From a virus (Duplodnaviria; Caudoviricetes): a stretch of 64,000 nt of DNA. The stretch lies in IMG/VR virus record IMGVR_UViG_2974629863_000001, positions 70,974 to 134,973 of that record; one strand, given 5' to 3'. Within the stretch, counting starts at the first letter, position 1. Each line of letters starts with the position of its first letter. A program made the position numbers and the translations under genes. Under the pieces are notes generated by a model, which was not told the origin of the DNA, ran no database searches, and was given only the letters and a program-made list of their open reading frames with translations. Below are positions 1-64,000 of this stretch, piece by piece.

Positions 1-2
1 AT

Positions 3-1199
3 ATCCTTGTTGCCGTACTTGACGAACTTGATGGTTTCGCCTTCGATGATGCAAACGATATCTACAAGGCTCTTTCAGGTACAGTGTCTTCTCGTTTCTC
101 CGAAGTCGGTAAGGTTCTAGTTCTATCATTCCCCCGTTCTAAGAATGGTTGGGTTTTCAAAAAGTACGATGAAGCTTGCAAGAACAAGGACGTAATCAAG
201 AAGTCTCACACGTTCAAGATTAATGCCGACTTGGAAGATGATGCACCAGGAAACGAATTTACCGTTCACTGGGAAGAAGAAGTAATCACTGAATACAAGA
301 TTGACAACTTCTTTGCCCTAAAGGCAGCTACCTTCAATGTAAACCCAATGAAGCACATTGAACAGTATAAGAAGGACTTCTACGACGACCTCGAAGATAC
401 ATTGATGCGTGTGTGTGCTAACCCACCCGACACAGATTCAAATGCATTCTTCAAGAATCACGCTAAGCTAGAACAAGTTTTCAATCAGTCTAATGGCTGG
501 GACAATGAAACGCAAGAGCTGAAGGTAATTGGTAAAGAAGACACCAACTACTACATTCACATCGACCTTTCAAAGATCCACGACCGTACTGTAGTTGCTC
601 TAGGACACGTAGACAAGTGGGTTCAGGTTGATATGGGATCACTAGCTACAGATCCAAAACCATTCATTGAAGTAGACTTATTCAGAGTTTGGGAACCTAC
701 TAGAAACAATCCAGTAGACCACTCAGAAGTTATGGACTTCGTACTACTACTATGTAAGAAGTTCCGTGTAGAACTTGTGACCTTCGACCAGTGGGGATCT
801 GCCAACATGATTGAATACCTAGTCAATGTAGGAATCAAGGCAGAAAAGAAATCCCTAGCCAGGCCGGAATATCAAGAGTTTGCACTAGCTGTAGGTGATC
901 TAAGACTAAGAGCACCAGAAGATCCTAGACTTATGGATGAACTTGTAAATCTAGTTATTCTTCCAGATGGTAAAGTGGATCACCCTAACAAGAACCACAA
1001 TGATATCTCGGAAGCTATTTGTGGAGTTATTCGCAACTGTGTTACATCTGAGTTCGAAGATTCTACGATGGAAGTTATTACGTACTCGGGCATCGTGCGC
1101 CAGGAGCAGGCACAGCGCGAAGCGGAACATGCTAGGATGAACAAGCCTCCGATGCCGAATGACATCCAACAGTGGCTAGACAGTTTGGAAGGAATTTAA
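3..1199 (+). CDS. terL: Terminase large subunit (5'-truncated; Walker B region plus RNase H-like nuclease domain)
   Basis: Frame is open from nt 3 (ILVAVLDELDG, Walker B). It continues with motif-III-like VLVLSFPR, nuclease HIDLS..DRT, VTFDQW and C-terminal KVDHP...NDISEA. Confidence 0.85.
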   Translation: MLVAVLDELDGFAFDDANDIYKALSGTVSSRFSEVGKVLVLSFPRSKNGWVFKKYDEACKNKDVIKKSHTFKINADLEDDAPGNEFTVHWEEEVITEYKIDNFFALKAATFNVNPMKHIEQYKKDFYDDLEDTLMRVCANPPDTDSNAFFKNHAKLEQVFNQSNGWDNETQELKVIGKEDTNYYIHIDLSKIHDRTVVALGHVDKWVQVDMGSLATDPKPFIEVDLFRVWEPTRNNPVDHSEVMDFVLLLCKKFRVELVTFDQWGSANMIEYLVNVGIKAEKKSLARPEYQEFALAVGDLRLRAPEDPRLMDELVNLVILPDGKVDHPNKNHNDISEAICGVIRNCVTSEFEDSTMEVITYSGIVRQEQAQREAEHARMNKPPMPNDIQQWLDSLEGI

Positions 1200-1201
1200 A
1201 G

Positions 1202-1696
1202 ATGCTTGTATTTTCCCGTGCTGCAGAAAGAATTGCCTTCCTCATTGAAAGAGATGGAGATAAATGTACTTTTCCAGGTTGCACGAGAAAATTTACAAAC
1301 AAGGACTTTCGGACAACCGATCACATCATTCCTGTTTCTAAAGGTGGACTAGATGAACCAGAAAACTGGACTCTAATGCATCAGACTTGTAATGGTAAAA
1401 AGGGAGATAGGCAATGGATCGCTTATGGTGTTCTAGAGCCTATCCCCGATAAGGTTATTAAGCCTAAGAAAGAGAAGCACAAAGATCCTTGCACTCAATG
1501 CAATGAGGGTCGTTCCTTGGCAAAGCATGAAACATGTGAGGTTTGTGGATCGGAACCACAACCAAAAGCATACCCTAGATACGCACAGAAGTTACCTAAA
1601 GAGTGTTCACACTCAGGTGAGGATTTTTGCTGGGCGTGTCTGTTAGATTACATTCCGAGAAAAAGCGCACTTGAAACACTATTGACAGGACCATAA
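1202..1696 (+). CDS. HNH endonuclease with Zn-binding Cys motifs, next to terminase
   Basis: RDGDKC..C...TTDHIIPVSKGG....NW..MHQTCNGKKG. Confidence 0.85.
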   Translation: MLVFSRAAERIAFLIERDGDKCTFPGCTRKFTNKDFRTTDHIIPVSKGGLDEPENWTLMHQTCNGKKGDRQWIAYGVLEPIPDKVIKPKKEKHKDPCTQCNEGRSLAKHETCEVCGSEPQPKAYPRYAQKLPKECSHSGEDFCWACLLDYIPRKSALETLLTGP

Positions 1697-1942
1697 AGAT
1701 GACCGAAGTACATGTATTAACTGAAGAAGACAAGATCCAAATCGTACTATCAACTCAGGATGCACAGATCCTAATGACTGTGCTGGCTAATTTCAATCGA
1801 GAGTATGCAGGACCACTTCTAAATCTGTACGAAGAATTAGAAGATGCAGGACTCGATATTTTCTCCAATCTATTCCTACAGGTATCCACAGTTGCACCAG
1901 AACTACGACTATTCTTACAAGCCCAAGAAGAAGAGGTAGAAG

Positions 1943-2392
1943 ATGTTTAATACATTCTCAAAGTGTCTAGAGCTAGCTGTACTTGCTCACAAGGGACAGA
2001 TTGATAAGATCGGAATCGACTACATCAATCATCCAATTGCAGTTGCTACTAAAGTAATGGAGCGTACTAACAAAGAAGAGGTCCATATTGCAGCAATCCT
2101 ACACGATGTAGTGGAGGATACTGTTTTTAGTATGGAAGTTCTTCGTCAATTGGGAGTTCCAGAATACTCATTGGAAATCGTTAAGCTTCTCACTAAGACT
2201 AAGGGTGAACCAAACATTGATTATTATCGCCGGATCAGAGAGCACGAAGATGCCAAGCTAGTAAAGATCGCAGACATAGAACATAACACATCTAAGTGGA
2301 GAATCGACCTTCTAGATGACCCTGAGTTAAAGGAACGTCTACTAGGTAAGTATTCATATGCTATGAAGGCACTGAATTTCGAGGTAGACTAA
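1943..2392 (+). CDS. HD-domain protein, RelA/SpoT-hydrolase (Mesh1/small alarmone hydrolase)-like
   Basis: AHKGQ.DK.G..YINHP, AAILHDVVEDT, LLTK, VKIADIEHN. Confidence 0.8.
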   Translation: MFNTFSKCLELAVLAHKGQIDKIGIDYINHPIAVATKVMERTNKEEVHIAAILHDVVEDTVFSMEVLRQLGVPEYSLEIVKLLTKTKGEPNIDYYRRIREHEDAKLVKIADIEHNTSKWRIDLLDDPELKERLLGKYSYAMKALNFEVD

Positions 2393-2718
2393 TGAATAAA
2401 TACAGTCCTATTAATAAATATGAAGAGCTAACGCCAGACGCGCAATATCCTTATGCTCTGGTTTGTTGGCATTATGGTGATCAGATTACATATCGAAAGC
2501 GACCACAGGCTAAGGCTATGCTTGGAAGGCATATGTTTAAAGCATCATCTTGGGATAATACCGCTAAGACACCATTTGGAATCCGTAAGTTCAAGTTATT
2601 CAAACTTGAAGCCGACGGTCGTTTTCACTTGATCTTTGATGATCAATCGCCTCTTGGTTTTGCTTATCGTCATGGCGATATCTCAGAAGAAGAGCTGAAA
2701 AAAGAAATCAACTGGTAA
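2392..2718 (+). CDS. Hypothetical protein, paralogue of 6794..7111
   Basis: Shared Y..R..AK..L segment and C-terminal I(S/T)E(E/D)EL...I(N/D)W. Confidence 0.5.
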   Translation: MNKYSPINKYEELTPDAQYPYALVCWHYGDQITYRKRPQAKAMLGRHMFKASSWDNTAKTPFGIRKFKLFKLEADGRFHLIFDDQSPLGFAYRHGDISEEELKKEINW

Positions 2719-2727
2719 TTCCGCTCT

Positions 2728-2770
2728 GCACCGACGCTGGCCCGCACGGTTGGCGTCGGTGCGCTAGGAT
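2728..2770 (+). promoter_or_regulatory. GC-rich inverted repeat followed by TAGGAT -10 box upstream of rIIA
   Basis: gcaccgacgc...gcgtcggtgc then gcTAGGATag; same -10 as other phage promoters in the window. Confidence 0.5.
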
Positions 2771-2800
2771 AGAGGAACACAACAACACAGAGGAAAATGA

Positions 2801-4762
2801 ATGATCCCGAATAAATCTACAATTTATACAGAGGGAAGTCTGGGCGGTGAAATCATCAACATGGGAGTTGATGAAAGCAGTCTTTCTAACATCATGAGCC
2901 TACTTACTGATATGTATTCAGATAAGATTATGGCATGTATCAGAGAATATTCCACTAACGCAGTAGATTCAAATATTGCAGCGGGGAATCCAGATCCAGT
3001 AAAAATCACTACTCCGACAGCACTTCATCCTTACTTAGTAATTAGAGATGAAGGACTAGGATTAAGTTCGGATGATATCAAAAAGATTTACTCTAGGTAT
3101 GGTGCAAGTACTAAGCGAGAGTCAAATGACTTTAACGGTACATTAGGAATTGGTTGCAAGGCAGCTCTTACCTATGCAGATCAGTTTACATTGACTGGAA
3201 TTAAAGATGGTATTGAAACTCTAGTTGCCATTAGCCGAAGTGCAGATGGTGCAGGAACAATGGAAATTGTTGCAGTTTCGCCAACTTCTCTACCCAATGG
3301 GGTAACAGTCCAAATTCCTGTAACTAAGCGAGATGACCGAGACATTTTCTATGACAAGGCAATCGAATTTGCTCGGTTCACTCGTGGAAGTGTTCTAGTT
3401 AATGGAAAGCATGTAGAACTAGATGGAAAGTTTGTTCATGATCAGTTTTGGGTTCGTGAACCAATTAGTCGTTGGTCTTCAAGAACTCCTCAGATTGTTA
3501 TGGGTGGAGTTGCCTACCCGATTGATGGAGAATACTTAGATGTTCCTGTCGGACGAGATAATTTAATCTATTTCGCCGAGATGGGAGAGGTTGACTTTCC
3601 ACCCTCTCGTGAGAGTCTAATGTATACTACCAACACAATTGCTACTCTTAAGAGAATTGAGAAAGAGTATACAGAATATCTAAAGTCCAGTTTTGAAGAT
3701 GAAATTTCAAAGAGTTTAGATATTCATGATGCTTGGTCAAAAGCAAAAAGTATTAATTACAAGTATAGTGCAAATTTTGAATTTCAATACAATGGATTAG
3801 AACTTCCAGAACATGTTGACGTTTTGGTTGGAACTTGGTCTACCAATTCATCATTATCCTCTTCAGCTAATTGGAGTTGGGTAGGTACTATTAATCATAA
3901 ATTGATTATCAATGGCTGGACCAATAAAGTATTTAGCAAGGTTCAATCTAGAAAGATCGTTAAGTATTTAGAAGAGCATCATCCAGATCTTAAAGATGAA
4001 ACTACAGCATATTTTATGCCGGAACTTCCAGAAGATCCAACCAAGAAGGCTCTTTTTGCTAAATGCACAGTTATTCACTGGGAAGACATCAAAACCGTAG
4101 CAGTGGCGGCAGCTCAGAAGACAGTTAAGCCTGAGCGTATGTGGATGAGAACAGATGATCGAGAAAAAGCACCAGACAAAACAAAGCAACTATACTATGG
4201 TCAGCGATCAGATTGGTCACATCGAGTAAGTGATCTATTTAATTCAGATGAAATTGAATCATACTATGTATCAAAGTCTCAGCAGCCAACATTCCTCAAG
4301 AAATACCCTGATGCTAAACCTCTTCATTCTTTAGGGAAGAATCTTGTGATAGAGTGGCTTCAGGGATTAACGGCAGATGATCATAAAGCATTCAGTCTGC
4401 ACGCTCATTTCTATGAGGCTTGGACATTGAATGTTGATGATATCTTAGATCCAGATCTAAAGCTTATGGTTCAAGCATCGAGTCAGTATCATACTAATAA
4501 GAAAACATCTCTGTTCGATACTAGACAGCAGATGCTACGTCTGAATTACTATGTCCCAGATGCAGAACTAAACGCTCTCGGATTAGTATTTCCTGATCTT
4601 GGATCAGGCGGGTCAGATGTATTAGATAAATATCCTCTGCTAAAATATACAGATCTAAGAGAATATCAATTTGATCTAGTAACGAAACCAGTAGTTAAGA
4701 AACAAATGACAGATTATGTAAATAATGTTTGGAAGGAACTAAACGCCAATGGCACAGTTTAA
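2801..4762 (+). CDS. rIIA: rIIA-like protein (N-terminal GHKL/HATPase domain)
   Basis: MYSDKIMACIREYSTNAVDS, IRDEGLGLS, YGASTKRESNDFNGTLGIGCK, NGVTVQIP; paired with an rIIB-like gene. Confidence 0.85.
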   Translation: MIPNKSTIYTEGSLGGEIINMGVDESSLSNIMSLLTDMYSDKIMACIREYSTNAVDSNIAAGNPDPVKITTPTALHPYLVIRDEGLGLSSDDIKKIYSRYGASTKRESNDFNGTLGIGCKAALTYADQFTLTGIKDGIETLVAISRSADGAGTMEIVAVSPTSLPNGVTVQIPVTKRDDRDIFYDKAIEFARFTRGSVLVNGKHVELDGKFVHDQFWVREPISRWSSRTPQIVMGGVAYPIDGEYLDVPVGRDNLIYFAEMGEVDFPPSRESLMYTTNTIATLKRIEKEYTEYLKSSFEDEISKSLDIHDAWSKAKSINYKYSANFEFQYNGLELPEHVDVLVGTWSTNSSLSSSANWSWVGTINHKLIINGWTNKVFSKVQSRKIVKYLEEHHPDLKDETTAYFMPELPEDPTKKALFAKCTVIHWEDIKTVAVAAAQKTVKPERMWMRTDDREKAPDKTKQLYYGQRSDWSHRVSDLFNSDEIESYYVSKSQQPTFLKKYPDAKPLHSLGKNLVIEWLQGLTADDHKAFSLHAHFYEAWTLNVDDILDPDLKLMVQASSQYHTNKKTSLFDTRQQMLRLNYYVPDAELNALGLVFPDLGSGGSDVLDKYPLLKYTDLREYQFDLVTKPVVKKQMTDYVNNVWKELNANGTV

Positions 4763-5810
4763 TTACGTATCTAAAGAAGGTACAGAAGTAGTAACCGCTC
4801 TAATCAATGGTAAGCTTCTCACAATTACCAATGATCATCCTAACTTCGAATCAGCTCTTAATCGTCTACGTAAAGTAGAAGACGGAGATGTAGAAGAATT
4901 TGACGAAATCGAAATGCTATTTGATCCGGTAAAGAAGATCGAAAAGGTATTCGCTAAGATTTCAACACGAGTTTCAATTGAAGATGGACAGGTTCTTTAT
5001 GAGGGTGATCCGATTCACTCAACTCTTGCAGATGAGATTCTTCGATTCCATAATGATGGTGATGACGGTTACGAACCTCTAGCTAAGTTCCTAGAGAAGG
5101 TTTACCAGAATCCGAATCCGCACAGTCGAGAAATGCTATTCGATTGGATTTCAGAGGCAGACCTTACTATTAATCGTGATGGTGACATTGTTGGTTACCG
5201 TGGACTAAATAGCGACTTCACCAGCAAGCATTCAGGTGGAGCAATTGTTAACGGTGAAAAGGTTAATGGTCACATTCCTAATAATCCTGGCAATGTTATT
5301 GAAATGGCACGTGGAGAAGTAACTTTCGATCCTCAGTCGGAATGTGCATATGGTCTACATATCGGTACGTACGATTACGCTAGCTGGTGGGGTCAGATTA
5401 TTGTCGAGTGTGTTATTGATCCTACAGACGTAGTTTCAGTGCCGGAATACGATCATCGAAAGATGCGTGTATGCCGTTACCGTGTAGTCGATGTTGTAGA
5501 TTCAAAGTACACGGATTCTTACCTAGATACAGGGTTTGATCCAGATGAGGACTTTGATGAAATTGCAGATGACGATGACTACTGGGATAACCATGACGCG
5601 CCGGAAGAGGCTGTAGAAGATACAGATAAGCCTGAGCCAGGTCTAGAATGGTTACAGCAAATTCTACAGAAGATTAATGTTCCGAAGCAGAATTACATCA
5701 CAAATAACTTTGTAGCACCTGCAGTGACAAACAATGTAGTAGATACTACAAAGAATCATCTAAAGCAGCAGCGTGATGCAAATGGACGTTTCATTAAGAA
5801 GGGAAACTAA
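4749..5810 (+). CDS. rIIB: rIIB-like protein
   Basis: FLEK...NP, LFDW, DGDIVGYRGL, C..GLHIG..YA, IDPTDVVSVP.YD..KMRVCRY. Confidence 0.85.
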   Translation: MAQFNYVSKEGTEVVTALINGKLLTITNDHPNFESALNRLRKVEDGDVEEFDEIEMLFDPVKKIEKVFAKISTRVSIEDGQVLYEGDPIHSTLADEILRFHNDGDDGYEPLAKFLEKVYQNPNPHSREMLFDWISEADLTINRDGDIVGYRGLNSDFTSKHSGGAIVNGEKVNGHIPNNPGNVIEMARGEVTFDPQSECAYGLHIGTYDYASWWGQIIVECVIDPTDVVSVPEYDHRKMRVCRYRVVDVVDSKYTDSYLDTGFDPDEDFDEIADDDDYWDNHDAPEEAVEDTDKPEPGLEWLQQILQKINVPKQNYITNNFVAPAVTNNVVDTTKNHLKQQRDANGRFIKKGN

Positions 5811-5954
5811 TATGTTAGTATATCTAACTGGTAGAGCAGAATTTATTGAAGTAGATGCTGATTCTCATGTAATAAATGCAGATAAAGTATTAGTATTGTA
5901 TAAGGGCGATGAAAGAGTCGCTTCATTTTCAAATTGGGACGGTGTAGTAAAGGT

Positions 5955-6107
5955 ATGAATCTAACACGAGTAAGTACAGCAGATCTAATTAAGGAACTCA
6001 ATGCACGAACGGTCGGTGGAAAGAAGTACGATCCCCGACCCATTGATTCACGACTCAATCATCTAAGTATGAAGCGTGATAAGTTAGGCCGTTTCATTAA
6101 GGCTTGA
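5955..6107 (+). CDS. 50-aa basic peptide sharing the rIIB C-terminal tail motif
   Basis: Manually translated MNLTRV...LNHLSMKRDKLGRFIKA; start overlaps previous stop; below the ORF-track cutoff. Confidence 0.55.
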   Translation: MNLTRVSTADLIKELNARTVGGKKYDPRPIDSRLNHLSMKRDKLGRFIKA

Positions 6108-6132
6108 CAAAGTTAGTCTGATCTGTTAAGAT
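6104..6132 (+). promoter_or_regulatory. SigA-type promoter for the first tRNA operon
   Basis: TTGACA(6104-9)-17 bp-TAAGAT(6127-32). Confidence 0.75.
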
Positions 6133-6138
6133 CAACAA

Positions 6139-6240
6139 TATTGATTAGGTCGTAGTCCCAGCCTAAGTATTTAGAAATGCTTTTCAGCCGAGGGTAGGTG
6201 CTGATAAGGAATTGCAACTTTCTAAATGGCCTAATCAATA
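6139..6240 (+). ncRNA. About 102-nt rod-like structured RNA leader before tRNA-Thr
   Basis: Nested stems tattgattagg/cctaatcaata, atttagaaa/tttctaaat, tcagc/gctga; runs from the predicted TSS to the tRNA 5' end. Confidence 0.55.
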
Positions 6241-6241
6241 C

Positions 6242-6317
6242 GCCGGGTTAGCTCAGTTGGTAGAGCGTCATACTTGTAATGTGAATGTCAGGAGTTCGAT
6301 TCTCCTACCCGGCTCCA
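6242..6317 (+). tRNA. trnT: tRNA-Thr(UGU), CCA encoded
   Basis: gccgggt/acccggc acceptor, loop cttgtaa, T loop ttcgatt. Confidence 0.95.
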
Positions 6318-6318
6318 T

Positions 6319-6392
6319 TTCCTTATAGTGTAATTTGGCAAGCACGACAAGCTCTGGTCTTGTTAGTTTGGGTTCGAGTCCTGATAAGGAAG
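6319..6392 (+). tRNA. trnQ: tRNA-Gln(CUG)
   Basis: ttcctta/taaggaa acceptor, acaag-ctctggt-cttgt anticodon arm, ttcgagt T loop. Confidence 0.9.
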
Positions 6393-6490
6393 CGGTGCGT
6401 AGATTTCAATAGGGACGAAGGTTGTGAAAACAATCGGAGCGCCAACCGACACAGATCATCCTTAACGATCTATCCAGTCTGTGTCACATA

Positions 6491-6561
6491 CCTTCTGTAG
6501 CATAAAGGTAATGCCCTAGGTTGTGGGCCTAGTTAAGACGGATCAGTACCGTCCAGAGGGA
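6491..6561 (+). tRNA. trnH: tRNA-His(GUG) with atypical T loop, no genomic G-1, A73
   Basis: ccttctg/cagaggg acceptor, ctagg-ttgtggg-cctag, gacgg-atcagta-ccgtc. Confidence 0.8.
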
Positions 6562-6793
6562 CAATAAAAAGGAGTAATAATGGATGACACATTTGATTTC
6601 CCAGAAGCATTGATGAAATACCAACCTGAAAAAATGAAAGGTTGGATTGTTACAAAGGAACTAATCGACGGAATCGTTAAAGAAGTTTGGACCGCAGAAG
6701 AAGGTTCAGAAGCCGACGATTGGCTACGAGATATTTTAAGCAGAGACCGATCACAAGCCAAGCCATATGTACGTAAGACTAAAAGGAAAACAG

Positions 6794-7111
6794 ATGACTC
6801 AGTATGATGCAACCAGTACAGCAAAGGTAGGCGTTCCTAATCCAAAGCGAGCAACACATGCTACTTACAAGATAGGACGACAGCCAAAATTAAAATATCA
6901 AACACGCGGAGAAGCTAAAAACGCTTTACGATGGTGTCTTTCAGAGGGTGCAACCACTAGAAGTGGCAATAAGAGCATGTCTAGAATGACCGTCTACAAG
7001 TTTACAAATGATGAATATGTCCCTATTTTTGATTCATTGTCAGAGCTAGCAAAGGCATACATTGATGCCAAGATCACAGAAGATGAATTATTTAATCTAA
7101 TAGATTGGTAA
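6794..7111 (+). CDS. Hypothetical protein, paralogue of 2392..2718
   Basis: RBS aggaaa; YQTRGEAKNAL...ITEDELFNLIDW. Confidence 0.5.
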   Translation: MTQYDATSTAKVGVPNPKRATHATYKIGRQPKLKYQTRGEAKNALRWCLSEGATTRSGNKSMSRMTVYKFTNDEYVPIFDSLSELAKAYIDAKITEDELFNLIDW

Positions 7112-7996
7112 CTAATGGTAAATCTAAATGCAATTGGGATTAGGTTAGTTATGATGGAAAATTCCATTCAAAAGGCATGGCTTGATGGTGACATTTCAGA
7201 AGAGCTAATGGATAAATTATTGGGATGCTTGCAAGAATGTATTAATATTGGGCATGGTTTAAATGCCGATGGGAGCTTTAATGTCATTAATGAACAAGGT
7301 ACGAATTAGTACGGAATTAGCCGGGTTTGATTGGCTTATTGTAGTATCTGCATTAGATGCATATATGATTGAACATGAAGGTCAAATGGATTTTCTAGAT
7401 CTAATAGAGTTTGTAGAGCATATTGAAAGTAGAATTCAAGAATGAGTTGGAAAGATAGCTTTTATGAAGAGGTTAAAAAGTACTTAGCTTCAAAGCATGA
7501 TCTGCATCATGTAGAGCGTATCACAAGTGTAAAAGAAGAAGAAACTTCTGGTCCTATGTGTGGAGAGGGAACTTGTTGGGATTCGTGGAAGGTTGTAGAG
7601 ATTGATTATGTCGATTCATATGGTTACAACCAATATGTAGAAGTTAGAATGGACCTTGTAGAATTTATGGAGCAGCTATGAGAGAAAATAAGATCTATAT
7701 TCTAGCAAAGTACGGAGATAAACTGACTTGCCCCGGTTGCAAAGAAACATTGATATTTGATCAAATGGACGGTTGGAGAAACGATAACGGACTCACTTGC
7801 GTCCAAAGGACAACGCATTCAGATCACATCATTACGGAGCTGCAGTGAGTATACTAGTAAGTATCTTGATCGGACTAGCAATACCTGTCGCATTTCTGTT
7901 TGTCGTCCAGCGTCTTGTAGGTGACCCGAACATGATCAAAGACGCATGGAAGTGCCGACGTCGCCTATTTAATCACAAGTCTTCGGAGAGGTCACT

Positions 7997-8557
7997 ATGA
8001 GCTATTTAGCAAACTACGCCGGATCAGATAGGCATTATCATACCTTTGAACACATTGGTAAAATGATATCCGATCTTAACAAGTATTTCCCTGAGTATAA
8101 AGACGATCAAGTACTCAAAGATGCAATCATGTATCACGACTGTATCTATAGAGCAGATGCACCATCAGGGTCAAACGAGATGAATAGCTTCAATGCAGCA
8201 GCAGAAGAACTAAAGATCAGTCCCTACAGTGGCAAGTATGCAGAACTCAAGGGTCTTATTATGGCAACTCATAAACATGAGAATCCTGTGACTATGAAGC
8301 AGGCGATTATCATTGATTTAGATTTAGCTGGTCTAGCATCAGACAATTATATGCAAAACTCAATCAATGTACGCAAGGAATATCACATCTTCTCAGATCT
8401 ACAGTGGTTGCGTGGGCGCAAGGCATTTTTGGACAGTTTCATGGGCCGCAAAATCTACCAGACCGAAACGGGCCAACAATGGGAGAATCGTGCTAAGCTG
8501 AACTTGGCCGACGAGCTGGTTCACGTCGAGCGGAAATTGTTCCAACTCAGGGCTTGA
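7997..8557 (+). CDS. HD-superfamily metal-dependent phosphohydrolase
   Basis: RHYHTFEHI, AIMYHDCIY, ATHKH, DLDLAGL, VRKEY, GRKAFL, RAKLNL. Confidence 0.8.
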   Translation: MSYLANYAGSDRHYHTFEHIGKMISDLNKYFPEYKDDQVLKDAIMYHDCIYRADAPSGSNEMNSFNAAAEELKISPYSGKYAELKGLIMATHKHENPVTMKQAIIIDLDLAGLASDNYMQNSINVRKEYHIFSDLQWLRGRKAFLDSFMGRKIYQTETGQQWENRAKLNLADELVHVERKLFQLRA

Positions 8558-8592
8558 CAGGCTGGTACCCATCCTGTTAGGATGGGTACCAG
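8554..8592 (+). promoter_or_regulatory. SigA-type promoter overlapped by a 14-bp inverted repeat
   Basis: TTGACA(8554)-18-TAGGAT(8578); ctggtacccatcct-gtt-aggatgggtaccag. Confidence 0.7.
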
Positions 8593-9357
8593 AGCAAGCA
8601 ACCACAACCGAAAGGCAATCTGATGTCTCGCAAGATGGACAGTTTCAAAGCTGAAATTGCAGAGTACGCAGTTATCAGTGCAGAAGCTACTGATCTTCGA
8701 CGTAAGCTGTCAGCAATTGAAAAGCGTCAAAAGGAAATCAAGTCTCTTGTTATTCCTAAGATGAAAGGTTCTACTGTTGGTAGTATTGACAATGAAGATC
8801 TTTTCGAGATTGTAGACGTCGGAAAGAGTTCGGTTACGATTGACAGAGTGATGCTCTACGCACCACAGCTTGCAGATAAGCTGATCGTCAAGAATCCCAG
8901 CCTGACCATTAAGTTCCTAACAAAGGTAGTAAAGTGAAGCAGATCCAGCTCAGCAAAGATGACATTGATGATCTTGAAGGTTGGTTTGAAGATGAAGCCT
9001 TTAATGATCCCCGTCTAGGAAAGCTACTCAGCAATCGAAAGGTTCGTAGTGAATACGATGATTAATTGGCTAGGCCAAGAGATTAAAGTCGGAGATATCG
9101 TTTATCGCGGGGCTAGAGATGGTGACAGTTCTAGTTTTAAACTTGGGACTGTAATCAAAGTTAATCCAGAGAAAGAAACTGCACGTGTAGAGTGGAATGT
9201 AGAACAGCAAAAGCGGATTCGAGATGATCGCAAATCATATGATACTTATGCGGTAATGTTTAAGTATGAATCAGTTGGGACTTGTTCAATCCATACACTT
9301 TTTCTATGTCCAGGTAATTTCATAGATGATCTACCTATTCGAGAAGGTTGGCGTTAA

Positions 9358-9708
9358 GTGTCTATTTATACTGATATGATTGAAATCCTTAGAGAACGTG
9401 GATTGGCTATCGGGACTCCTATTGATGAAGAAGGAAAGTGCTGTTTGCTTGGTGCTAAGGCTTTGGCTCAAGGCACAAGTGAAGTTGAAATCAATGATAC
9501 CATCAATGTCTTTAATGGAGATGGAATTGAAGAGCTGGTAGCTATTTGCTCGGATCGCCGGAATCACAATAAAGCCTTTAATCACAACAAACAATCTTAT
9601 ACTTATGTATGGGCTTATAGTGATGAATTTATCCAAGGAAATACAGATGCTGCAATTGCACTTCTAGAAGAAGCTGAATCTCTCCGACAAAACAAAACTG
9701 TAGTATAA
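9358..9708 (+). CDS. Hypothetical protein, MSIYTDM/CCLLG paralogue family (copy 1)
   Basis: Same N-terminus and CC(L/I)LG, EEL, LLEEAE motifs as 32751.. and 33100.. Confidence 0.6.
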   Translation: MSIYTDMIEILRERGLAIGTPIDEEGKCCLLGAKALAQGTSEVEINDTINVFNGDGIEELVAICSDRRNHNKAFNHNKQSYTYVWAYSDEFIQGNTDAAIALLEEAESLRQNKTVV

Positions 9709-9751
9709 TTTAGACCTTGGAAGTGATTCACTACTCCGATTCACTTCCTTC

Positions 9752-9824
9752 GCCTCCGTAGCTCAGCGGACAGAGCAAATCACTTCTAATGATTAGGTCG
9801 CAGGTTCGATCCCTGCCGGGGGCA
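9752..9824 (+). tRNA. trnR: tRNA-Arg(UCU)
   Basis: gcctccg/cgggggc, aatca-cttctaa-tgatt, ttcgatc T loop. Confidence 0.95.
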
Positions 9825-9825
9825 C

Positions 9826-10122
9826 ATGAAAACAACAAATAAAGTATACTCAAGTTCATTCGACGCACTAGGTCGATCACCACTAGAAACAGAACAACTA
9901 AAACTACGAGCAGCATTACTCCGAGAAATCAGAGATCACTTCTTAAACGAAGGATTGAATGAGCGAGAATTGGCGGCACTGTTGGATATCTCAATGAAAC
10001 AAGCCAGTGATTTGTACTACGCCAAATTCTCATCATTCACACTCGATGATCTACTAATGTTCATGTACCGTGGAAAACTATACTTCGATGAAATCAAGTT
10101 CTTCAACGGTTTAGGATACTAG
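9826..10122 (+). CDS. XRE-family HTH protein, HigA-like
   Basis: LKLRAALLREI....GLNERELAALLDIS...ASDLYYAKFSSFTLDDL. Confidence 0.65.
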   Translation: MKTTNKVYSSSFDALGRSPLETEQLKLRAALLREIRDHFLNEGLNERELAALLDISMKQASDLYYAKFSSFTLDDLLMFMYRGKLYFDEIKFFNGLGY

Positions 10123-10433
10123 AAAGTATTTCTTATGAAAATGTTAGGTAAGATCAAAAATCCTAAAGTATGCGAGTATGGCTATAGATGCTGCAGAGAA
10201 TATAGTAAAGACAGGGTACCAAATGGCCGGATGAGAGAGAAACGTGCATTCAACTCTGAGATTCAAGATGAACTAGTCGAAGCAGGATACCAACTACAAT
10301 CACTAGACGATTATAGAAAAGACTACTATTCTTCTTGGTTTACTTTAGAAGATCTTGACGATTCTAATTTCATTATAGAAGAAATTCAAGAGATGAAATT
10401 AACATTTAATAATGTAAATTATTATCCAGCCGC

Positions 10434-10462
10434 TTGACAAATCAGAAAAGGTGTGGCAGAAT
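10434..10462 (+). promoter_or_regulatory. SigA-type promoter upstream of the second tRNA cluster
   Basis: TTGACA(10434)-17-CAGAAT(10457) with upstream TG. Confidence 0.5.
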
Positions 10463-10670
10463 GATTGAAACATGGCGCAGGGATGACGGTTGGGAAGTGG
10501 AACTAGAATTAGCGGAAGATGGTAGTTTAATTTCTACAAATCATATTCCAATGGTTAATGCTCCAAGACCTGATCCTCTTACATATCAATATATGTTTTT
10601 TGCACTTTTAGCTCATGGTTATGTGAAAATTTAATAGCAGGTTGGAGTTATCCGTAACGTCCAACTATTC

Positions 10671-10743
10671 GGTGCATTAGCTCAGCTGGTAGAGCAACGT
10701 CCTCTTAAGTCGTGGGTCATTGGTTCAAGTCCAATATGCATCA
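10671..10743 (+). tRNA. trnK: tRNA-Lys(CUU)
   Basis: ggtgcat/atgcatc, acgtc-ctcttaa-gtcgt (U30-U40 mismatch), ttcaagt. Confidence 0.9.
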
Positions 10744-10788
10744 CGTGGCGGGTTTTGATGGTTTCCTGGAGAACAAAATATCATCAAT

Positions 10789-10865
10789 GCGAGTGTAGTG
10801 TTTAACATGGTCTAGCACGTCAGTCTTCCAAACTGAAAGTGTGGGTTCGAATCCCGTCATTCGCT
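10789..10865 (+). tRNA. trnG: tRNA-Gly(UCC)
   Basis: gcgagtg/cattcgc, tcagt-cttccaa-actga, ttcgaat. Confidence 0.9.
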
Positions 10866-10868
10866 CTG

Positions 10869-11067
10869 TCTACTAGGACTCATAATCCTAGTGAGATATA
10901 GGTTAGTCGCTAGTTTTTAATTGATTTGCCGATTGATTAAAGATAACAGACTCATAAGGGACGGCAATCCCTTTAGTCATGTAACATGTAGGGCAGGGTT
11001 CGACTCCTTGTAAAGGTGGGATACTAGACTCATGAGGTCACCTTAGTGTAATGGGCACACTGTTGCA
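10869..11067 (+). ncRNA. Structured tRNA-mimic RNA: CAU anticodon hairpin, kissing hairpins and permuted T-acceptor-D core
   Basis: actagga-ctcataa-tcctagt; loops ttgccg and cggcaa; gcaggg-ttcgact-ccttgt then aggtgg/tcacct then tagtgtaatgggcacac, closed by tgtaaca/tgttgca. Confidence 0.7.
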
Positions 11068-11072
11068 ATTAA

Positions 11073-11146
11073 GCTGAATTAGCTCAGTAGGTTAGAGCGC
11101 TTCACTGATAATGAAGAGGTCCGTAGTTCAAGTCTACGATTCAGCA
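11073..11146 (+). tRNA. trnI: tRNA-Ile(GAU)
   Basis: gctgaat/attcagc, cttca-ctgataa-tgaag. Confidence 0.95.
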
Positions 11147-11185
11147 CCGGCGTCATTATAGAAATATAACAGCACGCCGATCAAA

Positions 11186-11257
11186 GGTCTCTTAGCTCAG
11201 TTGGTAGAGCGTTCGGTTGAAGCCCGTTGCGCGTAGGTTCGATTCCTACAGAGACCA
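11186..11257 (+). tRNA. trnF: tRNA-Phe(GAA), weakened anticodon stem
   Basis: ggtctct/agagacc, ttcgg-ttgaagc-ccgtt, gtagg-ttcgatt-cctac. Confidence 0.85.
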
Positions 11258-11259
11258 CT

Positions 11260-11829
11260 ATGAAAGAACAAATATTAGAGTTAAGATCTAAGGGTTATTC
11301 CTATAAAAAGATAGTAGAAGAGTTAGGCTGTTCTATAGGTACGGTTTCTTATCATTGCGGGGAAGGACAAAAAGAAAAGAAAACAATTAGGTCTAAGTTA
11401 CATAAAGTGGCTAATCCATTAGTATATAAGATTTATAAATTTAAATTAAATAGACCACAAGCAAAAGCTAAAGTTGGAAGAGTAGGAATCAGAGCTAAAG
11501 TTAGAGACTTCCAAAGGAATAGAAGTGAAAACGGATCGTATTCTAGTGGTCGAGATTTTAATTTTACAACAGAAGATCTTTTAAAGTGTTTAGGAGATGA
11601 GCCCTCTTGCTATCTTACTGGAAAAGCGATTGACTTATCAAAACCAGAGACTTATAGTCTAGATCATGTAATTCCAGCTAGTAAAGGCGGAGAAAACATA
11701 TTAGATAATCTAGGGTTAGCCTCCAGAAAAGCAAATATGGCAAAGAGTGATTCCTCTTTAGAAGAATTCATAGAGATGTGCTATGATGTACTGATTCACT
11801 GGGAAATCATTGAAAAGATTGATAATTAA
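11260..11829 (+). CDS. HNH homing endonuclease with N-terminal HTH, inserted in the tRNA cluster
   Basis: ILELRSKGYSYKKI..ELGCS..TVSYH; CYLTG...SLDHVIPASKGG...DNL......N..K; very AT-rich. Confidence 0.85.
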   Translation: MKEQILELRSKGYSYKKIVEELGCSIGTVSYHCGEGQKEKKTIRSKLHKVANPLVYKIYKFKLNRPQAKAKVGRVGIRAKVRDFQRNRSENGSYSSGRDFNFTTEDLLKCLGDEPSCYLTGKAIDLSKPETYSLDHVIPASKGGENILDNLGLASRKANMAKSDSSLEEFIEMCYDVLIHWEIIEKIDN

Positions 11830-11835
11830 ATATTT

Positions 11836-11919
11836 GGTGGGTCTTACATTTGGCGTGTTAAGCTGTCTTGAAAACAGTCAAGGGTGAAACCGATGAGAGT
11901 TCGAATCTCTTGCCCACCG
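11836..11919 (+). tRNA. trnS: tRNA-Ser(UGA), atypical D arm
   Basis: ggtgggt/gcccacc, gctgt-cttgaaa-acagt, long variable arm, ttcgaat, G73. Confidence 0.85.
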
Positions 11920-11921
11920 CT

Positions 11922-12023
11922 TTGAATGTAAGGATTTACCACTCGGGACTTATTGCTTGGGTTATCGAGCTATGGACTTCCGCAATTCTCCAATAAATAA
12001 CAGCAATTGAGGAGAGCATTCAA
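11922..12023 (+). ncRNA. Structured spacer RNA between tRNA-Ser and tRNA-Asn
   Basis: Closing stem ttgaatg/cattcaa; internal gcttgg-gtta-tcgagc; ctcc/ggag. Confidence 0.4.
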
Positions 12024-12027
12024 TTAA

Positions 12028-12100
12028 TCCCGCATAGCTCAATTGGCAGAGCACGGAGCTGTTAACTCCGGGGTTCTTGGTTCGAGTCCAAGTGTGGGAG
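12028..12100 (+). tRNA. trnN: tRNA-Asn(GUU)
   Basis: tcccgca/tgtggga, cggag-ctgttaa-ctccg. Confidence 0.95.
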
Positions 12101-12419
12101 CTTTATACAACAACTATTCGAAAGGCATTATCAATGAGTCGTCGGTACGTAAGATATGAAGTTGATGCAAATTTTAATTTAATTTCAGCTACAGCCACTT
12201 CATTTTCAACTTTTGATGCGGATCTTATCGATCCGAAAGCGCATTACGTATACATCATTCCCTGGTCAGATTCTATTTCAGGCGCTAATCATCTAATATG
12301 GTCTGCAAAAGAAGGATACACTGATATAAAGAATGATCCAAAATTCAGAAAATATGAATTGATTAAAGAAGAGCTAATCGAACAATACGGTTCAATCGAA
12401 AACTAACAAAGGAAATAAA

Positions 12420-14498
12420 ATGCTAGTAGATCTTAAGAGAAACTTCATTACTACTAATGATTCTCGCTCACCCGCAACTGATCAGGAAAAGGTCGCATTT
12501 ATTCTAGAGGCAGCTAATCTAGGATACGCAGTTCCTTTCGAAGCAATTGCCAAGGTTTCAAATGCCAATCTTTTGAATGTTCTTAACAACATGAAGACAT
12601 TTAAGGGTGTCGGTAAGGATTGGACTCCTTTTTACCCTAACTTCCCTCGCCAGGTACAGTTGGCATCGGGTTGGGAACTCTTCTTGAATGCTTTTATTCA
12701 TTACGGCAGTATGGCATTTGGTCGTGATATTCGTCCAGATTACCCAGTGGAGATTCGCCGGAAGCTAGAAGTAGTTTCAGAAGATCTAACTCTACTTACA
12801 CTAGTAGAAGAAGAAGAACTACTTACCTCTGAGATTGAAACCCTTCAGAATAAGGTCTCTCTTTCGGCAGAAGACTTTGTTAGCATCACGAATGCAATTG
12901 TTCAGTATGGAATCAACAAGTCTGTCAAGTTGATTGATGGTTTCAAGTTTGATAACAAGGAAAACTGGATTCAGTCTCTCAAGATTCTAATTGATCTTGA
13001 AGTTCCTGTTTATAAGGTAGAAGCTATTGCTTACAAGGAAGCTAAGACTGCAACAGATCTTTTGCGTGCAATTTTCATGCTGTACTCAGATGAGAATGTT
13101 CACATTGATCTAACTGCTAAGAATAAGAAGGTTTACCTCAAGTCTATTCCGCGTGCTTCTCGTCAACTGATTATCGAGAATATTGATTCATCAGATTACA
13201 ATATGGATGACTTCTTTATTCATCGTAAGCTCTGGAAGATTGTGGATCGTAAGATTCATCCAGGAGATTATTCTAACTTCACGAATGCTCTAAATGCATT
13301 TGATATTGTTCGTGGTACTGTCAAGTACAAGACGTTCAATTCACGTGTAGAGTCTGCCATTGCTTCAGGTAATGCAGCAGATATCGCAAGCCTTCTGAAG
13401 ACTCGTCCTGGTGTCTTTGCCCGTCGTCTAGATCATGCTCTACGATCAGTAGATGCAGATGGACAGAAGACAATTGCAGAGGCTTTTGGTTCTGTGGCAA
13501 CTAAGATCAGCACTCCTGTTCTTATTTCACTCTACAATGGCATTATCAATCGTGACAATACAGCTTCAGTAATTCGCACTAAGTCGGGGCAGACTGCTAA
13601 TGTTACCAATGTTAAGGCATCTATTCATGATGTAATTGTATTTGCCATTGGTGAGATTATTCTCGCAGCTCTTAGTGCAAGTTATGCAGATCGTGATCCT
13701 ATGGGTAAGGTCTATGTTTCGCCGGATCTTAAGAACTTTTCTGCACCACTACAGCAGCGTACTGTTTCTTCAGGTCGTGTATTGCCACGTGGATCACGAG
13801 TTCCGATGGAAATAGAAGGCACTCTACGATTCTTTATTCATTGGTACAATATGGATGAAGCATATGGTCGGGTTGATCTTGATATGGACGCAATCTTTCT
13901 AGATGATAATCTAGTGGTTCAGGATTTCGTTTCATATCATCGTCTACGCAATACATATTCAACTCACTCAGGTGATATCACCAATGCCCCACTTCCAAGC
14001 GGAGCTGCAGAGTTTGTTGATGTTGACGTAGCTAAGGCAAAGCGTCAAGGGGTTCGATACGTATTGATGAATATCAATAGCTTCACTGGTCAGAAGTTTG
14101 ATCAGGTAGAGAACTTTGCTGGTTACATGGTTCGCAATGGTGATCCGCAGGATGGAGAAATCTTCGATCCTAAGACTGTAAAGAGTGCATTTAGTATTTC
14201 ATCTCCTACGGGAAATGCAATGCCAGGTGTATTCGATCTAGAGGCTGGTCTATTTGTTTGGCTGGACACTTCATTGGGCAATGCGGGCGTAGGCTTCAAC
14301 GCTCGCCAGGGTTCGACCGAGCTAGCCGAAACGCTTCGACTCGAGCTTGACAAGCAGTCGCTCACGGTGTACGATGTAATTACAGCCAACGCAAAGGCAC
14401 GCGGAATCCTAGTAGAGAAAGATGATGCAGATGTTATCTACGATCTTGAAACATTAGATATCTACGATTCAAACGGATTCATTAACAAGTTTCTTTAA
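12420..14498 (+). CDS. Large helical-domain + C-terminal TerD-domain protein (candidate Ro/TROVE-like RNA-binding protein)
   Basis: TerD motifs RFFIHW..VDLDMDA, HSGDITNAP, AAEFVDVD, NSFTGQKF; long helical N-terminal region (FYPNFP, TATDLLR, IHPGDY, RPGVFARRLD); ncRNA array immediately downstream. Confidence 0.7.
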   Translation: MLVDLKRNFITTNDSRSPATDQEKVAFILEAANLGYAVPFEAIAKVSNANLLNVLNNMKTFKGVGKDWTPFYPNFPRQVQLASGWELFLNAFIHYGSMAFGRDIRPDYPVEIRRKLEVVSEDLTLLTLVEEEELLTSEIETLQNKVSLSAEDFVSITNAIVQYGINKSVKLIDGFKFDNKENWIQSLKILIDLEVPVYKVEAIAYKEAKTATDLLRAIFMLYSDENVHIDLTAKNKKVYLKSIPRASRQLIIENIDSSDYNMDDFFIHRKLWKIVDRKIHPGDYSNFTNALNAFDIVRGTVKYKTFNSRVESAIASGNAADIASLLKTRPGVFARRLDHALRSVDADGQKTIAEAFGSVATKISTPVLISLYNGIINRDNTASVIRTKSGQTANVTNVKASIHDVIVFAIGEIILAALSASYADRDPMGKVYVSPDLKNFSAPLQQRTVSSGRVLPRGSRVPMEIEGTLRFFIHWYNMDEAYGRVDLDMDAIFLDDNLVVQDFVSYHRLRNTYSTHSGDITNAPLPSGAAEFVDVDVAKAKRQGVRYVLMNINSFTGQKFDQVENFAGYMVRNGDPQDGEIFDPKTVKSAFSISSPTGNAMPGVFDLEAGLFVWLDTSLGNAGVGFNARQGSTELAETLRLELDKQSLTVYDVITANAKARGILVEKDDADVIYDLETLDIYDSNGFINKFL
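14347..14375 (+). promoter_or_regulatory. Intragenic SigA-type promoter facing the ncRNA array
   Basis: TTGACA(14347)-17-TACGAT(14370) in a GC-rich patch near the 3' end of the TerD gene. Confidence 0.6.
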
Positions 14499-14504
14499 GT
14501 AGTA

Positions 14505-14575
14505 ATAGGGATTAAGAATAGTTTACTTCTACTATTAATTGGATAATAAAAAAACTAACTATCCGCTCACCCTAT
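14505..14575 (+). ncRNA. Y-RNA-like repeat unit 1
   Basis: ataggg-ATTAA-gaatagtt-TACTTC-loop-aactatcc-GCTCA-ccctat. Confidence 0.75.
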
Positions 14576-14586
14576 ATCACTTAACA

Positions 14587-14655
14587 AAGAGGCTCAAGTA
14601 TAGGTTACTTCCTTTTTATATGACAAAAAACAAATTACCTATGCGCTCACCTCTT
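14587..14655 (+). ncRNA. Y-RNA-like repeat unit 2
   Basis: aagagg-CTCAA-gtataggt-TACTTC-loop-acctatgc-GCTCA-cctctt. Confidence 0.75.
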
Positions 14656-14665
14656 CTAAATTTCA

Positions 14666-14791
14666 TCAGGATTAAGATTAACTTACTTCGCCTCTTAAGC
14701 GGGTGGGTACGGGTTCGAATCCCGTTGCTAGTGATATCACTGGTATAGCTCAATTGGCAGAGCAACCTTTTTCAGTTAATCGCTCGCCTGG
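14666..14791 (+). ncRNA. Y-RNA-like repeat unit 3 containing a circularly permuted tRNA-Lys(CUU) mimic (YrlA-like)
   Basis: tcagg-ATTAA-gattaact-TACTTC-[cgc-ctcttaa-gcg; acggg-ttcgaat-cccgt; tgctagtg-atat-cactggta; tagctcaattggcagagca]-agttaatc-GCTCG-cctgg. Confidence 0.85.
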
Positions 14792-14799
14792 CAAACTTC

Positions 14800-14862
14800 A
14801 GAAGGCTTAAATATGACTTACTTCTATGAATCGGTCAAATATTAGTCATATGCTCACCTTCT
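14800..14862 (+). ncRNA. Y-RNA-like repeat unit 4
   Basis: agaagg-CTTAA-atatgact-TACTTC-loop-agtcatat-GCTCA-ccttct. Confidence 0.75.
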
Positions 14863-17654
14863 CTTAGCCAACAAGGATATCATTTAATGATAGACAAATA
14901 TTACGTAATTGTAACAAACAAATACACCGCCCACCACCTAGACATCTTCGAAGAATTTTGGGGTGGGTCTTTTTGGTTTAAAGCCAATGCCCAAAGAGCA
15001 GCATTTTTCGTAAGCAATAGTCCTGAAGTCATTCGTGAACAATGGACTGTGATGGTAGAACTCAGACCTAAGAACACTCCACGCAAAACTTTTCCACACC
15101 GATAGGAAACCAATGATTTCGACAGTTAAGTATTGGTCTGTTGAAGACGAAGAGCCGGTAGTAAAAGACATCTATAAAGTGTCACCGATAAACGAATACG
15201 AATATTACATCGAATATACCGACCTAGGAAAACACTGGGTAAGTCTTCTACTTAAAATGCACCAACACTACATTAACTCTGAGATTGATCAATTCGTTGC
15301 CACTTCACAGGCAGTTGAATACGGCAAAAAAGCAGTCATAAAAATTCTACTTGAAAACTATTGGCCGATTGAAAGAATAGTTGAAGAATATAGAGAACCG
15401 GGCTTATATGATTACCAGTTTAAAAACTGGTATGATCTGGCCTGTCCACTACCAGATGATGATCAAGATTGGCTCGGACTCCACCGACGCCAAGATAGAT
15501 TTATTAAGATCGGACAATGATGCACGTCTATTATGCAGAGTGGAATTCAACAGTAAACGAATGGTTCGGATATACCCCGAACATGCCAAGTGTTAAATGT
15601 TTTCATGTTAGTGCTGCAACTGCACTCCAAAATATTAAAACGGTACATGAATGGTACTTAGGAGAACCAGATGTCAACGAACTACTATCTATATAAGAAG
15701 TGCTCTGACGCTTGCCTACATTGCACTGGTGAAATAGAACTTCACATTTGCAAGAACCTAACAATGTTTAGAGCCTACGAAATAGAAGATACTTCGATCA
15801 AGAGCTGGCAAGACTGGATTGCTTACCTAGCAACTCAAGTTTATTTGAATGACGGTCTCATTAAAGATGAGTACGGCAGGATACATTCTCTTGATTATTT
15901 CATTCACAGTGTAAATGAAACCACATTAGAAAGCAGACGAAAGTATTATGACTACAGTGTTGAGCATTTTGGGCCTGATGACTCTTTTTGGCTTGATCCT
16001 CAAGGTTTTGATTTCACCGCGAAAGAGTTTAGCTAGTCTGAAGAAGTGTTTTGGTTTTCGAAATCAAAGCGGTTTGTCTGGCTATACCACTCTAAGAATC
16101 TTCAAAATCAGCTTCTATTTCCACCCTCGCTACTCTTGGGTAGAGCAATGGTCTTGGGAGCGAGGCCGGTGTGAAGAGAGACGTCTACGTTTCCCACTAG
16201 GTAAGAAATACTCTCTAGAGATTTACGGCGAAGGAAAGACTTACTTAGAACTAGTTAATGGTCCAGAGTATCTCAAGGATCTTGACTGGATTCTAGATGA
16301 GTTTGATTCTAGCTTTAATGATCTAGCGACTGCAAGTCTTCGATACCACTTGGATCATTCAATTTGTGATCAATCACGTAATCGTGAGAAGTATGAAGAT
16401 ATTATCGAGCGTCTAGCAGAAAAATCGCCGGAAGTGTGTGGTACCCCTGAGCAAAGAGCTATTTATGACGAACACTACAGTAATGAAACTGTAGAAGAAA
16501 TGTTCGAAAATCTCAATAAGCCTACCCCACCAGCAATCAAAGAAATCTATGCAGACTTTGATAAGCGTGAAAAAGAATATCATGAACGCCAACTGCAGGC
16601 TAGGATTGACTTTGTGAAGGTCATGCCGGGACTTTGGAGCTAATATGATTAATCTGTACTTTGATCTAAAAGATTCCATTCTGCCAGTGAAGGTATCGTT
16701 TGAACATACAGATGGGCTTAGCCTAGAAATTGGCTTAACAGCAGAAATGATTCATGATGCACATCAATGGTTAGAGGAGCAAGGATTATGAGCTGGGAAT
16801 CAGTCTGGGTTGGTAGTATTCCTGAAGAGTCAATTGATAGACGAGTTGATGTTCTAAAATGGGCATTTGGATATCTTGACGGAGACCCTAATTCCATTGA
16901 CGAATATCAATGGCGATATATGGCCGAGCAAACAATTCTGGATAATCCAACTATGATGATTGCAGCTCATGATTTTCCAGCTCCCTTAGAGTGGGAATAT
17001 TCAGTTTATGGCGATCGTTTATATGAAGATCGTGAGCCAATGAAAGATATTATGCTTTCAACTTGGGATTGGAACTTGAAAGCAGTTCAAAAAATGGCAG
17101 AGTATTGGAACGAAAACGAACACACTGAAAATGCCAAAGTATATTGCAGGCTAGCGTCTGACAAAGTAGAGTTTAAGGATGAAAACAATGCCTAATGGTG
17201 ATCTAACTCGACAGAACAAGTCACTACGAACTAAGGTTCTAAATCAGCGAAAAGAAATTAAGACTCTAGTTAAGCGTCTAGAAAATGTAGAAACGCTTAA
17301 CTCAACTGCATATCTTCAGGGGTATGCAAAGGCTCTAGAGCTGATGAATGGTTCTTGCAGTGACTAGGTACATTGTAGAGAGTAATGGCCTGTATGGAGA
17401 TGATTTAGTAGAGTTAATAGAACTTGGCCTAGCATCAAAGATGAATATATCCAGAGAAACTGTTCAGGGTTTAATGTGGTCATGTTGCTATATTTCAGCA
17501 GGCGAATTCGAAGGTATTACTATTAAATACTACGAAAAAGATAAAGTCTATGTAGCCGACGATGGTTGTATGCTTTACTATGGTTCTGGACTAACAGAGC
17601 AGGACGCTTTGCAAGATTTTATAAATGAACGCCGCCAGAGAACTAAGGATGATA

Positions 17655-18839
17655 ATGTTTCCAGTTGAACTACCAGGTGCTCAGGCTAATACAAAGCTTT
17701 GGTTACCGCCAGAAGCTATTGAACATGAAGCTTATGAGCAGCTTCTCAATGTATCTCGTCTGCCTTGGATTGACCGTCTAGCAGTGATGCCAGATTGCCA
17801 TTTCGGTAAGGGTGCAACGGTTGGCAGTGTCCTAGGAATGAAGAATGCCATTTCACCTAGTGCTGTTGGTGTTGACCTTGGTTGTGGTATGTCTGCAGTC
17901 AAGACCAGTCTTAATGCAAAGGATCTTCCAGAAGACCTAACTGCACTACGCACAAAAATTGAAGAGCAGATTCCCGTTGGACGTAATTCACACAAGTCTG
18001 AAGTTAAGTACCAGCGTCTAGAAGTAAACCAGCAGGACGTTACAAAGCTTTGGAATGATGCTAAGTCACTCAATGCAGATGTAAAGAATCGTCTAGATTA
18101 TGCAGCTAATCAGGTTGGTACTCTAGGTGGAGGCAACCACTTTATCGAGATTTGTCTAGATGAGCAAGAAGATGTTTGGGTTATGCTTCATTCAGGTTCT
18201 CGAAACATCGGTAAGGTAATTGCAGAATCTCACATTGCAGTTGCTAAGGCACAGGAACACAACTTTGATCTTCCAGATCGTGATCTAGCTGTATTGCTAG
18301 AGAACACTGATGAGTTCAATAGTTATGTTTATGATGTTTATTGGGCGCAGCGCTATGCACGTATCAATCGTGAGGTTATGTTAGGAATCTTCAAAAAGAT
18401 TCTTCGACACGAGTTCCCAGAAATTAAGTTCGAGGATAATATCAGTTGTCACCACAACTACATCGACACTGAACACATCGACGGTGTAGACTTGATAGTG
18501 ACCCGCAAGGGAGCAATTCGAGCGGGAGAAGGGCAGCTAGGGCTTATTCCTGGTTCTATGGGAACGGGTAGCTACGTTGTTCGTGGTCTCGGTAATGCCG
18601 ATTCTATGTTCTCAGCTTCTCACGGAGCAGGACGTAAGATGTCTCGTTCTAAGGCTAAGAAGACATTTACGGTAGATGATCTAGCAGAGCAGACGCTAGG
18701 TGTAAATTGCCGGAAGGATCAGGGAGTTGTAGATGAAATTCCTGGTGCCTATAAAGATATCAATGAAGTAATTAAGCGTCAGGAATCACTAGTAGAACCC
18801 CTACATTTCCTGAGACAAATTCTATGTGTAAAGGGGTAG
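17655..18839 (+). CDS. rtcB: RtcB family RNA 2',3'-cyclic phosphate/5'-OH ligase
   Basis: VMPDCHFGKG, VGVDLGCG, GTLGGGNHFIE, HSGSRNIG, CHHNY, RKGA, PGSMG, SHGAGRKMSR, DEIPGAYK, VKG. Confidence 0.97.
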   Translation: MFPVELPGAQANTKLWLPPEAIEHEAYEQLLNVSRLPWIDRLAVMPDCHFGKGATVGSVLGMKNAISPSAVGVDLGCGMSAVKTSLNAKDLPEDLTALRTKIEEQIPVGRNSHKSEVKYQRLEVNQQDVTKLWNDAKSLNADVKNRLDYAANQVGTLGGGNHFIEICLDEQEDVWVMLHSGSRNIGKVIAESHIAVAKAQEHNFDLPDRDLAVLLENTDEFNSYVYDVYWAQRYARINREVMLGIFKKILRHEFPEIKFEDNISCHHNYIDTEHIDGVDLIVTRKGAIRAGEGQLGLIPGSMGTGSYVVRGLGNADSMFSASHGAGRKMSRSKAKKTFTVDDLAEQTLGVNCRKDQGVVDEIPGAYKDINEVIKRQESLVEPLHFLRQILCVKG

Positions 18840-19303
18840 CCGTAGCAGCAATAGCGATGCTAGTTCTATTCTCGCTATTCTCTGCATATCAACAGGATGA
18901 ACGTCGCATTTCTAATTGTAAATCAGTTGGAGGCTATCCGTCATCCGGTCAATGCTTGATCGTAAAAGATAATAAGATAGTTGAAATAGAGTATAAGGAA
19001 TACAATGGCTAAAGGTACATTAAAGGTAGAAGAAGTAGAAAAAGTTGTAAAGGTAGATGAGAAGTCTGTAGTTCTAGAGTTTTCTCTAGAAGAAGCTCAG
19101 GCTTTGTACGATGTATTTTGTCGAATTGGTGGACATCCACGTGCTTCACGTCGAGGTCATATTAAGTCAATTCAAGAAGCACTAAAGTCTGTTGTTCATT
19201 TAGAACTTGGACATCCTAGGGTCGGAGTTATGTATAATGAGGCAGACATTGCAGGACATCTTAGTTTCCGAGATACCATTCAAATTGATGAGGATTCAGA
19301 CTG

Positions 19304-19690
19304 GTGAATAAAATTAGGACCGCTCTAGTAGCAACAGTAGCAGCAACCGCATTGATTCTTACAGGTTGTTCGACTAATAACAATTCGACTCAGACAATTT
19401 GTGTAGATCGAAAGACACAGGTTCGCTACAGTGATGATCGTTGCAATCGTAATGATCCTAATATGATGTGGTGGTATCTTCCATCTAACAAGTCTAAGCC
19501 AAAGGTTACTCAGAAGGTTACTGAAGGATCTTCTCAGAAGCCTACGAGTGCTCCAAAGCCTAAGACAGATGCGCCCAAGGTTGATACTAAGAAGTCTAGT
19601 CCTGCACCTAAGTCCAACAGTGGATCATCTAGTAAGTCTAGTGGTGGAGGTTATCGAGCACCCGCACCAGCACCAAGGGCCGGTAAGTAG
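19304..19690 (+). CDS. Lipoprotein with Ser/Lys/Pro-rich low-complexity tail
   Basis: Signal peptide with LTGC lipobox. Confidence 0.6.
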   Translation: MNKIRTALVATVAATALILTGCSTNNNSTQTICVDRKTQVRYSDDRCNRNDPNMMWWYLPSNKSKPKVTQKVTEGSSQKPTSAPKPKTDAPKVDTKKSSPAPKSNSGSSSKSSGGGYRAPAPAPRAGK

Positions 19691-20111
19691 ATGATTGATG
19701 GACAAGTCCTATATGGACAGAAACAAATCACTTCTACTCTGAGTCTATATGGAAAAGGTGTATTCAACGCCAAGAAGGAATCAATCAGTGTTCAGACTGT
19801 AATTGGCAATGATCAAACGGACACTGCAGTTCCATTCAGGTTTGAATTTGAATTCGAGGTAGATGATCTAGAAGAAAACTATACTTTCCTAGGTGATGAT
19901 CTTATGGATTATGCTATGGACCAGTTTCTCAATGATCTATTTTCAGAGTTCTTAACCAATCCTATCGGACAAGATAATCCATCTAAGGAATTCATGGATG
20001 ATGTTCTAGAACACTTCCGGTTTCAGAATTCTTTAGAAGATTGGATTAATAATTTCGAAGGTTGATCTGTGATAGAATGATAGACGCTGCAACACCTGTG
20101 GTTGCAGTTAT

Positions 20112-20189
20112 CTGCGTGTAGCTCAGCTTGGTCAGAGTGTTCCGTTTGGGGCGGAAAAGCCGGAGGTTCGAATCCTCTCACGCAGACCA
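20112..20189 (+). tRNA. trnP: tRNA-Pro(UGG), CCA encoded
   Basis: ctgcgtg/cacgcag, ttccg-tttgggg-cggaa; own extended -10 tgtgaTAGAAT at about 20068-78. Confidence 0.95.
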
Positions 20190-21488
20190 TTTAATCTAAC
20201 TAAGGATGCAATATGCATACACTTCTTGAAAAGAACATCGTAGTGTCCCGCGTGGATGGAAATCCATTTAGTGAAGAAGACATCAAAGCCCTTGTGCGAA
20301 ATGGAATAATAAATTATCCAGCGGGATTATATTTATCAAACGGACAACAGTTTTTTGAAGTGCGTGATCGCATAAAAAGACAGTTCAATCAAAAAGAGGG
20401 TCTGTCTAAGCGAAGATTTTGGAAAGATTATTTCATTGAAGTCAGAGGATTTCTTAATCCTGTTCAACCTAGGCAACCACAAGACCTTGGTGATGATTGG
20501 ACCACAGTAAAGGATAAAACTAAACCCTTCGAAAAATAGGAGTCAAGATGAATGCATTTTGGATTGACCTAAACAACGAAGATTCAGAATTTAAAACGCT
20601 ATTCATGAAAAGAATTTATAATCTACAACTATTCGATGAAATTTCCAATTGGTTCAACTATGAAGGAATGTAATGGGTATTTTTGTTCTAGCAGTATATA
20701 TTATTGGTTGGCTAATTACCTCCATCATTATCTTTTCAACATACGATACAGACATCGTTGACAAAATCGAAGACTTTGATGATTTTATGCTGGAATCGCT
20801 GCGATTACTTGCATCTGTAGTATATGCATTGCTTTGGCCTGTTATTATTCCCGTTGGGATTTTGTACCTATTCTTTGGAATTCTGTATAGAATTTTTCTT
20901 GGTATTCGCTGGTTTATTGACTATGTACACAATAAGGACTTAAAATGAAAGTATCAAAATTAATCGAAATGCTATCAGAGTGCGATTCAGATGAAGAAGT
21001 CCGTCTCAATATTTCAGACGGCTACACCCGACAACCCTATGATATCGGAGAATGTTGGTTTGATGATTATGATTTGTGTGGTCTAGTTGAAGACGAAGAC
21101 CCCGACAAAGACTACGATGGTCTAAAAAAAGTTGTAGTCATATGGTAGGAGAATAATGGCAAAGTCATTTCTAACATATCTTCTCACTATTGTAGTGGTA
21201 GCAGCACTGATAGCTACTTTTATGGTTTCAATGTGGGTTGATTACGACCGTACTTGTTATAAACAAGGCGGGGAGATTAAAGATCATGTATGCACAGTAG
21301 AAATCAAATAAGGGAATAAAAATGATTGTTAATAACTGGAAGTATCATTCCGACATCTGCGATTACATTGCAATCTTCGATGGAACTAATTGGAGAGAGC
21401 TTCGACTAGACAAGCAGACGGGCAAAATGCAGTTTGCCAAAGATCCAATTAGTGTAGAGAAAGTTCGTACAGAATTTGAGGCTATGCT

Positions 21489-22376
21489 GTGATTGAACTA
21501 TATACAAAGGTTGGCAATAGGGTCTTCCTTATTGATGAAGATCCTTTCATGAAGTTCCCAGGTGGAGAACTACACATGAAGGCAGAACCTAAGACCTTTG
21601 GAGGAAAAGAAATTGCTTGGGTCTCAGGTACAGATGTAGAAGATTACATCAAGCTAGCTATGTGGTCAGATATGGTTTATGATCAAGGTGGAGAAGCACA
21701 CGCTATTATTCCTTATCTGCCAGCAGCGCGGGCCGATAGAGGGACACCTAATGGATCAGCTATTTACTCTGAGCTAATCGCAATTACAAGAAACCTATCT
21801 ACTCTAAGTTATGTAGATGCACATAGTAGTGTAATGCCAAACTACCTAAAGCTAAAGATGCCTGGTGTAGTTCATCGTCATTTCACATCGGATGCATTCT
21901 TGTCACATGGATCATCCTGCATTAGATCTACGCAATTTGGAAGCTTTAAGGACATTAATATCGATGCAGTTATTTCACCTGACAAGGGTGCAACCGAACG
22001 CGCAATTCTTTGGGCAGAAAAATTTAATGCACCACTCGTGCAGGCAGGCAAGACACGTGACCCGAAAACTGGTAGTCTAAGTGGGTTCGAGTGCGACGAC
22101 CTGCCTTTCACTTCGCATGATAAGAACTATCTAATTGTTGATGATATCTGTGATGGTGGCGGTACATTCAATGGGCTGGTTGATTATCTAGGATCACGAG
22201 AACGAAAAGGACTAGATTCTAAGTTTTACCTATTCACAACTCATGGTATTTATTCCAAGGGGCTAGATGAATTGAAGAATAGATTTGCTGGCATATGGAC
22301 TACAGATAGCTTAGAAAAAAAGAGCAATGATGTAGGAATCCTGAAAATCAAAACCAAACTACTAGAAAGTATTTAA
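21489..22376 (+). CDS. Ribose-phosphate pyrophosphokinase-like protein (candidate ADPR-PP synthase of NARP1)
   Basis: FPGGE, IPYLPAARADR, DAHS, SPDKGA, KTRD, LIVDDICDGGGTF, THGIYSKG. Confidence 0.85.
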   Translation: MIELYTKVGNRVFLIDEDPFMKFPGGELHMKAEPKTFGGKEIAWVSGTDVEDYIKLAMWSDMVYDQGGEAHAIIPYLPAARADRGTPNGSAIYSELIAITRNLSTLSYVDAHSSVMPNYLKLKMPGVVHRHFTSDAFLSHGSSCIRSTQFGSFKDINIDAVISPDKGATERAILWAEKFNAPLVQAGKTRDPKTGSLSGFECDDLPFTSHDKNYLIVDDICDGGGTFNGLVDYLGSRERKGLDSKFYLFTTHGIYSKGLDELKNRFAGIWTTDSLEKKSNDVGILKIKTKLLESI

Positions 22377-22426
22377 CAGATCATCGACTACAAGTATTAA
22401 GTCCTCATATGTGTTACAATTAGTCA

Positions 22427-22960
22427 ATGATAAGAATATGTGGATTTGAAAATTGTAGTAGAGAAATTAAGTGGTCTGGATTGTGTGCTTCTCATGCATC
22501 CCAAAAGAATCGTGGAGAAGAGCTAAAGCCTCTGAAACTACCAAAGTTGGGTTGTGACTTTGAAGGTTGCGATAAGCCTCACCGAAGCAAGGGCTATTGC
22601 AATAGTCACGTTGCTCAATTGAATAGAGGAAAACCTCTTACAAAGATAAATGAGAAAATAAATGTAGGTTTTAGACGCCAAGACGGATACATAGCTTTGT
22701 TCAAACCGGATCATCCAGAATCTTCAAAGTCTGGACATATTATGGAACATAGATATGTAATGTCGGAGCATCTAGGCAGACCTTTAAAGAAATGCGAAAA
22801 CGTACACCATATAAACGGAGTGCGAGATGATAATCGAATAGAAAATCTAGAGCTTTGGGTCCGACCACAACCAAATGGACAAAGAGTAGATGATCTACTT
22901 GATTGGGTAATTGAAAATTACAATTCAGAACTACAAGAAAGATTAAAAAATGAAGTTTAA
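22427..22960 (+). CDS. HNH homing endonuclease inserted between the PRS-like and NAMPT-like genes
   Basis: Two C-x4-C..C..H repeats; EHRYVM...GRPL...ENVHHINGVRDDNRIENL; upstream tgtTACAAT. Confidence 0.9.
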   Translation: MIRICGFENCSREIKWSGLCASHASQKNRGEELKPLKLPKLGCDFEGCDKPHRSKGYCNSHVAQLNRGKPLTKINEKINVGFRRQDGYIALFKPDHPESSKSGHIMEHRYVMSEHLGRPLKKCENVHHINGVRDDNRIENLELWVRPQPNGQRVDDLLDWVIENYNSELQERLKNEV

Positions 22961-24443
22961 CATTCTAAACCAAATTGACGCTTATAAACTGGACCACCGG
23001 AGGCAGTATCCTGAAGGAACTACATATGTTCTTTCCAACTTCACTCCCCGAACCTCTCGTATTGAGGGTGTCGATAAGGTTGTCTTCTTTGGCCTACAGG
23101 CTTTTCTAGACGACTTCCACGAAGGATTTAAGGAATTCTTTGAAAGTGATGTTGATGAGGTCTGCGCAGCATATGAGCAGAACACTACCGATATTCTAGG
23201 TCCGAATGATGTAGGATCAGACCACATTCGAGCACTACACGCACTTGGTTATGTTCCGCTGAAGATCAAGGCACTGCCAGAAGGTGTTAGTGTTAACCTG
23301 AAGGTTCCGATGTTCACTGTAGAAAACACTGTTGCAGAATTCTTCTGGCTTGTTAACTACTTTGAATCAGCAGTCTCAGCAGCAGTTTGGCTACCTTGCA
23401 CGTCTGCTACTCAGGCTAAGCATTACCGTGATCTTCTAGACGCTTGGGCCGATAAGACTGGTGGAGCTACGGCAGGTGTAGATTTCCAGCTACACGACTT
23501 CTCTTTCCGTGGACTAAGTTCTATTCAGTCAGCAGCCTCTAGCGGAGCAGGTCACCTTATTTATTTCCTCGGTAGCGATTCACTTCCGTCTAAGGATTTC
23601 ATTAAGAATCATTATGGACCAGCTCTAGAGCCAGTTCTACTAAGTGTTCCTGCAACAGAGCACAGTGTAATGTGCGCGGGCGGCAATGAGACAGAACTAG
23701 AAACCTTTGACCGTCTACTAGATCTATATCCATCAGGAATCGTATCAGTAGTATCAGATACATGGGATCTATGGAATGTTATTGGCAAGATTCTACCTGA
23801 GCTAAAAGACAAGATCCTTGCACGAGACGGTAACCTTGTTATCCGTCCTGATTCAGGTGATCCAGCAGATATTCTTTGTGGAACAGTAAAGGCTGGACTT
23901 CGACCGGGGGATCATTATGTCTTATCAGCGAAGACACCAGAGGAAAAGGGTGTAATCGAACTATTGTGGGATCTATTTGGTGGAACTATTAATGAAAAGG
24001 GATTTAAAGAACTTGATCCGCACATTGGTGCTATCTACGGCGACTCTATTACTTTTGATCGTGCTGATGATATTTGTCAGCGTCTTGCTGATAAAGGATT
24101 CGCTAGTGGCAATGTGGTCTTCGGTGTTGGTTCGTACACGTATCAGTACGTCACCCGCGATACATTCGGCTTCGCAATGAAGGCAACGTATGTAGAGGTT
24201 AATGGAGAAGGTAAGGCGATCTTCAAAGATCCTATTACCGACTCAGGGACAAAGAAGTCTGCAAAGGGGCTTCTAGCAGTTCTACGCACAAAGGATGGTG
24301 ACTTCGAACTAGTCGATGAACTCACCAAGGAGCAGCTAGAGAATATTCATGATGTCAACTGGCTACAGACTGTTTATGACAATGGCAGTTTTGTTCAGTC
24401 AATTTCATGGCAAGATGTAAAGTCTAATGCTGGACGAGTCTAA
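22950..24443 (+). CDS. Nicotinamide phosphoribosyltransferase-like protein (candidate Namat of NARP1)
   Basis: DAYKLDHRRQYP, VFFGLQ, HDFSFRG, ATEHSVMC, SVVSDTWD, IRPDSGDP, IYGDSIT, TRDTFGFAMKAT, KDPITDSGTKKSAKG. Confidence 0.92.
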   Translation: MKFNILNQIDAYKLDHRRQYPEGTTYVLSNFTPRTSRIEGVDKVVFFGLQAFLDDFHEGFKEFFESDVDEVCAAYEQNTTDILGPNDVGSDHIRALHALGYVPLKIKALPEGVSVNLKVPMFTVENTVAEFFWLVNYFESAVSAAVWLPCTSATQAKHYRDLLDAWADKTGGATAGVDFQLHDFSFRGLSSIQSAASSGAGHLIYFLGSDSLPSKDFIKNHYGPALEPVLLSVPATEHSVMCAGGNETELETFDRLLDLYPSGIVSVVSDTWDLWNVIGKILPELKDKILARDGNLVIRPDSGDPADILCGTVKAGLRPGDHYVLSAKTPEEKGVIELLWDLFGGTINEKGFKELDPHIGAIYGDSITFDRADDICQRLADKGFASGNVVFGVGSYTYQYVTRDTFGFAMKATYVEVNGEGKAIFKDPITDSGTKKSAKGLLAVLRTKDGDFELVDELTKEQLENIHDVNWLQTVYDNGSFVQSISWQDVKSNAGRV

Positions 24444-24750
24444 ACTAGAACCATATGACCCGACGCCGTTTAATGAAATCAATAGGCTGCGTCGGGCTAT
24501 GGTCGTCCATTCATACATCTACTATAAGTTAAACAGAAACATTATTTCAGATGCTGAATTTGATGCACGTGCTATGCAACTTGTTAAGTTACAAGCAGAT
24601 TATCCAGAAATATCAGAATCAGTTCCTTATGAACTAGAAGCGTTTAGAGATTTCGAAGGCTCAACTGGATTCAATTTGCCTTATAATGATAGAACTCATA
24701 ATCTGGCAATGAGCCTTTTGATGAAAAGAGGAATGATAGAAGATGCCTGA
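24427..24750 (+). CDS. Stand-alone NAD-dependent DNA ligase domain-Ia-like protein
   Basis: INRLRR...HSYIYY.....ISDAEFD.....L..L...YPE. Confidence 0.65.
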   Translation: MLDESKLEPYDPTPFNEINRLRRAMVVHSYIYYKLNRNIISDAEFDARAMQLVKLQADYPEISESVPYELEAFRDFEGSTGFNLPYNDRTHNLAMSLLMKRGMIEDA

Positions 24751-25330
24751 AAAGTATCTAACATTAGCAAGTCGTAATCGTCCGTGGGTAGACACTAGCA
24801 ATCTCAAGCGAATAGTAGAAGCCAATCGTTTTGATAGATACGGTGCTCATCAAAGGCAAATTATGATGAAGGTTTGGGTTCTTAACGATAAAGACGATTC
24901 ATATATTTATGCAGGTGCAATTGATCTTGCATACTTACCAGCGAAAGAAGATATGGATGCGTTTTTGAAAGATTTCTTAAAGAAAGTAGAAGATGTCGAA
25001 TCTTAGTTTATTTTACAAAGCATACAAAGAGTGCTCCGGTGACTATGGTGCTGATCTAGATGATATGGTCTATTGGATTAGACGCCAAGGCCATGAAATC
25101 GAGCAGGTTAAGCATGAAATTATCGACACTAACCGTTGGAGCTATATCACAGAAACTACATTTAAACTCGATGATGAGTATTATGTTGTGACTGAAGATA
25201 TTGGCGCAACGGAGAATCAAGAAAATGGCGGAGTTGTTTCCGCTTGTCAGGTAGAAGCGGTAGTAGTAGCTCGAACAGAGTACGTACCGATTAAAGATGA
25301 ACACATTTCGTTCTAAAGGAGAACAATAAA

Positions 25331-25537
25331 ATGGCAGAATCACAGTCAAGTGGAATTGGCCTAGGTGGACTCCTAGGTGTAACATTTATCGTATTAAAGC
25401 TAACCGGCGTCATTGCTTGGAGTTGGCTATGGGTTCTAGCACCCTTCTGGATTCCGATTGCAATTGTTTTAGTAGTCTTAGTCGGCCTAGGACTTATTGC
25501 AGGAGTAGCCAAGATCGCAGGAGTAGATAAGCTTTGA
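25331..25537 (+). CDS. Small membrane protein
   Basis: FIVLKLTGVIAWSWLWVLAPFWIP hydrophobic helices. Confidence 0.6.
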   Translation: MAESQSSGIGLGGLLGVTFIVLKLTGVIAWSWLWVLAPFWIPIAIVLVVLVGLGLIAGVAKIAGVDKL

Positions 25538-25797
25538 AGTTAGTTATCTTTGGACAAGACATTGAAAACTGTGGACCCTGCAAGCTATATGAGCCGGTAG
25601 TGAAGAAGCTTATTGCAGAAGGATATACAGTAGAAAGACACGAAGCATTTACACCTGAGGGAGAACATAATCCTCTTAATGCTGAGTACGGTGTAGTTAG
25701 AACACCAACAACTATCATCTATGACGATGATGTAGAAGTACATCGTTTTGAAGGAGCAAGGCCTTTCAGCTTTGTTACTGATCTACTTAAGGATTAA
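25534..25797 (+). CDS. Thioredoxin/glutaredoxin-like protein
   Basis: CGPC, YGVVRTPT, RFEG. Confidence 0.8.
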   Translation: MKLVIFGQDIENCGPCKLYEPVVKKLIAEGYTVERHEAFTPEGEHNPLNAEYGVVRTPTTIIYDDDVEVHRFEGARPFSFVTDLLKD

Positions 25798-25972
25798 TAT
25801 GCCAACTTTAAGTCAGTTTATCAAGGAAAATCCAGAGTATAAAGATTATTGGAATTCTTTAAATACTCGGGAGAAAATGGCCGAAATGATGCTGAATCGA
25901 CGTGAATCTAGAAAAGAAATCGAAAAGAGATTAAAGATCGTTTTAATCGGTGACAAAAAGGTATAAAACACT

Positions 25973-26560
25973 ATGACAATGTTCTTTTCGTCAGACCATC
26001 ATCTCTGGCATCAGAATATTCTCAAGTTCGACAATCGTCCGTTTGCCACGATAGAAGAAATGAATGAGCAACTAATTCTCAGACACAACTCTATCGTGGC
26101 ACCGGATGATGAATGGCACGCACTCGGTGATATGCTCATGGGACTTAAGTTCAAAGAGCACACCGAAATCTTCTCAGAGTTCAATGGAAATAAGAAGCTC
26201 TACTCTGGCAATCACGATAGAACTTCTGCAACCAATAAACTAAGAGAACGCAGAGACTTTTGGCCTTGCTATTCTAAACACTTTACAATGATGCCTGATA
26301 ACTTTCAGGTCAAAGTAAAAGATCACGTATTTAATGTCAGTCATTTTCCATATGACGGTGATCATATGGAGAAAGATAGATACGAAGAATACCGTCTAGA
26401 AGATAAGGGAGTCCCTCTTATCCACGGCCATACTCATTCAAAGAAGAAGTTTTCTTACTCTAAGAATGGCACTCTGCAAATCTGTGTGTCTGTCACTGCT
26501 TGGGACTATTACCCTGCACATGAGAATGAAATTATAGAAATATTGGAGAAGCACGGATGA
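25973..26560 (+). CDS. Calcineurin-like metallophosphoesterase
   Basis: SDHH, LGD, GNHD, SHFP, IHGHTH. Confidence 0.9.
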   Translation: MTMFFSSDHHLWHQNILKFDNRPFATIEEMNEQLILRHNSIVAPDDEWHALGDMLMGLKFKEHTEIFSEFNGNKKLYSGNHDRTSATNKLRERRDFWPCYSKHFTMMPDNFQVKVKDHVFNVSHFPYDGDHMEKDRYEEYRLEDKGVPLIHGHTHSKKKFSYSKNGTLQICVSVTAWDYYPAHENEIIEILEKHG

Positions 26561-27167
26561 CTCAAAAAGATGTAAGTACTAACTTCATCATTGCACTATT
26601 AACTGTAGGATTGTTTGGACTTTCCTTCTTTATCAGTATCCCTGCGGTATTGATTCTTGCGCCGATCTGGATTTGGCATGGTTTTGCACTTGTTATTTTC
26701 TGGATTGCAGTTGGACTTATTCGAGTTACTGAAGGTCCAGGAGCAATTAGAAAGTTTCAGGCTTTAGTACTAAGTCTACAAACTGAAAAACTAAAGCAAG
26801 AGCTAAAGGAGTCCGAAAATGACTAGCCTACCGTTCGATCCAGAAAATCTCGATTTGGTAACGGTTGCCGAGTTTTCCCGCTTTGACCTGGACTTCGACC
26901 ACGACCGCGTGGTAGTCTTTAAGGACACAGACGGCCACTACTACCTAGCAATCGACTTCTACAATGATGATGATATTCCATTCGAGCTTTTTAAATCAAT
27001 CAATGATTTAGATGGACCATTCAATTTCCATGAAGTAATTCGAGAGATGGAAAAGCTTGTGGATAATGCAGGAGATGTAGAAAAGGCCAATGTATCTTTT
27101 GCACTTGCAGTAGATTCATTGATTAACGATAGGCACATGTAATAAGTCTGGTCCACTTACGGACTGC

Positions 27168-27241
27168 GCTCTGTTCGTCTAATCGGTTAAGACTCCGTAC
27201 TCATAATACGGACAATGAGAGTTCAAGTCTCTCGCAGAGCA
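27168..27241 (+). tRNA. tRNA(CAU), elongator Met or Ile2
   Basis: gctctgt/gcagagc, ccgta-ctcataa-tacgg, gagag-ttcaagt-ctctc. Confidence 0.9.
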
Positions 27242-27795
27242 CATGCACTATGTTGAAATATGTCCTAGAGGATGGGGCAAAAATATTAGAAGGAAGCAGC
27301 GTATGTCTCATCACAAGTATTTCTTGTATCTCGTTGAAAAGTTAAATAATGACTTTGAAGTTGCAGTTGCAGCAGGTCACGGTTTTGCTCATAGGCCTGT
27401 AGGAGAGACCAGAAACGCCGGGTGGACAGAACTAGACGACTTCTCTAATACAAGATCAGGATATGATAAAGCATTCCTGAGACTATTCAATCCAGAACGG
27501 ACTATGAAAGACATTAAAGCTAAGTACGAACAACTAACCACAAGGCACCACACTCAAGAAGTGCATGTTAGTAAAATCCCTACTTGTAGTTGTGGAGATC
27601 CTGAACCCTGTGAGTACAAAGAAGTACTACTAGCATCATATGATCCAGAAGAATGGGCAAACCTAGAATGAGATATAAAGTATACCGAGGCGATTCACTA
27701 GATAGCCTATTTTCAACCAAACAGGCAGCTATGTTCTATGTAAATAGAATGAACCACATGAATGAAACTGCCATTTACCGATGGGAAGAAGTAGA

Positions 27796-28476
27796 ATGAA
27801 AGATTCACTTGGCGACCGTATGAAGTCATACGAAGCCGTTTACAATCACACACTTACTCCGAATAGCTGTGTCTTCATTCGTGTAGATGGTCGTGCTTTT
27901 CACACCTTCACTAAGAATCTAGAAAAGCCTTTTGATTCTAAGTTTATGGCATCAATGGAACATTCAGCTCTGCAGGTTGCAAAAGAAATGCAAGGTTTCA
28001 AGCTTGCATATGTTCAGTCAGATGAAGCTACTTTTATGTTGACTGACTTTGACACTCCTCAGAGCCAGTCCTGGTTTGCTAATGAACTAAATAAGCTGGT
28101 TTCTATTACTGCTAGTCTTATGTCTGTTCACTTCAATGATGTATTTCGATCAGATAAACTAGCTGTATTTGATGCACGTGCTTTTGTGGTTCCTGTAGAC
28201 GATGCACCTAATGTTTTTGTTTGGCGTCAAAAAGATTGGCTACGAAATTCATTGCAAATGTATTGTCAGTCTGTCTTTACGCACAAGGAAATGCAAGGCA
28301 AGAAGACTAGTGATCTTCACGATATGCTATATGCAAAGGGTCTAAGTTGGTCTTCGCTTCCAAGTGTGGTAAAGAATGGCACATTTATTAATTACGATTT
28401 CTCGACTAGGCCATTCTCATATGATTATGCCGACATTAGAGAATACATTGATGAGGCAATTAATGCGAAGCGATGA
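27796..28476 (+). CDS. thg1: tRNA(His) guanylyltransferase Thg1/TLP (3'-5' polymerase)
   Basis: RMKSYE, IRVDGRAFHTFT, YVQSDE, KLVS, FDARAF, WRQKD..RNS. Confidence 0.93.
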   Translation: MKDSLGDRMKSYEAVYNHTLTPNSCVFIRVDGRAFHTFTKNLEKPFDSKFMASMEHSALQVAKEMQGFKLAYVQSDEATFMLTDFDTPQSQSWFANELNKLVSITASLMSVHFNDVFRSDKLAVFDARAFVVPVDDAPNVFVWRQKDWLRNSLQMYCQSVFTHKEMQGKKTSDLHDMLYAKGLSWSSLPSVVKNGTFINYDFSTRPFSYDYADIREYIDEAINAKR

Positions 28477-28902
28477 ATACGACTACTTAATTGCAGAATG
28501 TCATCAGGAAATTGTAACTCAACTTGAACACTTCTTTAATCTCACTGCAGCAAGATCACTTTGGGAACAACAGAATCAAGTAGAATTGCCGGATCTAAAA
28601 GAAAAGACTATTGACTTTTACATCTCAGAATTAGGTGTAGAAGATGGTTTACCAATCGCAGAAGCTATCCTAGGAGTATCAAATGATGATTGACGAAAGC
28701 TTTGTTGTTTCACCTAACTCGCTGGACGAGAATAACCCTCTAGAATGTCGTCTATTCTTTAATCAGGAAGAAGACTGGCAGGATCTAGATGTTTCAGTCG
28801 GGCATCGTTGGGGAGAGACCTATACAATTATGTTTACTTCAAAAGAAGAGTTTAAAGATTACGTAGCACGACTCGTAGCATTTAGGGATCAGGTGTGCTC
28901 AT

Positions 28903-29487
28903 ATGACGCTTAACCATCGACAGTTTTCACACATTTATGATCGCCTAGATATTAATTGGAATGATCTAGATTGTGTGATGTTAGACTTCCAGCCAATGCA
29001 TTTCTTAGATGTAAGTGAAGATGATCTATTCTATTCACCTAGTCAAAGGTTTGCTCAGGGTCAGGTAGGAAATAAGGCACATGTTACTTTGCTTTATGGA
29101 CTACTTCGCGGGATTCAACAGTCAGATGTAGATGAAGTTCTAGATGGTTGGAAGCCTAATCCAATTGTTCTAGATGAGATTGCTGTATTTCCCAGCTACG
29201 TGCCGGGAGAAGAGTATAGCTGTTTAGTAGCAAAGCCTAGTGCAGAAAGCTACGAAAATCTACTAGAAGCACATTCGCGTCTGAGTTTCCTTCCTCACAT
29301 TAATACATTTACTGAGTACAAGCCTCATCTAACTCTAATGTATGTGAAGAAAGAAGCAACCAATCGGGTAATTAATCAAATCAGCGATAGTGTAATCGGG
29401 ATGCACCTCGAGCCTTGGGAGCTAAATTACGGGGACGTACCAGTCGGTTTCACTTCGACCCTTGACACCGACACAAAGTTCGCCTAA
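28903..29487 (+). CDS. 2H phosphoesterase (Acb1/LigT-like)
   Basis: Two HxT motifs: AHVTLLYGL and YKPHLTLMY. Confidence 0.8.
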   Translation: MTLNHRQFSHIYDRLDINWNDLDCVMLDFQPMHFLDVSEDDLFYSPSQRFAQGQVGNKAHVTLLYGLLRGIQQSDVDEVLDGWKPNPIVLDEIAVFPSYVPGEEYSCLVAKPSAESYENLLEAHSRLSFLPHINTFTEYKPHLTLMYVKKEATNRVINQISDSVIGMHLEPWELNYGDVPVGFTSTLDTDTKFA

Positions 29488-29490
29488 GAT
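29462..29490 (+). promoter_or_regulatory. SigA-type promoter
   Basis: TTGACA(29462)-17-TAAGAT(29485), GC-rich patch. Confidence 0.65.
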
Positions 29491-29542
29491 TAAGCCATAC
29501 GCATCGAGCAACCAGGCTGGTGCGAACGGTAGGAGCCTAGAA

Positions 29543-30571
29543 ATGCCCGCAGCACTCGAACAGCGTGGAAAGTCTGTCAGCTTGTTCTCTCGTCGGATGA
29601 TCCCTTGGCACAACCTTGGACAGATCGTGCAAGACGATATCACAAGCAAAGAAGATGTATTGAAGTTAGCCAAGCTTAATGGTTGGAATATCCGACTAGA
29701 AGCCGATGCAGATCTATTGCCAGATGACTACTCTACTAAGCTTAATCTTTGGAATGTTGTTCGCAACAATCCTTGGTATGAAGATGGAGTGGACAACGGT
29801 GAAAAGAAGTTCGATGTAATCGGTAAGGTTGGTTCTCGATACAATCCTCTTCAGAATGAAGAACTAGCAGAGTTCGCAGAAAGTCTTCTAGCTGGTGGTC
29901 GTTGGGAAACGGCAGGATCTACAGAAGATGGAACTGTTGTCTTTATGTCAATGGCTCTCGATAGCAGCATTGTTATTGACGAGTTCGGTGTCAATGAGAC
30001 AATTGAAAGCTACCTTGTGGTTCGCAATAGCCACAATGCTAGTTCTCAGCTCACAGCAGCAGTGACTAACATTCGTCCAGTTTGCAAGAATACTCTTGAC
30101 TGGGGACTGTCACAGGCAGCACGCAAGGTGAACATTCGACACACAAGTTCTATGCAGGAACGCATGATCATGGCTAAGGAAACTCTTGATCTGGCAGCTC
30201 ATTACAATGAGGAATTCCAGGTTAGTGCAGAGAATCTTTTCCAGGTTCCTGTTACCAATGCAGAGAAGTTCGATATCTTCGCTACGGTTTACCCAGAACC
30301 GGATGAAGATGGTTCAAAGCTTTCACTGACTCGTTGGAATAACAAGATGGATGATCTGGAAGCTATTTGGAATTCAGACACCATTGATCCTATTCGTGGT
30401 ACTGCTTGGGGAGTTCTGAATACTCTTGAAGAAGAGCTTCAGTGGAACCGAGGAGTTTACAGCGGGGATGAAGAAGCATTTTGGGTAGCTGGTTCTGGTC
30501 TTGATGATGGAACTATCAGCAAGAAGAAGACCAATCTCTTCAACATCGTGTCTTCTATGACTCTGGTCTAA
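29543..30571 (+). CDS. DUF932-family phage/plasmid protein
   Basis: PWHNLG, GKVGSRYNPLQN, ETAGS, NSHN, IRPVCKNTL, IRHT, GTAWGVLN. Confidence 0.85.
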   Translation: MPAALEQRGKSVSLFSRRMIPWHNLGQIVQDDITSKEDVLKLAKLNGWNIRLEADADLLPDDYSTKLNLWNVVRNNPWYEDGVDNGEKKFDVIGKVGSRYNPLQNEELAEFAESLLAGGRWETAGSTEDGTVVFMSMALDSSIVIDEFGVNETIESYLVVRNSHNASSQLTAAVTNIRPVCKNTLDWGLSQAARKVNIRHTSSMQERMIMAKETLDLAAHYNEEFQVSAENLFQVPVTNAEKFDIFATVYPEPDEDGSKLSLTRWNNKMDDLEAIWNSDTIDPIRGTAWGVLNTLEEELQWNRGVYSGDEEAFWVAGSGLDDGTISKKKTNLFNIVSSMTLV

Positions 30572-30584
30572 GAAACTACATAGT

Positions 30585-30612
30585 GGCGGGACGCTAAAGG
30601 CGTCCCGCCCTT
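30585..30612 (+). terminator. Intrinsic terminator-like hairpin
   Basis: ggcgggacgc-taaag-gcgtcccgcc after the DUF932 stop. Confidence 0.65.
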
Positions 30613-31362
30613 AGTCATAGGATTATGATGGAAGACTCAGAACGTGAAAGAATGGAAACCTTAACACGGATTCTCAGAGCAATTAGATCCGACGCTGCCA
30701 GGTTGATCTACGAGAACATTGAGCTACGCCGTAAGAACGCACGTCAGGCAGCTTACATCGCGCATCTGGAAGACAAGCTAAAGGAACAGGGCCAATGGCA
30801 CGACGAAGAAAATTTGTAATTATTCGTGACAAAATTAATGAAGTCAAAATTACCAAAGTATGGCCTTGGCTCTTGTTGGGCTTATTGGTTATAATTGCGG
30901 GAGTATTCCTTGCAGAAACAGTACATGGTTTACTTTGTCTTCTTATTTTTGTCGGATTAGGTATATTAATATTTTCACCAATGGAATTAAATCTTACCGA
31001 CGATGCTATTAAATATAGGTGGAAAACTAAAGTTGGTCTTATCGGTAGAAAATCCTACGATCCTCGGGTGGATATTAAATCTAAATGGATTGATAGCAAT
31101 GATATCTACTATGATGCCTTTTTGGATTACTACGCTGTCTGCGACAACCCTAATGTAGGTCTAGGCAAATGGATGGATTTGTTCAATGGTCTCAATACCG
31201 AGATGAAAGAAATAGATGATCGAGTAAAGGCTCAGTCTATTATTACTCCAAAACGAGACTATGTTAAAGAGCTTCAGAATGTAAAAGAAGCGGATGAAAC
31301 TGTTCGATCATGGCTAAGTCAAGCTAGTAATGATGTATAATCAATAAAAAGGAGTGGTTATT

Positions 31363-31632
31363 ATGTCTATTGAAACCCAGGAAGTATCGTTCAATGAAGA
31401 AGCAGTAATTGATTTCGATTGGTCTGCGGCAGGTAGAAAAGCATGTGATGTCTGCCAACATCGTGCATATGTACGAACTTACAAAGATCAATCGGTACTT
31501 TTCTTTTGTGGACACCACTACCGTCATCATGAATTGGCTCTGGTTTCAGGTGCTTGGAATATTGATGATCAAACAGCTAAACTTCGCAAAGAAGTTGAAG
31601 ATATGAAGAAGCCTTCTGGAGATACTTTTTAA
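31363..31632 (+). CDS. Small Cys/His Zn-binding protein resembling a conserved actinobacterial family
   Basis: CDVCQHRAYVR...LFFCGHHYRHHE. Confidence 0.55.
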   Translation: MSIETQEVSFNEEAVIDFDWSAAGRKACDVCQHRAYVRTYKDQSVLFFCGHHYRHHELALVSGAWNIDDQTAKLRKEVEDMKKPSGDTF

Positions 31633-31853
31633 AATGAATTGCACTAAGTGTGAAGACACTGGCTGGTTTGCATATGATCACAATCACTCAACTGTATGTG
31701 ATGAATGTTGCACACATGATCAAGGTTGGTGGATCTTAACTGAAAGTCATAGATATCCAGGAATGCATTGTTGTAAAAACGGATGCGGATATATTAAAGA
31801 ACTTCCAGATAAGCCAGCCCTAACAAAATACACCGGACCCCGCTACCAGTGAT

Positions 31854-31882
31854 TTGACACCCGCACTCGCGTATGCTAGCCT
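31854..31882 (+). promoter_or_regulatory. SigA-type promoter
   Basis: TTGACA(31854)-17-TAGCCT with TG extension. Confidence 0.55.
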
Positions 31883-32750
31883 TTAGCGAACGTAAGGAGT
31901 TGAGCGAAGTCGAGTAAGAATAAAGATAGTGAAGAGTTTGATTTTGACAGTTATAGCCCAAAATCGATGTTGGAATACCGAACCGGAGAATTACTATTTC
32001 TATACTGGGAGAAGTTTCCAGAAGGATTACAAATTGAAATCCTAGAGATTGTCGAAGCTTGGGTAAAGAAATACCAAGAAGAGATTAAAAGCAAGATGAG
32101 ATGAAGAAAGTAAACGTAAGTCCAGATTGGAATGTTCTGGCTGTGATTGCACCACGTAAGAAAGGCACCGCCTATATGACAATTATGGGCGGAGTAGTTA
32201 GAGCTATAGACGTAGCTAAGTACAATAACCCTGAGAAAACTAAGTTCTTATTCATTACAACAGGGATTCCTAAGAGTGCATTGGATCACGTAAAGGGAGC
32301 ACTAAACATCTTCTACGATCTAATGCGTCCAAGGGGCCAAACACTCAGAGTGCGTACGCATGATTTAGATATTGAATTCTATGGCAAGAAGTCCGAAGAA
32401 AACTGGATCAATGAAGTGCTTCAGTATGATCCAGATGTGTTCTTAGTGGTAGACGACGGTGAAACGCCGGTAGCTAAGTATGCAGTAAAGATAGCTGAAG
32501 AAAACAACATTGAAGTAGTTTTGGTTAAGGTACCAAAAGCAACAGAGAAAGATTTCTAATATGCATGATTACGATCGAATTAAAGAAGACTCTTACCGGA
32601 GATATGAAATTCCAGCGAATTTTTGGAAAGAAAATGGATTCGGTATTAATGATCCAGAGTCAGAAGCTAGGCGTTTAATCGGTAAAGATTTTCGAGAAAA
32701 AGAAGCACGTGCCCTAGATAGTATCTACAACAACGGATGGTAAATAATAA

Positions 32751-33098
32751 ATGTCTATTTACACTGATATGGCAAAGATCATTGATAAGCGCGGACTTAC
32801 ACATGGAAGGCTTATTAATACAGACGGTGAATGTTGTCTTCTAGGGGCAAGGGCACTAGCTTTTGGAGAGCCCCCTCATGATCTTGTTCTTAATTCTGGT
32901 GACTATTACACTATTGAGGGAATTGAAGAACTCGCTTGGCTGTGTAAAAACAAGCGTTGGCCTCTACTTTCTCGCTCACCTTATGCAGATGATGTATATA
33001 TGTATAATGATCTAGAACTTGGTTCTGACAAACAATTAGCTTTTGAACTTCTAGAAGAGGCCGAAGCAATGCGTACCTCTCAGCTTAAGGATGATTAA
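32751..33098 (+). CDS. MSIYTDM/CCLLG paralogue family (copy 2)
   Basis: MSIYTDM...RGL...GECCLLGARALA...GIEELA...LLEEAE. Confidence 0.6.
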   Translation: MSIYTDMAKIIDKRGLTHGRLINTDGECCLLGARALAFGEPPHDLVLNSGDYYTIEGIEELAWLCKNKRWPLLSRSPYADDVYMYNDLELGSDKQLAFELLEEAEAMRTSQLKDD

Positions 33099-33099
33099 G

Positions 33100-33465
33100 A
33101 TGTCTATTTACACAGATATGATTGGTTACATCGAAGTTCATGGAATCGGCAAGGGTCATATTACACCTCAAAAGGACGATCCTTGCTGTATTCTAGGAGT
33201 TAAAAAGCAAGTCACTAGTAACGCTGAATGGTATAGGTCTGCATACAACGTAGATGATGCAATGGAGCTTGCAGAACTTTGCAAGAAGTATATGCCAACT
33301 AAGGCACTAGACTCCTTGAAAGACATTTACGGAGCAGATCTTAGTCGACTCAGCCCTGATCAGTGGGTTTATAATTACAATGATATGGTAATTAATACAG
33401 ACAAAGATCATGCAATTCGTTTGCTTGAAGAAGCCGAGAAGCTAAGGATTAAGAAAAGTGTTTAA
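33100..33465 (+). CDS. MSIYTDM/CCLLG paralogue family (copy 3)
   Basis: MSIYTDM...CCILG...YND...LLEEAE. Confidence 0.6.
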   Translation: MSIYTDMIGYIEVHGIGKGHITPQKDDPCCILGVKKQVTSNAEWYRSAYNVDDAMELAELCKKYMPTKALDSLKDIYGADLSRLSPDQWVYNYNDMVINTDKDHAIRLLEEAEKLRIKKSV

Positions 33466-33482
33466 AGGAGCGAACTAGCATC

Positions 33483-33839
33483 ATGCTTTCAAAGCGTGAT
33501 AGGGCTAGATTGGATATAACCTCAAAGGTTGCTATGAATTCTACATGTAGATCCCGCCACGGTGCGGCTATCTGGAAGGCTGGCAGTCTACTTAGCATCG
33601 GAATTAACAAGTCTCGACTTATGAATGAATATAAGACTTGGTGGGAAGATGGTCCAGTACCATCAGAACATGCAGAGGTCTCAGCTATTCGTCAGTGTGG
33701 AGATGCAGATCTTACAGGAGCGGTACTTTATGTAAGTAGAGTTAATAAGGATGGAAAAGAGATGTATTCACGTCCCTGCAACAACTGTGCCAAGGTAATT
33801 ATCAGCCGGGGCATAAAGACAATCATCTACTCAGTCTGA
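33483..33839 (+). CDS. Cytidine/dCMP deaminase family protein
   Basis: HAEVSAI and SRPCNNC zinc motifs. Confidence 0.85.
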   Translation: MLSKRDRARLDITSKVAMNSTCRSRHGAAIWKAGSLLSIGINKSRLMNEYKTWWEDGPVPSEHAEVSAIRQCGDADLTGAVLYVSRVNKDGKEMYSRPCNNCAKVIISRGIKTIIYSV

Positions 33840-35057
33840 GGTAATTATGAAAGCAATATTAGGAACTGGTCTTGCGGTAGCAGCATTCGTAGGGTATATT
33901 TGGCTTATGACTTGGGCTGGAAATAATAAACAAGCCGAAGAAAATCAAAAGATCGAAGACAATAGACAAGAAGCTCGAATCGAAGCGATCTGTGAAGAAC
34001 GTGGTGGTCTTTGGATTAATGATGAATGCTTACAGAAAGATTCAATCGTAAAGATTGAAGTAAAGTAATCAAATGGTCTGGCAGTCGGGTAAGGACTAGT
34101 AGAAGAATATTAGGACTGATTGGATATTATCGCTGGCTGCCTTCTACTAGTCACCAGAGCAAAGGAAACAATATGTCTGAATTTGAAGATAAGATCAATG
34201 AATTTAATGAGTATCAGCTCTCTAATCTAGCATCTGCATTTAGACTAATGCCAGACTACTATGGAGTAGAACTCAATCTCATTAAGATGCGCCAAGATTT
34301 TCTCGCTGAAGAAGCAGTAGAACGTCGCAAGCGTATGATGGAACGAATTAAAGAAGAGCAAGAGCAGAAGCGACTAGCTAAAGAAAAGGCAGAAGAAGCC
34401 TGGCTAGAAGATCCTGAAAACCAAGCTACTATTCGTGGTTGGAAAGCTCTTAAGGCAATTACTCCAAATCTAGACGGAGTAGATAACTTCCATCAGCTTC
34501 CACCTGCTCTACAGTATCGCTATGATGCTTTCAGGCGAGCGGTTGAGAATAAGCCACAGTTGCCAGAAGTAAAGTCTCATAAGCAACTATACGGTAATGG
34601 AGAATACACACGCATTCGACCAGAGCATGACCCATATTAGTATAAACGGAGAGACACATAAGCTACTCAGTAGATATGTGATCGGTCCACATGTTTATGA
34701 TGAATATCTCGAATTCGGCGGGACGCTCTATGATGAAGGAGAAGTAATCAATGTATATACTTCTGAGCAATGTCCGTTATGCGAAAGACTCTATAGTAAA
34801 ACGACTCGTAAAATCAAGACAATCTGTCACAATATGGTTATCAACCATCATTACGGGTATCCAGTCGTCATATGCTTAGACTGTAGATCGTATATAGAGT
34901 ATATTATAGATGGAGATGTACGAATAATTCAATCGTGCAAGCAATTCATCGATTCCGGCTTTCAGCCAAAAAATATGAAGAACTTCCTTTTGTGATATAA
35001 TGCATGAAGAGACTTAAGGTTTCTATTGCAATAGAACAAAAAGGAGGAAAACAAATT

Positions 35058-35222
35058 ATGGCAATTCCATCAGAAAGCGCAGCACAGCGATTTGTACGTT
35101 TCTGGGGTTCAATGAGCGCCGAACGTAAGACGAGAGGTCTAGACAATCAGTCAGATGAGCGTCAGGCACGACTTTTCGTTAGCCCATCAGGTGTTAGCGC
35201 AACTGGAAAGACTCGCCCGTAA
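35058..35222 (+). CDS. 54-aa protein in its own transcription unit
   Basis: Perfect AGGAGG RBS; upstream tgtgaTATAAT; downstream terminator. Confidence 0.65.
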   Translation: MAIPSESAAQRFVRFWGSMSAERKTRGLDNQSDERQARLFVSPSGVSATGKTRP

Positions 35223-35242
35223 GGGGAGAAGAAACAACAATT

Positions 35243-35278
35243 GAAAAGACCCTAAGTAACATTAGGGTCTTTTCTTAT
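35243..35278 (+). terminator. Intrinsic (likely bidirectional) terminator
   Basis: gaaaagaccctaa-gtaaca-ttagggtcttttc. Confidence 0.8.
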
Positions 35279-35680
35279 CTCTAAGGAACAATATGGTAGA
35301 TAGTAGAGGGCATAGACCCTCAAAAGGAAACCTAATGAAGCAGATCAACAATGTAGTAGAACTGCTTAAAGAAATTTTAGATCAGCTTAAAATGCTAAAT
35401 GGACAGACCAAGGCTCTAAAGAATGAGCCAGCAGGATATGATCAAAGTTACAATAACAACCCACCAGCACGACCCTTCAAGAAATAGGTACCATCATGAT
35501 TATTTCAAACTTAGAATACGATTTAACTAAGCTTCGTGGCGATTTCTACTGGGAGGGTTGGAATATCGTCAAGTTTACTCCGAATGGTAGGGCAGCTTTC
35601 TCGCCTAAAGGATCTTGGCGTGACGGTAAATTTGGATATACTGAAGTATTTGAACCTCAGTCAGACGGAAAGTGGCATCT

Positions 35681-35971
35681 ATGAGCTTTAAAGATCAGGG
35701 ACCATGTAAGGGACTTAATACAAATTTGTGGTTTGATCTTTATGAACAGGATGCCGATACAGCAACAAAGACAGATAAGTTTTGCTTAGCTTGCCCTTTT
35801 CAATCGAACTGTTTATCAGAAGGAGTTCGTAATGGTGAAACAGGAACATGGGGAGCTGTTTATCTCAACAAGGGTAAATATTCTAAACAACACAATCGTC
35901 ATAAAGAAAAGCCATTGGCTAGTATCATGACATCTCATGTAGAAGCTATCGCAAAGTCTATGATCACATAA
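35681..35971 (+). CDS. whiB: WhiB-family transcription factor
   Basis: Four Cys (C..WF..CxxCPxxxxC) and GTWGA turn. Confidence 0.85.
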   Translation: MSFKDQGPCKGLNTNLWFDLYEQDADTATKTDKFCLACPFQSNCLSEGVRNGETGTWGAVYLNKGKYSKQHNRHKEKPLASIMTSHVEAIAKSMIT

Positions 35972-36045
35972 TCTTATTTAAACTTCATCTACATACTAAA
36001 TTAATGCTACAATGTTAGCATGGTTAAGTTAGTGGGTGAGGTTAG

Positions 36046-36417
36046 ATGATTATTACTGAAGTTGTTATCGTAGGCGTAGTTGGAGCTGTCGGTACGCTTT
36101 TTGGTGCTCTTTATAAGTCACATCAAGATCGTAAAGCATCATCTTTCACTCATGAGGAAAAGGTAAACGAAGGACTTCGAGCGGATATAGTTCGTAAAGA
36201 GGGAGAACTAACTTCACTCAAAGAAGAAGTCAAGCGGATTGAAGATCTATTAGACAATCAGCGTAAAGCTTACTGGGAACTTTATGATAATTATATGGAG
36301 CTTAAGATTGTAGCCAAGTCTATACTACTTAGAAATGGTTGGACTCTTGATGAGATAGAAGCCACTATAGCTAACGATCCTCCTTCTATAGGTCGAGGTA
36401 ATAACAATAATGGATAA
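36046..36417 (+). CDS. Membrane-anchored coiled-coil protein
   Basis: N-terminal hydrophobic helix then heptad-rich region; upstream tgcTACAAT. Confidence 0.5.
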   Translation: MIITEVVIVGVVGAVGTLFGALYKSHQDRKASSFTHEEKVNEGLRADIVRKEGELTSLKEEVKRIEDLLDNQRKAYWELYDNYMELKIVAKSILLRNGWTLDEIEATIANDPPSIGRGNNNNG

Positions 36418-36556
36418 ACAAGAAGAAAGACCGGATCTAACCAAATGGCGCAAGCGGGACGAGATTAGACGCTCTAGCGCGGCCAGTCCGGTACCATCCG
36501 GTAAGGTCTACCAGCGGAAACACAAGCATGTAAGTAAAAAGCTTGACCGCTGGTAG
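36410..36556 (+). CDS. 48-aa basic peptide, weak ArfA-like motif
   Basis: Manual translation ...RRSSAASPVPSGKVYQRKHKHVSKKLDRW; RBS gaggt. Confidence 0.45.
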   Translation: MDKQEERPDLTKWRKRDEIRRSSAASPVPSGKVYQRKHKHVSKKLDRW

Positions 36557-36572
36557 ACCTTACTGCTAGGAT
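36501..36572 (+). promoter_or_regulatory. Promoter whose spacer is one arm of a perfect 17-bp inverted repeat
   Basis: gtaaggtctaccagcgg(36501-17)/ccgctggtagaccttac(36547-63); TTGACC(36543)-18-TAGGAT(36567). Confidence 0.65.
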
Positions 36573-36591
36573 CACACAGGAGTAATTCACA

Positions 36592-37005
36592 ATGTACATC
36601 GAAGATATCGACATTGACGATTTAATCGCAGAAGTTAAAAAGATTGCAGCCGCTAATCCAGACCATATTTATACAGACAAAAGAGACTCGATGGGTTTCG
36701 GACAAGCAACATGTTTTTACGAACGTAATGGAAAGCCAAGTTGCATTATGGGACAAGCTTTACATACGCTTGGAGTTCCCATTGAAGAACTAATGGCCTT
36801 TGACACCACTCATCAAGGATCTATTGTTTCATTGCTAACTAAATATGGAAAATATGATTCTCATGACGAATATGGTGAAGATCTTGTAAGTAAGAAGCTA
36901 GTCTGGTTGAATGATGTTCAATATCTACAAGATACTTTAAAGCCTTGGGGTGTTGCAGTTGAATCAGCATATGGAAACTTAGTATCAGGAGGCTACAACC
37001 TATGA
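36592..37005 (+). CDS. Hypothetical protein, GKPSC family (paralogues 37382..37732, 45163..45549)
   Basis: IA.ANP...Y, GKPSCIMGQAL..LGV, Q..QD..KPWG. Confidence 0.55.
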   Translation: MYIEDIDIDDLIAEVKKIAAANPDHIYTDKRDSMGFGQATCFYERNGKPSCIMGQALHTLGVPIEELMAFDTTHQGSIVSLLTKYGKYDSHDEYGEDLVSKKLVWLNDVQYLQDTLKPWGVAVESAYGNLVSGGYNL

Positions 37006-37376
37006 AGGCCCGCGAATTTCTAGTTGAGAAGAATCTAGCTAAAGCCGGTACACGTGGTAAGTTTACTACTAAGGCTTTGCAGGCTTTGAAAGAAGCTATT
37101 GAATCAGGAACTACTTTTGAAGACTGGGATGCTAATGGACGAGTAGTGCAAGCTCGAACAAAGAAGCGAACTGTTGTTCTAACTCCTAATCTTCTAGCAG
37201 CCGCAGCAAGTAGTCGTAAGAATGAATTTAATGCCATGCGTGTTGTAGACGCTCAGGGTATTGAACTAGTAATTGAATTTTGTGCTAACAGTCACTCTCT
37301 TAGCACATGCACATGCGAAACCATCAAGGCACCCGATTATCTTCGGGCTGTCTCATTTGAACTAATTAAGAGGTAG
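37002..37376 (+). CDS. Lsr2-like AT-hook DNA-binding protein
   Basis: AREFLVEKNLAKAGTRGKFT resembles the Lsr2 DNA-binding domain R.W....G...RGR. Confidence 0.45.
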   Translation: MKAREFLVEKNLAKAGTRGKFTTKALQALKEAIESGTTFEDWDANGRVVQARTKKRTVVLTPNLLAAAASSRKNEFNAMRVVDAQGIELVIEFCANSHSLSTCTCETIKAPDYLRAVSFELIKR

Positions 37377-38936
37377 AAACAATGACAGTCACATCAGCTC
37401 AAATTATCCGCTCTATTGAAATAGCTGCAGAAGAACTTGGAGACTTTCAGTATTATGGCAATGAGCCAATGTCTGACAATTACGGAGCGGGTTACTACGT
37501 TCGATATGGCAAGCCTAGTTGTATGATGGGCTATGCCTTAGCTGAACACTTTACTATTGAAGAAATCATCAAGGTAGAGAACAAGAAGATGTCCAAGGCG
37601 ATGCAAATGCTTGGAGTAGAATCAACTGAAGAGCACGATCGTTTTCTAAATCGGGTACAATATTTACATGATAAAAACTTTAGTTACTCCGATGCAGTTG
37701 AACTATCCTATGAGGTGTCCTACGATGCCTAGATTTAGAGTAGTCAAGGGTCCAGAATACAGTCCCAGTGTAGAAATTGTAGAAGCCATTCGTTATTCAA
37801 TCGGTGAAGATGGACTTAATTTTCTTGTAAAAGAAGGCGTAGTCTATGATTCAACAAACTACTACCGAATTAAAAACTGGTTGGAAGTTGGGCCGGATAA
37901 GAGATGAATCAAGAGAATATTCCATCATGGGTAGAATACCCAGACCTTCCACCAGGACGTCAACTATTCATTAAGTCAGCAATCATTAATCATGGAGTTG
38001 TGATTTATGGCAACTGGAATGGTGATGATACTTTCGAGGGTGGAACGTATCAGGGCAATTACGAATACATGCGCAGACGCTACGCAGTCATTGATGTATA
38101 TGAAGACCTTATTATTCTGAGTCTAGGTTCAGTAGCAGCAATGACTTCAAGTGACAGTGATGATCCTTACGAGATTCATAAGAAGTATCTTGCAGGAGAA
38201 TGGTCTAAAGGGCCAACAATGGAACTAGATCCAGCACTAAATGATCTAGAGCTAGTATTAGGATGGTCAGGCGAACCTTGGTTCCGTAACGAAGGGTTGT
38301 AATTTTGTTTGATGAGGCTGAATTCAATCTAATTGAAGATATGCTAATGGATGATGAACTCTGGGAGTGGGACTGCGAGTAAATGTTATTTTCAGAGAGA
38401 TATGACGGCCCAGGGCATACTATAGAAATAGTCCGTTATTTGCCACTTAAGGAAGAGAGACTTGATTACATGCGTAAACATTCTACAGTCTTCTCAGATA
38501 AGACTCTATATAGATATTACCGATTTAGGCGTTATATGTTAGTAAAGAGGCACTTCAAATGGTAGCCTTCTTTTGGACCGCACTACTAATTGTCAAGATG
38601 TTTTTAGGATGGAGCAACATCAATGCTAACAAAGATTAAACAAAACCCTTTTACTACTCTTGGAATTGCATTAGGAGTAATTGCATTAGTAGTAATTGGT
38701 ATTGTAGACTGGGTAACACTCGTCGCTTTTCTTATAGCTGTCTTGGGCACAGCCCTTATTCTAGCTTTCGTTGTCCTGATCGTCTGGGAAGCGGAAGATC
38801 GAGAACAGCGCCGACGCGAATCCAAAGTGCGCTGACCTGCGACGATGCCTGTAAGCTAGGTGACTTCGGCCACAACTGTTGACTTCTCGACACGGTAACT
38901 GTAGATTGGAAATTGTTGCCGACCGAGAAGGGAGTT

Positions 38937-39045
38937 GTTTTGATGAAGCCTTAGCCGATTTGTATTACTGTCGGGGAGGACTTTAATACATTTAACCTGA
39001 AGTGGTAAAGATGCTACTTCTTGTATTACAGGAGAAACATCAGAC
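38937..39045 (+). ncRNA. Candidate structured RNA/leader
   Basis: gttttgatg/catcagac closing stem; tgtatta/taataca; gaagtggta/tgctacttc; cctg/cagg. Confidence 0.4.
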
Positions 39046-39300
39046 AGGAATAATGACTATGTTGAAGACTAAGACTGATTACGACAACCTACTCAATGAG
39101 GCTCAGTGGTATGCACAGGGGCGCAAGGATGCAGAAGGATTGGACATTAATCCGATGCTCTTTGGAATGTCATACCGAAATGCCTACAGAATTTGGGAGC
39201 GCAATCATAAGCGAGGCGCGAAATGGATGGGGCTAAGTGGATTCTTTAAGGATTACACTTCACACCTGGCAGCAGCTTAATTTTAAAGCTGCACCTGTTG

Positions 39301-39342
39301 CTATCCCCGGCAAGCTTATAAACTTAGGTTTGCCGGGGATAG
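39301..39342 (+). terminator. Long intergenic hairpin (terminator or processing site)
   Basis: ctatccccggcaagc...gtttgccggggatag; no clear U-tract. Confidence 0.5.
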
Positions 39343-39770
39343 TTGTATCACAAAAGAATGAGGAAAACCGACCATGCCCGTTGATCCGCTGTATACCTGT
39401 GCAAAGTTTTACGCTATCGGGCGCAATGAAAGCAGTGATTGTATAATCAATCCTGAGGTATTTGCAAAGAGTTATCTTGCTAAATTGGAAGAAGATCCTG
39501 AAAACTTCCTTGAAATTCATGAACACTTCAATAGTTTCGTTAAGATGACGGAGGCTGTAGAATAATGATGAAATTAGCAGTAGGCAGTACATTGGCAGCA
39601 GTGCGAGCACCTGTCGGCACATCTGTAGATGAGATGTTTATTTATCTCAAAAACCAAATGACTGACCCGATTGTTTTTAATCCAATCCGGGACAATGAAA
39701 GTCATCAGGTAGAAGATGATGCACATATCGTCATATGGAACTATCAGTGCATGTGAAAAAATGTTTGGCT

Positions 39771-39811
39771 AAAGACCTTGACACGCTGCACGCCGACGTG
39801 TTAGGGTCTTT
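39771..39811 (+). promoter_or_regulatory. Promoter with -35 and -10 in opposite arms of an inverted repeat
   Basis: aaagaccTTGACAcg...cgtgtTAGGGTcttt, 18-bp spacer. Confidence 0.6.
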
Positions 39812-40803
39812 TCACATCCCCAATCGAACCAGGAGCTAACCATGCAGAAGAACACGTACCAGATCACCAGCAACGGCGCAGCGCGCATCTCAGGCATCAG
39901 CGGACAGGCAAGTGCCCGGACCATGCTAGAGCGTATCGGCTCGAGTCTGGTAGTCGATAAGAAGCACCAGTTTTTGAATCGTCGTGCAGACTTCTTCGAA
40001 ACCATTGATCCTAAGGGTACAAAGTCTTTGTTTAAGATTGAGAAGGTATAACAATGACCTGGATTTCATCATCATCAAGGCCTCAGACCGACAGTATTAA
40101 AGAAATTCACTTTAGTCTTCGAGAGCTTCAAGATACATCTGATGTTTTGAAACTAGATGTTGATTGGAATAAGCATCCAGGCATTGCAAAAGTAGTTCAA
40201 GTGCTTGATCATGCGATGGAACTTGCAGAACAAGAAATCGAAAAAACCGAGAAGCGTCTCGCAAAGATGAAGGGCGAATAAATCATGTCTTACGGATGGG
40301 TTATTACACACGACAAGGTTGATACCGGCGCACGTGGTAAGAATGATTACTCTGATGACTTCCGCTTGGGCCATGATGATATGACACCAGGACTTGCAGT
40401 ATTGCAGTCCAAGGATTCTGTTGAATTCGAAATTTACGATGCCGATGGGGATCTTTACTACATCGGTTGGTTGTTGGATCAGGCTGACGAATGGGAAGAT
40501 GATGTATTGGTAGCACCCTTGCGTTGGGCACAGCATTTTGCAGGTGCTACACTTATCAAGTTCATAGGTGAACCTACTTGGACTTGTGAGCTTTAAAGAA
40601 AGGAATATTATGCCAGAACCATTAGAAGATTTAATCGGTCCACACCAGTGTGACTATGATCAATTTGACGGAGAAACAGCCGGAACAATTGATGCAGAAG
40701 GAAATGCAATTGTGCTATATGGATACAATTGCCGTTTGTGTGAAGCACGAACATTCAAGACAGATGTACCAGAAAATCTAAACCAAACAACAGGAGAACT
40801 AAA

Positions 40804-41196
40804 TTGAAGTTTAAGAAGACAATCGCAGCATCAGCAGTAGCAATTGCAGCACTAAGCCTAACCGCTTGTGGCACTCAGGTTAATGATGCAGATGTTGTAA
40901 ATGAAAACATTGCAACGGCAGCAGATAATTTCGAAATCAATCGTCGTATTATTATCATCAACAATGAAGGTGGTGGAGTTGTTCAGCTCATTGAGGGTTG
41001 GTGCAACGCAGATATTGAACCTGATGTAATTCGTACTACTTGCCGGGTTCCTGGTGGATATCATCGTCATCTCAATGGTCGAAATGCTAATACTACCTTC
41101 TCAGTACAGCAGCTTGATACAGCTAACGTAAGCAAAGATCACTACCGAGTCACCTTTAAGCCTTCCGTTGTTATCCCCGATGTAGATGTGAGGTAA
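40804..41196 (+). CDS. Phage lipoprotein
   Basis: LTAC lipobox; ADNFEINRRIIIIN...Y.V.FKP. Confidence 0.7.
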   Translation: MKFKKTIAASAVAIAALSLTACGTQVNDADVVNENIATAADNFEINRRIIIINNEGGGVVQLIEGWCNADIEPDVIRTTCRVPGGYHRHLNGRNANTTFSVQQLDTANVSKDHYRVTFKPSVVIPDVDVR

Positions 41197-42818
41197 TCAT
41201 GATTTATCACAATGCTAATGAAATTCCCGATGAAGCCATTGTGACCGACAACCGTGGGGTGCAATGGACGGGAGCAGAGCTTAAAGCAAGTCGTAAAGAT
41301 CTTACTAAGCGTGTACCCTTCTTTACCTCCAATTCATATCTGAGTCATAAGGATATTGATAACAGTTAGGTAGTAAAGTGAAACTATATACATCAATCAA
41401 TGACGGCGTTCAAAATGCTTTTAAAGATTTTCAAGCTACCTCTAAAGAAGAAGTAGCTGCACTGCTTTACAAGTATGTAGTCGAAAAACGATATGATGTA
41501 AGAACTCCAGCAGCTACCAATAGTTCGTCTTGGCACGAGATTTGGCTAACTAAAGGTACTGTTGGAGTTTCATTAGTAATTGATTTTGAGGAGCCAGAAG
41601 AAGATGACTAAAGAGCAGTACAAAGAAAAGCTAATCAATCGAATTACCGAGCTAATGGATGAAGACAATACTCTTCTGAATATTGTCCTTGGTCCGAGAG
41701 CCAAGAATTCGAATACAGATTGGTATATTGCTGTCCACGAACAAAGAGAAGTTGTTCAAAAGGAAATGGATCGACTAAAACTAGTACTGAAGACACTGTG
41801 ACTCTAGTATTAGTAGTGTTGTTCTTTTGGCTTATATTGGAACTCAACCATAGGCGGAATAATAATAATGTCAACTAATCAGTTGTTTGCATTCTTTTGG
41901 GCATGTGTAGCAGTTGTTCTTATGTCTATTGCAGGAGCAGTTTCCATTGCTTTCATTCAGTCGGAATCGGCTCATAAACCTTATTCAACTACTGTAGATG
42001 GTAAGACTGTTGTTTGCGCTTGGTCATCAGATTCCAAGAGTCGTACTGAAGGATGGACCTGTAAATAATGCCGTGGACATTTAGAAAGGCCGGAGGTCAT
42101 AGATGTAATACGAGAGAAGCAGTTGAAGATCTTTATGCTGGTCTTGCTTACATTGGTGACCAATGGAGCTGTGAAGAGTGTGGGTTAGTTTGGCTTGTTA
42201 TGGAAGTTATTCCGCAAGGCCATGAAGTAATTTGCATTGACCGACCCAATAATAGATCTTACTTGGTAAATAGTAAAGTAAAGAACTCTTTTATCAGTGA
42301 AGGAACGATCAATGAATAATGAAGTTCATTTGCTAATCGGAACAGAAAAAGCATCACTGATGACTATTTGTATATATGCGTATGCTGATTATGCAAAAGC
42401 CAAGGTAGATCTTGAAGATCTAGTATTTAATGGTCTTGGAACCATTTCATACACAATTCTATCTAAGAAGGTAGTAAAATGAAAGTCTATGTAGTAATGC
42501 AGGAATGGCCTTATGATGCCACTAATATTCAGGGTGTATTTGAAAATGAAATTCGAGCTGATATGTTAGTTCATAATTTGGATATGCAATTTTCAAACTG
42601 CAATCATTGGGCAGAGGTATGGGAAGTTAATGCTGACTCCTGAAGAAATTAATGAATATTATTCCATGACATTTTACTTGGTTTATGAAGAGTTCTTGCT
42701 TGGCGATCCAGAATATGTTGCTACATATATGACCAAGGAAGAAGCTTATAACTCATTTATTGATCTAACAGTCAATGATGATCGATTTTTTACTATCGTA
42801 GAAAGACAGGTTTGATCA

Positions 42819-43274
42819 ATGATCCGGGAATTTAAAGGTAATATTTTTGAATCACGCGCACGCATTATTGCACATGGTTGTAATTGTGTGGGATTAATGG
42901 GTGCAGGTCTAGCAGCACAGATGTCTCAGCGATTCCCAGAGATGTATAAGGCCTATCAGAAGCTTTGTGATGATAAGGAGTTTAATCCAGGATCATGCTT
43001 CTTGTGGTCTGTTGAATGGGACTCAGAACTAGATCATTTCTATTACATTGCTAATCTAGGTACACAGTTCTACCCCGGCCGGAATGCAAAAATGGAATAC
43101 ATTAAGGATTCTGTCGCTGAGCTTCTATTCCAAGCACATGGATTATTCATTGATCGTGTAGCAATTCCACGTCTAGGTTGTGGTATTGGTGGTCTTGCAT
43201 GGGATGATGTACTTCTTATGCTTGAAGAAGAGTTTGGTCGTCATAATGTAGACATCGACGTATACTTCATGTAA
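42819..43274 (+). CDS. Macrodomain (ADP-ribose-binding/hydrolase) protein
   Basis: GNIF...IAHGCNCVGLMGAGLA, AIPRLGCGIGGLAW. Confidence 0.9.
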   Translation: MIREFKGNIFESRARIIAHGCNCVGLMGAGLAAQMSQRFPEMYKAYQKLCDDKEFNPGSCFLWSVEWDSELDHFYYIANLGTQFYPGRNAKMEYIKDSVAELLFQAHGLFIDRVAIPRLGCGIGGLAWDDVLLMLEEEFGRHNVDIDVYFM

Positions 43275-43293
43275 ACAAAGTTAGTCCAATCTC

Positions 43294-43322
43294 TTGACAC
43301 GCGCACGTGCGTAGGCTAGGAT
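43294..43322 (+). promoter_or_regulatory. SigA-type promoter giving a probably leaderless mRNA
   Basis: TTGACA(43294)-17-TAGGAT(43317); ATG at 43329; palindrome cgcacgtgcg in spacer. Confidence 0.7.
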
Positions 43323-43872
43323 CGAGATATGAACACAACAGCAGCGCAGCGAATCGGTGGTCACCTGGCATTTCCAGAGGCTCTGGCAGACCTCACAAAG
43401 TGGTCTGTATGCATCTCGTCTAGCCTTCGGAGTGAGCCACAGACGTACACTCTCAAAGAATGTGACACAAAAGAAGAAGCTTGGGATTATTGGCGCAACG
43501 AACTGTCAAAAGACATTGACTTTGCTACTGACATTCGTCACCATATCTACAGGTACGAACATGAAGATGGACTATACACAGTCGAAATCATCGCGGGAGA
43601 AAAGTAATGCAGATTGCAGGCTATGACATTCAAGAAGAAGATAGGCTTGATCAGTGGGGCATTTACATTCGTAAACCTCGCAGGACATTGAATCTGATTC
43701 AGAATATCGAAACCCGAACAGAAGCTTTTAAAGCTTTGCGAGATATGAAAGAACTTCATCAGGACAATGTAGTCGAATTCTCTGATGAAGATCCGCTGGT
43801 GAATGGCTTCTACATGGTACACAAGGGAACAACTTACATCGTAGAATTGCTTGAACCGAACTGTTAAGTTAT

Positions 43873-43907
43873 AAGGTGGGAGAGTGTAAAAGCTCTCCCA
43901 CCTTTCT
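43873..43907 (+). terminator. Intrinsic terminator
   Basis: aaggtgggagag-tgtaaaag-ctctcccacctt-tct. Confidence 0.8.
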
Positions 43908-46178
43908 ATCTAGGAGCTTTTGTGAAATACGGAGACCACTTGGACTATCTACATTGGCTATCAGATGAATCATATATAACGAAGATGGTTAAAGAGTGCG
44001 AAGATCTTCGAGATGAAACAATTGCCATTCGAGATAAAACCATAATCAAAGCACACTTTCAGTTCAAACAGCGTTGGTGGCATTGTCTAGTCCCTAGGAG
44101 TCGTAAAATGGATCTAGTTGCTAAGAATGATAAAGGTGAAATCATTCATAGGATGACCGAAGTAGTTTCCGCTAAGGATCGTCAGGCTTTCAAGAATTCA
44201 TGTGCTATTCGTCTTTATGGTCATGACTACACTATTGAAGAGGAACACTAATGTTCGGAAAACCAAAAGAGACTCTACGCATTATTAAAGATACTTCATA
44301 TGAAGAAGAACCGGCTAAGGTTATTGAGCATAAGCGTAAGGGTCCAGCTATTCTTCCAGACTCACATCTAGAAGATCATGAAGACTGCATCGAGAATCTT
44401 CCAGTTGGTCGTACTGCCTATACTGTCCCTTGGGCAATGTGGGTTAATTCCAAGGGAGAATGCTTCTTGCATCCTCAATACACTTGGGATAGAAAGCCAG
44501 GTGGAACAGTAGATATGCTTATTCGCCGGGAGCGAGATGGATTCTACGTAAAGATTCCACCTGATGAGAAGTATGAACGTAGAAATTCACCAGGATATAA
44601 CAGTTCAGCAGACACTAAGTACATTCCAGTACAAGGATGGATTTAACGATGTTGGTTGATATTGATCTTAACTCTCCTCAGATTCAAGAATTGCGAAAGC
44701 GTTGGGCAGAGATTCATGAAGCTGACAATGAACCTTATGAACAGTACGAAACCGCAGAGCGTCTAAGTCGTGGAATCTACAATGGATATTGGATGGAACA
44801 TGACATAGAATATGCATTGACTCTTGGTCGTCATGCTTTTGATGCCTTTCCTTTTCCCAAAGCAGATTTTGATCTAGATGATATGTCCGAGCACGCCAAG
44901 TATCAGCAAAAGATTAAAGCATGGTCTAATGGTCCTCGAGGTTATGGAATGTGTGATAATCCAGAACAAGTGGTGCTGAAATGGCCTTGGCTAGAATGGT
45001 GTGATCGTAATTTCATTATTCAGTTTCATCATTCTATGATTGAAGATGACCGCGCATATAAGCATGGGGAGTACATTGGAGACCTGGAAGATCCATACGA
45101 TGAACCTGTAGGAATGTTTCAAATCCTGGAAATCAAGCCGGAATATGTAGTGGAGATTGAAGATGACTAAGCCTAAAGTAAAGTCCGAAGATCTTATCGC
45201 AGAAGTAATTAAGATCGCACAAGCTAACCCTGAGTTTGTTTACGATAGTACATGGGGTTGCTCATATGCACGGCTCACCGGTGAAGGTGGTTCATGCTTA
45301 TTTGGAAAAGCTTTGTCCAATCTAGGTGTCAATGAACCAACACTCAAGGAAATAGATGCTTATGAAGCAACTGAAGTAACCATCGGTGCTCTTTCAGATC
45401 CCGATAGTGAATATGATTATCCGATTGACATCATTGGAACTAGTGAACAGGCAGCAGCAATGCAAAAGGCACAACAAGCACAGGACAACTCGAAGCCTTG
45501 GGGTAAGGCCATTGAACCATTGCTTGATTTTCTTTCGTCTACTGTCTAATTAGGGGTGCAGAAATGGCACTTGTGAAGGATCTAACCGAAGCAGAAGCTA
45601 AGGCCGAGCTTGTTATTGCTAGGCAACGCATCAACTGGTTTGAAACCGTAGTAAATGACATTACTCGTCGTGGCGAAAGGCCGGAACTAGGACGTGAAGC
45701 CAATAAGGAAACTAGGTTCATAGCCAACTTGCTAAAGCGTACTCTTGCGAAGAAGACATTGGAGCAGATAAAGTGAACAGGATCATTCTAAACATGAGCA
45801 ATGGGGATGAACTAGACCTCATTGGGGATGATACTAAAGAAGATGTCAAGATGTGGATCAGAAATCGCAAAACGATCAACGTCGAACTTGAAGACAAAGA
45901 TCTTGTGATTAATGTGGCTCATATTGCATGGGCAACCATAGAGAAAGCAGAAGAAGAATGACAGAATGGGCACCAACACCACTAGTATTGACAGAGTGGG
46001 AAGCAAAGTGTATTCATAAAGAGATGTTTCATCTCTCAGAAGAATACGGGGATTTGTTTAGTAGGTTAGATCAATACCTTTTTGAATGCCGACTGAATCG
46101 CAATCCTGAAGTAATTGAATCACTGAAAAGAGCAGCATCCGACCTTAAAGGTGACAGACTAATAGAAAGAGAAATCTA

Positions 46179-46583
46179 ATGAATACCCGTAGCATTAAAT
46201 CGTTCTCTCTGGCAGTGCTAGGCGCGTCGGCGCTACTGGTAGTAGGATGCTCAGTGCAGGGCAATCCTGTGGCATCTCAGGCACCAGCAACGACCACACA
46301 GCAGCCGGTAGCAGAGCAGCTATCACCAGCACAGAAGATGCTGAAGAACACATTTAATGTTACGGGTGTCTCAGATGAATACCTACGGGCTACTTGCGAC
46401 GGTATCCAGGCAGTAGCAGAAGACAACAATATCTCTGAGTTAGATCTTAAAGCACTTGGTATTGTCATTGGTGAATCCAGTAGTAAATACGATTGGCCTT
46501 CAGACAGAGATGAGATTCTGGCTATCATTGCAGTAAGCTCTCACTTTTACTGCCCGCAATTTGTCAATATGTTAGGAAACTGA
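46179..46583 (+). CDS. Lipoprotein
   Basis: VVGC lipobox, Pro/Thr/Gln linker, C...YCP domain. Confidence 0.6.
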   Translation: MNTRSIKSFSLAVLGASALLVVGCSVQGNPVASQAPATTTQQPVAEQLSPAQKMLKNTFNVTGVSDEYLRATCDGIQAVAEDNNISELDLKALGIVIGESSSKYDWPSDRDEILAIIAVSSHFYCPQFVNMLGN

Positions 46584-46884
46584 TATGCAACACTTGCCTT
46601 ATAAGAATGATGAAGAATTTCAAGTGCTAATGGATATCGCTTGCGGAGATCGAGAACATTGGGAAACTTCATCTGAACTTGAAAAAAGAATGCTGACTTG
46701 GAACTATAGTCTATATTGGCGCAAGGAGAGTGCGGGTAGTTTTAACTCTCCCGACTATCAAATTGTCATCTATCGTCGTGGTAATCCTGTAGATGCTTTC
46801 TATGTCAGTCATGATAGGGAAGACGAAGCAATGGTTTTGCTAGCTTCACGTTATCCACAAGCTGTAGAATGGCCGGAGGTTTAA

Positions 46885-47268
46885 GTGTTACCACATTATG
46901 ATGTATTCTGGTCACCAGAAGATAAAGAATGGTGCGCAACCATTAATCTATTCCCTAGTATGTCTTGCTTAGAAGATAGTCCTATGGGCGCTCTGCAGGG
47001 ATTAATTAATATGCTAATTGAAGATGACGAACTCTGGCGTCAATATGGACAGTCATATATTGATGTAGTTTTTCATATTGGAGAGCCACCGGAGTCTCTC
47101 GGACCGCGTGTTTGGTATGACGGGGTAGAAATTCCAGGTGTCAAGGAAATTGCTACAATTAAGTGGAAGATGATCCGCTGGAATACAGGAAACTCTAAGT
47201 ACTTGGCGAATAACAGAGCACTTGATGTTTTACATACAACGTCACAAGGCCTCTATAAGCCTAGCTAA
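46885..47268 (+). CDS. HicB-like antitoxin N-terminal domain protein
   Basis: HYDVFWSPEDKEWCATINLFPSMSCLEDSPMGALQGL. Confidence 0.55.
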   Translation: MLPHYDVFWSPEDKEWCATINLFPSMSCLEDSPMGALQGLINMLIEDDELWRQYGQSYIDVVFHIGEPPESLGPRVWYDGVEIPGVKEIATIKWKMIRWNTGNSKYLANNRALDVLHTTSQGLYKPS

Positions 47269-48573
47269 AAGGATTAGATATGAGCGATTACTACGAACAG
47301 ATGATGCACTATCATTATGCACACATTCAGAAGCATGATACAGAACAAATAGCCGTTGAATACTTCCGAAATGAAATCATGCGTGATCCGGGACTTACAA
47401 TGGCACAAGCAGTGCGTAAGCTTAAGAAGTTTGATGATGACTGCGCTAATTTAAAGAAGCATGGATATTATTCAGACTACTTGCAGATTCTAGTTGATTA
47501 CATGAATCTAGTGCGTCCTAAGAAGTCCCTGTTAGACATTTATCCCGAAACATTACAGCGTTGCACTAGGAGTATTAATGACTAATATAGCAATTATCAA
47601 TGGAGTTGAAGTTGATCTAGATGATACTGGATTAGTTTATAGGTATCAATGGGGACCGCGAGATTATGGAAAATGTGAATACTTCATTCAGGTATATAAA
47701 ATGGGTATGGACGGATCTAATGAGTCTATCTATTTCGCCGGTAGCTTGAATGGCTTTGAACCTGAGATATGGAAAGAGCTAAAGGAAAAGTATCCTACAG
47801 CAGAAGAGTACTCAACCTGGAGAATGAAGAATGCCTAAGTACGTATATACATTTAAGAATCTATCTACTGGCACTATGGACTTCTTCTGTACTGAGTTAT
47901 TTAGAGCGGAACCAGGCGATATATTCACTCTTATTGAATATACCTGTGCTACAGAGATACAGTGCTTAGAACATATTAAAGAATGGAAAGCTACTTATAA
48001 CCCAGAAGCTTTCTCCGATTGGAGAGTAAGGACTTATAATGCCAGTCAACTACAAGGCAATGTGGAACAAACTAACTAGGAAGAAAGAAGTGCCAGTAGG
48101 TATTATTGATGAGATTCAAAACTTTCAAAGCTTTGGTTTTCATTCAGTAGACCGGCATGAAAGTGTAGTAGTAGTTGAGATTAACCGTCGCTGGACTGGT
48201 GTATGGGGATGGTCTGTCGGTAATGTAGGCGGTTCCCGCTTTAGTCAGGCAGACGCTCTATCATCTGCACTTAATACGCTTAGAGTTTTGTGTGACGGTG
48301 AATTAAATCTGCCGTACATGATTAAGATTACTTCACTTGAAGATTGAACATCGAGTGACTTAAGTCCCAGAATAAGGTAGAATGAGTTACTATGAGAAAT
48401 GAGGGGTGATTAAGGTGAATATGAAAGAATTGGAAGAGTTTCTTGTTAAGCAGATAGCAAATGACACATGCCAAAGCGATTCAGGGAATCATGCCGATAC
48501 CTTTGCCCTAGGAGCGACATCAGCTTATGTCAGAATCCTAGAGTATATCAAAGAAGCTAGAGTGGAGTCATAA

Positions 48574-49089
48574 TTGCTACTTTACAGAACAGTTACAGGA
48601 TCTAGGCTATATGGCCTAGATCATGATAATAGTGACTTCGACACTATAGAAGTTTATGCTAATAAGGTTCCTAGTCCTAGTAAATGGATTAAGCAAAGCA
48701 TCAAAGGCAAAGAAGATGTTACTAGGATGAACCTTTCAACTTTCATGCTTTATGCGAACAGATCTAGTCATCAGATCTTAGAAGCAATGTATAGCCAACA
48801 GACTGAAGTAGACCTTATTAAAGAGCTACGATCCAGCTATGTTATTAATACCAATACTTTTGTAAGTTTATACAACAGAACCATTAGAAACTTTGTGATG
48901 CAGAACACTCGCAAGGGTAAAATGCACGCTTGCAGGCTTCATTTTAATCTACAAGATGGTCTAGAAAATGGCCGGTTTGATCCTGAAGTGACTGGAAAAC
49001 GTAAAGAATGGTTACTTAATTCTGATATTAGCGACTTTGATAGATTCTTAGAACAATACTTGGACGAATATGCCTCACTTCTGGCTTAA
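48574..49089 (+). CDS. Nucleotidyltransferase (pol-beta superfamily)
   Basis: VTGSRLYGLDHDNSDFD motif. Confidence 0.8.
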   Translation: MLLYRTVTGSRLYGLDHDNSDFDTIEVYANKVPSPSKWIKQSIKGKEDVTRMNLSTFMLYANRSSHQILEAMYSQQTEVDLIKELRSSYVINTNTFVSLYNRTIRNFVMQNTRKGKMHACRLHFNLQDGLENGRFDPEVTGKRKEWLLNSDISDFDRFLEQYLDEYASLLA

Positions 49090-52000
49090 TGTATCCGATC
49101 CAGAACCATTTCATTGTACTGAATGTGGATATATTGTTGAATATTTAGAAGTAGAATACTCAGATATCAATACTTGGATCTGCCGTTGGCAATTGGGCTG
49201 TGCATTACATGGCCCGTTCATAGGTCCGACTGAAGATGCAATAGAGTGGCTTATTGAAAAGGTACTCTATCACTATAAATTTCATTACCAGGGACCGTCA
49301 GACTTCCGTCCTGAAGAAATACAATCAATTATTGATGAATTAAAGCAGTATCTTGACTATAGGGAAGACTTAGATGCACAAATATCAGCTATCTAGATAT
49401 ATATTGAAGCAACTTAATGAATTAGATTCAAAGTGTAATCTGTATGTTGACTTTGATCTAGACAAAACTACTATTGATGGTGAATTTGATTTAGATGAAC
49501 TAAGTCAAAGAATCATTGACTACATTAAAGAAGAAGAAACAGATAATTTTAACGAACAGATTAGGAATAGAAAATATGACCAATAACCTAGAAGCGACCA
49601 TTGACTTTTGTTTACGTACTGCCAAGACACTTGGTTACGTTGGAGCTAATGTTCCTAACCATGTATCATTCTTAAGTGCCCAACAGTTTGCAGAAGAACA
49701 AGGCGCAGATGAGATTATTTCAGCTGAATTTGCATGGCTTTACGCTACACATAAGCAAATGCTTATTGCTGGAATGGTAGACGTTAAGAAGTCTCTACGT
49801 GAAGCATGGGTAGAATACAATCAGGTCGTGAAGTGATGAAGATCCTAATTGATCCCAATGCGCGTTTAGAAGGTGGAGTTACCTTCTCTGGTTTTGAAGA
49901 CATTGTAGAAGGCGATCCAAGCGAACTTACAGTAGGTTTAGTTGTAGAAGCCTACGTTTGGGAAACTAGCCTACATTGGCAAGCCAAAGTAACACAGATT
50001 GATGTACTAAATGAGTTGGTTTATCTACTCATTGACTGGACAGATCACATGTGGAAGACATCTTTTGATCAGCCCACAATGCACTCACACAATAAGTCAC
50101 AGGGTCATATGATGACTAGAGTACAGAACTTAAGTGATGAGATGATTAACTCAGGTAATGAGGATCTGGTTTATTGCGGGCAGAGGTTAAGAGAGATGAT
50201 CCTACCTATGTCTAATCAAGAAGTAGTAAACAAGTTCATGCGACAACTAGAATCTATCCCTGAGTTTAAGGATGCAAAATAATTATGACACTTTTAATTT
50301 ATATTCTCATTGGTCTAGTAGTGTGGTTTATTTGTGCTAGGGGGTACCATGCACTAGAAGGCAATAATCCCGATAAGGCAGTCGAAAATATTATTTTAGG
50401 ATTTGGCTTAGCACTAATTTGGCCCCTGACCGTGACTCTATTTGTTCTGTATGTTCTGTTTAACAAAGTAATGCCAGTGGTATTCAGGATGAATAAATGA
50501 ATGAACTTATTAGAGATTTAAAACCACAGAATCAGACTATTAAAAAGTGTGAGCTGTGCAATGGACCGCTTTCACCTAAAGGTAGACCTCATAATTGTCC
50601 AGGAGATGTAATATGAAGCCTAAGCAGACAACAAATGATCTACTCGAATATATCCAAAAGATGAGAGATGACTTTGGTAAAGTAGTAGATGAAAGATGGT
50701 GGGTAGAAGAAGTATCACCAGGGTATGAAGATGAATACAGCCGTGATATACCGGAACACGTAACTGATAGGTCTAAATACTTTTCTACAGAAGAAGAAGC
50801 AATAGATTGTAAAGATTCAGTAGAACCAGCAAAGAATCACTTCTTAAGAATTAGACATCAGAACTGTTACGAGAAAACCGAAACAACTAGGACGTGGCTA
50901 TGATTATTGCAATTTGGGCTATTGTGTCTATTTTAACTTGGCCTTTTATGGCTAAGTGGTTATTGGAAAATGTTCCTGTTGGAAAAGCAACTACAATAGA
51001 TTATTACATGGCTACTGCCTTAGGACTTTGTTTGTCTTTTTCTTGGCCTTTGATAATTCCAGTATTGCTTATTGTCTTAGGCGGTAAGTATATTATTTTT
51101 GGGAGCACTAATGAGTAACTATGCTTACATTGATAAAGATTTTGATTTAACTAGTGTTAAGGCAACCATTTTTAAACCAAATGGTAAGTATTACACTGAA
51201 TATGAATTAGATTTTACATATGTGTTTGATTGTGAATATATTGATCACATTGATTCTACCTTAGCCGCATATGAAAACACACACGGTAAGCCTTGGAATA
51301 GAACAATGCATTTAGTTGTAATGAATCACCCCTATGGGTTTCCTGTAATGATTCCAACGCTTCGCATTGTAAGACCAGCAACAGACGATTTAGATCCGGG
51401 GCATTAAGATGAAAGATCAGTTCTACAAAGAACGCTATCTACTATCAGATCCTACTAAGGTCATAGAGTCTGTCAATCTAATTGACAAAGATCCTTTAGA
51501 ACCGGTGCCTGAATGCGGGTATCGGTATATCTTTATCGCTGAGTACGGTACCAAGTACACACTTCAGTATCATGCAGACAGTCTATATTGGGTGCATTCA
51601 TATCGTAAAGCAAGAAAAGCTTGGAAGAAAGATAATATGGACAAGTATTTAAAGCATCTTGAGAAGATGCGTAATGTTGAAGACCATGTAGTTTTAGAGG
51701 TTGACTATCCATGAAAGAAATGAAACGTAAACCAGGTGACCCCTATGTGCAAGTATTTACAGAATATGTACCTACTAAAGAAGTGCTGGAATTAACAATA
51801 TTCTATGGAGTAGTGAGTCACTACAAAAGTAGAGAAGACTTAGAAATTGATTTTCCTAAGAGTCTTGGCACTGGTGCTAAAAGAGATAAAGTTACTAATA
51901 GATACCCTTGGAGTCGAAGCTCTGAAGAAATTGCTAAGTATGTTAAAGACAACTTCAGCGATCTTTTAGACTTCTATCCAAACGTACCCGACGCTACTAG

Positions 52001-52828
52001 TTTTGAATTTAATTGTTTTGGGTTTCGTATCCATCCTAAGTCTTTTGATACATTCCCAACTGACTCAGAGATAGACTCTATTGCATATGATGCTGTTCCT
52101 CAATCCTATGACCAATTGCAGAAGCGATATGTGGCATTAGCAATGGATATTCAATTGTGGGCCGGTAGAATGATGGAAAGAAACGAATGGCTTAAGAGAC
52201 TAAATGAAACGGAAGAAGTATGAACTTACCTAAGGGACTATCACACTATGAATTAGAACCATTTACTTATTGTGGTATCGACTTTACTGGACATGCATTC
52301 TACAGCAGAGCGAAAGACACAATTGAATACACATTGTATTCAAGCCATGGGTTATCTAAAGTCAAGTTTAGAAATGACTGGGAATTACCTTTAGAGACAG
52401 TCGCAACATCATTAGATGTTACCGAAGAAGAAGCAAAGAAGTTCCTTGAAACTAACATCGGTGTCTTTCCAGAAGAATACAAAGAAGAGTTAATCAAAAA
52501 CCTAATCTGGGAGTTTGAAGAAGCCTGGATATTAATGGTATGCGCTAATACTAATTACTACTCTAATGAATACTCAAGCAACAATAGGAATGACTTCTGG
52601 CCTATCATGACTAAAGAGTCAGTAGAAGAATACTATAAGCGATTCAATATTGAGCCTGTTCTTAATTTTGACGGTAGCTACAATAGTAGTAGCTTCTCAG
52701 TAGATCCTATTGCCCCGTCAGATCCAACGTAAGCGACTTTCAGCCCTTGCCTGGTGTGATCGTATGCACCGCGTGCAGGCCCCAAATGAGACGTTACATA
52801 ATAGGCCTCATTGTAAAGCTACAAAGCA

Positions 52829-52874
52829 TAAAAAAATAGACCCTAAGTCAATTAAGACTTAGGGTCTATTTCTA
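52829..52874. terminator. Bidirectional terminator at the convergence of the two gene blocks
   Basis: aaaaaaatagaccctaagtc-aattaa-gacttagggtctatttct. Confidence 0.88.
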
Positions 52875-55800
52875 TCCGTATTCCCGACTGTTTTTCTCTG
52901 CCCTGATAACAGCTTCAGCAACATTGTTTTGTGCTTGACTGTTGGACTCGAGTGCATCTAAGACTCTATTCAACTTATAGTCAAACTGTATCAATGCTTC
53001 TGTATGTGCTTTGATAGCTTCTGTCAGTTCATCCATCATCGGACCACCTTTCAATTAGACGCAACGATAAGCCTAGCAGCATAGGCAGGATCACAAACAG
53101 AACCACACATTCAATAACCAGCCACAGCCACATATCAATCCTCATGTATGATCCTGAAGGCAACAGACACCTTATCGTATTCATTAATGATGTCGAACCC
53201 ACCTTTAACAAACTCGATGTGTCTACCGTGTTGTGCAAAAGTAATTGCACGACTTGCCAAAGCTGCAATAGCTTCAGGTTGAAACGTAAAAGAAGCCTGC
53301 AATTGTGATCGAACTGTCGGTATGCGATCATAACGCATTAGCTTAAACATTGCTTACCATCCTTCTAGATACGTATCGAGAATTGCCATTACATCAGCAT
53401 CAGACATAAATCCATCGAGTTCATGCCCTAGAGTAGCAGAAGCGATTACATCACCTGAAACAGCATCATTAAACGACACTCTCAGACTCCAGTGACCGTG
53501 ACGAAACCTGAAGTAAAAGTGTCTGCCCTTTTCCGTAATGCCTTCAGCTTGCGTAGGGCAGGCACCGCCAACATAATCAAGCGTATACATTATTGTTCCT
53601 TTTTTGTTGACTGGTGAGATGAAACCCACGGCACTTAGGGCACTTGTAGTAACGGCACTCTTTGCGCTTCTCTTTGTCTCTTAGAGAAGTGTTCATAAGT
53701 GCAATCTTTGCATTAAGTTCATCACGGTATCGCTTCTTAGTACACTTACGACCATAGATCCTAGTCATATTTACGAGTCCCCCAACCAAAGGTAGTATCA
53801 TGTCCTTCTAGTGGTTTGAAGTCAATATGAGTGTGGTTCAATGCCGGTAGTGAGATAGTAGCTACACTGATAATGTTTCTAGCGCCACTAGGATAAACAC
53901 GTACAGTATAGACTTTAACCTTGGTCTCAGAGATTCTATCTACTTCAATGACTTCTGTGCATTCCATTAGTCTGCCTCGATTTCATCTAAATGCTTGTAT
54001 GAAGAAGATACACTGCAGAAAATAGGTATCTCTTGAATGTCTATTTCATCATAAGACATAATGTCATCAGCCATTATCATTACCCCCAAACTGGTAGCTT
54101 TTCAATTGTACTTTTCTACGTAGACTAAACAAGCGCATAGAACAGTTAACAACATCTTCTAGACTTGACTCAGGGTTTTCTACAACAGACTGGTAATAAG
54201 CAATCTTCTCAGCATCAGTCAACATCATTCACCTTTTCAATAGTCATTCGTCGGGCATTAGGTACACCATGAAAGTAGTAATGTAGTTCTACATTACCCA
54301 AACCATCAGCATCACGATAATCACGTACAAAGGTAAATGCATCTTCTCTAGCCCGCTTGCGCCACCTTTGTATCCAACGATCAACAGTAGACTTCTTCAG
54401 TATGACAGTTTCATCCCATACAAAAGGATGTTGACCGTAAGAATAGAGACGGCTTACTTTGAATTTCATTACTTCCACCCCTTTTCAGGAATAATCCCAT
54501 CAGACAATGCATATTCTGTATCTGTGTCTAGAAACAGTGTCTTACCAAGTGCCTTAATGTAAGCACTCCCACTATTGCCATATTGCATCATGTAGACCCT
54601 ATGCGCTCTGCCTGCATAGTTGATCATGTAGCGTGTAGGGATCTTTCCACCGTAACCAGTGCGGCTAGGGGATGCAGGGACCTGCAAAGTGATCCGGTGT
54701 GCAGTCACAAGCGTAGGATCTGTATGTTCAATTGCCATTGTTTCATCCTTTACTGTTGTGTGTAGCGGCTAACAATGCGACCCTAGTGCGTTAACACTAG
54801 GATCACACAACTAAACGCTAAACCCAATCACCAGAGAACAGCCCTAGGTGCTTAGAAGTGGTCACGCTATGCTTCTGACTTGACTTCTTCCAACCTGTTG
54901 CCGGTGTGTACCATCCAATAGGTGTGGCATAGCTGTAAACCACAAAGCCTTCTACACCATCAGGCATAGACTCAATGTCTTGTTTGATCATCTTTGCATA
55001 ATCATTAGACATCTGGCCGGTGTTAAAGAAGGCCCTGTTAGTCACTTTGCGGCCTGAAATAGAAGAACCGTTAAACTCCTTTTGTGCAGAGATGAACTGT
55101 CCTGCAGTGCGGTTTGTTACGCGTGCGATAGCCATTGCTAGATCCTTTGTGAGAGTCGGGTGATTACTTTTGAAAGTGCTTCAGAGTAAGTAGGTACTTT
55201 GGTTGTTCGCCAAAGTGGCCGGGTAGGATAGATATCGTTATCTACCTTAAGCAATGAAACACTATAGGTAGATAACATCACATCTAGTTCCTGCAATTCA
55301 CTCTGAGATATGCAGTCTTCTACATGCCTGAATCTCAGAAGATCGAACCTACTGTATGGATACATTAGTCTCCAATTTCAGTGACAAAGTATATTGTCTT
55401 CAGCCGAACATGAGTCATACCGAACAGTTCATTAGCCTGTTCAACAGGGAACTTGTAGGACACTTCAAAGGCTAGACCACTAAACCAATCATACTCTTTG
55501 AAAGTGTCTGTAAGATCATGCAGAGCCTGTTTAGCATCTTCCAACAGACCAAAGTGTCCTATCTCAGTGAAAGTAGTAGGCCTATCGTCTCGAGTGCCTG
55601 AAAGTACTTCCATTTTATTCACGTAAAACATGATTCTCCTTTTGTAGTGGAACGGTACTAGAAAGACTAAGGTAAGCATCCATCAGTAATAGTAAGTCAC
55701 TGACAATTCATTTACCTTAATCAATCTAAGACTATTCTACTCTTAAAGTAGGTCTAGACGTCTGGTGTGTGTGAGTAAATCAACCTTCTCTAGAATAACC

Positions 55801-58800
55801 TCCCTGATTAATTCATCTGTAATGGTGAGTTGGAAAGCATTTACAGAAGATCTAACAGCTAGGTGAATATCTTCCATACGCATACCAGTGTGTAGAGTAC
55901 GAAAAATTTCATCAGTGATTGTGAGCAGAATCCTTTGTGTCATACGGTCGGCACATTCTTGCACTTGCCTAGCGCGCACTACATCGTATGAGTCAATATC
56001 AAAGGCTTTGGTTGACTCTAGCTCTGCATCATTGATCAGCCTGTAAGAAGGTTCTAGAACCGGGTAGGTATCGTTTAACTGTTGGGTACGCTTTGCACGC
56101 TTACCAGCCCTAGAATTGTCCTGATAGTAGGTAGTAGCTTCTTGCAGTGACGACATATTTATCAACTCCTTTTGAACATAGAGTGTCTTTTTTCGACTCT
56201 TCCAGTCTTTACTCAAGTCTTTAGTTAGGTGATATAGAAACCAAAGACCTAATGCCACTAACGGCAATACTGTATACATAGTCAGTATTCAATTTGATAG
56301 GTCTCTTCTTTAACACCATCTAGGTATAGATCAAAAGAACAGTCAGATGTGTACTCATAACCTGTTAATGCATCTTTGATCTTATGCCAGACGACACGAT
56401 AACCAGATTCAGCGTTTAGCAACCTGCCTTTAAGGGCTAGATACAGTTTAAGCATATCCATTGAATCTTCAGCTATGCAACGTGCTGGTGTGCCTGTTGC
56501 TTCTGAATAGACCATAATTCTAATCTTTGCCATTGTAGTATCCTTTGTTTGTCGAAAGTCCGATAGTACGCACATTATGCGTAGGTGGCAAGCCAACTAA
56601 GGCACGATTCTACTAGGCTAATTAGACCGTACAGCGACGTTTACAGCGCGCTAGGGTAAATGCCTAGGCTCGAGATTCCAAGGCCTTAGAATCGCTTACA
56701 GTATCTCCTCATCATAGAAGGTAACTACTGAATCAGTATCCATAACGCTGATGTAGATCAGATCCTTTGCGATCAACAGACCACCATAGATTTGCCGGAC
56801 CTTTGAAAAGGCTTCTGAAGTAGATATAGCATCTACAAAGAAGATGGGAGTATTAACAGGCTCACACTCCCAACCATCCCGGACACGTATGACTCTGACT
56901 GTTGCCTGATAGTGCATGACTCTCCTTTTGTTGTGGTCTAAGAACTTAGAACCTAGCTAGTGTGACACTAACTAGGCACTAAATCATCAGCCCTCACTGT
57001 TCCTGAAGTAGTTTGTATTCCACTACGGTTCCGCCGGAAGTGGTATAGACAAAGTGGAAAGGATTATACGACTCAAACAATCCACCACGATTCTTGAAGT
57101 CAACATAAATACTTATCCAAGTGGCAACAGACCAATTGGTAAAGTCGGGTGGTAGTTTTCTCTGAGATAGATCACATATGACTTGACGAGATACTTTAGC
57201 CATTACTAAATCACCGACTCTCTTTGAAAGAAACATAATCAAAAGACTCTACAATCCTTTGGTGTGTTTCATGCGCTACTGACAAATCCATATAGCCCGC
57301 CTCATTCTTAGAAGTCTCCTTTTCGCCGGGTCGCTTAGTGAAAGTGCAAACATCACACAAACCACTTTGCAGTCTGATAGTAGAAACAATAACCCTAGTA
57401 TCATCTTCTAGAGTCAGTGTAGTTTTACGTACTTGTGTAGGAAACATGTTAAATCCTTTCAGATAGGGTCCAGAAGTGTGCAGTACGCACACCACGCAAC
57501 CATCCTTTGAGTTCATCTACGCTATCAAAGGCCATTGCCTGCCTTTCACCTTCTAAGTGAATGCTGTACCTTTCAGCGGCGGCTACCAGAAGTGTAAACA
57601 CCTTTCCATTGTGCAATGTAATAGTTGCCACCGACTCACTTAGATTAAGTCGGTGTTCTACAACCAGATTCTTAACAGCGTCAAGCACACTTGAAATATT
57701 CATCATGAAACCTTTCAGATCAGAGTGACCAAGTAAGGGATACCGACTAATGCGATACCGATAAAAGCACCAGTGAGGTAAGTGGTAATAGACTCCCAAT
57801 CAATCATCATCACACCCACAATCTTCTATGTTGTTAAAGCATTCTTCACACATCTCTACATGCCCTGCATATTCACTATCGTAGTATTCAGACTCCATAG
57901 CGATTCACCTCATTAATTGTGTAGATCAGTGTAAACCGATCACCTGTTTCAGTACATCCTAATGCCACAATGATAGTTGCATCATTAATGACAATTCGGT
58001 AATCCTTTTCTAGGATCTTCTCTTCTATGTCCCCTAGCTTCTCTTCAGCCTGCCAGTGCTGATCATATACAGGGCCCACATCTTCTACATCAGCCGGGTG
58101 GGTTTGAACAACAACAGTCTTAACCACTTTAAACATGTTCATCCTTTCATAGGCTTTAGATAACAACTAAAGGCATATAGAAACATATGCCTAAAGCAAT
58201 TGCCTAATCCCCTATCGCATAACCATCACGTCCACCGCACCTAGTGCAGTCTACGGAATCATGCCATGCGAACTGATGGTAGGTAGCGTGTTCTTCAGAG
58301 TGGCAGAACTTACAGCGCGTTTTAGGCCTGGTGTAGTGCTCTTCTGCAGGTTCTACAACGTGAACCCATCTACCCATATCGTAACGACCTTTTTCAATCT
58401 TCAGCAATGCATCACACTTATCACAATGCCGCACATCAGGCAGTATCTCCACGTCAACAGTAGGCTTATCAGAGTAGTTTGCTCTGAAGTCAGACCATTT
58501 TTCAAAGGTTGTAGTCATGATTAAATCTCCTCGATACGGTAGACGTTACTCAAACCATCTTCAATTGTCAGGATACCTAGCACTCGATTATAAGAAACAA
58601 AGTGATAGTAACCTTGCAGAAGAATGTTATTAGCTTCTGTAAAGGCCTTATCGAGTGCTTTCCTAGCTTCTACTTCAGACACATTAACTATGTCGGTAGT
58701 CTTGCCATTGCAGGTGATATTAAACATTATTAAAGCCCCCTCATGTAGCTAGAAAAAGGATTGTTTTGTGTAAGTGTGAAAACATTGATCGCGAGCACAT

Positions 58801-61062
58801 AACCATCCCTATGATTCCAAACTGTTTTAGCTTGTTTGTAATCAGTGCCCTTAACAATCAAGTCAACTTGCCGATTCTGGAAACCAGGCACTATCCATAG
58901 ATCATGGTAAATATTCTTTTCCAGATTCTCGATTGCCTGTTGATCAGACTCAAACTGTTCTACGTGATAAGTCTCAGATACCGACTCACCATCCTTGTTA
59001 AAGTACTGGTTTAGCGTAGTCAGATACATCACTTAATCCTTACTGTCATAGGGATAGAACCATCATGCCTGTTGGTAAGATCTTGGACTCTGCCTGGTTC
59101 TGAATATGCAGAGTCATTAAAGTTGCTGTAAGGCATACCAGCGCCAACTATGGCCGGTGTAGAGAGTGTCCACAACAGCACATAGAAGAACACTAGAATG
59201 CTACGGATTACCATTCAAAGCCTTCTTCAGGCCTGCAGTCTGCAAGCATCAGAATCAACTCGGACTTAGAAGTAATAGCGGTGTAGCGCGCACGGTAATC
59301 CTCATCAGCATCATCATAAAGGCCTAGAAGGTGTAACACTTCTTCTCTGAGCTGTTCGATAGTCATATGCCAATACTGTTCAATGTGTGTGTCCAAGTTG
59401 GCAGCACTGCAATGGTAGTAACCACCGACAGTAGTTGTCTTAATGATGGTTGGTGGTTGCTTTCCTGCCTTCTTGGAACCTAGGGGATATTCGATGATGC
59501 TATCGAGTTTTCCATCCTTTGAATTGCAGTCAACAATGTATTGATAGGCACTATCGCAAACATGTTCAACAGAACCAGCAACACCGATAGTCCGGGTAGC
59601 CTTATGCGAAAGACTGCAGTAAGTGCAAAGCATGACTTGTTCCTTTCAGAGTGTGACTAGTGGTCAACAAAAGACATAGATAGATCTATGTCTAATGCAA
59701 GCAACTAGTTACGCTGATCCTTCTGCCATTGTCGCTTTTCCTTGCGCCTAGATTGACGCTTCTCTATTGCTGCCTTCTTCTTAGGTGTGTAGGCAGAGTC
59801 ACCTAGCATTTTTGCCACTTGTAATCTCCTTTGCAGTCTTCTTGCAGTACTGACACACCATTACACCGGACTTTGGAACTAGGTGGTGTGTGTAGCCCTT
59901 AACAGGTGCTTCAGGGCACTCGAGTTGTGTTGGTTGCATGACTTAATCCTCCCACTTGATTACATAGGTGTGCTTGCCTGTTTCGTTCTCGATGAACAAT
60001 TGACGTGATTCACGCTCCCAGTGAACTAACTTAGTGTCTACGTCCTGAAGTGAATCAAGTGCTAACTCTTCTAGTTCTCTGAAGGCTTCAGCTTCAGTGG
60101 ACAAAGAACCACCATCCTTTTGACCATTCCATTCAATGTAGAACATGTTATTTTCCCATCTTTGCAAGGTTGCGATAGAACGCAACGTAGTTTTGTACGC
60201 CCTTAGTCTTAAACGAGAAGGCAGTAACAAAGGGTTCACCATCTTCAGTCTTAGGACCAAAGAAGTCTAGTAGATAGTCTTCAGTCACTTCAGGCATGTA
60301 ACCAGAATTAGAGTTGTAGTAGCTAGCTAGCATCAGTGGTCCGATAGCAGAAGCAACCAGGGCAGAAGCTAATCGAGTGCTAGTGCTATAGAACCAACCA
60401 AGGGACTCGAGGTTAGCGTCATAGACAACAACAACATACTTGTATAGATCAGGATCACGATCACAAGTTAGATAGCCCTGATTGCCTGGTGTGAGAACTA
60501 AACCTGATGTGTGAAGATCTTCTAGGTTGATCATGTGTAGATCCTTTCAGGGCAGAGTTGGCCGGTGTGTAATGAAAGCTATAGAGAAATACATAAGGAA
60601 AAACACATAGAAGAAAACACTAAGCACTAAGCAAAGCAATTGCTTCTGAGAAGAACAGCGCCATAGCGTGCAAAGCGAATAAACAGAACTAGAAAAGAAT
60701 CAATTCAGAGACACATAGGTAAGTATGTATACGCAAATAGCATAAAATTCGGTAAAACACACAATTTGCAGTCAATTAAACGTCAAAAGACTGCATTTAC
60801 CGACATATATACGTCAAACCAAGCAATAAACAGGAAAGAACACACATTTAATGTGTTCCAACCAATCAATTGCTTATCTCAGAGACGTTTCACCACCCAT
60901 TATTCGAGATGTAGTCTTCTACATTGCTTTCATCGCCCGCAAATTCAGGTGTGTTCTCTTCTATGCCGTTGTAGATCATTGTCTTTTCCTTTCACCCGGT
61001 TTAATAACAGTGAAACAATGGTGAGATAGGTACTCTGCAACCTATCCCCCACAATCAGACTG

Positions 61063-61860
61063 TTACTCTGCAGTCTTCTTAGTACGTGGCGCACGCTTTG
61101 CAACAGGCTTTACTGTCTCCGATGCTGTGTCGTTCTTTGCCCGGTCCAACAGCTCGAGAAGTCGTTCATTCTCTGCCTTCTGTCGCATCAGTTCAGCTTC
61201 AGCTTCAGACAACTTGTTAGCAATTTCACGCTTACTAACCGTAGAACTCTGCCAATCACCATTGTTGTAGTGGTAAGTGGTTTCACCTCGCACCATCTTG
61301 AAAGGTGCAACATCATCCAACAAGTTGGAATCATTTGCGGCTGTAATCACTTGTTCTGCAGTGATCCGGCCCTTAGTCACGCCTCGAGAGTCCTGAATCA
61401 TCTTCCGGGTGATCGAGAACTCACGTGTTTCATCAGTGGTTGCTCCTTCTGCATCGAGCACGTGACCGTAGATCACCGCCATAACATCATCAGGCTTAGC
61501 TGCAACCTGTTCTGCAGGGACGTAGTTGGCAGGAACAGGTTTGCCCTGATCGAACCAGACCTTACGGTTATCGAAAGTGTTCTCCAATTGCTGATCTTCC
61601 AACCAGGCAGAGTAGACACGCCGATCACCAACAGCGAACTTGTATGCCTCTGGCACTTTGATCTGTTCCGGTGTGATTGTGACGTCATACTGCGGTTGTC
61701 CTGCATTGAACCAATCAATGAGAACCTGATCAGCAATGCGCCCGCGTGTCTTCACATCAGGGTTGTTTTCCTGGTACCAAGCCTTTGCCATTGCAACATC
61801 TGCACGCTCAAACTCGATGCCGCCTGCAATGTAGCCCTTTACTTCTACTGCCTTTGCCAT
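61063..61860 (-). CDS. Multi-domain Lsr2-like DNA-binding protein with C-terminal coiled coil
   Basis: AKAWYQENNPDVKTRGRIADQVLIDW (Lsr2 AT-hook); second TKGRITAEQVI; RBS aaagga. Confidence 0.65.
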   Translation of the reverse strand: MAKAVEVKGYIAGGIEFERADVAMAKAWYQENNPDVKTRGRIADQVLIDWFNAGQPQYDVTITPEQIKVPEAYKFAVGDRRVYSAWLEDQQLENTFDNRKVWFDQGKPVPANYVPAEQVAAKPDDVMAVIYGHVLDAEGATTDETREFSITRKMIQDSRGVTKGRITAEQVITAANDSNLLDDVAPFKMVRGETTYHYNNGDWQSSTVSKREIANKLSEAEAELMRQKAENERLLELLDRAKNDTASETVKPVAKRAPRTKKTAE

Positions 61861-62614
61861 TGTCTTATCCTTTGTTTGTTGGGTTGTTTGAAACGTCAAG
61901 TAGTGAACTATCTAGGTTCACTAGGGAACAACCACCCGAAGTGGATAGTTATTCCCCAACGAATCGAGATGTTTTCTCAGAGGGATTCAAAGTGGATTAC
62001 TTCACCTATCTCCACCAACCCGCAGCAATCGCAAGACCAGTAACCACCCGGATCACGAGATTCACCTTGTGCGATCATTCCGACTGATTCCAACCAGGAT
62101 GAAACGATTGCTTCTTCTGTCGGGTCCAAGTGTGAGGTATCGCCATTTACAGCGACAACAGTGCATGAATTGCAAAGTGTGTATTCCATTGTCTTACCTT
62201 CTTCCAGCTAGTGAGCCTAGGAACAGCATTGAACCTAGAGAGAGAATAAACAGGGTTGCCCAAACGCCTAATGGCAACATGATCAGGCCTTAACGGAACC
62301 GTCAAAGTCGAAAGCACTGAAACCACCATCGTAGTAGCGCTCGATACGCTTTTCGATCTGGTGATCAGTCGGATGAGAAGTGATGAACTCGAGTCCGCAA
62401 TCTTCCAACCATCCAAGTGCTTCTGTTCTCTGATCTGAAGTAAGGAACCACTTATACCCGCTCGAGTTCTCGTGATTCTTCTCAGAGTGTCCTACGGGAA
62501 GGATGCAAGCACTTCTGGCACCACCCGGTTCAACCTTGCAGAGTGTCTGATTGTGTTCACATGCAACGCACATTTGTTCGATCCTTTTCTCGAGGGTTTA
62601 GAAGTATCTCTGAG

Positions 62615-62661
62615 TGTCCCTAAGTGGAATCGAACCACTTGAATCAGTACCAACTAGGGAC
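62615..62661 (-). ncRNA. Mini tRNA-like element (acceptor + T arm, no anticodon arm)
   Basis: Minus strand: gtcccta-gttggtactgattca-agtgg-ttcgatt-ccact-tagggac-a. Confidence 0.65.
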
Positions 62662-63381
62662 TATCCGAACTAGAAGTAGAGAGAGTGCAACATCAGAAGC
62701 ATTGAGACGATGGGTGAATCTTCTTCTACCCCGGTTGCTGTAAAGCCTAGGTAGTCACCAGTGAGAAGAATGTGAGCCAGTGCAGAGAACATATTGTGAT
62801 CCTTTGTTTGTTGTGGTTGGTGGTGTAGATCAGTGGGGAAGTGTACCCCGGTTGTACCTCACACTGTTGTAGCGAAAGTGCAGGGCCAAATCATCGAGAG
62901 ACTTGATCCCCGTATGTAGAACAGTGAGGGCAAGCTTAGAGTCACTAGCCTTTGCCAGAGAAACAGGTGCCTTCTTTGCCAGAGTTACAGTCATTGTCTT
63001 TTCCTTTTCTGTTGGTGGGTCTAATTGACTGCAGGTATCTGTCACACACCTGCAGTCCCTTTAGATCAACCAGCATGTGTGCCGTTGTCTCCTTTGGGTT
63101 GATATTCCTTTGTCCCTCACCTTGCCTAAGTGAGTTGACTATCCGGTACGCGGTATCTCTACCTATGTGTAGCCCGGTATGTCTGCCCTGGTATCTCACC
63201 AGTACCTAGCTTCCCCTAGATGTTGTATCGGATACGTCCGATAACCGTTGCTTGCAGATAATCCTTATCTGCTAGGTGCTTGCAAGCACTTGAATCACCT
63301 TCTCTCTCTCGACCGCTTTGAACTTGACCAAACATTATCATGCTCATGCAGACACGTATAAGGAACACACACATGCATATG

Positions 63382-63596
63382 TGCAGGTCACAGGCCTATC
63401 TAGAGCCATACATAGGCCTGCAATGGTGCCTATAGCTGTACCATAACGGTATGGTAACAGTGTATCTATGCAGGTCACAGGCTTACGTGCATGTGCATGT
63501 ATCTCATATGGTGGACATATACGATATATGTGTATGCATCACTCAATGCATAAGTGCTAGCAGAGTGCTTGCAATAGCTATCACTGCAGGTCACAG
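63382..63596 (+). repeat. Three exact TGCAGGTCACAG 12-mers in the non-coding tail
   Basis: Copies at 63382, 63469 and 63585. Confidence 0.8.
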
Positions 63597-63947
63597 CTGT
63601 AAGTGTGAATCATGGTTACAGTGATGTGTTGCGTCACGTGACGTAATGATCTTGGACTGTATGTGTCGATCACATAGGCATTCGATTACAGACTGAATGA
63701 TGATGCTGTATGCCATACATGCAGGTAGATCATGCTGATGTGCTGGTGTGTGCAGTACTGCCCTATGCCTGCATCATGTGTGCATCATGGTGTGTCATGC
63801 ATACGATCACATGCACTCAATACGTCACTGTGACGTAAGTATGCGCTGATGGTGATCGTTGCTGATGTGTTGATCAGGTGAATCAGTCGACTCGATGCAG
63901 TCTCGAGGCTCATGTGCTCGATGTGTGCAACGTCACATGCACAACCC

Positions 63948-63977
63948 TTGACACGTATGTGCGCACTAGTGTAGACT
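63948..63977 (+). promoter_or_regulatory. SigA-type promoter pointing out of the window
   Basis: TTGACA(63948)-18-TAGACT(63972). Confidence 0.5.
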
Positions 63978-64000
63978 GAATTTGGCGCGGCCTGTATGAT

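What the first reader, a model, noticed from the sequence alone, without database searches (positions are those of the whole stretch)
10869..11067. Second tRNA mimic between tRNA-Gly and tRNA-Ile: CAU anticodon hairpin, kissing loops and a permuted tRNA core
Seen in sequence: (i) a perfect 7-bp hairpin with the Met-type loop CTCATAA (10872-10892). (ii) Two hairpins whose 6-nt loops TTGCCG (10926-31) and CGGCAA (10962-67) are exact complements. (iii) A permuted core: T arm gcaggg-TTCGACT-ccttgt, acceptor-like aggtgg/tcacct closed by a loop holding the palindrome CTCATGAG, and D arm tagtgtaatgggcacac, all closed by tgtaaca/tgttgca. GACTCAT occurs three times. Processing of the flanking tRNAs would release it as a roughly 200-nt RNA. 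Established: VapC toxins cleave the CUCAUAA loop of tRNA-fMet; complementary loops drive RNA oligomerisation (phi29 pRNA). Inference: a multivalent, possibly self-assembling Met-anticodon decoy of an undescribed family.
Basis: partly seen in the sequence, partly recalled or inferred. Interest (0 to 1): 0.85.

Follow-up and report, generated by a model that had tools for sequence, protein, structure and literature searches.

The report
Phage tRNA look-alike with sealed acceptor end
The spacer holds a small RNA gene of about 90 bases shaped like a back-to-front tRNA with no anticodon, better conserved between Rhodococcus phages than their real tRNAs, while the 'Met-anticodon, self-assembling decoy' in front of it is a separate, poorly conserved insertion.

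Summary

**Core, 10980-11067.** This is a circularly permuted tRNA-like cloverleaf: a closing helix at the anticodon-stem position, then a T arm, a loop-closed acceptor-like hairpin and a D arm.
- It recurs after tRNA-Gly(UCC) in Rhodococcus phage NiceHouse and in a 132.5-kb soil-metagenome phage contig.
- All three versions fold alone into the same four-way junction.
- All 17 hairpin pairs are kept, one through a double change (U-A to C-G).
- Identity to NiceHouse is 85%, against 59-78% for 12 shared tRNAs.
- The topology is that of the YrlA (bacterial Y RNA) tRNA-like domain. There is no Ro60 gene, no Ro-binding stem and no Rfam hit.

**5' part, 10868-10979.** This holds the CUCAUAA hairpin and the complementary loops, and it is a separate indel.
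- It is missing in the soil contig and in NiceHouse.
- One contig has it without the core.
- In a close variant the loop reads CUUGUAA.
- It contains diverged copies of the core's loop, which explains the three GACTCAT.

**Most likely function (inferred).** An uncleavable tRNA-body mimic, released by tRNA processing, that competes for a tRNA-binding factor.

This scan has noted YrlA-like mimics in other phages' tRNA arrays before. I class this as a new variant of a known kind.

The parts
10789..10865 (+). tRNA-Gly(UCC), upstream flank. The core follows this tRNA in all three phages that carry it.
   Evidence: Rfam tRNA 53.4 bits. NiceHouse and the X6 contig have the same neighbour.
10868..10979 (+). 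112-nt 5' module, a separate indel. It holds hairpin H1 (10867-10898, loop CUCAUAA), AU-rich hairpin H2 (10913-10944, loop (U)UGCC(G)) and hairpin H3 (10956-10973, loop CGGCAA).
   Evidence: MFE z = -3.1. Skipped exactly in the 132.5-kb X6 contig and absent in NiceHouse. No homologue in any collection searched.
10942..10959 (+). Diverged copy (15/18) of the core's 18-nt loop. A second, shorter copy lies in H1 (10871-10885).
   Evidence: the repeat finder family D1 and alignment A3. Chance about 3e-5.
10980..10986 (+). Closing helix, 5' strand, at the anticodon-stem 3'-strand position.
   Evidence: Pairs with 11061-11067. C10985U and G11065A in the variants keep pairing.
10993..11011 (+). T arm: stem of 5-6 bp, loop UUCGACU (T54 Psi55 C56 R57 A58 pattern, G53-C61 pair).
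   Evidence: G.U to A-U and G.U to G-C in NiceHouse.
11013..11044 (+). Acceptor-like hairpin, 7 bp, closed by an 18-nt loop.
   Evidence: U11017-A11040 becomes C-G in NiceHouse, a double change.
11020..11037 (+). Loop GAUACUAGACUCAUGAGG. The 3' 13 nt, UAGACUCAUGAGG, are invariant in the three versions. Positions 11022 and 11024 vary.
11046..11060 (+). D arm GUGU-AAUGGGC-ACAC (A14, G18 G19 pattern), preceded by U A.
   Evidence: U-A to U.G in NiceHouse. The loop is invariant.
11061..11067 (+). Closing helix, 3' strand. Five nt later tRNA-Ile begins.
11073..11148 (+). tRNA-Ile(GAU), downstream flank. Its RNase P site would set the 3' end of the released RNA.
   Evidence: In NiceHouse the downstream neighbour is tRNA-Gly(GCC) instead.

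Best explanation
Window 10980-11067 is a stand-alone gene for an RNA of about 90 nt that copies the body of a tRNA in circularly permuted order. Its ends lie where the anticodon stem would be. There is no anticodon loop. The acceptor end is sealed by an 18-nt loop whose 3' 13 nt are invariant.

This is the architecture of the tRNA-like ('effector') domain of YrlA Y RNAs, here without the Ro60-binding stem and without a Ro60 gene.

Shown: the fold, its conservation, and its independence from the 5' 112 nt.

Inferred:
- It is co-transcribed with the Lys-Gly-Ile-Phe tRNA operon.
- It is freed when the flanking tRNAs are matured: RNase P at tRNA-Ile, and 3' processing of tRNA-Gly.
- It folds into an L shape through the T-loop/D-loop elbow.
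- It acts as a tRNA look-alike that cannot be cut in an anticodon loop, so it competes for a tRNA-binding factor. The most plausible target is a host tRNA-directed nuclease or defence. The sealed-end loop would add specificity.

The 5' 112 nt (CUCAUAA hairpin, complementary loops) is a lineage-specific insertion built partly from duplicated pieces of the core's loop. Its function, if any, is open.
For: **Fold**
- The window, NiceHouse and X6/X1 versions each give the same four-way junction as their own MFE.
- Linker lengths fit the permuted tRNA order, not the normal order (against 10.1101/312249).
- The T loop UUCGACU, and the D loop with A14 and GG preceded by UA, match tRNA tertiary-contact positions.
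- ARAGORN calls the in-silico un-permuted core a tRNA at a relaxed threshold, and of 500 shuffles.

**Conservation**
- 85% identity to NiceHouse, against 59-78% for 12 isoacceptor tRNA comparisons between the same two phages.
- BLAST similarity begins and ends at the element.
- All 17 pairs of the three hairpins are kept in the three sequences: four single changes and one double change. Both closing-helix changes in X6/X1 keep pairing.

**Modularity**
- The core is present without the 5' half (X6 contig, NiceHouse).
- The 5' half is present without the core (X1 record 3).

**Context**
- A promoter-like site lies at 10434-10462 and there is no terminator in 9600-12500.
- The phage encodes RtcB at 17625-18839.
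- Further T-AS-D modules occur at window 14686-14768, at NiceHouse about 80520-80600 and in Trina. In Trina they lie directly upstream of a Ro60/TROVE gene.

**Published idea**
- Competitive inhibition of an anticodon nuclease has been proposed for the YrlA tRNA-like domain (PMC7790460).
Against: - Only three distinct sequences exist, two of them 95% alike, so the covariation rests on one double change plus wobble-mediated single changes.
- High identity could reflect recent transfer rather than constraint.
- Two to three unpaired nt separate the T stem from the acceptor-like stem (0 in tRNA and in S. Typhimurium YrlA). The 15:48 pair would be A:G. The mimicry is therefore imperfect.
- The element is dispensable in close relatives: Grayson and Peregrin lack it, and so does one X1 variant.
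- There is no direct evidence on expression, processing or any partner.
- The loop has no outstanding complementary target in the phage genome.
Confidence: 0.55

Rival explanations
1. One reading: the whole 207-nt spacer is one RNA that displays several Met-type (CAU) anticodon loops and oligomerises through its complementary hairpin loops, acting as a decoy for a tRNA-fMet/Met-directed nuclease such as VapC.
For: - H1 has the exact CUCAUAA loop of the phage tRNA-Met.
- Three (G)ACUCAU(A/G)A motifs cluster in the spacer.
- The loops UUGCCG and CGGCAA are exact complements, P about 0.007 in shuffles.
- The 5' half folds better than shuffles, z = -3.1.
Against: - The two halves occur separately in relatives.
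- The 5' half is absent in NiceHouse.
- In the X1 variant CAU becomes UGU in H1 and CGU in the second motif, and the closing pair of H1 is lost.
- The motif repeats are explained by duplication of the core's loop.
- There is no covariation in the complementary loops, because they do not vary.
- No homologue of the 5' half exists anywhere searched.
Confidence: 0.07
2. The core is a functionless relic of tRNA gene shuffling. A tandem tRNA pair was truncated at both ends, which automatically leaves the order T arm, acceptor 3' strand, spacer, acceptor 5' strand, D arm. It was then carried around by recombination or by the nearby HNH homing endonuclease.
For: - Duplication followed by truncation yields exactly this permuted order.
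- Presence or absence varies among close relatives.
- An HNH endonuclease gene lies at 11260-11829.
- tRNA dimers are known false positives for YrlA models (PMC4201824), and such hits were seen at real tRNA junctions in Grayson and Peregrin.
Against: - It is better conserved than every real tRNA shared by the two phages.
- Stem changes keep pairing, including a double change. The loops are nearly invariant.
- It keeps a discrete closing helix in three different contexts.
- A decaying relic should diverge faster than functional tRNAs, not slower.
Confidence: 0.15
3. The element is a substrate or guide for tRNA-processing enzymes rather than a decoy. Like M. smegmatis YrlA, its 7-bp acceptor-like stem is cut by RNase P (predicted between 11037 and 11038), and the upstream piece is trimmed and CCA-tailed, giving a two-piece tRNA-like RNA. 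Alternatively it serves in cis to organise maturation of the neighbouring tRNAs.
For: - The stem is 7 bp, as in the RNase P-cleaved M. smegmatis YrlA. The host is a related actinobacterium (PMC4201824).
- The element sits flush between two tRNAs.
- NiceHouse encodes a CCA-adding-type nucleotidyltransferase.
Against: - A 2-3-nt linker interrupts the acceptor/T-stem stack that RNase P measures.
- The invariant part of the loop would be a discarded 5' leader.
- The neighbouring tRNAs are matured without it in relatives that lack the element.
Confidence: 0.12
4. It is a Y RNA in the full sense: a partner of a Ro60 protein supplied by the host or by a co-infecting phage, tethering Ro60 to an effector.
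For: - The related phage Trina carries two T-AS-D modules directly upstream of a Ro60/TROVE gene.
- M. smegmatis, a relative of the host, has Rsr and YrlA (PMC4201824).
Against: - There is no TROVE gene in this phage, NiceHouse, Grayson or Peregrin.
- The closing helix is only 7 bp and ends at the flanking tRNAs, so there is no room for a Ro-binding stem.
- There is no GNCGAA motif.
- Whether the host has Ro60 could not be tested here.
Confidence: 0.08

Closest known systems
YrlA (Y RNA-like A; Rfam RF02553), tRNA-like effector domain. Chen et al. 2014 (PMC4201824); Wang et al. 2018 (bioRxiv 10.1101/312249).
   Same: - Same order: stem at the anticodon position, variable region, T arm, loop-closed acceptor-like stem, 2-nt UA, D arm, back to the stem.
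- tRNA-type T and D loops.
- 7-bp acceptor-like stem, as in M. smegmatis YrlA.
- YrlA is also known from actinobacteriophages.
   Different: - No Ro60-binding helix or motif, and no Ro60 gene in the genome.
- Flush between tRNA genes.
- 2-3 extra nt between the T stem and the acceptor-like stem.
- Large 18-nt loop with an invariant 13-mer.
- No Rfam hit. However, the Ro-adjacent Trina RNA also scores only 23.7 bits against the 69-bit cut-off.
Other T-AS-D modules in cluster CB/CE Rhodococcus phages: window 14686-14768, NiceHouse about 80520-80600, Trina 84212-84321 and about 84458-84515.
   Same: Same permuted, closed-acceptor cloverleaf inside or beside tRNA arrays of the same phage group.
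   Different: - No detectable sequence homology beyond the generic T and D loops.
- The others have the T stem abutting the acceptor-like stem.
- The module at 14686-14768 also keeps a full Lys(CUU) anticodon arm, and ARAGORN calls it a tRNA at default settings once un-permuted.
Circularly permuted tRNA genes of Cyanidioschyzon merolae and some other algae (from my own knowledge).
   Same: The 3' half of the cloverleaf is encoded upstream of the 5' half.
   Different: Those yield a normal, charged tRNA after circularisation and processing at the acceptor end. Here there is no anticodon loop, and the acceptor end carries a conserved loop.
phi29 pRNA and HIV-1 DIS type loop-loop ('kissing') oligomerisation (from my own knowledge).
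   Same: Two hairpin loops in the 5' module are exact 6-nt complements. The core's loop holds an 8-nt palindrome, CUCAUGAG.
   Different: No covariation, no conservation of the 5' module, and no link to a packaging motor. This is resemblance only.

Membership tests
YrlA / bacterial Y RNA (RF02553) | T-arm-like and D-arm-like stem-loops with tRNA-type loop nucleotides | tested here: met
   UUCGACU T loop with a G53-C61-type closing pair. D loop AAUGGGC with A14 and GG, preceded by UA.
YrlA / bacterial Y RNA (RF02553) | Loop-closed acceptor-like stem between the T and D arms (circularly permuted order) | tested here: met
   7-bp stem 11013-19 / 11038-44 with a compensatory U-A to C-G change. However, 2-3 nt separate it from the T stem, where Salmonella YrlA has none (10.1101/312249).
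YrlA / bacterial Y RNA (RF02553) | 5'/3' stem continuing into a Ro60-binding helix with the GNCGAAN0-1G motif | tested here: not met
   The helix is 7 bp and is bounded by tRNA-Gly (or the insertion) and tRNA-Ile. There is no GNCGAA in 10866-11072.
YrlA / bacterial Y RNA (RF02553) | Gene linkage to rsr (Ro60, TROVE domain) | tested here: not met
   No TROVE match in this genome or in NiceHouse. Trina, a relative, does have it next to such RNAs. DUF2828 search: none, but there was no positive control.
YrlA / bacterial Y RNA (RF02553) | Rfam covariance model score at or above 69 bits | tested here: not met
   No hit at E<=10 in the window. 14.3 bits for the NiceHouse copy. The model is insensitive here: the Ro-adjacent Trina RNA scores 23.7 bits.
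tRNA or tRNA pseudogene (RF00005) | Cloverleaf in normal order with an anticodon arm, detectable by tRNA models | tested here: not met
   No RF00005 hit in 10866-11072 at E<=10. ARAGORN finds none. After in-silico un-permutation it is called only at the relaxed -ps90 setting.
tmRNA (one-piece or permuted two-piece) | tRNA-Ala-like acceptor and T arm plus a tag reading frame | tested here: not met
   ARAGORN tmRNA search on the window and the genome is negative. No Rfam tmRNA hit.
Kissing-loop self-assembling RNA (pRNA-like) | Loop complementarity maintained by covariation in homologues | tested here: inconclusive
   The loops are complementary (P about 0.007). They do not vary in the only variants, and the module is absent from the other relatives.

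The most novel reading that the evidence does not exclude
Anticodon-less, acceptor-sealed tRNA mimics of this kind work without Ro60 as phage counter-defence RNAs. The tRNA-shaped body docks onto a host tRNA-targeting nuclease or sensor. The invariant UAGACUCAUGAGG loop, placed where the CCA end would be, blocks or mis-directs that factor. This would protect the phage's and the host's tRNAs alongside the phage's RtcB ligase.
Probability: 0.2. Interest if true: 0.8.

Novelty: new variant of a known kind. Interest (0 to 1): 0.5.

Why it matters
- Large phages carry tRNA arrays and RNA ligases that are thought to counter tRNA-cleaving host defences.
- A small RNA that copies the tRNA body but has nothing to cleave, and that is better conserved than the phages' real tRNAs, would be a third, RNA-based arm of that counter-measure.
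- It would also show that the YrlA-type tRNA mimic can act without Ro60. That bears on the still unknown effector of the YrlA tRNA-like domain.
This match is an inference.
- NiceHouse is also cultured on R. erythropolis, so the idea can be tested directly.

Tried and rejected
**Homologue searches that found nothing**
- Exact-pattern scans for the loop, T-arm and D-arm blocks found nothing in IMG/VR, JGI metagenome contigs or GTDB genome contigs. The natural variant GAAAAUAG... shows that the first 18-mer pattern was too strict.
- blastn of the spacer against 50,697 phage records at E<=10 found only NiceHouse.
- Model R1 on Grayson, Peregrin and Trina gave only T arms of real tRNAs.
- The search for related loci with the 692-aa protein and the rIIB-like protein found no relatives in IMG/VR.

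**Alternative folds and codings**
- A mascRNA-like fold (CCUUUA/UAAAGG stacked on the T arm, 14 bits) is rejected because the 5' strand is absent in NiceHouse.
- A mini-hairpin GAGG-UCA-CCUU competing with the acceptor-like stem is disfavoured by the U-A to C-G double change.
- An antisense role for the invariant loop is not supported. The best duplex in the phage genome is -15 kcal/mol, weaker than the mean best of shuffled loops, -16.8.
- Protein coding is rejected: only 20-30-aa ORFs overlap the spacer.

**Protein context**
- The 692-aa neighbour as a Ro60 relative: BLASTP against Trina Ro60 is not significant, there is no PDB sequence match, and the ESM Atlas places it with TerD-named clusters.

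**Expression and literature**
- No RNA holder was listed among public runs.
- The supplement of PMC4201824 and the paper PMC5062991 are not held.
- Whether the host encodes Ro60 could not be tested.

Full report
**Setting.** The window is the right-hand 64 kb of a 134,973-bp virus record with direct terminal repeats and 41% GC.
- Its nearest sequenced relatives are the cluster CB Rhodococcus erythropolis phages Peregrin and Grayson, at about 73% nucleotide identity over 60% of window 1-8000.
- Length, GC and repeats match the third CB phage, Weasels2, as tabulated in PMC13313380. That identification is an inference.
- The finding lies in a tRNA operon: Lys(CUU) 10671-10744, Gly(UCC) 10789-10865, the 207-nt spacer, Ile(GAU) 11073-11148 and Phe(GAA) 11186-11258, followed by an HNH endonuclease gene.
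- A promoter-like site lies at 10434-10462. No terminator-like site lies in 9600-12500.

**Observation.**
- The 7-bp hairpin with loop CUCAUAA is present.
- Two hairpins carry loops that are exact 6-nt complements.
- The order T arm, closed acceptor-like hairpin, D arm is present, shut by a 7-bp helix.
- Rfam gives nothing in the spacer at E<=10 apart from a 14-bit chance-level hit.

**The core is a conserved, discrete module.**
- BLAST of the region against 50,697 phage records found one homologue. It is an 88-nt spacer between tRNA-Gly(UCC) and tRNA-Gly(GCC) of Rhodococcus phage NiceHouse (cluster CE). It aligns with window 10978-11069 only.
- Laying contigs of public DNA runs on the stretch gave a third version. 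A 132,550-nt contig from a run labelled soil metagenome, and a 211-nt contig from another study, share four changes: 10985 C>U, 11022 U>A, 11024 C>A and 11065 G>A.
- Each of the three versions folds on its own into the same four-way junction.
- Of the 17 pairs in the T, acceptor-like and D hairpins, all are kept in all three sequences. The changes are G.U to A-U, G.U to G-C, U-A to U.G, and the double change U-A to C-G in the acceptor-like stem. The two closing-helix changes in the third version also keep pairing. In NiceHouse the closing helix re-registers with one bulge.
- The D loop is invariant, the T loop has one change, and the 3' 13 nt of the 18-nt loop (UAGACUCAUGAGG) are invariant.
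- Identity to NiceHouse is 85%. Twelve isoacceptor tRNA comparisons between the same two phages give 59-78%. The element is therefore the best conserved RNA gene these two phages share. A decaying tRNA remnant should show the opposite.

**The spacer is two modules.**
- The 132.5-kb contig joins 10867 to 10980 with one letter between. That gives tRNA-Gly, three bases, core, tRNA-Ile, with no 5' half.
- A 114-nt contig joins 10959 to 11073 through 16 other letters. That gives the 5' half, then tRNA-Ile, with no core.
- NiceHouse has the core alone. Grayson, Peregrin and Trina have neither.
- In the variant that keeps the 5' half, hairpin H1 survives but its loop reads CUUGUAA and its closing pair is lost. 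The second motif reads AACUCGUAA. H2 takes three changes, two of which keep pairing.
- The complementary loops do not change, so they are untested. Locally such complementarity is uncommon (0.7% of shuffles), but that is weak after a 64-kb scan.
- The three GACTCAT are real and clustered (P about 3e-4), but they have a simple origin. 10942-10959 is a 15/18 copy of the core's loop 11020-11037, and its alignment continues into the acceptor-like 5' strand with an 8-nt insert that carries CGGCAA. H1 holds a second, shorter copy.
- The 5' module therefore looks like a lineage-specific insertion, built partly by duplicating the core's loop segment.

**What the core is.**
- The linker pattern is 6-7 nt before the T arm, 1-3 nt to the acceptor-like stem, 1-2 nt (UA) to the D arm, and 0-1 nt to the closing helix. 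The identities of the T and D loops fit a tRNA opened in the anticodon stem and closed at the acceptor end.
- This is the published architecture of the YrlA tRNA-like domain. In Salmonella YrlA the T stem-loop is 33-49, the acceptor-like stem 50-64, the D stem-loop 67-81, and the anticodon-position stem 15-27/83-93. The authors call it a circularly permuted tRNA with a closed acceptor stem (PMC4201824; 10.1101/312249).
- The M. smegmatis YrlA has a 7-bp stem, is cut there by RNase P and then receives CCA.

**The same design recurs in this phage group.**
- Window 14686-14768: YrlA model 26.4 bits. It carries a full Lys(CUU) anticodon arm. ARAGORN calls it tRNA-Lys at default settings once un-permuted.
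- NiceHouse about 80520-80600.
- Two modules in Trina, directly upstream of a Ro60/TROVE gene.

**Membership in YrlA proper fails on three tested features.**
- There is no Ro-binding stem or motif.
- There is no TROVE gene in this phage or NiceHouse.
- There is no Rfam hit. That model also gives only 23.7 bits to the Ro-adjacent Trina RNA, so it is a weak judge here.
- I therefore file the core as 'works like the YrlA tRNA-like domain', not as a YrlA.

**Mechanism.**
- Shown: fold, conservation, modularity and context.
- Inferred: co-transcription with the tRNAs and release by their processing; an L-shaped fold through the T/D elbow; and action as a tRNA body that cannot be cleaved in an anticodon loop.
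- The phage encodes RtcB 6.6 kb downstream. PMC13313380 reads the RNA ligases and tRNAs of these phages as counter-measures to tRNA turnover by host defences.
- Hughes et al. (PMC7790460) proposed that the YrlA tRNA-like domain may competitively inhibit an anticodon nuclease.
- I take that as the most likely mode of action. I put about 0.3 on the decoy step itself, and 0.55 on the overall statement that this is a functional, stand-alone tRNA-body mimic that titrates a tRNA-binding factor.

**Limits.**
- There are three distinct sequences only, two of them close.
- There is no direct evidence on expression or processing.
- Host Ro60 status is unknown.
- Imperfect mimicry at the T/acceptor junction and at the 15:48 position weakens the tRNA analogy.

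**Novelty.**
- The kind is known. YrlA-type permuted tRNA mimics include phage examples, and earlier notes of this scan report similar RNAs in other phages' tRNA arrays, usually beside Ro60-like genes.
- What differs here is a bare tRNA-like module with no handle and no Ro60, flush between tRNA genes, carrying a conserved loop at the sealed end, and better conserved than the tRNAs around it.

Noticed in passing
window 14686-14768 (+): A complete circularly permuted tRNA-Lys(CUU): anticodon hairpin, T arm, an 8-bp acceptor stem closed by AUAU, then a D arm whose 20 nt are identical to tRNA-Asn's. Rfam YrlA scores 26.4 bits. After in-silico un-permutation ARAGORN calls it tRNA-Lys at default settings. 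It lies in a 390-nt intergenic array with repeated GCTCAC and TACTTC motifs.
   Followed up: partly
window 11836-11918 (+): An unannotated tRNA-like gene: 7-bp acceptor GGUGGG.., anticodon loop CUUGAAA (UGA, Ser-type), a long variable arm and a canonical T arm. The Rfam tRNA-Sec model gives 30.8 bits (cut-off 47). ARAGORN misses it.
   Followed up: partly
window 17625-18839 (+): RtcB RNA ligase (Pfam 406 bits), 6.6 kb downstream of the element. Grayson also has RtcB. NiceHouse lacks RtcB but has a CCA-adding-type nucleotidyltransferase (MT521992 130669-131034).
   Followed up: partly
L032 (Rhodococcus phage Trina NC_042040 83200-84600), about 1013-1122 and 1259-1315: Two T arm / closed acceptor / D arm modules directly upstream of the phage's Ro60 (TROVE) gene at 84599-86203. 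GenBank annotates part of the region as a 209-nt pseudo 'tRNA-OTHER'. Rfam YrlA scores only 23.7 bits.
   Followed up: partly
L010:1517-1595 (NiceHouse MT521992, about 80516-80594): A clean YrlA-type module: closing helix CUCUGU/GCAGAG, T arm, a 7-bp closed acceptor-like stem, UA, then a D arm. This phage has no TROVE gene.
   Followed up: partly
window 12420-14498 (+): A 692-aa protein with no Pfam or PDB sequence match. The ESM Atlas groups it with 'TerD family' clusters of actinobacteria and phages. It shows no similarity to Trina Ro60. It sits just upstream of the ncRNA array at 14499-14886.
   Followed up: partly
window 11260-11829 (+): A free-standing HTH + HNH endonuclease gene immediately after tRNA-Phe. 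It is a possible driver of the presence/absence mosaic of tRNA-cluster modules among relatives.
   Followed up: no
window 10789-10865 (+): tRNA-Gly(UCC) has an unusually long D loop (13 nt between the D-stem strands). Rfam finds it (53.4 bits) but ARAGORN does not.
   Followed up: no

What the first reader, a model, noticed from the sequence alone, without database searches (positions are those of the whole stretch)
14687..14767. Complete circularly permuted tRNA-Lys(CUU) with a sealed acceptor stem inside array unit 3
Seen in sequence, 5' to 3': anticodon hairpin cgc-CTCTTAA-gcg (same loop as the phage tRNA-Lys), ggt, variable gggt, T arm acggg-TTCGAAT-cccgt. Next is an acceptor stem closed into a hairpin (tgctagtg-atat-cactggta), a D arm tagctcaattggcagagca (19/19 identical to the phage tRNA-Asn D arm), and acc, which pairs with ggt to finish the anticodon stem. 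All four arms exist, but the chain enters and leaves in the anticodon stem and there is no 3' CCA, so it cannot be charged. Established: YrlA RNAs have a T/closed-acceptor/D module but lack an anticodon loop; PrrC and PARIS AriB cleave tRNA-Lys. Inference: an unchargeable tRNA-Lys decoy or bait for anticodon nucleases or tRNA-modifying toxins, tethered to the protein. Alternatively it is a precursor that phage RtcB ligates and that is then opened into a real tRNA.
Basis: partly seen in the sequence, partly recalled or inferred. Interest (0 to 1): 0.9.

Follow-up and report, generated by a model that had tools for sequence, protein, structure and literature searches.

The report
Phage Y RNA mimicking whole tRNA-Lys
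This phage encodes a small RNA shaped like a complete tRNA-Lys, anticodon arm included, with a sealed amino-acid end and its chain ends in a protein-docking stem; it is a variant of the known bacterial YrlA "Y RNAs", and it suggests their so-called variable arm is really an anticodon-arm mimic.

Summary
Every element is at the stated coordinates, and ARAGORN calls the rejoined sequence tRNA-Lys(ctt).

It is not a lone oddity. It is unit 3 (14666-14791) of four tandem Y-RNA-like units that follow a 692-aa helical+TerD protein. It belongs to the YrlA class of tRNA-like Y RNAs (Rfam YrlA 26.4 bits, below the threshold of 69).

The extra hairpin is conserved. The split 5-bp "anticodon stem" (2 bp closing the tRNA core plus a 3-bp hairpin with a 7-nt loop) is perfect in 42 of 53 phage and 43 of 66 bacterial relatives, against about 5% in shuffles, and it covaries. 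In the 42 perfect phage cases the loops follow tRNA rules: U33 in 40, a purine at 37 in all 42, and U36 with A37 or G36 with G37. The anticodons differ between relatives.

Chen et al. 2014 saw this hairpin as a poorly conserved "V" stem-loop and read it as a variable arm. I did not find the anticodon reading in the papers I could search.

Of 34 neighbouring genes checked, 32 encode Ro60. Here, and in phages and bacteria carrying related proteins, the partner is the TerD-fused protein, and its RNAs share a "handle" sequence of their own.

The function (decoy, bait or tether) is untested. A role as a tRNA precursor is unlikely. Earlier notes of this scan describe related tRNA-shaped Y RNAs on other DNA.

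The parts
14666..14791 (+). Whole RNA unit 3: Y-RNA-like scaffold carrying the permuted tRNA-Lys-like module
   Evidence: Outer stem 14666-14670/14787-14791 and inner stem 14677-14682/14775-14780 read; pairs listed; 92.6 bits to family model R1, which was trained with this sequence.
14669..14689 (+). 5' 'handle': GGATTAAG, 6-nt inner-stem strand, invariant TTACTTC (the conserved YUAY of YrlA)
   Evidence: The motif GGNTNAA-N5-10-TTACTNC occurs 4 times in the 64-kb window, once per unit and none on the minus strand. It gives 14 hits in 12 of 24 TerD-protein loci and 0 in 133 Ro60 loci.
14689..14701 (+). Anticodon-arm mimic: 3-bp stem cgc/gcg with 7-nt loop CTCTTAA (anticodon CTT at 14694-14696)
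   Evidence: In the family all three pairs show changes on both sides and 82% of cells are paired. Loop composition.
14702..14704 (+). 3' strand of the proximal anticodon stem (ggt), pairs with 14765-14767
   Evidence: The family 2-bp helix is 92% paired with double changes at both pairs.
14705..14708 (+). Variable region gggt; T14708 is position 48
   Evidence: A15:U48 Levitt pair here. Positions 15 and 48 covary as G:C or A:U in 114 of 122 relatives.
14709..14725 (+). T arm acggg-TTCGAAT-cccgt
14726..14745 (+). Sealed acceptor stem: 7 bp plus a closing G-C, loop atat, no CCA
14746..14764 (+). U8 A9, D arm gctc-aattggca-gagc, A26
   Evidence: 19/19 identical to the D arm of tRNA-Asn at 12028-12101.
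14765..14767 (+). 5' strand of the proximal anticodon stem (acc); the chain then leaves into the scaffold
14505..14575 (+). Array unit 1: same scaffold, short A/U-rich payload, no tRNA module
   Evidence: Stems ATAGGG/CCCTAT and ATAGTT/AACTAT read; handle motif.
14587..14655 (+). Array unit 2: same scaffold
   Evidence: Stems AAGAGG/CCTCTT and ATAGGT/ACCTAT; handle motif.
14800..14862 (+). Array unit 4: same scaffold
   Evidence: Stems AGAAGG/CCTTCT and ATATGAC/GTCATAT; handle motif.
12420..14498 (+). 692-aa helical + TerD protein, the candidate protein partner (it occupies the position that Ro60 holds elsewhere)
   Evidence: phrog_33734, no Pfam match. NF041916 partial match. AF2 pLDDT 86. 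TerD fold Z 16.6. Relatives lie beside similar RNAs in L002, L006, L053 and Flavobacterium loci.
17739..18836 (+). RtcB RNA ligase (context; not shown to act on this RNA)
   Evidence: PF01139, 405 bits; 91% identical to the RtcB of Rhodococcus phage Grayson.

Best explanation
Unit 3 is a Y RNA of the YrlA class. Its 5' and 3' ends pair into a bulged stem (the 'handle' GGATTAAG...TTACTTC / CGCTCGCC) that most likely docks the adjacent helical+TerD protein, as Y RNA stems dock Ro60.

The stem carries a full-body tRNA mimic: T arm, sealed acceptor, D arm, and an anticodon arm. The anticodon arm is assembled from a 2-3-bp helix that closes the tRNA core and a 3-bp hairpin that follows it with no intervening nucleotide. 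The two should therefore stack into a nicked 5-6-bp stem that presents a 7-nt tRNA-Lys(CUU) loop.

Shown: the sequence anatomy; conservation and covariation of the fold across more than 80 relatives; tRNA-like loop rules; and co-location with Ro60 or with the TerD-fused protein.

Inferred: the RNA tethers its ring or scaffold protein to, or competes for, factors that read both the tRNA body and the anticodon loop. These could be anticodon nucleases, anticodon-loop modification enzymes or repair enzymes such as the phage RtcB. It cannot itself be aminoacylated as made.
For: Anatomy and ARAGORN call on the rejoined sequence.

Homologue L002 (protein 53% identical) has the same unit with CCA-CTTTCAC-TGG plus CC/GG, called tRNA-Glu(ttc). 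Ruegeria phage RpAliso unit 2 has CCC-ATGATAA-GGG plus CC/GG. L053 has CGA-CTTGTAA-TCG plus AG/CT.

Family statistics: the 5/5 split stem is found in 42/53 and 43/66 relatives against a 5% null; U33 in 40/42; R37 in 42/42; A38 in 40/42. Positions 36 and 37 covary as U-A (34 cases) or G-G (7 cases).

Covariation on 132 sequences aligned to the model: 92% of cells paired against 61% in shuffles and 39-48% when slid.

Neighbouring genes: 32 of 34 are TROVE/Ro60.

The handle is specific to TerD-type loci.

Published properties of YrlA: PMC4201824 and 10.1101/312249.
Against: No expression, binding or modification data exist for this RNA.

The energy model favours a shifted hairpin in this particular sequence.

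The protein partner is inferred from adjacency only. Its homology to Ro60 is not established: hhalign E 0.072, and Z 6.5 over 322 residues is not above other HEAT-repeat matches.

The relatives were collected with a pattern whose spacing leaves room for a hairpin, so the share of YrlA RNAs that have it is unknown.

Alignment A6 is fitted to the model.
Confidence: 0.72

Rival explanations
1. Decoy or bait, the first reader's reading: the sealed tRNA-Lys look-alike soaks up or reports host enzymes that attack or modify anticodon loops (PrrC/RloC-type or colicin-type nucleases, PARIS AriB, modification enzymes). This would protect real tRNAs while phage RtcB reseals breaks. It is a specific form of the best explanation, listed separately because it names the target.
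For: Complete anticodon loop with U33 and R37, and isoacceptor-like anticodons that differ between relatives (Lys, Glu, Ile, Thr, Asn, Ser, Arg). RtcB lies 3 kb away. The module lies among phage tRNA genes. It is an accessory insert absent from the close relative Rhodococcus phage Grayson. The Salmonella rsr-yrlBA-rtcBA operon responds to damaged tRNAs (PMC7790460, abstract seen).
Against: No nuclease or target was identified here. Near-identical relatives differ at position 34 (L024 GUU against L056 AUU), which argues against strict isoacceptor mimicry. Loops are strongly biased to U36-A37-A38 (33/42; p 1e-10 against my estimate of about 30% in real tRNA sets), which suggests one common reader rather than many different nucleases.
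Confidence: 0.25
2. Permuted tRNA precursor: the scaffold is excised, RtcB joins position 28 to 29, and RNase P/Z open the acceptor loop to give a working tRNA-Lys. A variant is that RNase P alone opens the acceptor and CCA is added, giving a chargeable two-piece tRNA.
For: The acceptor stem is 7 bp here and in 25/53 relatives, and 7 bp is an RNase P determinant. M. smegmatis YrlA is cleaved by RNase P and receives CCA in vivo (PMC4201824). RpAliso unit 2 encodes ACCA directly after its acceptor 3' strand and lies near a CCA-adding enzyme gene. RtcB is present. Flavobacterium relatives are unpermuted with an open acceptor end. Wang 2018 raised the processing idea.
Against: Many relatives seal the acceptor with loops of 0-4 nt or GCAA/TTCG-type tetraloops. 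NCCA follows the acceptor 3' strand in only 3/53. I saw no bulge-helix-bulge motif, and I did not search for a splicing endonuclease. The flanks are a conserved protein-docking scaffold shared with units that carry no tRNA. The phage already encodes tRNA-Lys(CUU). The residue at the discriminator position is G.
Confidence: 0.07
3. The hairpin is only a variable-arm-like stabilising stem-loop (the published 'V' reading), and its anticodon look is incidental.
For: Chen 2014 modelled it as a V arm. Some relatives have loops of 3-16 nt or no hairpin at all. The classical Rfam consensus has only CUA at this position.
Against: The hairpin lies 5' of positions 42-43, not between 44 and 48. A normal 4-5-nt variable region with a covarying 15:48 pair follows it. 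The loop is 7 nt with U33, R37 and 36/37 covariation, which variable arms do not show. The stem adds up to exactly 5 bp.
Confidence: 0.1

Closest known systems
YrlA (Y RNA-like A), Rfam RF02553; Chen et al. 2014 (PMC4201824), Wang et al. 2018 (10.1101/312249)
   Same: Chain ends pair into a protein-docking stem. T arm, closed acceptor hairpin and D arm come in that order. The conserved YUAY (TTAC here) precedes a 'V' stem-loop upstream of the T arm. Units occur in tandem and lie beside the partner protein gene and near RtcB. The papers already describe YrlA as resembling circularly permuted tRNAs.
   Different: It scores 26.4 bits against a gathering score of 69. The docking motif is GGATTAAG / CGCTCG rather than GNCGAAN0-1G. 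The adjacent protein has no detectable TROVE domain and carries TerD in place of vWA. The 'V' hairpin is read here as an anticodon arm with tRNA loop rules, whereas the papers say YrlA lacks an anticodon loop.
Circularly permuted tRNA genes of Cyanidioschyzon merolae and some algae and archaea (Soma et al. 2007, as cited in 10.1101/312249)
   Same: The 3' half precedes the 5' half, the acceptor is closed in the primary transcript, and the ends pair near the anticodon region.
   Different: Those genes have a bulge-helix-bulge motif and are matured into working tRNAs by the splicing endonuclease and ligase. Here the break lies within the anticodon stem at about position 28/29, inside a Y-RNA scaffold, with no such motif seen and no evidence of maturation.
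Ro60-Y RNA ribonucleoproteins (D. radiodurans Rsr-Yrn1-PNPase; Thermus phage phiLo Ro60-Yrl1/2, PMC12135203)
   Same: A gene for a large helical-repeat protein lies beside tandem small structured RNAs, and this arrangement also occurs in phages.
   Different: The protein's C-terminal domain is TerD (Z 16.6) rather than vWA. N-terminal similarity to the Ro60 ring is only suggestive.
tRNA-like structures with an anticodon-domain mimic (TYMV TLS, tmRNA-SmpB)
   Same: The L-shaped tRNA body is mimicked together with an anticodon-domain element.
   Different: Those have a free CCA end and are aminoacylated. This RNA has a sealed acceptor.

Membership tests
YrlA (Rfam RF02553) | Score at or above the Rfam gathering threshold (69 bits) | tested here: not met
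   26.4 bits, E 0.0018, model positions 23-86 only. Relatives with the hairpin score 30-46 bits.
YrlA (Rfam RF02553) | T arm, closed acceptor-like hairpin and D arm in that order, closed by a stem between the flanks | tested here: met
YrlA (Rfam RF02553) | Conserved YUAY 5' of the tRNA-like domain, starting the 'V' region (Chen 2014) | tested here: met
   TTAC at 14683-14686 lies within the invariant TTACTTC.
YrlA (Rfam RF02553) | GNCGAAN0-1G Ro60-binding motif near the 5' end | tested here: not met
   The 5' strand reads GGATTAAG, and units 2 and 4 read GGCTCAAG and GGCTTAA. The resemblance to the motif is only partial.
YrlA (Rfam RF02553) | Encoded within a few kb of a TROVE (Ro60) gene on the same strand | tested here: not met
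   No TROVE match in the whole 135-kb phage. The neighbour is a helical+TerD protein.
YrlA (Rfam RF02553) | tRNA tertiary pairs, e.g. the Levitt 15:48 pair with compensatory change | tested here: met
   A15:U48 here. The family shows G:C in 81 and A:U in 33 of 122.
Functional tRNA / permuted tRNA gene | Cloverleaf with a 7-nt anticodon loop, U33 and R37 | tested here: met
   ARAGORN on the rejoined sequence calls tRNA-Lys(ctt).
Functional tRNA / permuted tRNA gene | Free or processable 3' end with CCA, and a processing motif (bulge-helix-bulge) at the permutation junction | tested here: not met
   The acceptor is sealed by the loop atat and no CCA is encoded. The junction is a 6-bp stem plus internal loop shared with units that carry no tRNA.
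Functional tRNA / permuted tRNA gene | A mature unpermuted RNA species exists | not testable with these tools
   Needs RNA-seq or circular RT-PCR.
Ro60 (TROVE) protein, for the 692-aa neighbour | Sequence match to TROVE | tested here: not met
   No Pfam match even at E 10. hhalign of its family against 32 phage Ro60 proteins gives E 0.072 over 57 columns.
Ro60 (TROVE) protein, for the 692-aa neighbour | HEAT-repeat ring fold | tested here: inconclusive
   Ro60 chains give the longest alignments (2nvo Z 6.5, 322 aa, rmsd 5.3; 9nep, 1yvp, 9l5y), but their Z is no higher than that of other helical repeats.

The most novel reading that the evidence does not exclude
The 'V arm' of YrlA-type Y RNAs is a true anticodon-arm mimic. 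These RNPs (Ro60-based, or TerD-protein-based as here) present an unchargeable, isoacceptor-like tRNA to enzymes that read anticodon loops. The RNP would then act as a bait, sensor or inhibitor in the conflict between phage and host over tRNA.
Probability: 0.25. Interest if true: 0.85.

Novelty: new variant of a known kind. Interest (0 to 1): 0.66.

Why it matters
YrlA RNAs are established tRNA mimics, but what their tRNA-like domain binds is unknown, and they are described as lacking an anticodon loop.

A large share of the relatives collected here, in phages and in bacteria, carry a hairpin that obeys anticodon-loop rules and completes a 5-bp anticodon stem. This turns a vague "variable arm" into a specific hypothesis: the partner reads the anticodon loop.

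The hypothesis can be tested in culturable systems. Gordonia phages VanLee and Trax and Streptomyces phage BRock carry such RNAs.

The work also links a second, uncharacterised protein family (helical + TerD, with relatives named MXAN_6230/SCO0854) to Y-RNA-like partners. That would extend the Ro60-Y RNA principle to another scaffold protein.

It also flags an annotation pitfall: GenBank lists a tRNA-Arg(tct) where VanLee has one of these RNAs.

Tried and rejected
The contigs of the closest protein relatives (P0002 at 92%, P0003 to P0005 at 56-58%) could not be fetched, so conservation of the CUU loop among near relatives is unknown.
- blastn of the array against cultured phages found nothing.
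- Protein-guided scans of viral contigs and genome contigs found nothing. Alignment A2 was too diverse to scan with.
- Pfam and a PDB sequence search gave nothing for the 692-aa protein.
- hhalign of its family against phage Ro60 proteins was not significant. The protein Atlas gave only TerD/RING relatives, none TROVE.
- I considered that the element is the junction of two decayed tandem tRNA genes (3' part of one, 5' part of the next). I rejected this because the acceptor strands pair perfectly, the layout recurs with covariation in more than 80 loci, and it always sits inside the Y scaffold.
- I considered a terminator role for the T run at 14768-14772. The scan called no terminator there.
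- The MFE fold disagrees with the cloverleaf. I set it aside because its alternative is not conserved.
- Burroughs & Aravind 2016 and the Sim et al. 2020 review could not be read.

Full report
**Observation.**
- The hairpin is cgc-CTCTTAA-gcg.
- ggt (14702-14704) pairs with acc (14765-14767).
- A 4-nt variable region follows, then the T arm acggg-TTCGAAT-cccgt.
- The acceptor is closed: 7 bp plus a G-C pair around the loop atat.
- Then come U8 A9, the D arm and A26.

The loop equals that of the phage's own tRNA-Lys(CUU) at 10671-10744. The D arm is 19/19 identical to that of tRNA-Asn at 12028-12101. ARAGORN finds nothing here in the native order. When the acceptor loop is opened and acc is joined to cgc, it calls tRNA-Lys(ctt). 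Rfam's best match is YrlA at 26.4 bits (E 0.0018; gathering score 69), over the T/acceptor/D part only.

**Setting.** The window is part of a 134,973-bp phage genome with terminal repeats. Its RtcB is 91% identical to that of Rhodococcus phages Grayson and Peregrin.

The element is unit 3 of four tandem units (14505-14575, 14587-14655, 14666-14791, 14800-14862). They start 7 nt after the stop codon of a 692-aa ORF (12420-14498). Each unit has:
- an outer stem;
- an internal loop (5' ATTAAG, CTCAAG or CTTAA opposite 3' (C)GCTCA or CGCTCG);
- a 6-7-bp inner stem whose sequence differs in every unit while staying complementary;
- the invariant TTACTTC;
- a payload.

Only unit 3 carries a tRNA body. 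The stretch 12407-16163, which holds the protein and the array, is missing from Grayson although both flanks are conserved. It is therefore an accessory module. RtcB lies at 17739-18836.

**Relatives with the same protein.**
- L002 is a metagenome contig whose protein is 53% identical. It has the same array after the gene. Its unit 3 reads TTACTCC-A... with CCA-CTTTCAC-TGG, then CC, GGGTT, T arm, closed acceptor, D arm, A, GG. This gives a 2+3-bp split anticodon stem with a Glu-type loop, and ARAGORN calls the rejoined form tRNA-Glu(ttc).
- Ruegeria phage RpAliso (28% identity) has four units upstream of its homologue. One carries CCC-ATGATAA-GGG plus CC/GG, an Ile-type GAU loop.
- L053 has the homologue followed by units with TTACTTC. 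One carries CGA-CTTGTAA-TCG plus AG/CT, a Thr-type loop.

The stems covary and the 'anticodons' differ.

**Wider family.** Of 53 distinct phage and 66 bacterial hits that also have the closed acceptor and D arm, 42 and 43 have all five pairs of the split stem. After shuffling the 26 nt upstream of the T arm, the figures are 5.5% and 5.0%.

In the 42 perfect phage cases:
- position 33 is U in 40;
- position 37 is a purine in all 42;
- position 38 is A in 40;
- every pair shows several Watson-Crick types.

Positions 36 and 37 covary as in real tRNAs: U36-A37 in 34 cases and G36-G37 in 7. U36 is over-represented at 33/42. By my own estimate roughly 30% of real tRNA species have U36, which gives p about 1e-10. 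The Levitt pair 15:48 covaries in 114/122, which fixes the register of the variable region.

A covariance model built on 40 of these sequences found 133 matches in 99 sources. On that alignment, which is fitted to the model:
- 92.4% of cells pair, against 61% in shuffles and 39-48% when the partner is slid;
- the hairpin is 82% paired;
- the 2-bp helix is 92% paired;
- both show changes on both sides at every pair.

Many loci hold two to four tandem units.

**Partner proteins.** Of 34 ORFs next to the phage RNAs, 32 carry TROVE, and many also carry the Ro60 vWA domain. These are Ro60-linked Y RNAs.

The phage studied here has no TROVE match. Findings on its 692-aa protein:
- It has no Pfam domain and belongs to phrog_33734.
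- It partly matches NF041916, the MXAN_6230/SCO0854 family.
- It folds with pLDDT 86 into a helical N-terminal part and a C-terminal TerD domain (Z 16.6 to 3ibz).
- Ro60 structures give the longest alignments to the helical part (2nvo: Z 6.5, 322 residues). Their Z does not exceed that of unrelated HEAT-repeat proteins.
- A profile-profile comparison is not significant.

Homology to Ro60 is therefore open.

The genomic link between this protein family and these RNAs is strong. Its members lie next to TTACTTC-bearing RNAs in phages and in Flavobacterium, Lachnospiraceae and other genomes. The handle GGNTNAA-N5-10-TTACTNC gives 14 hits in 12 of 24 such loci, all on the protein's strand. It gives none in 133 Ro60 loci (1.1 Mb), and in the window it marks exactly the four units.

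In Flavobacterium (L193) the tRNA-Lys(UUU)-like body is unpermuted, with an open acceptor. The Y module is inserted between positions 28 and 29. The same junction is thus used in both topologies.

**What is known.** Chen et al. 2014 (PMC4201824) defined YrlA. [quoted passage not shown] Wang et al. 2018 (10.1101/312249) state that YrlA 'lacks the anticodon loop'. They say most YrlA RNAs 'resemble circularly permuted tRNAs', and they raise possible processing.

The Rfam consensus has only CUA where the hairpin lies.

The permuted-tRNA idea and the existence of the hairpin are therefore in print. The reading of the hairpin as an anticodon arm with tRNA loop rules was not found in the library searched. 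Neither was the TerD-fused partner.

**Mechanism.** The hairpin's 3' strand runs into positions 42-43 without a spacer, while the scaffold is joined by short linkers. Coaxial stacking into a nicked 5-bp anticodon stem is the expected geometry; this is inference. The RNA is then an unchargeable full-body mimic of one tRNA, held on a docking stem.

By analogy with Ro60-Y RNA-effector complexes, it most likely tethers or competes for a factor that reads the tRNA body and the anticodon loop. The decoy reading is possible but untested. The U36-A37-A38 bias and variation at position 34 between near-identical relatives (L024 and L056) suggest a common reader rather than many isoacceptor-specific ones.

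Maturation into a real tRNA is unlikely here:
- the acceptor is sealed and no CCA is encoded;
- the scaffold is shared with units that carry no tRNA;
- the phage has a second tRNA-Lys(CUU).

The 7-bp acceptor does leave RNase P opening possible.

**Limits.**
- There are no expression data.
- The energy model prefers a shifted hairpin for this sequence.
- The relatives were ascertained by a pattern.

Cultured phages with the same design offer test systems: Gordonia phages VanLee (UCU loop) and Trax (GCU loop), and Streptomyces phage BRock (GAU loop).

Noticed in passing
window 12420-14498; L002, L006, L053, L193 and other loci: A helical + TerD protein family (phrog_33734; relatives named TerD family or MXAN_6230/SCO0854 RING) lies beside arrays of Y-RNA-like units with their own handle (GGYTCAA...TTACTTC) in phages and bacteria. 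It may be a second, Ro60-independent Y-RNA-type RNP.
   Followed up: partly
L251 1190-1339 (Gordonia phage VanLee NC_073474.1, record about 65440-65589): GenBank annotates tRNA-Arg(tct) at 65454-65525. That stretch is the 5' part of an anticodon-bearing YrlA-like RNA upstream of the Ro-like gene (105.9 bits to model R1), so the annotation is probably wrong.
   Followed up: partly
L193 4345-4460 (Flavobacterium notoginsengisoli): An unpermuted tRNA-Lys(UUU)-like gene with an open 7-bp acceptor and a 45-nt Y module inserted between positions 28 and 29 of the anticodon stem. More TTACTTC units and the TerD-family gene follow it.
   Followed up: partly
family-wide: The anticodon-like loops are strongly biased to C32-U33-N-N-U36-A37-A38 (U36 in 33/42 phage cases), the loop type of ANN-decoding, t6A37-bearing tRNAs. 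The reason is unexplained.
   Followed up: partly
L006 700-1330 (Ruegeria phage RpAliso): A permuted tmRNA gene (129.5 bits) lies directly upstream of the Y-like units. Unit 2 has ACCA encoded right after its 7-nt acceptor 3' strand, and a tRNA nucleotidyltransferase gene follows the TerD-family gene.
   Followed up: no
window 12407-16163: The protein + RNA array + five small ORFs form a block absent from Rhodococcus phage Grayson, where a block of about 500 bp (CDS 150) lies between the same conserved flanks.
   Followed up: partly
window 10789-10865: Rfam calls a tRNA here (53.4 bits) that ARAGORN did not report.
   Followed up: no
L026 6182-6803: Four tandem YrlA-like units sit beside one phage Ro60 gene. 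One has the same GC-CTCTTAA-GC loop as the window, and others lack the 7-nt loop. Mixed arrays seem common.
   Followed up: no
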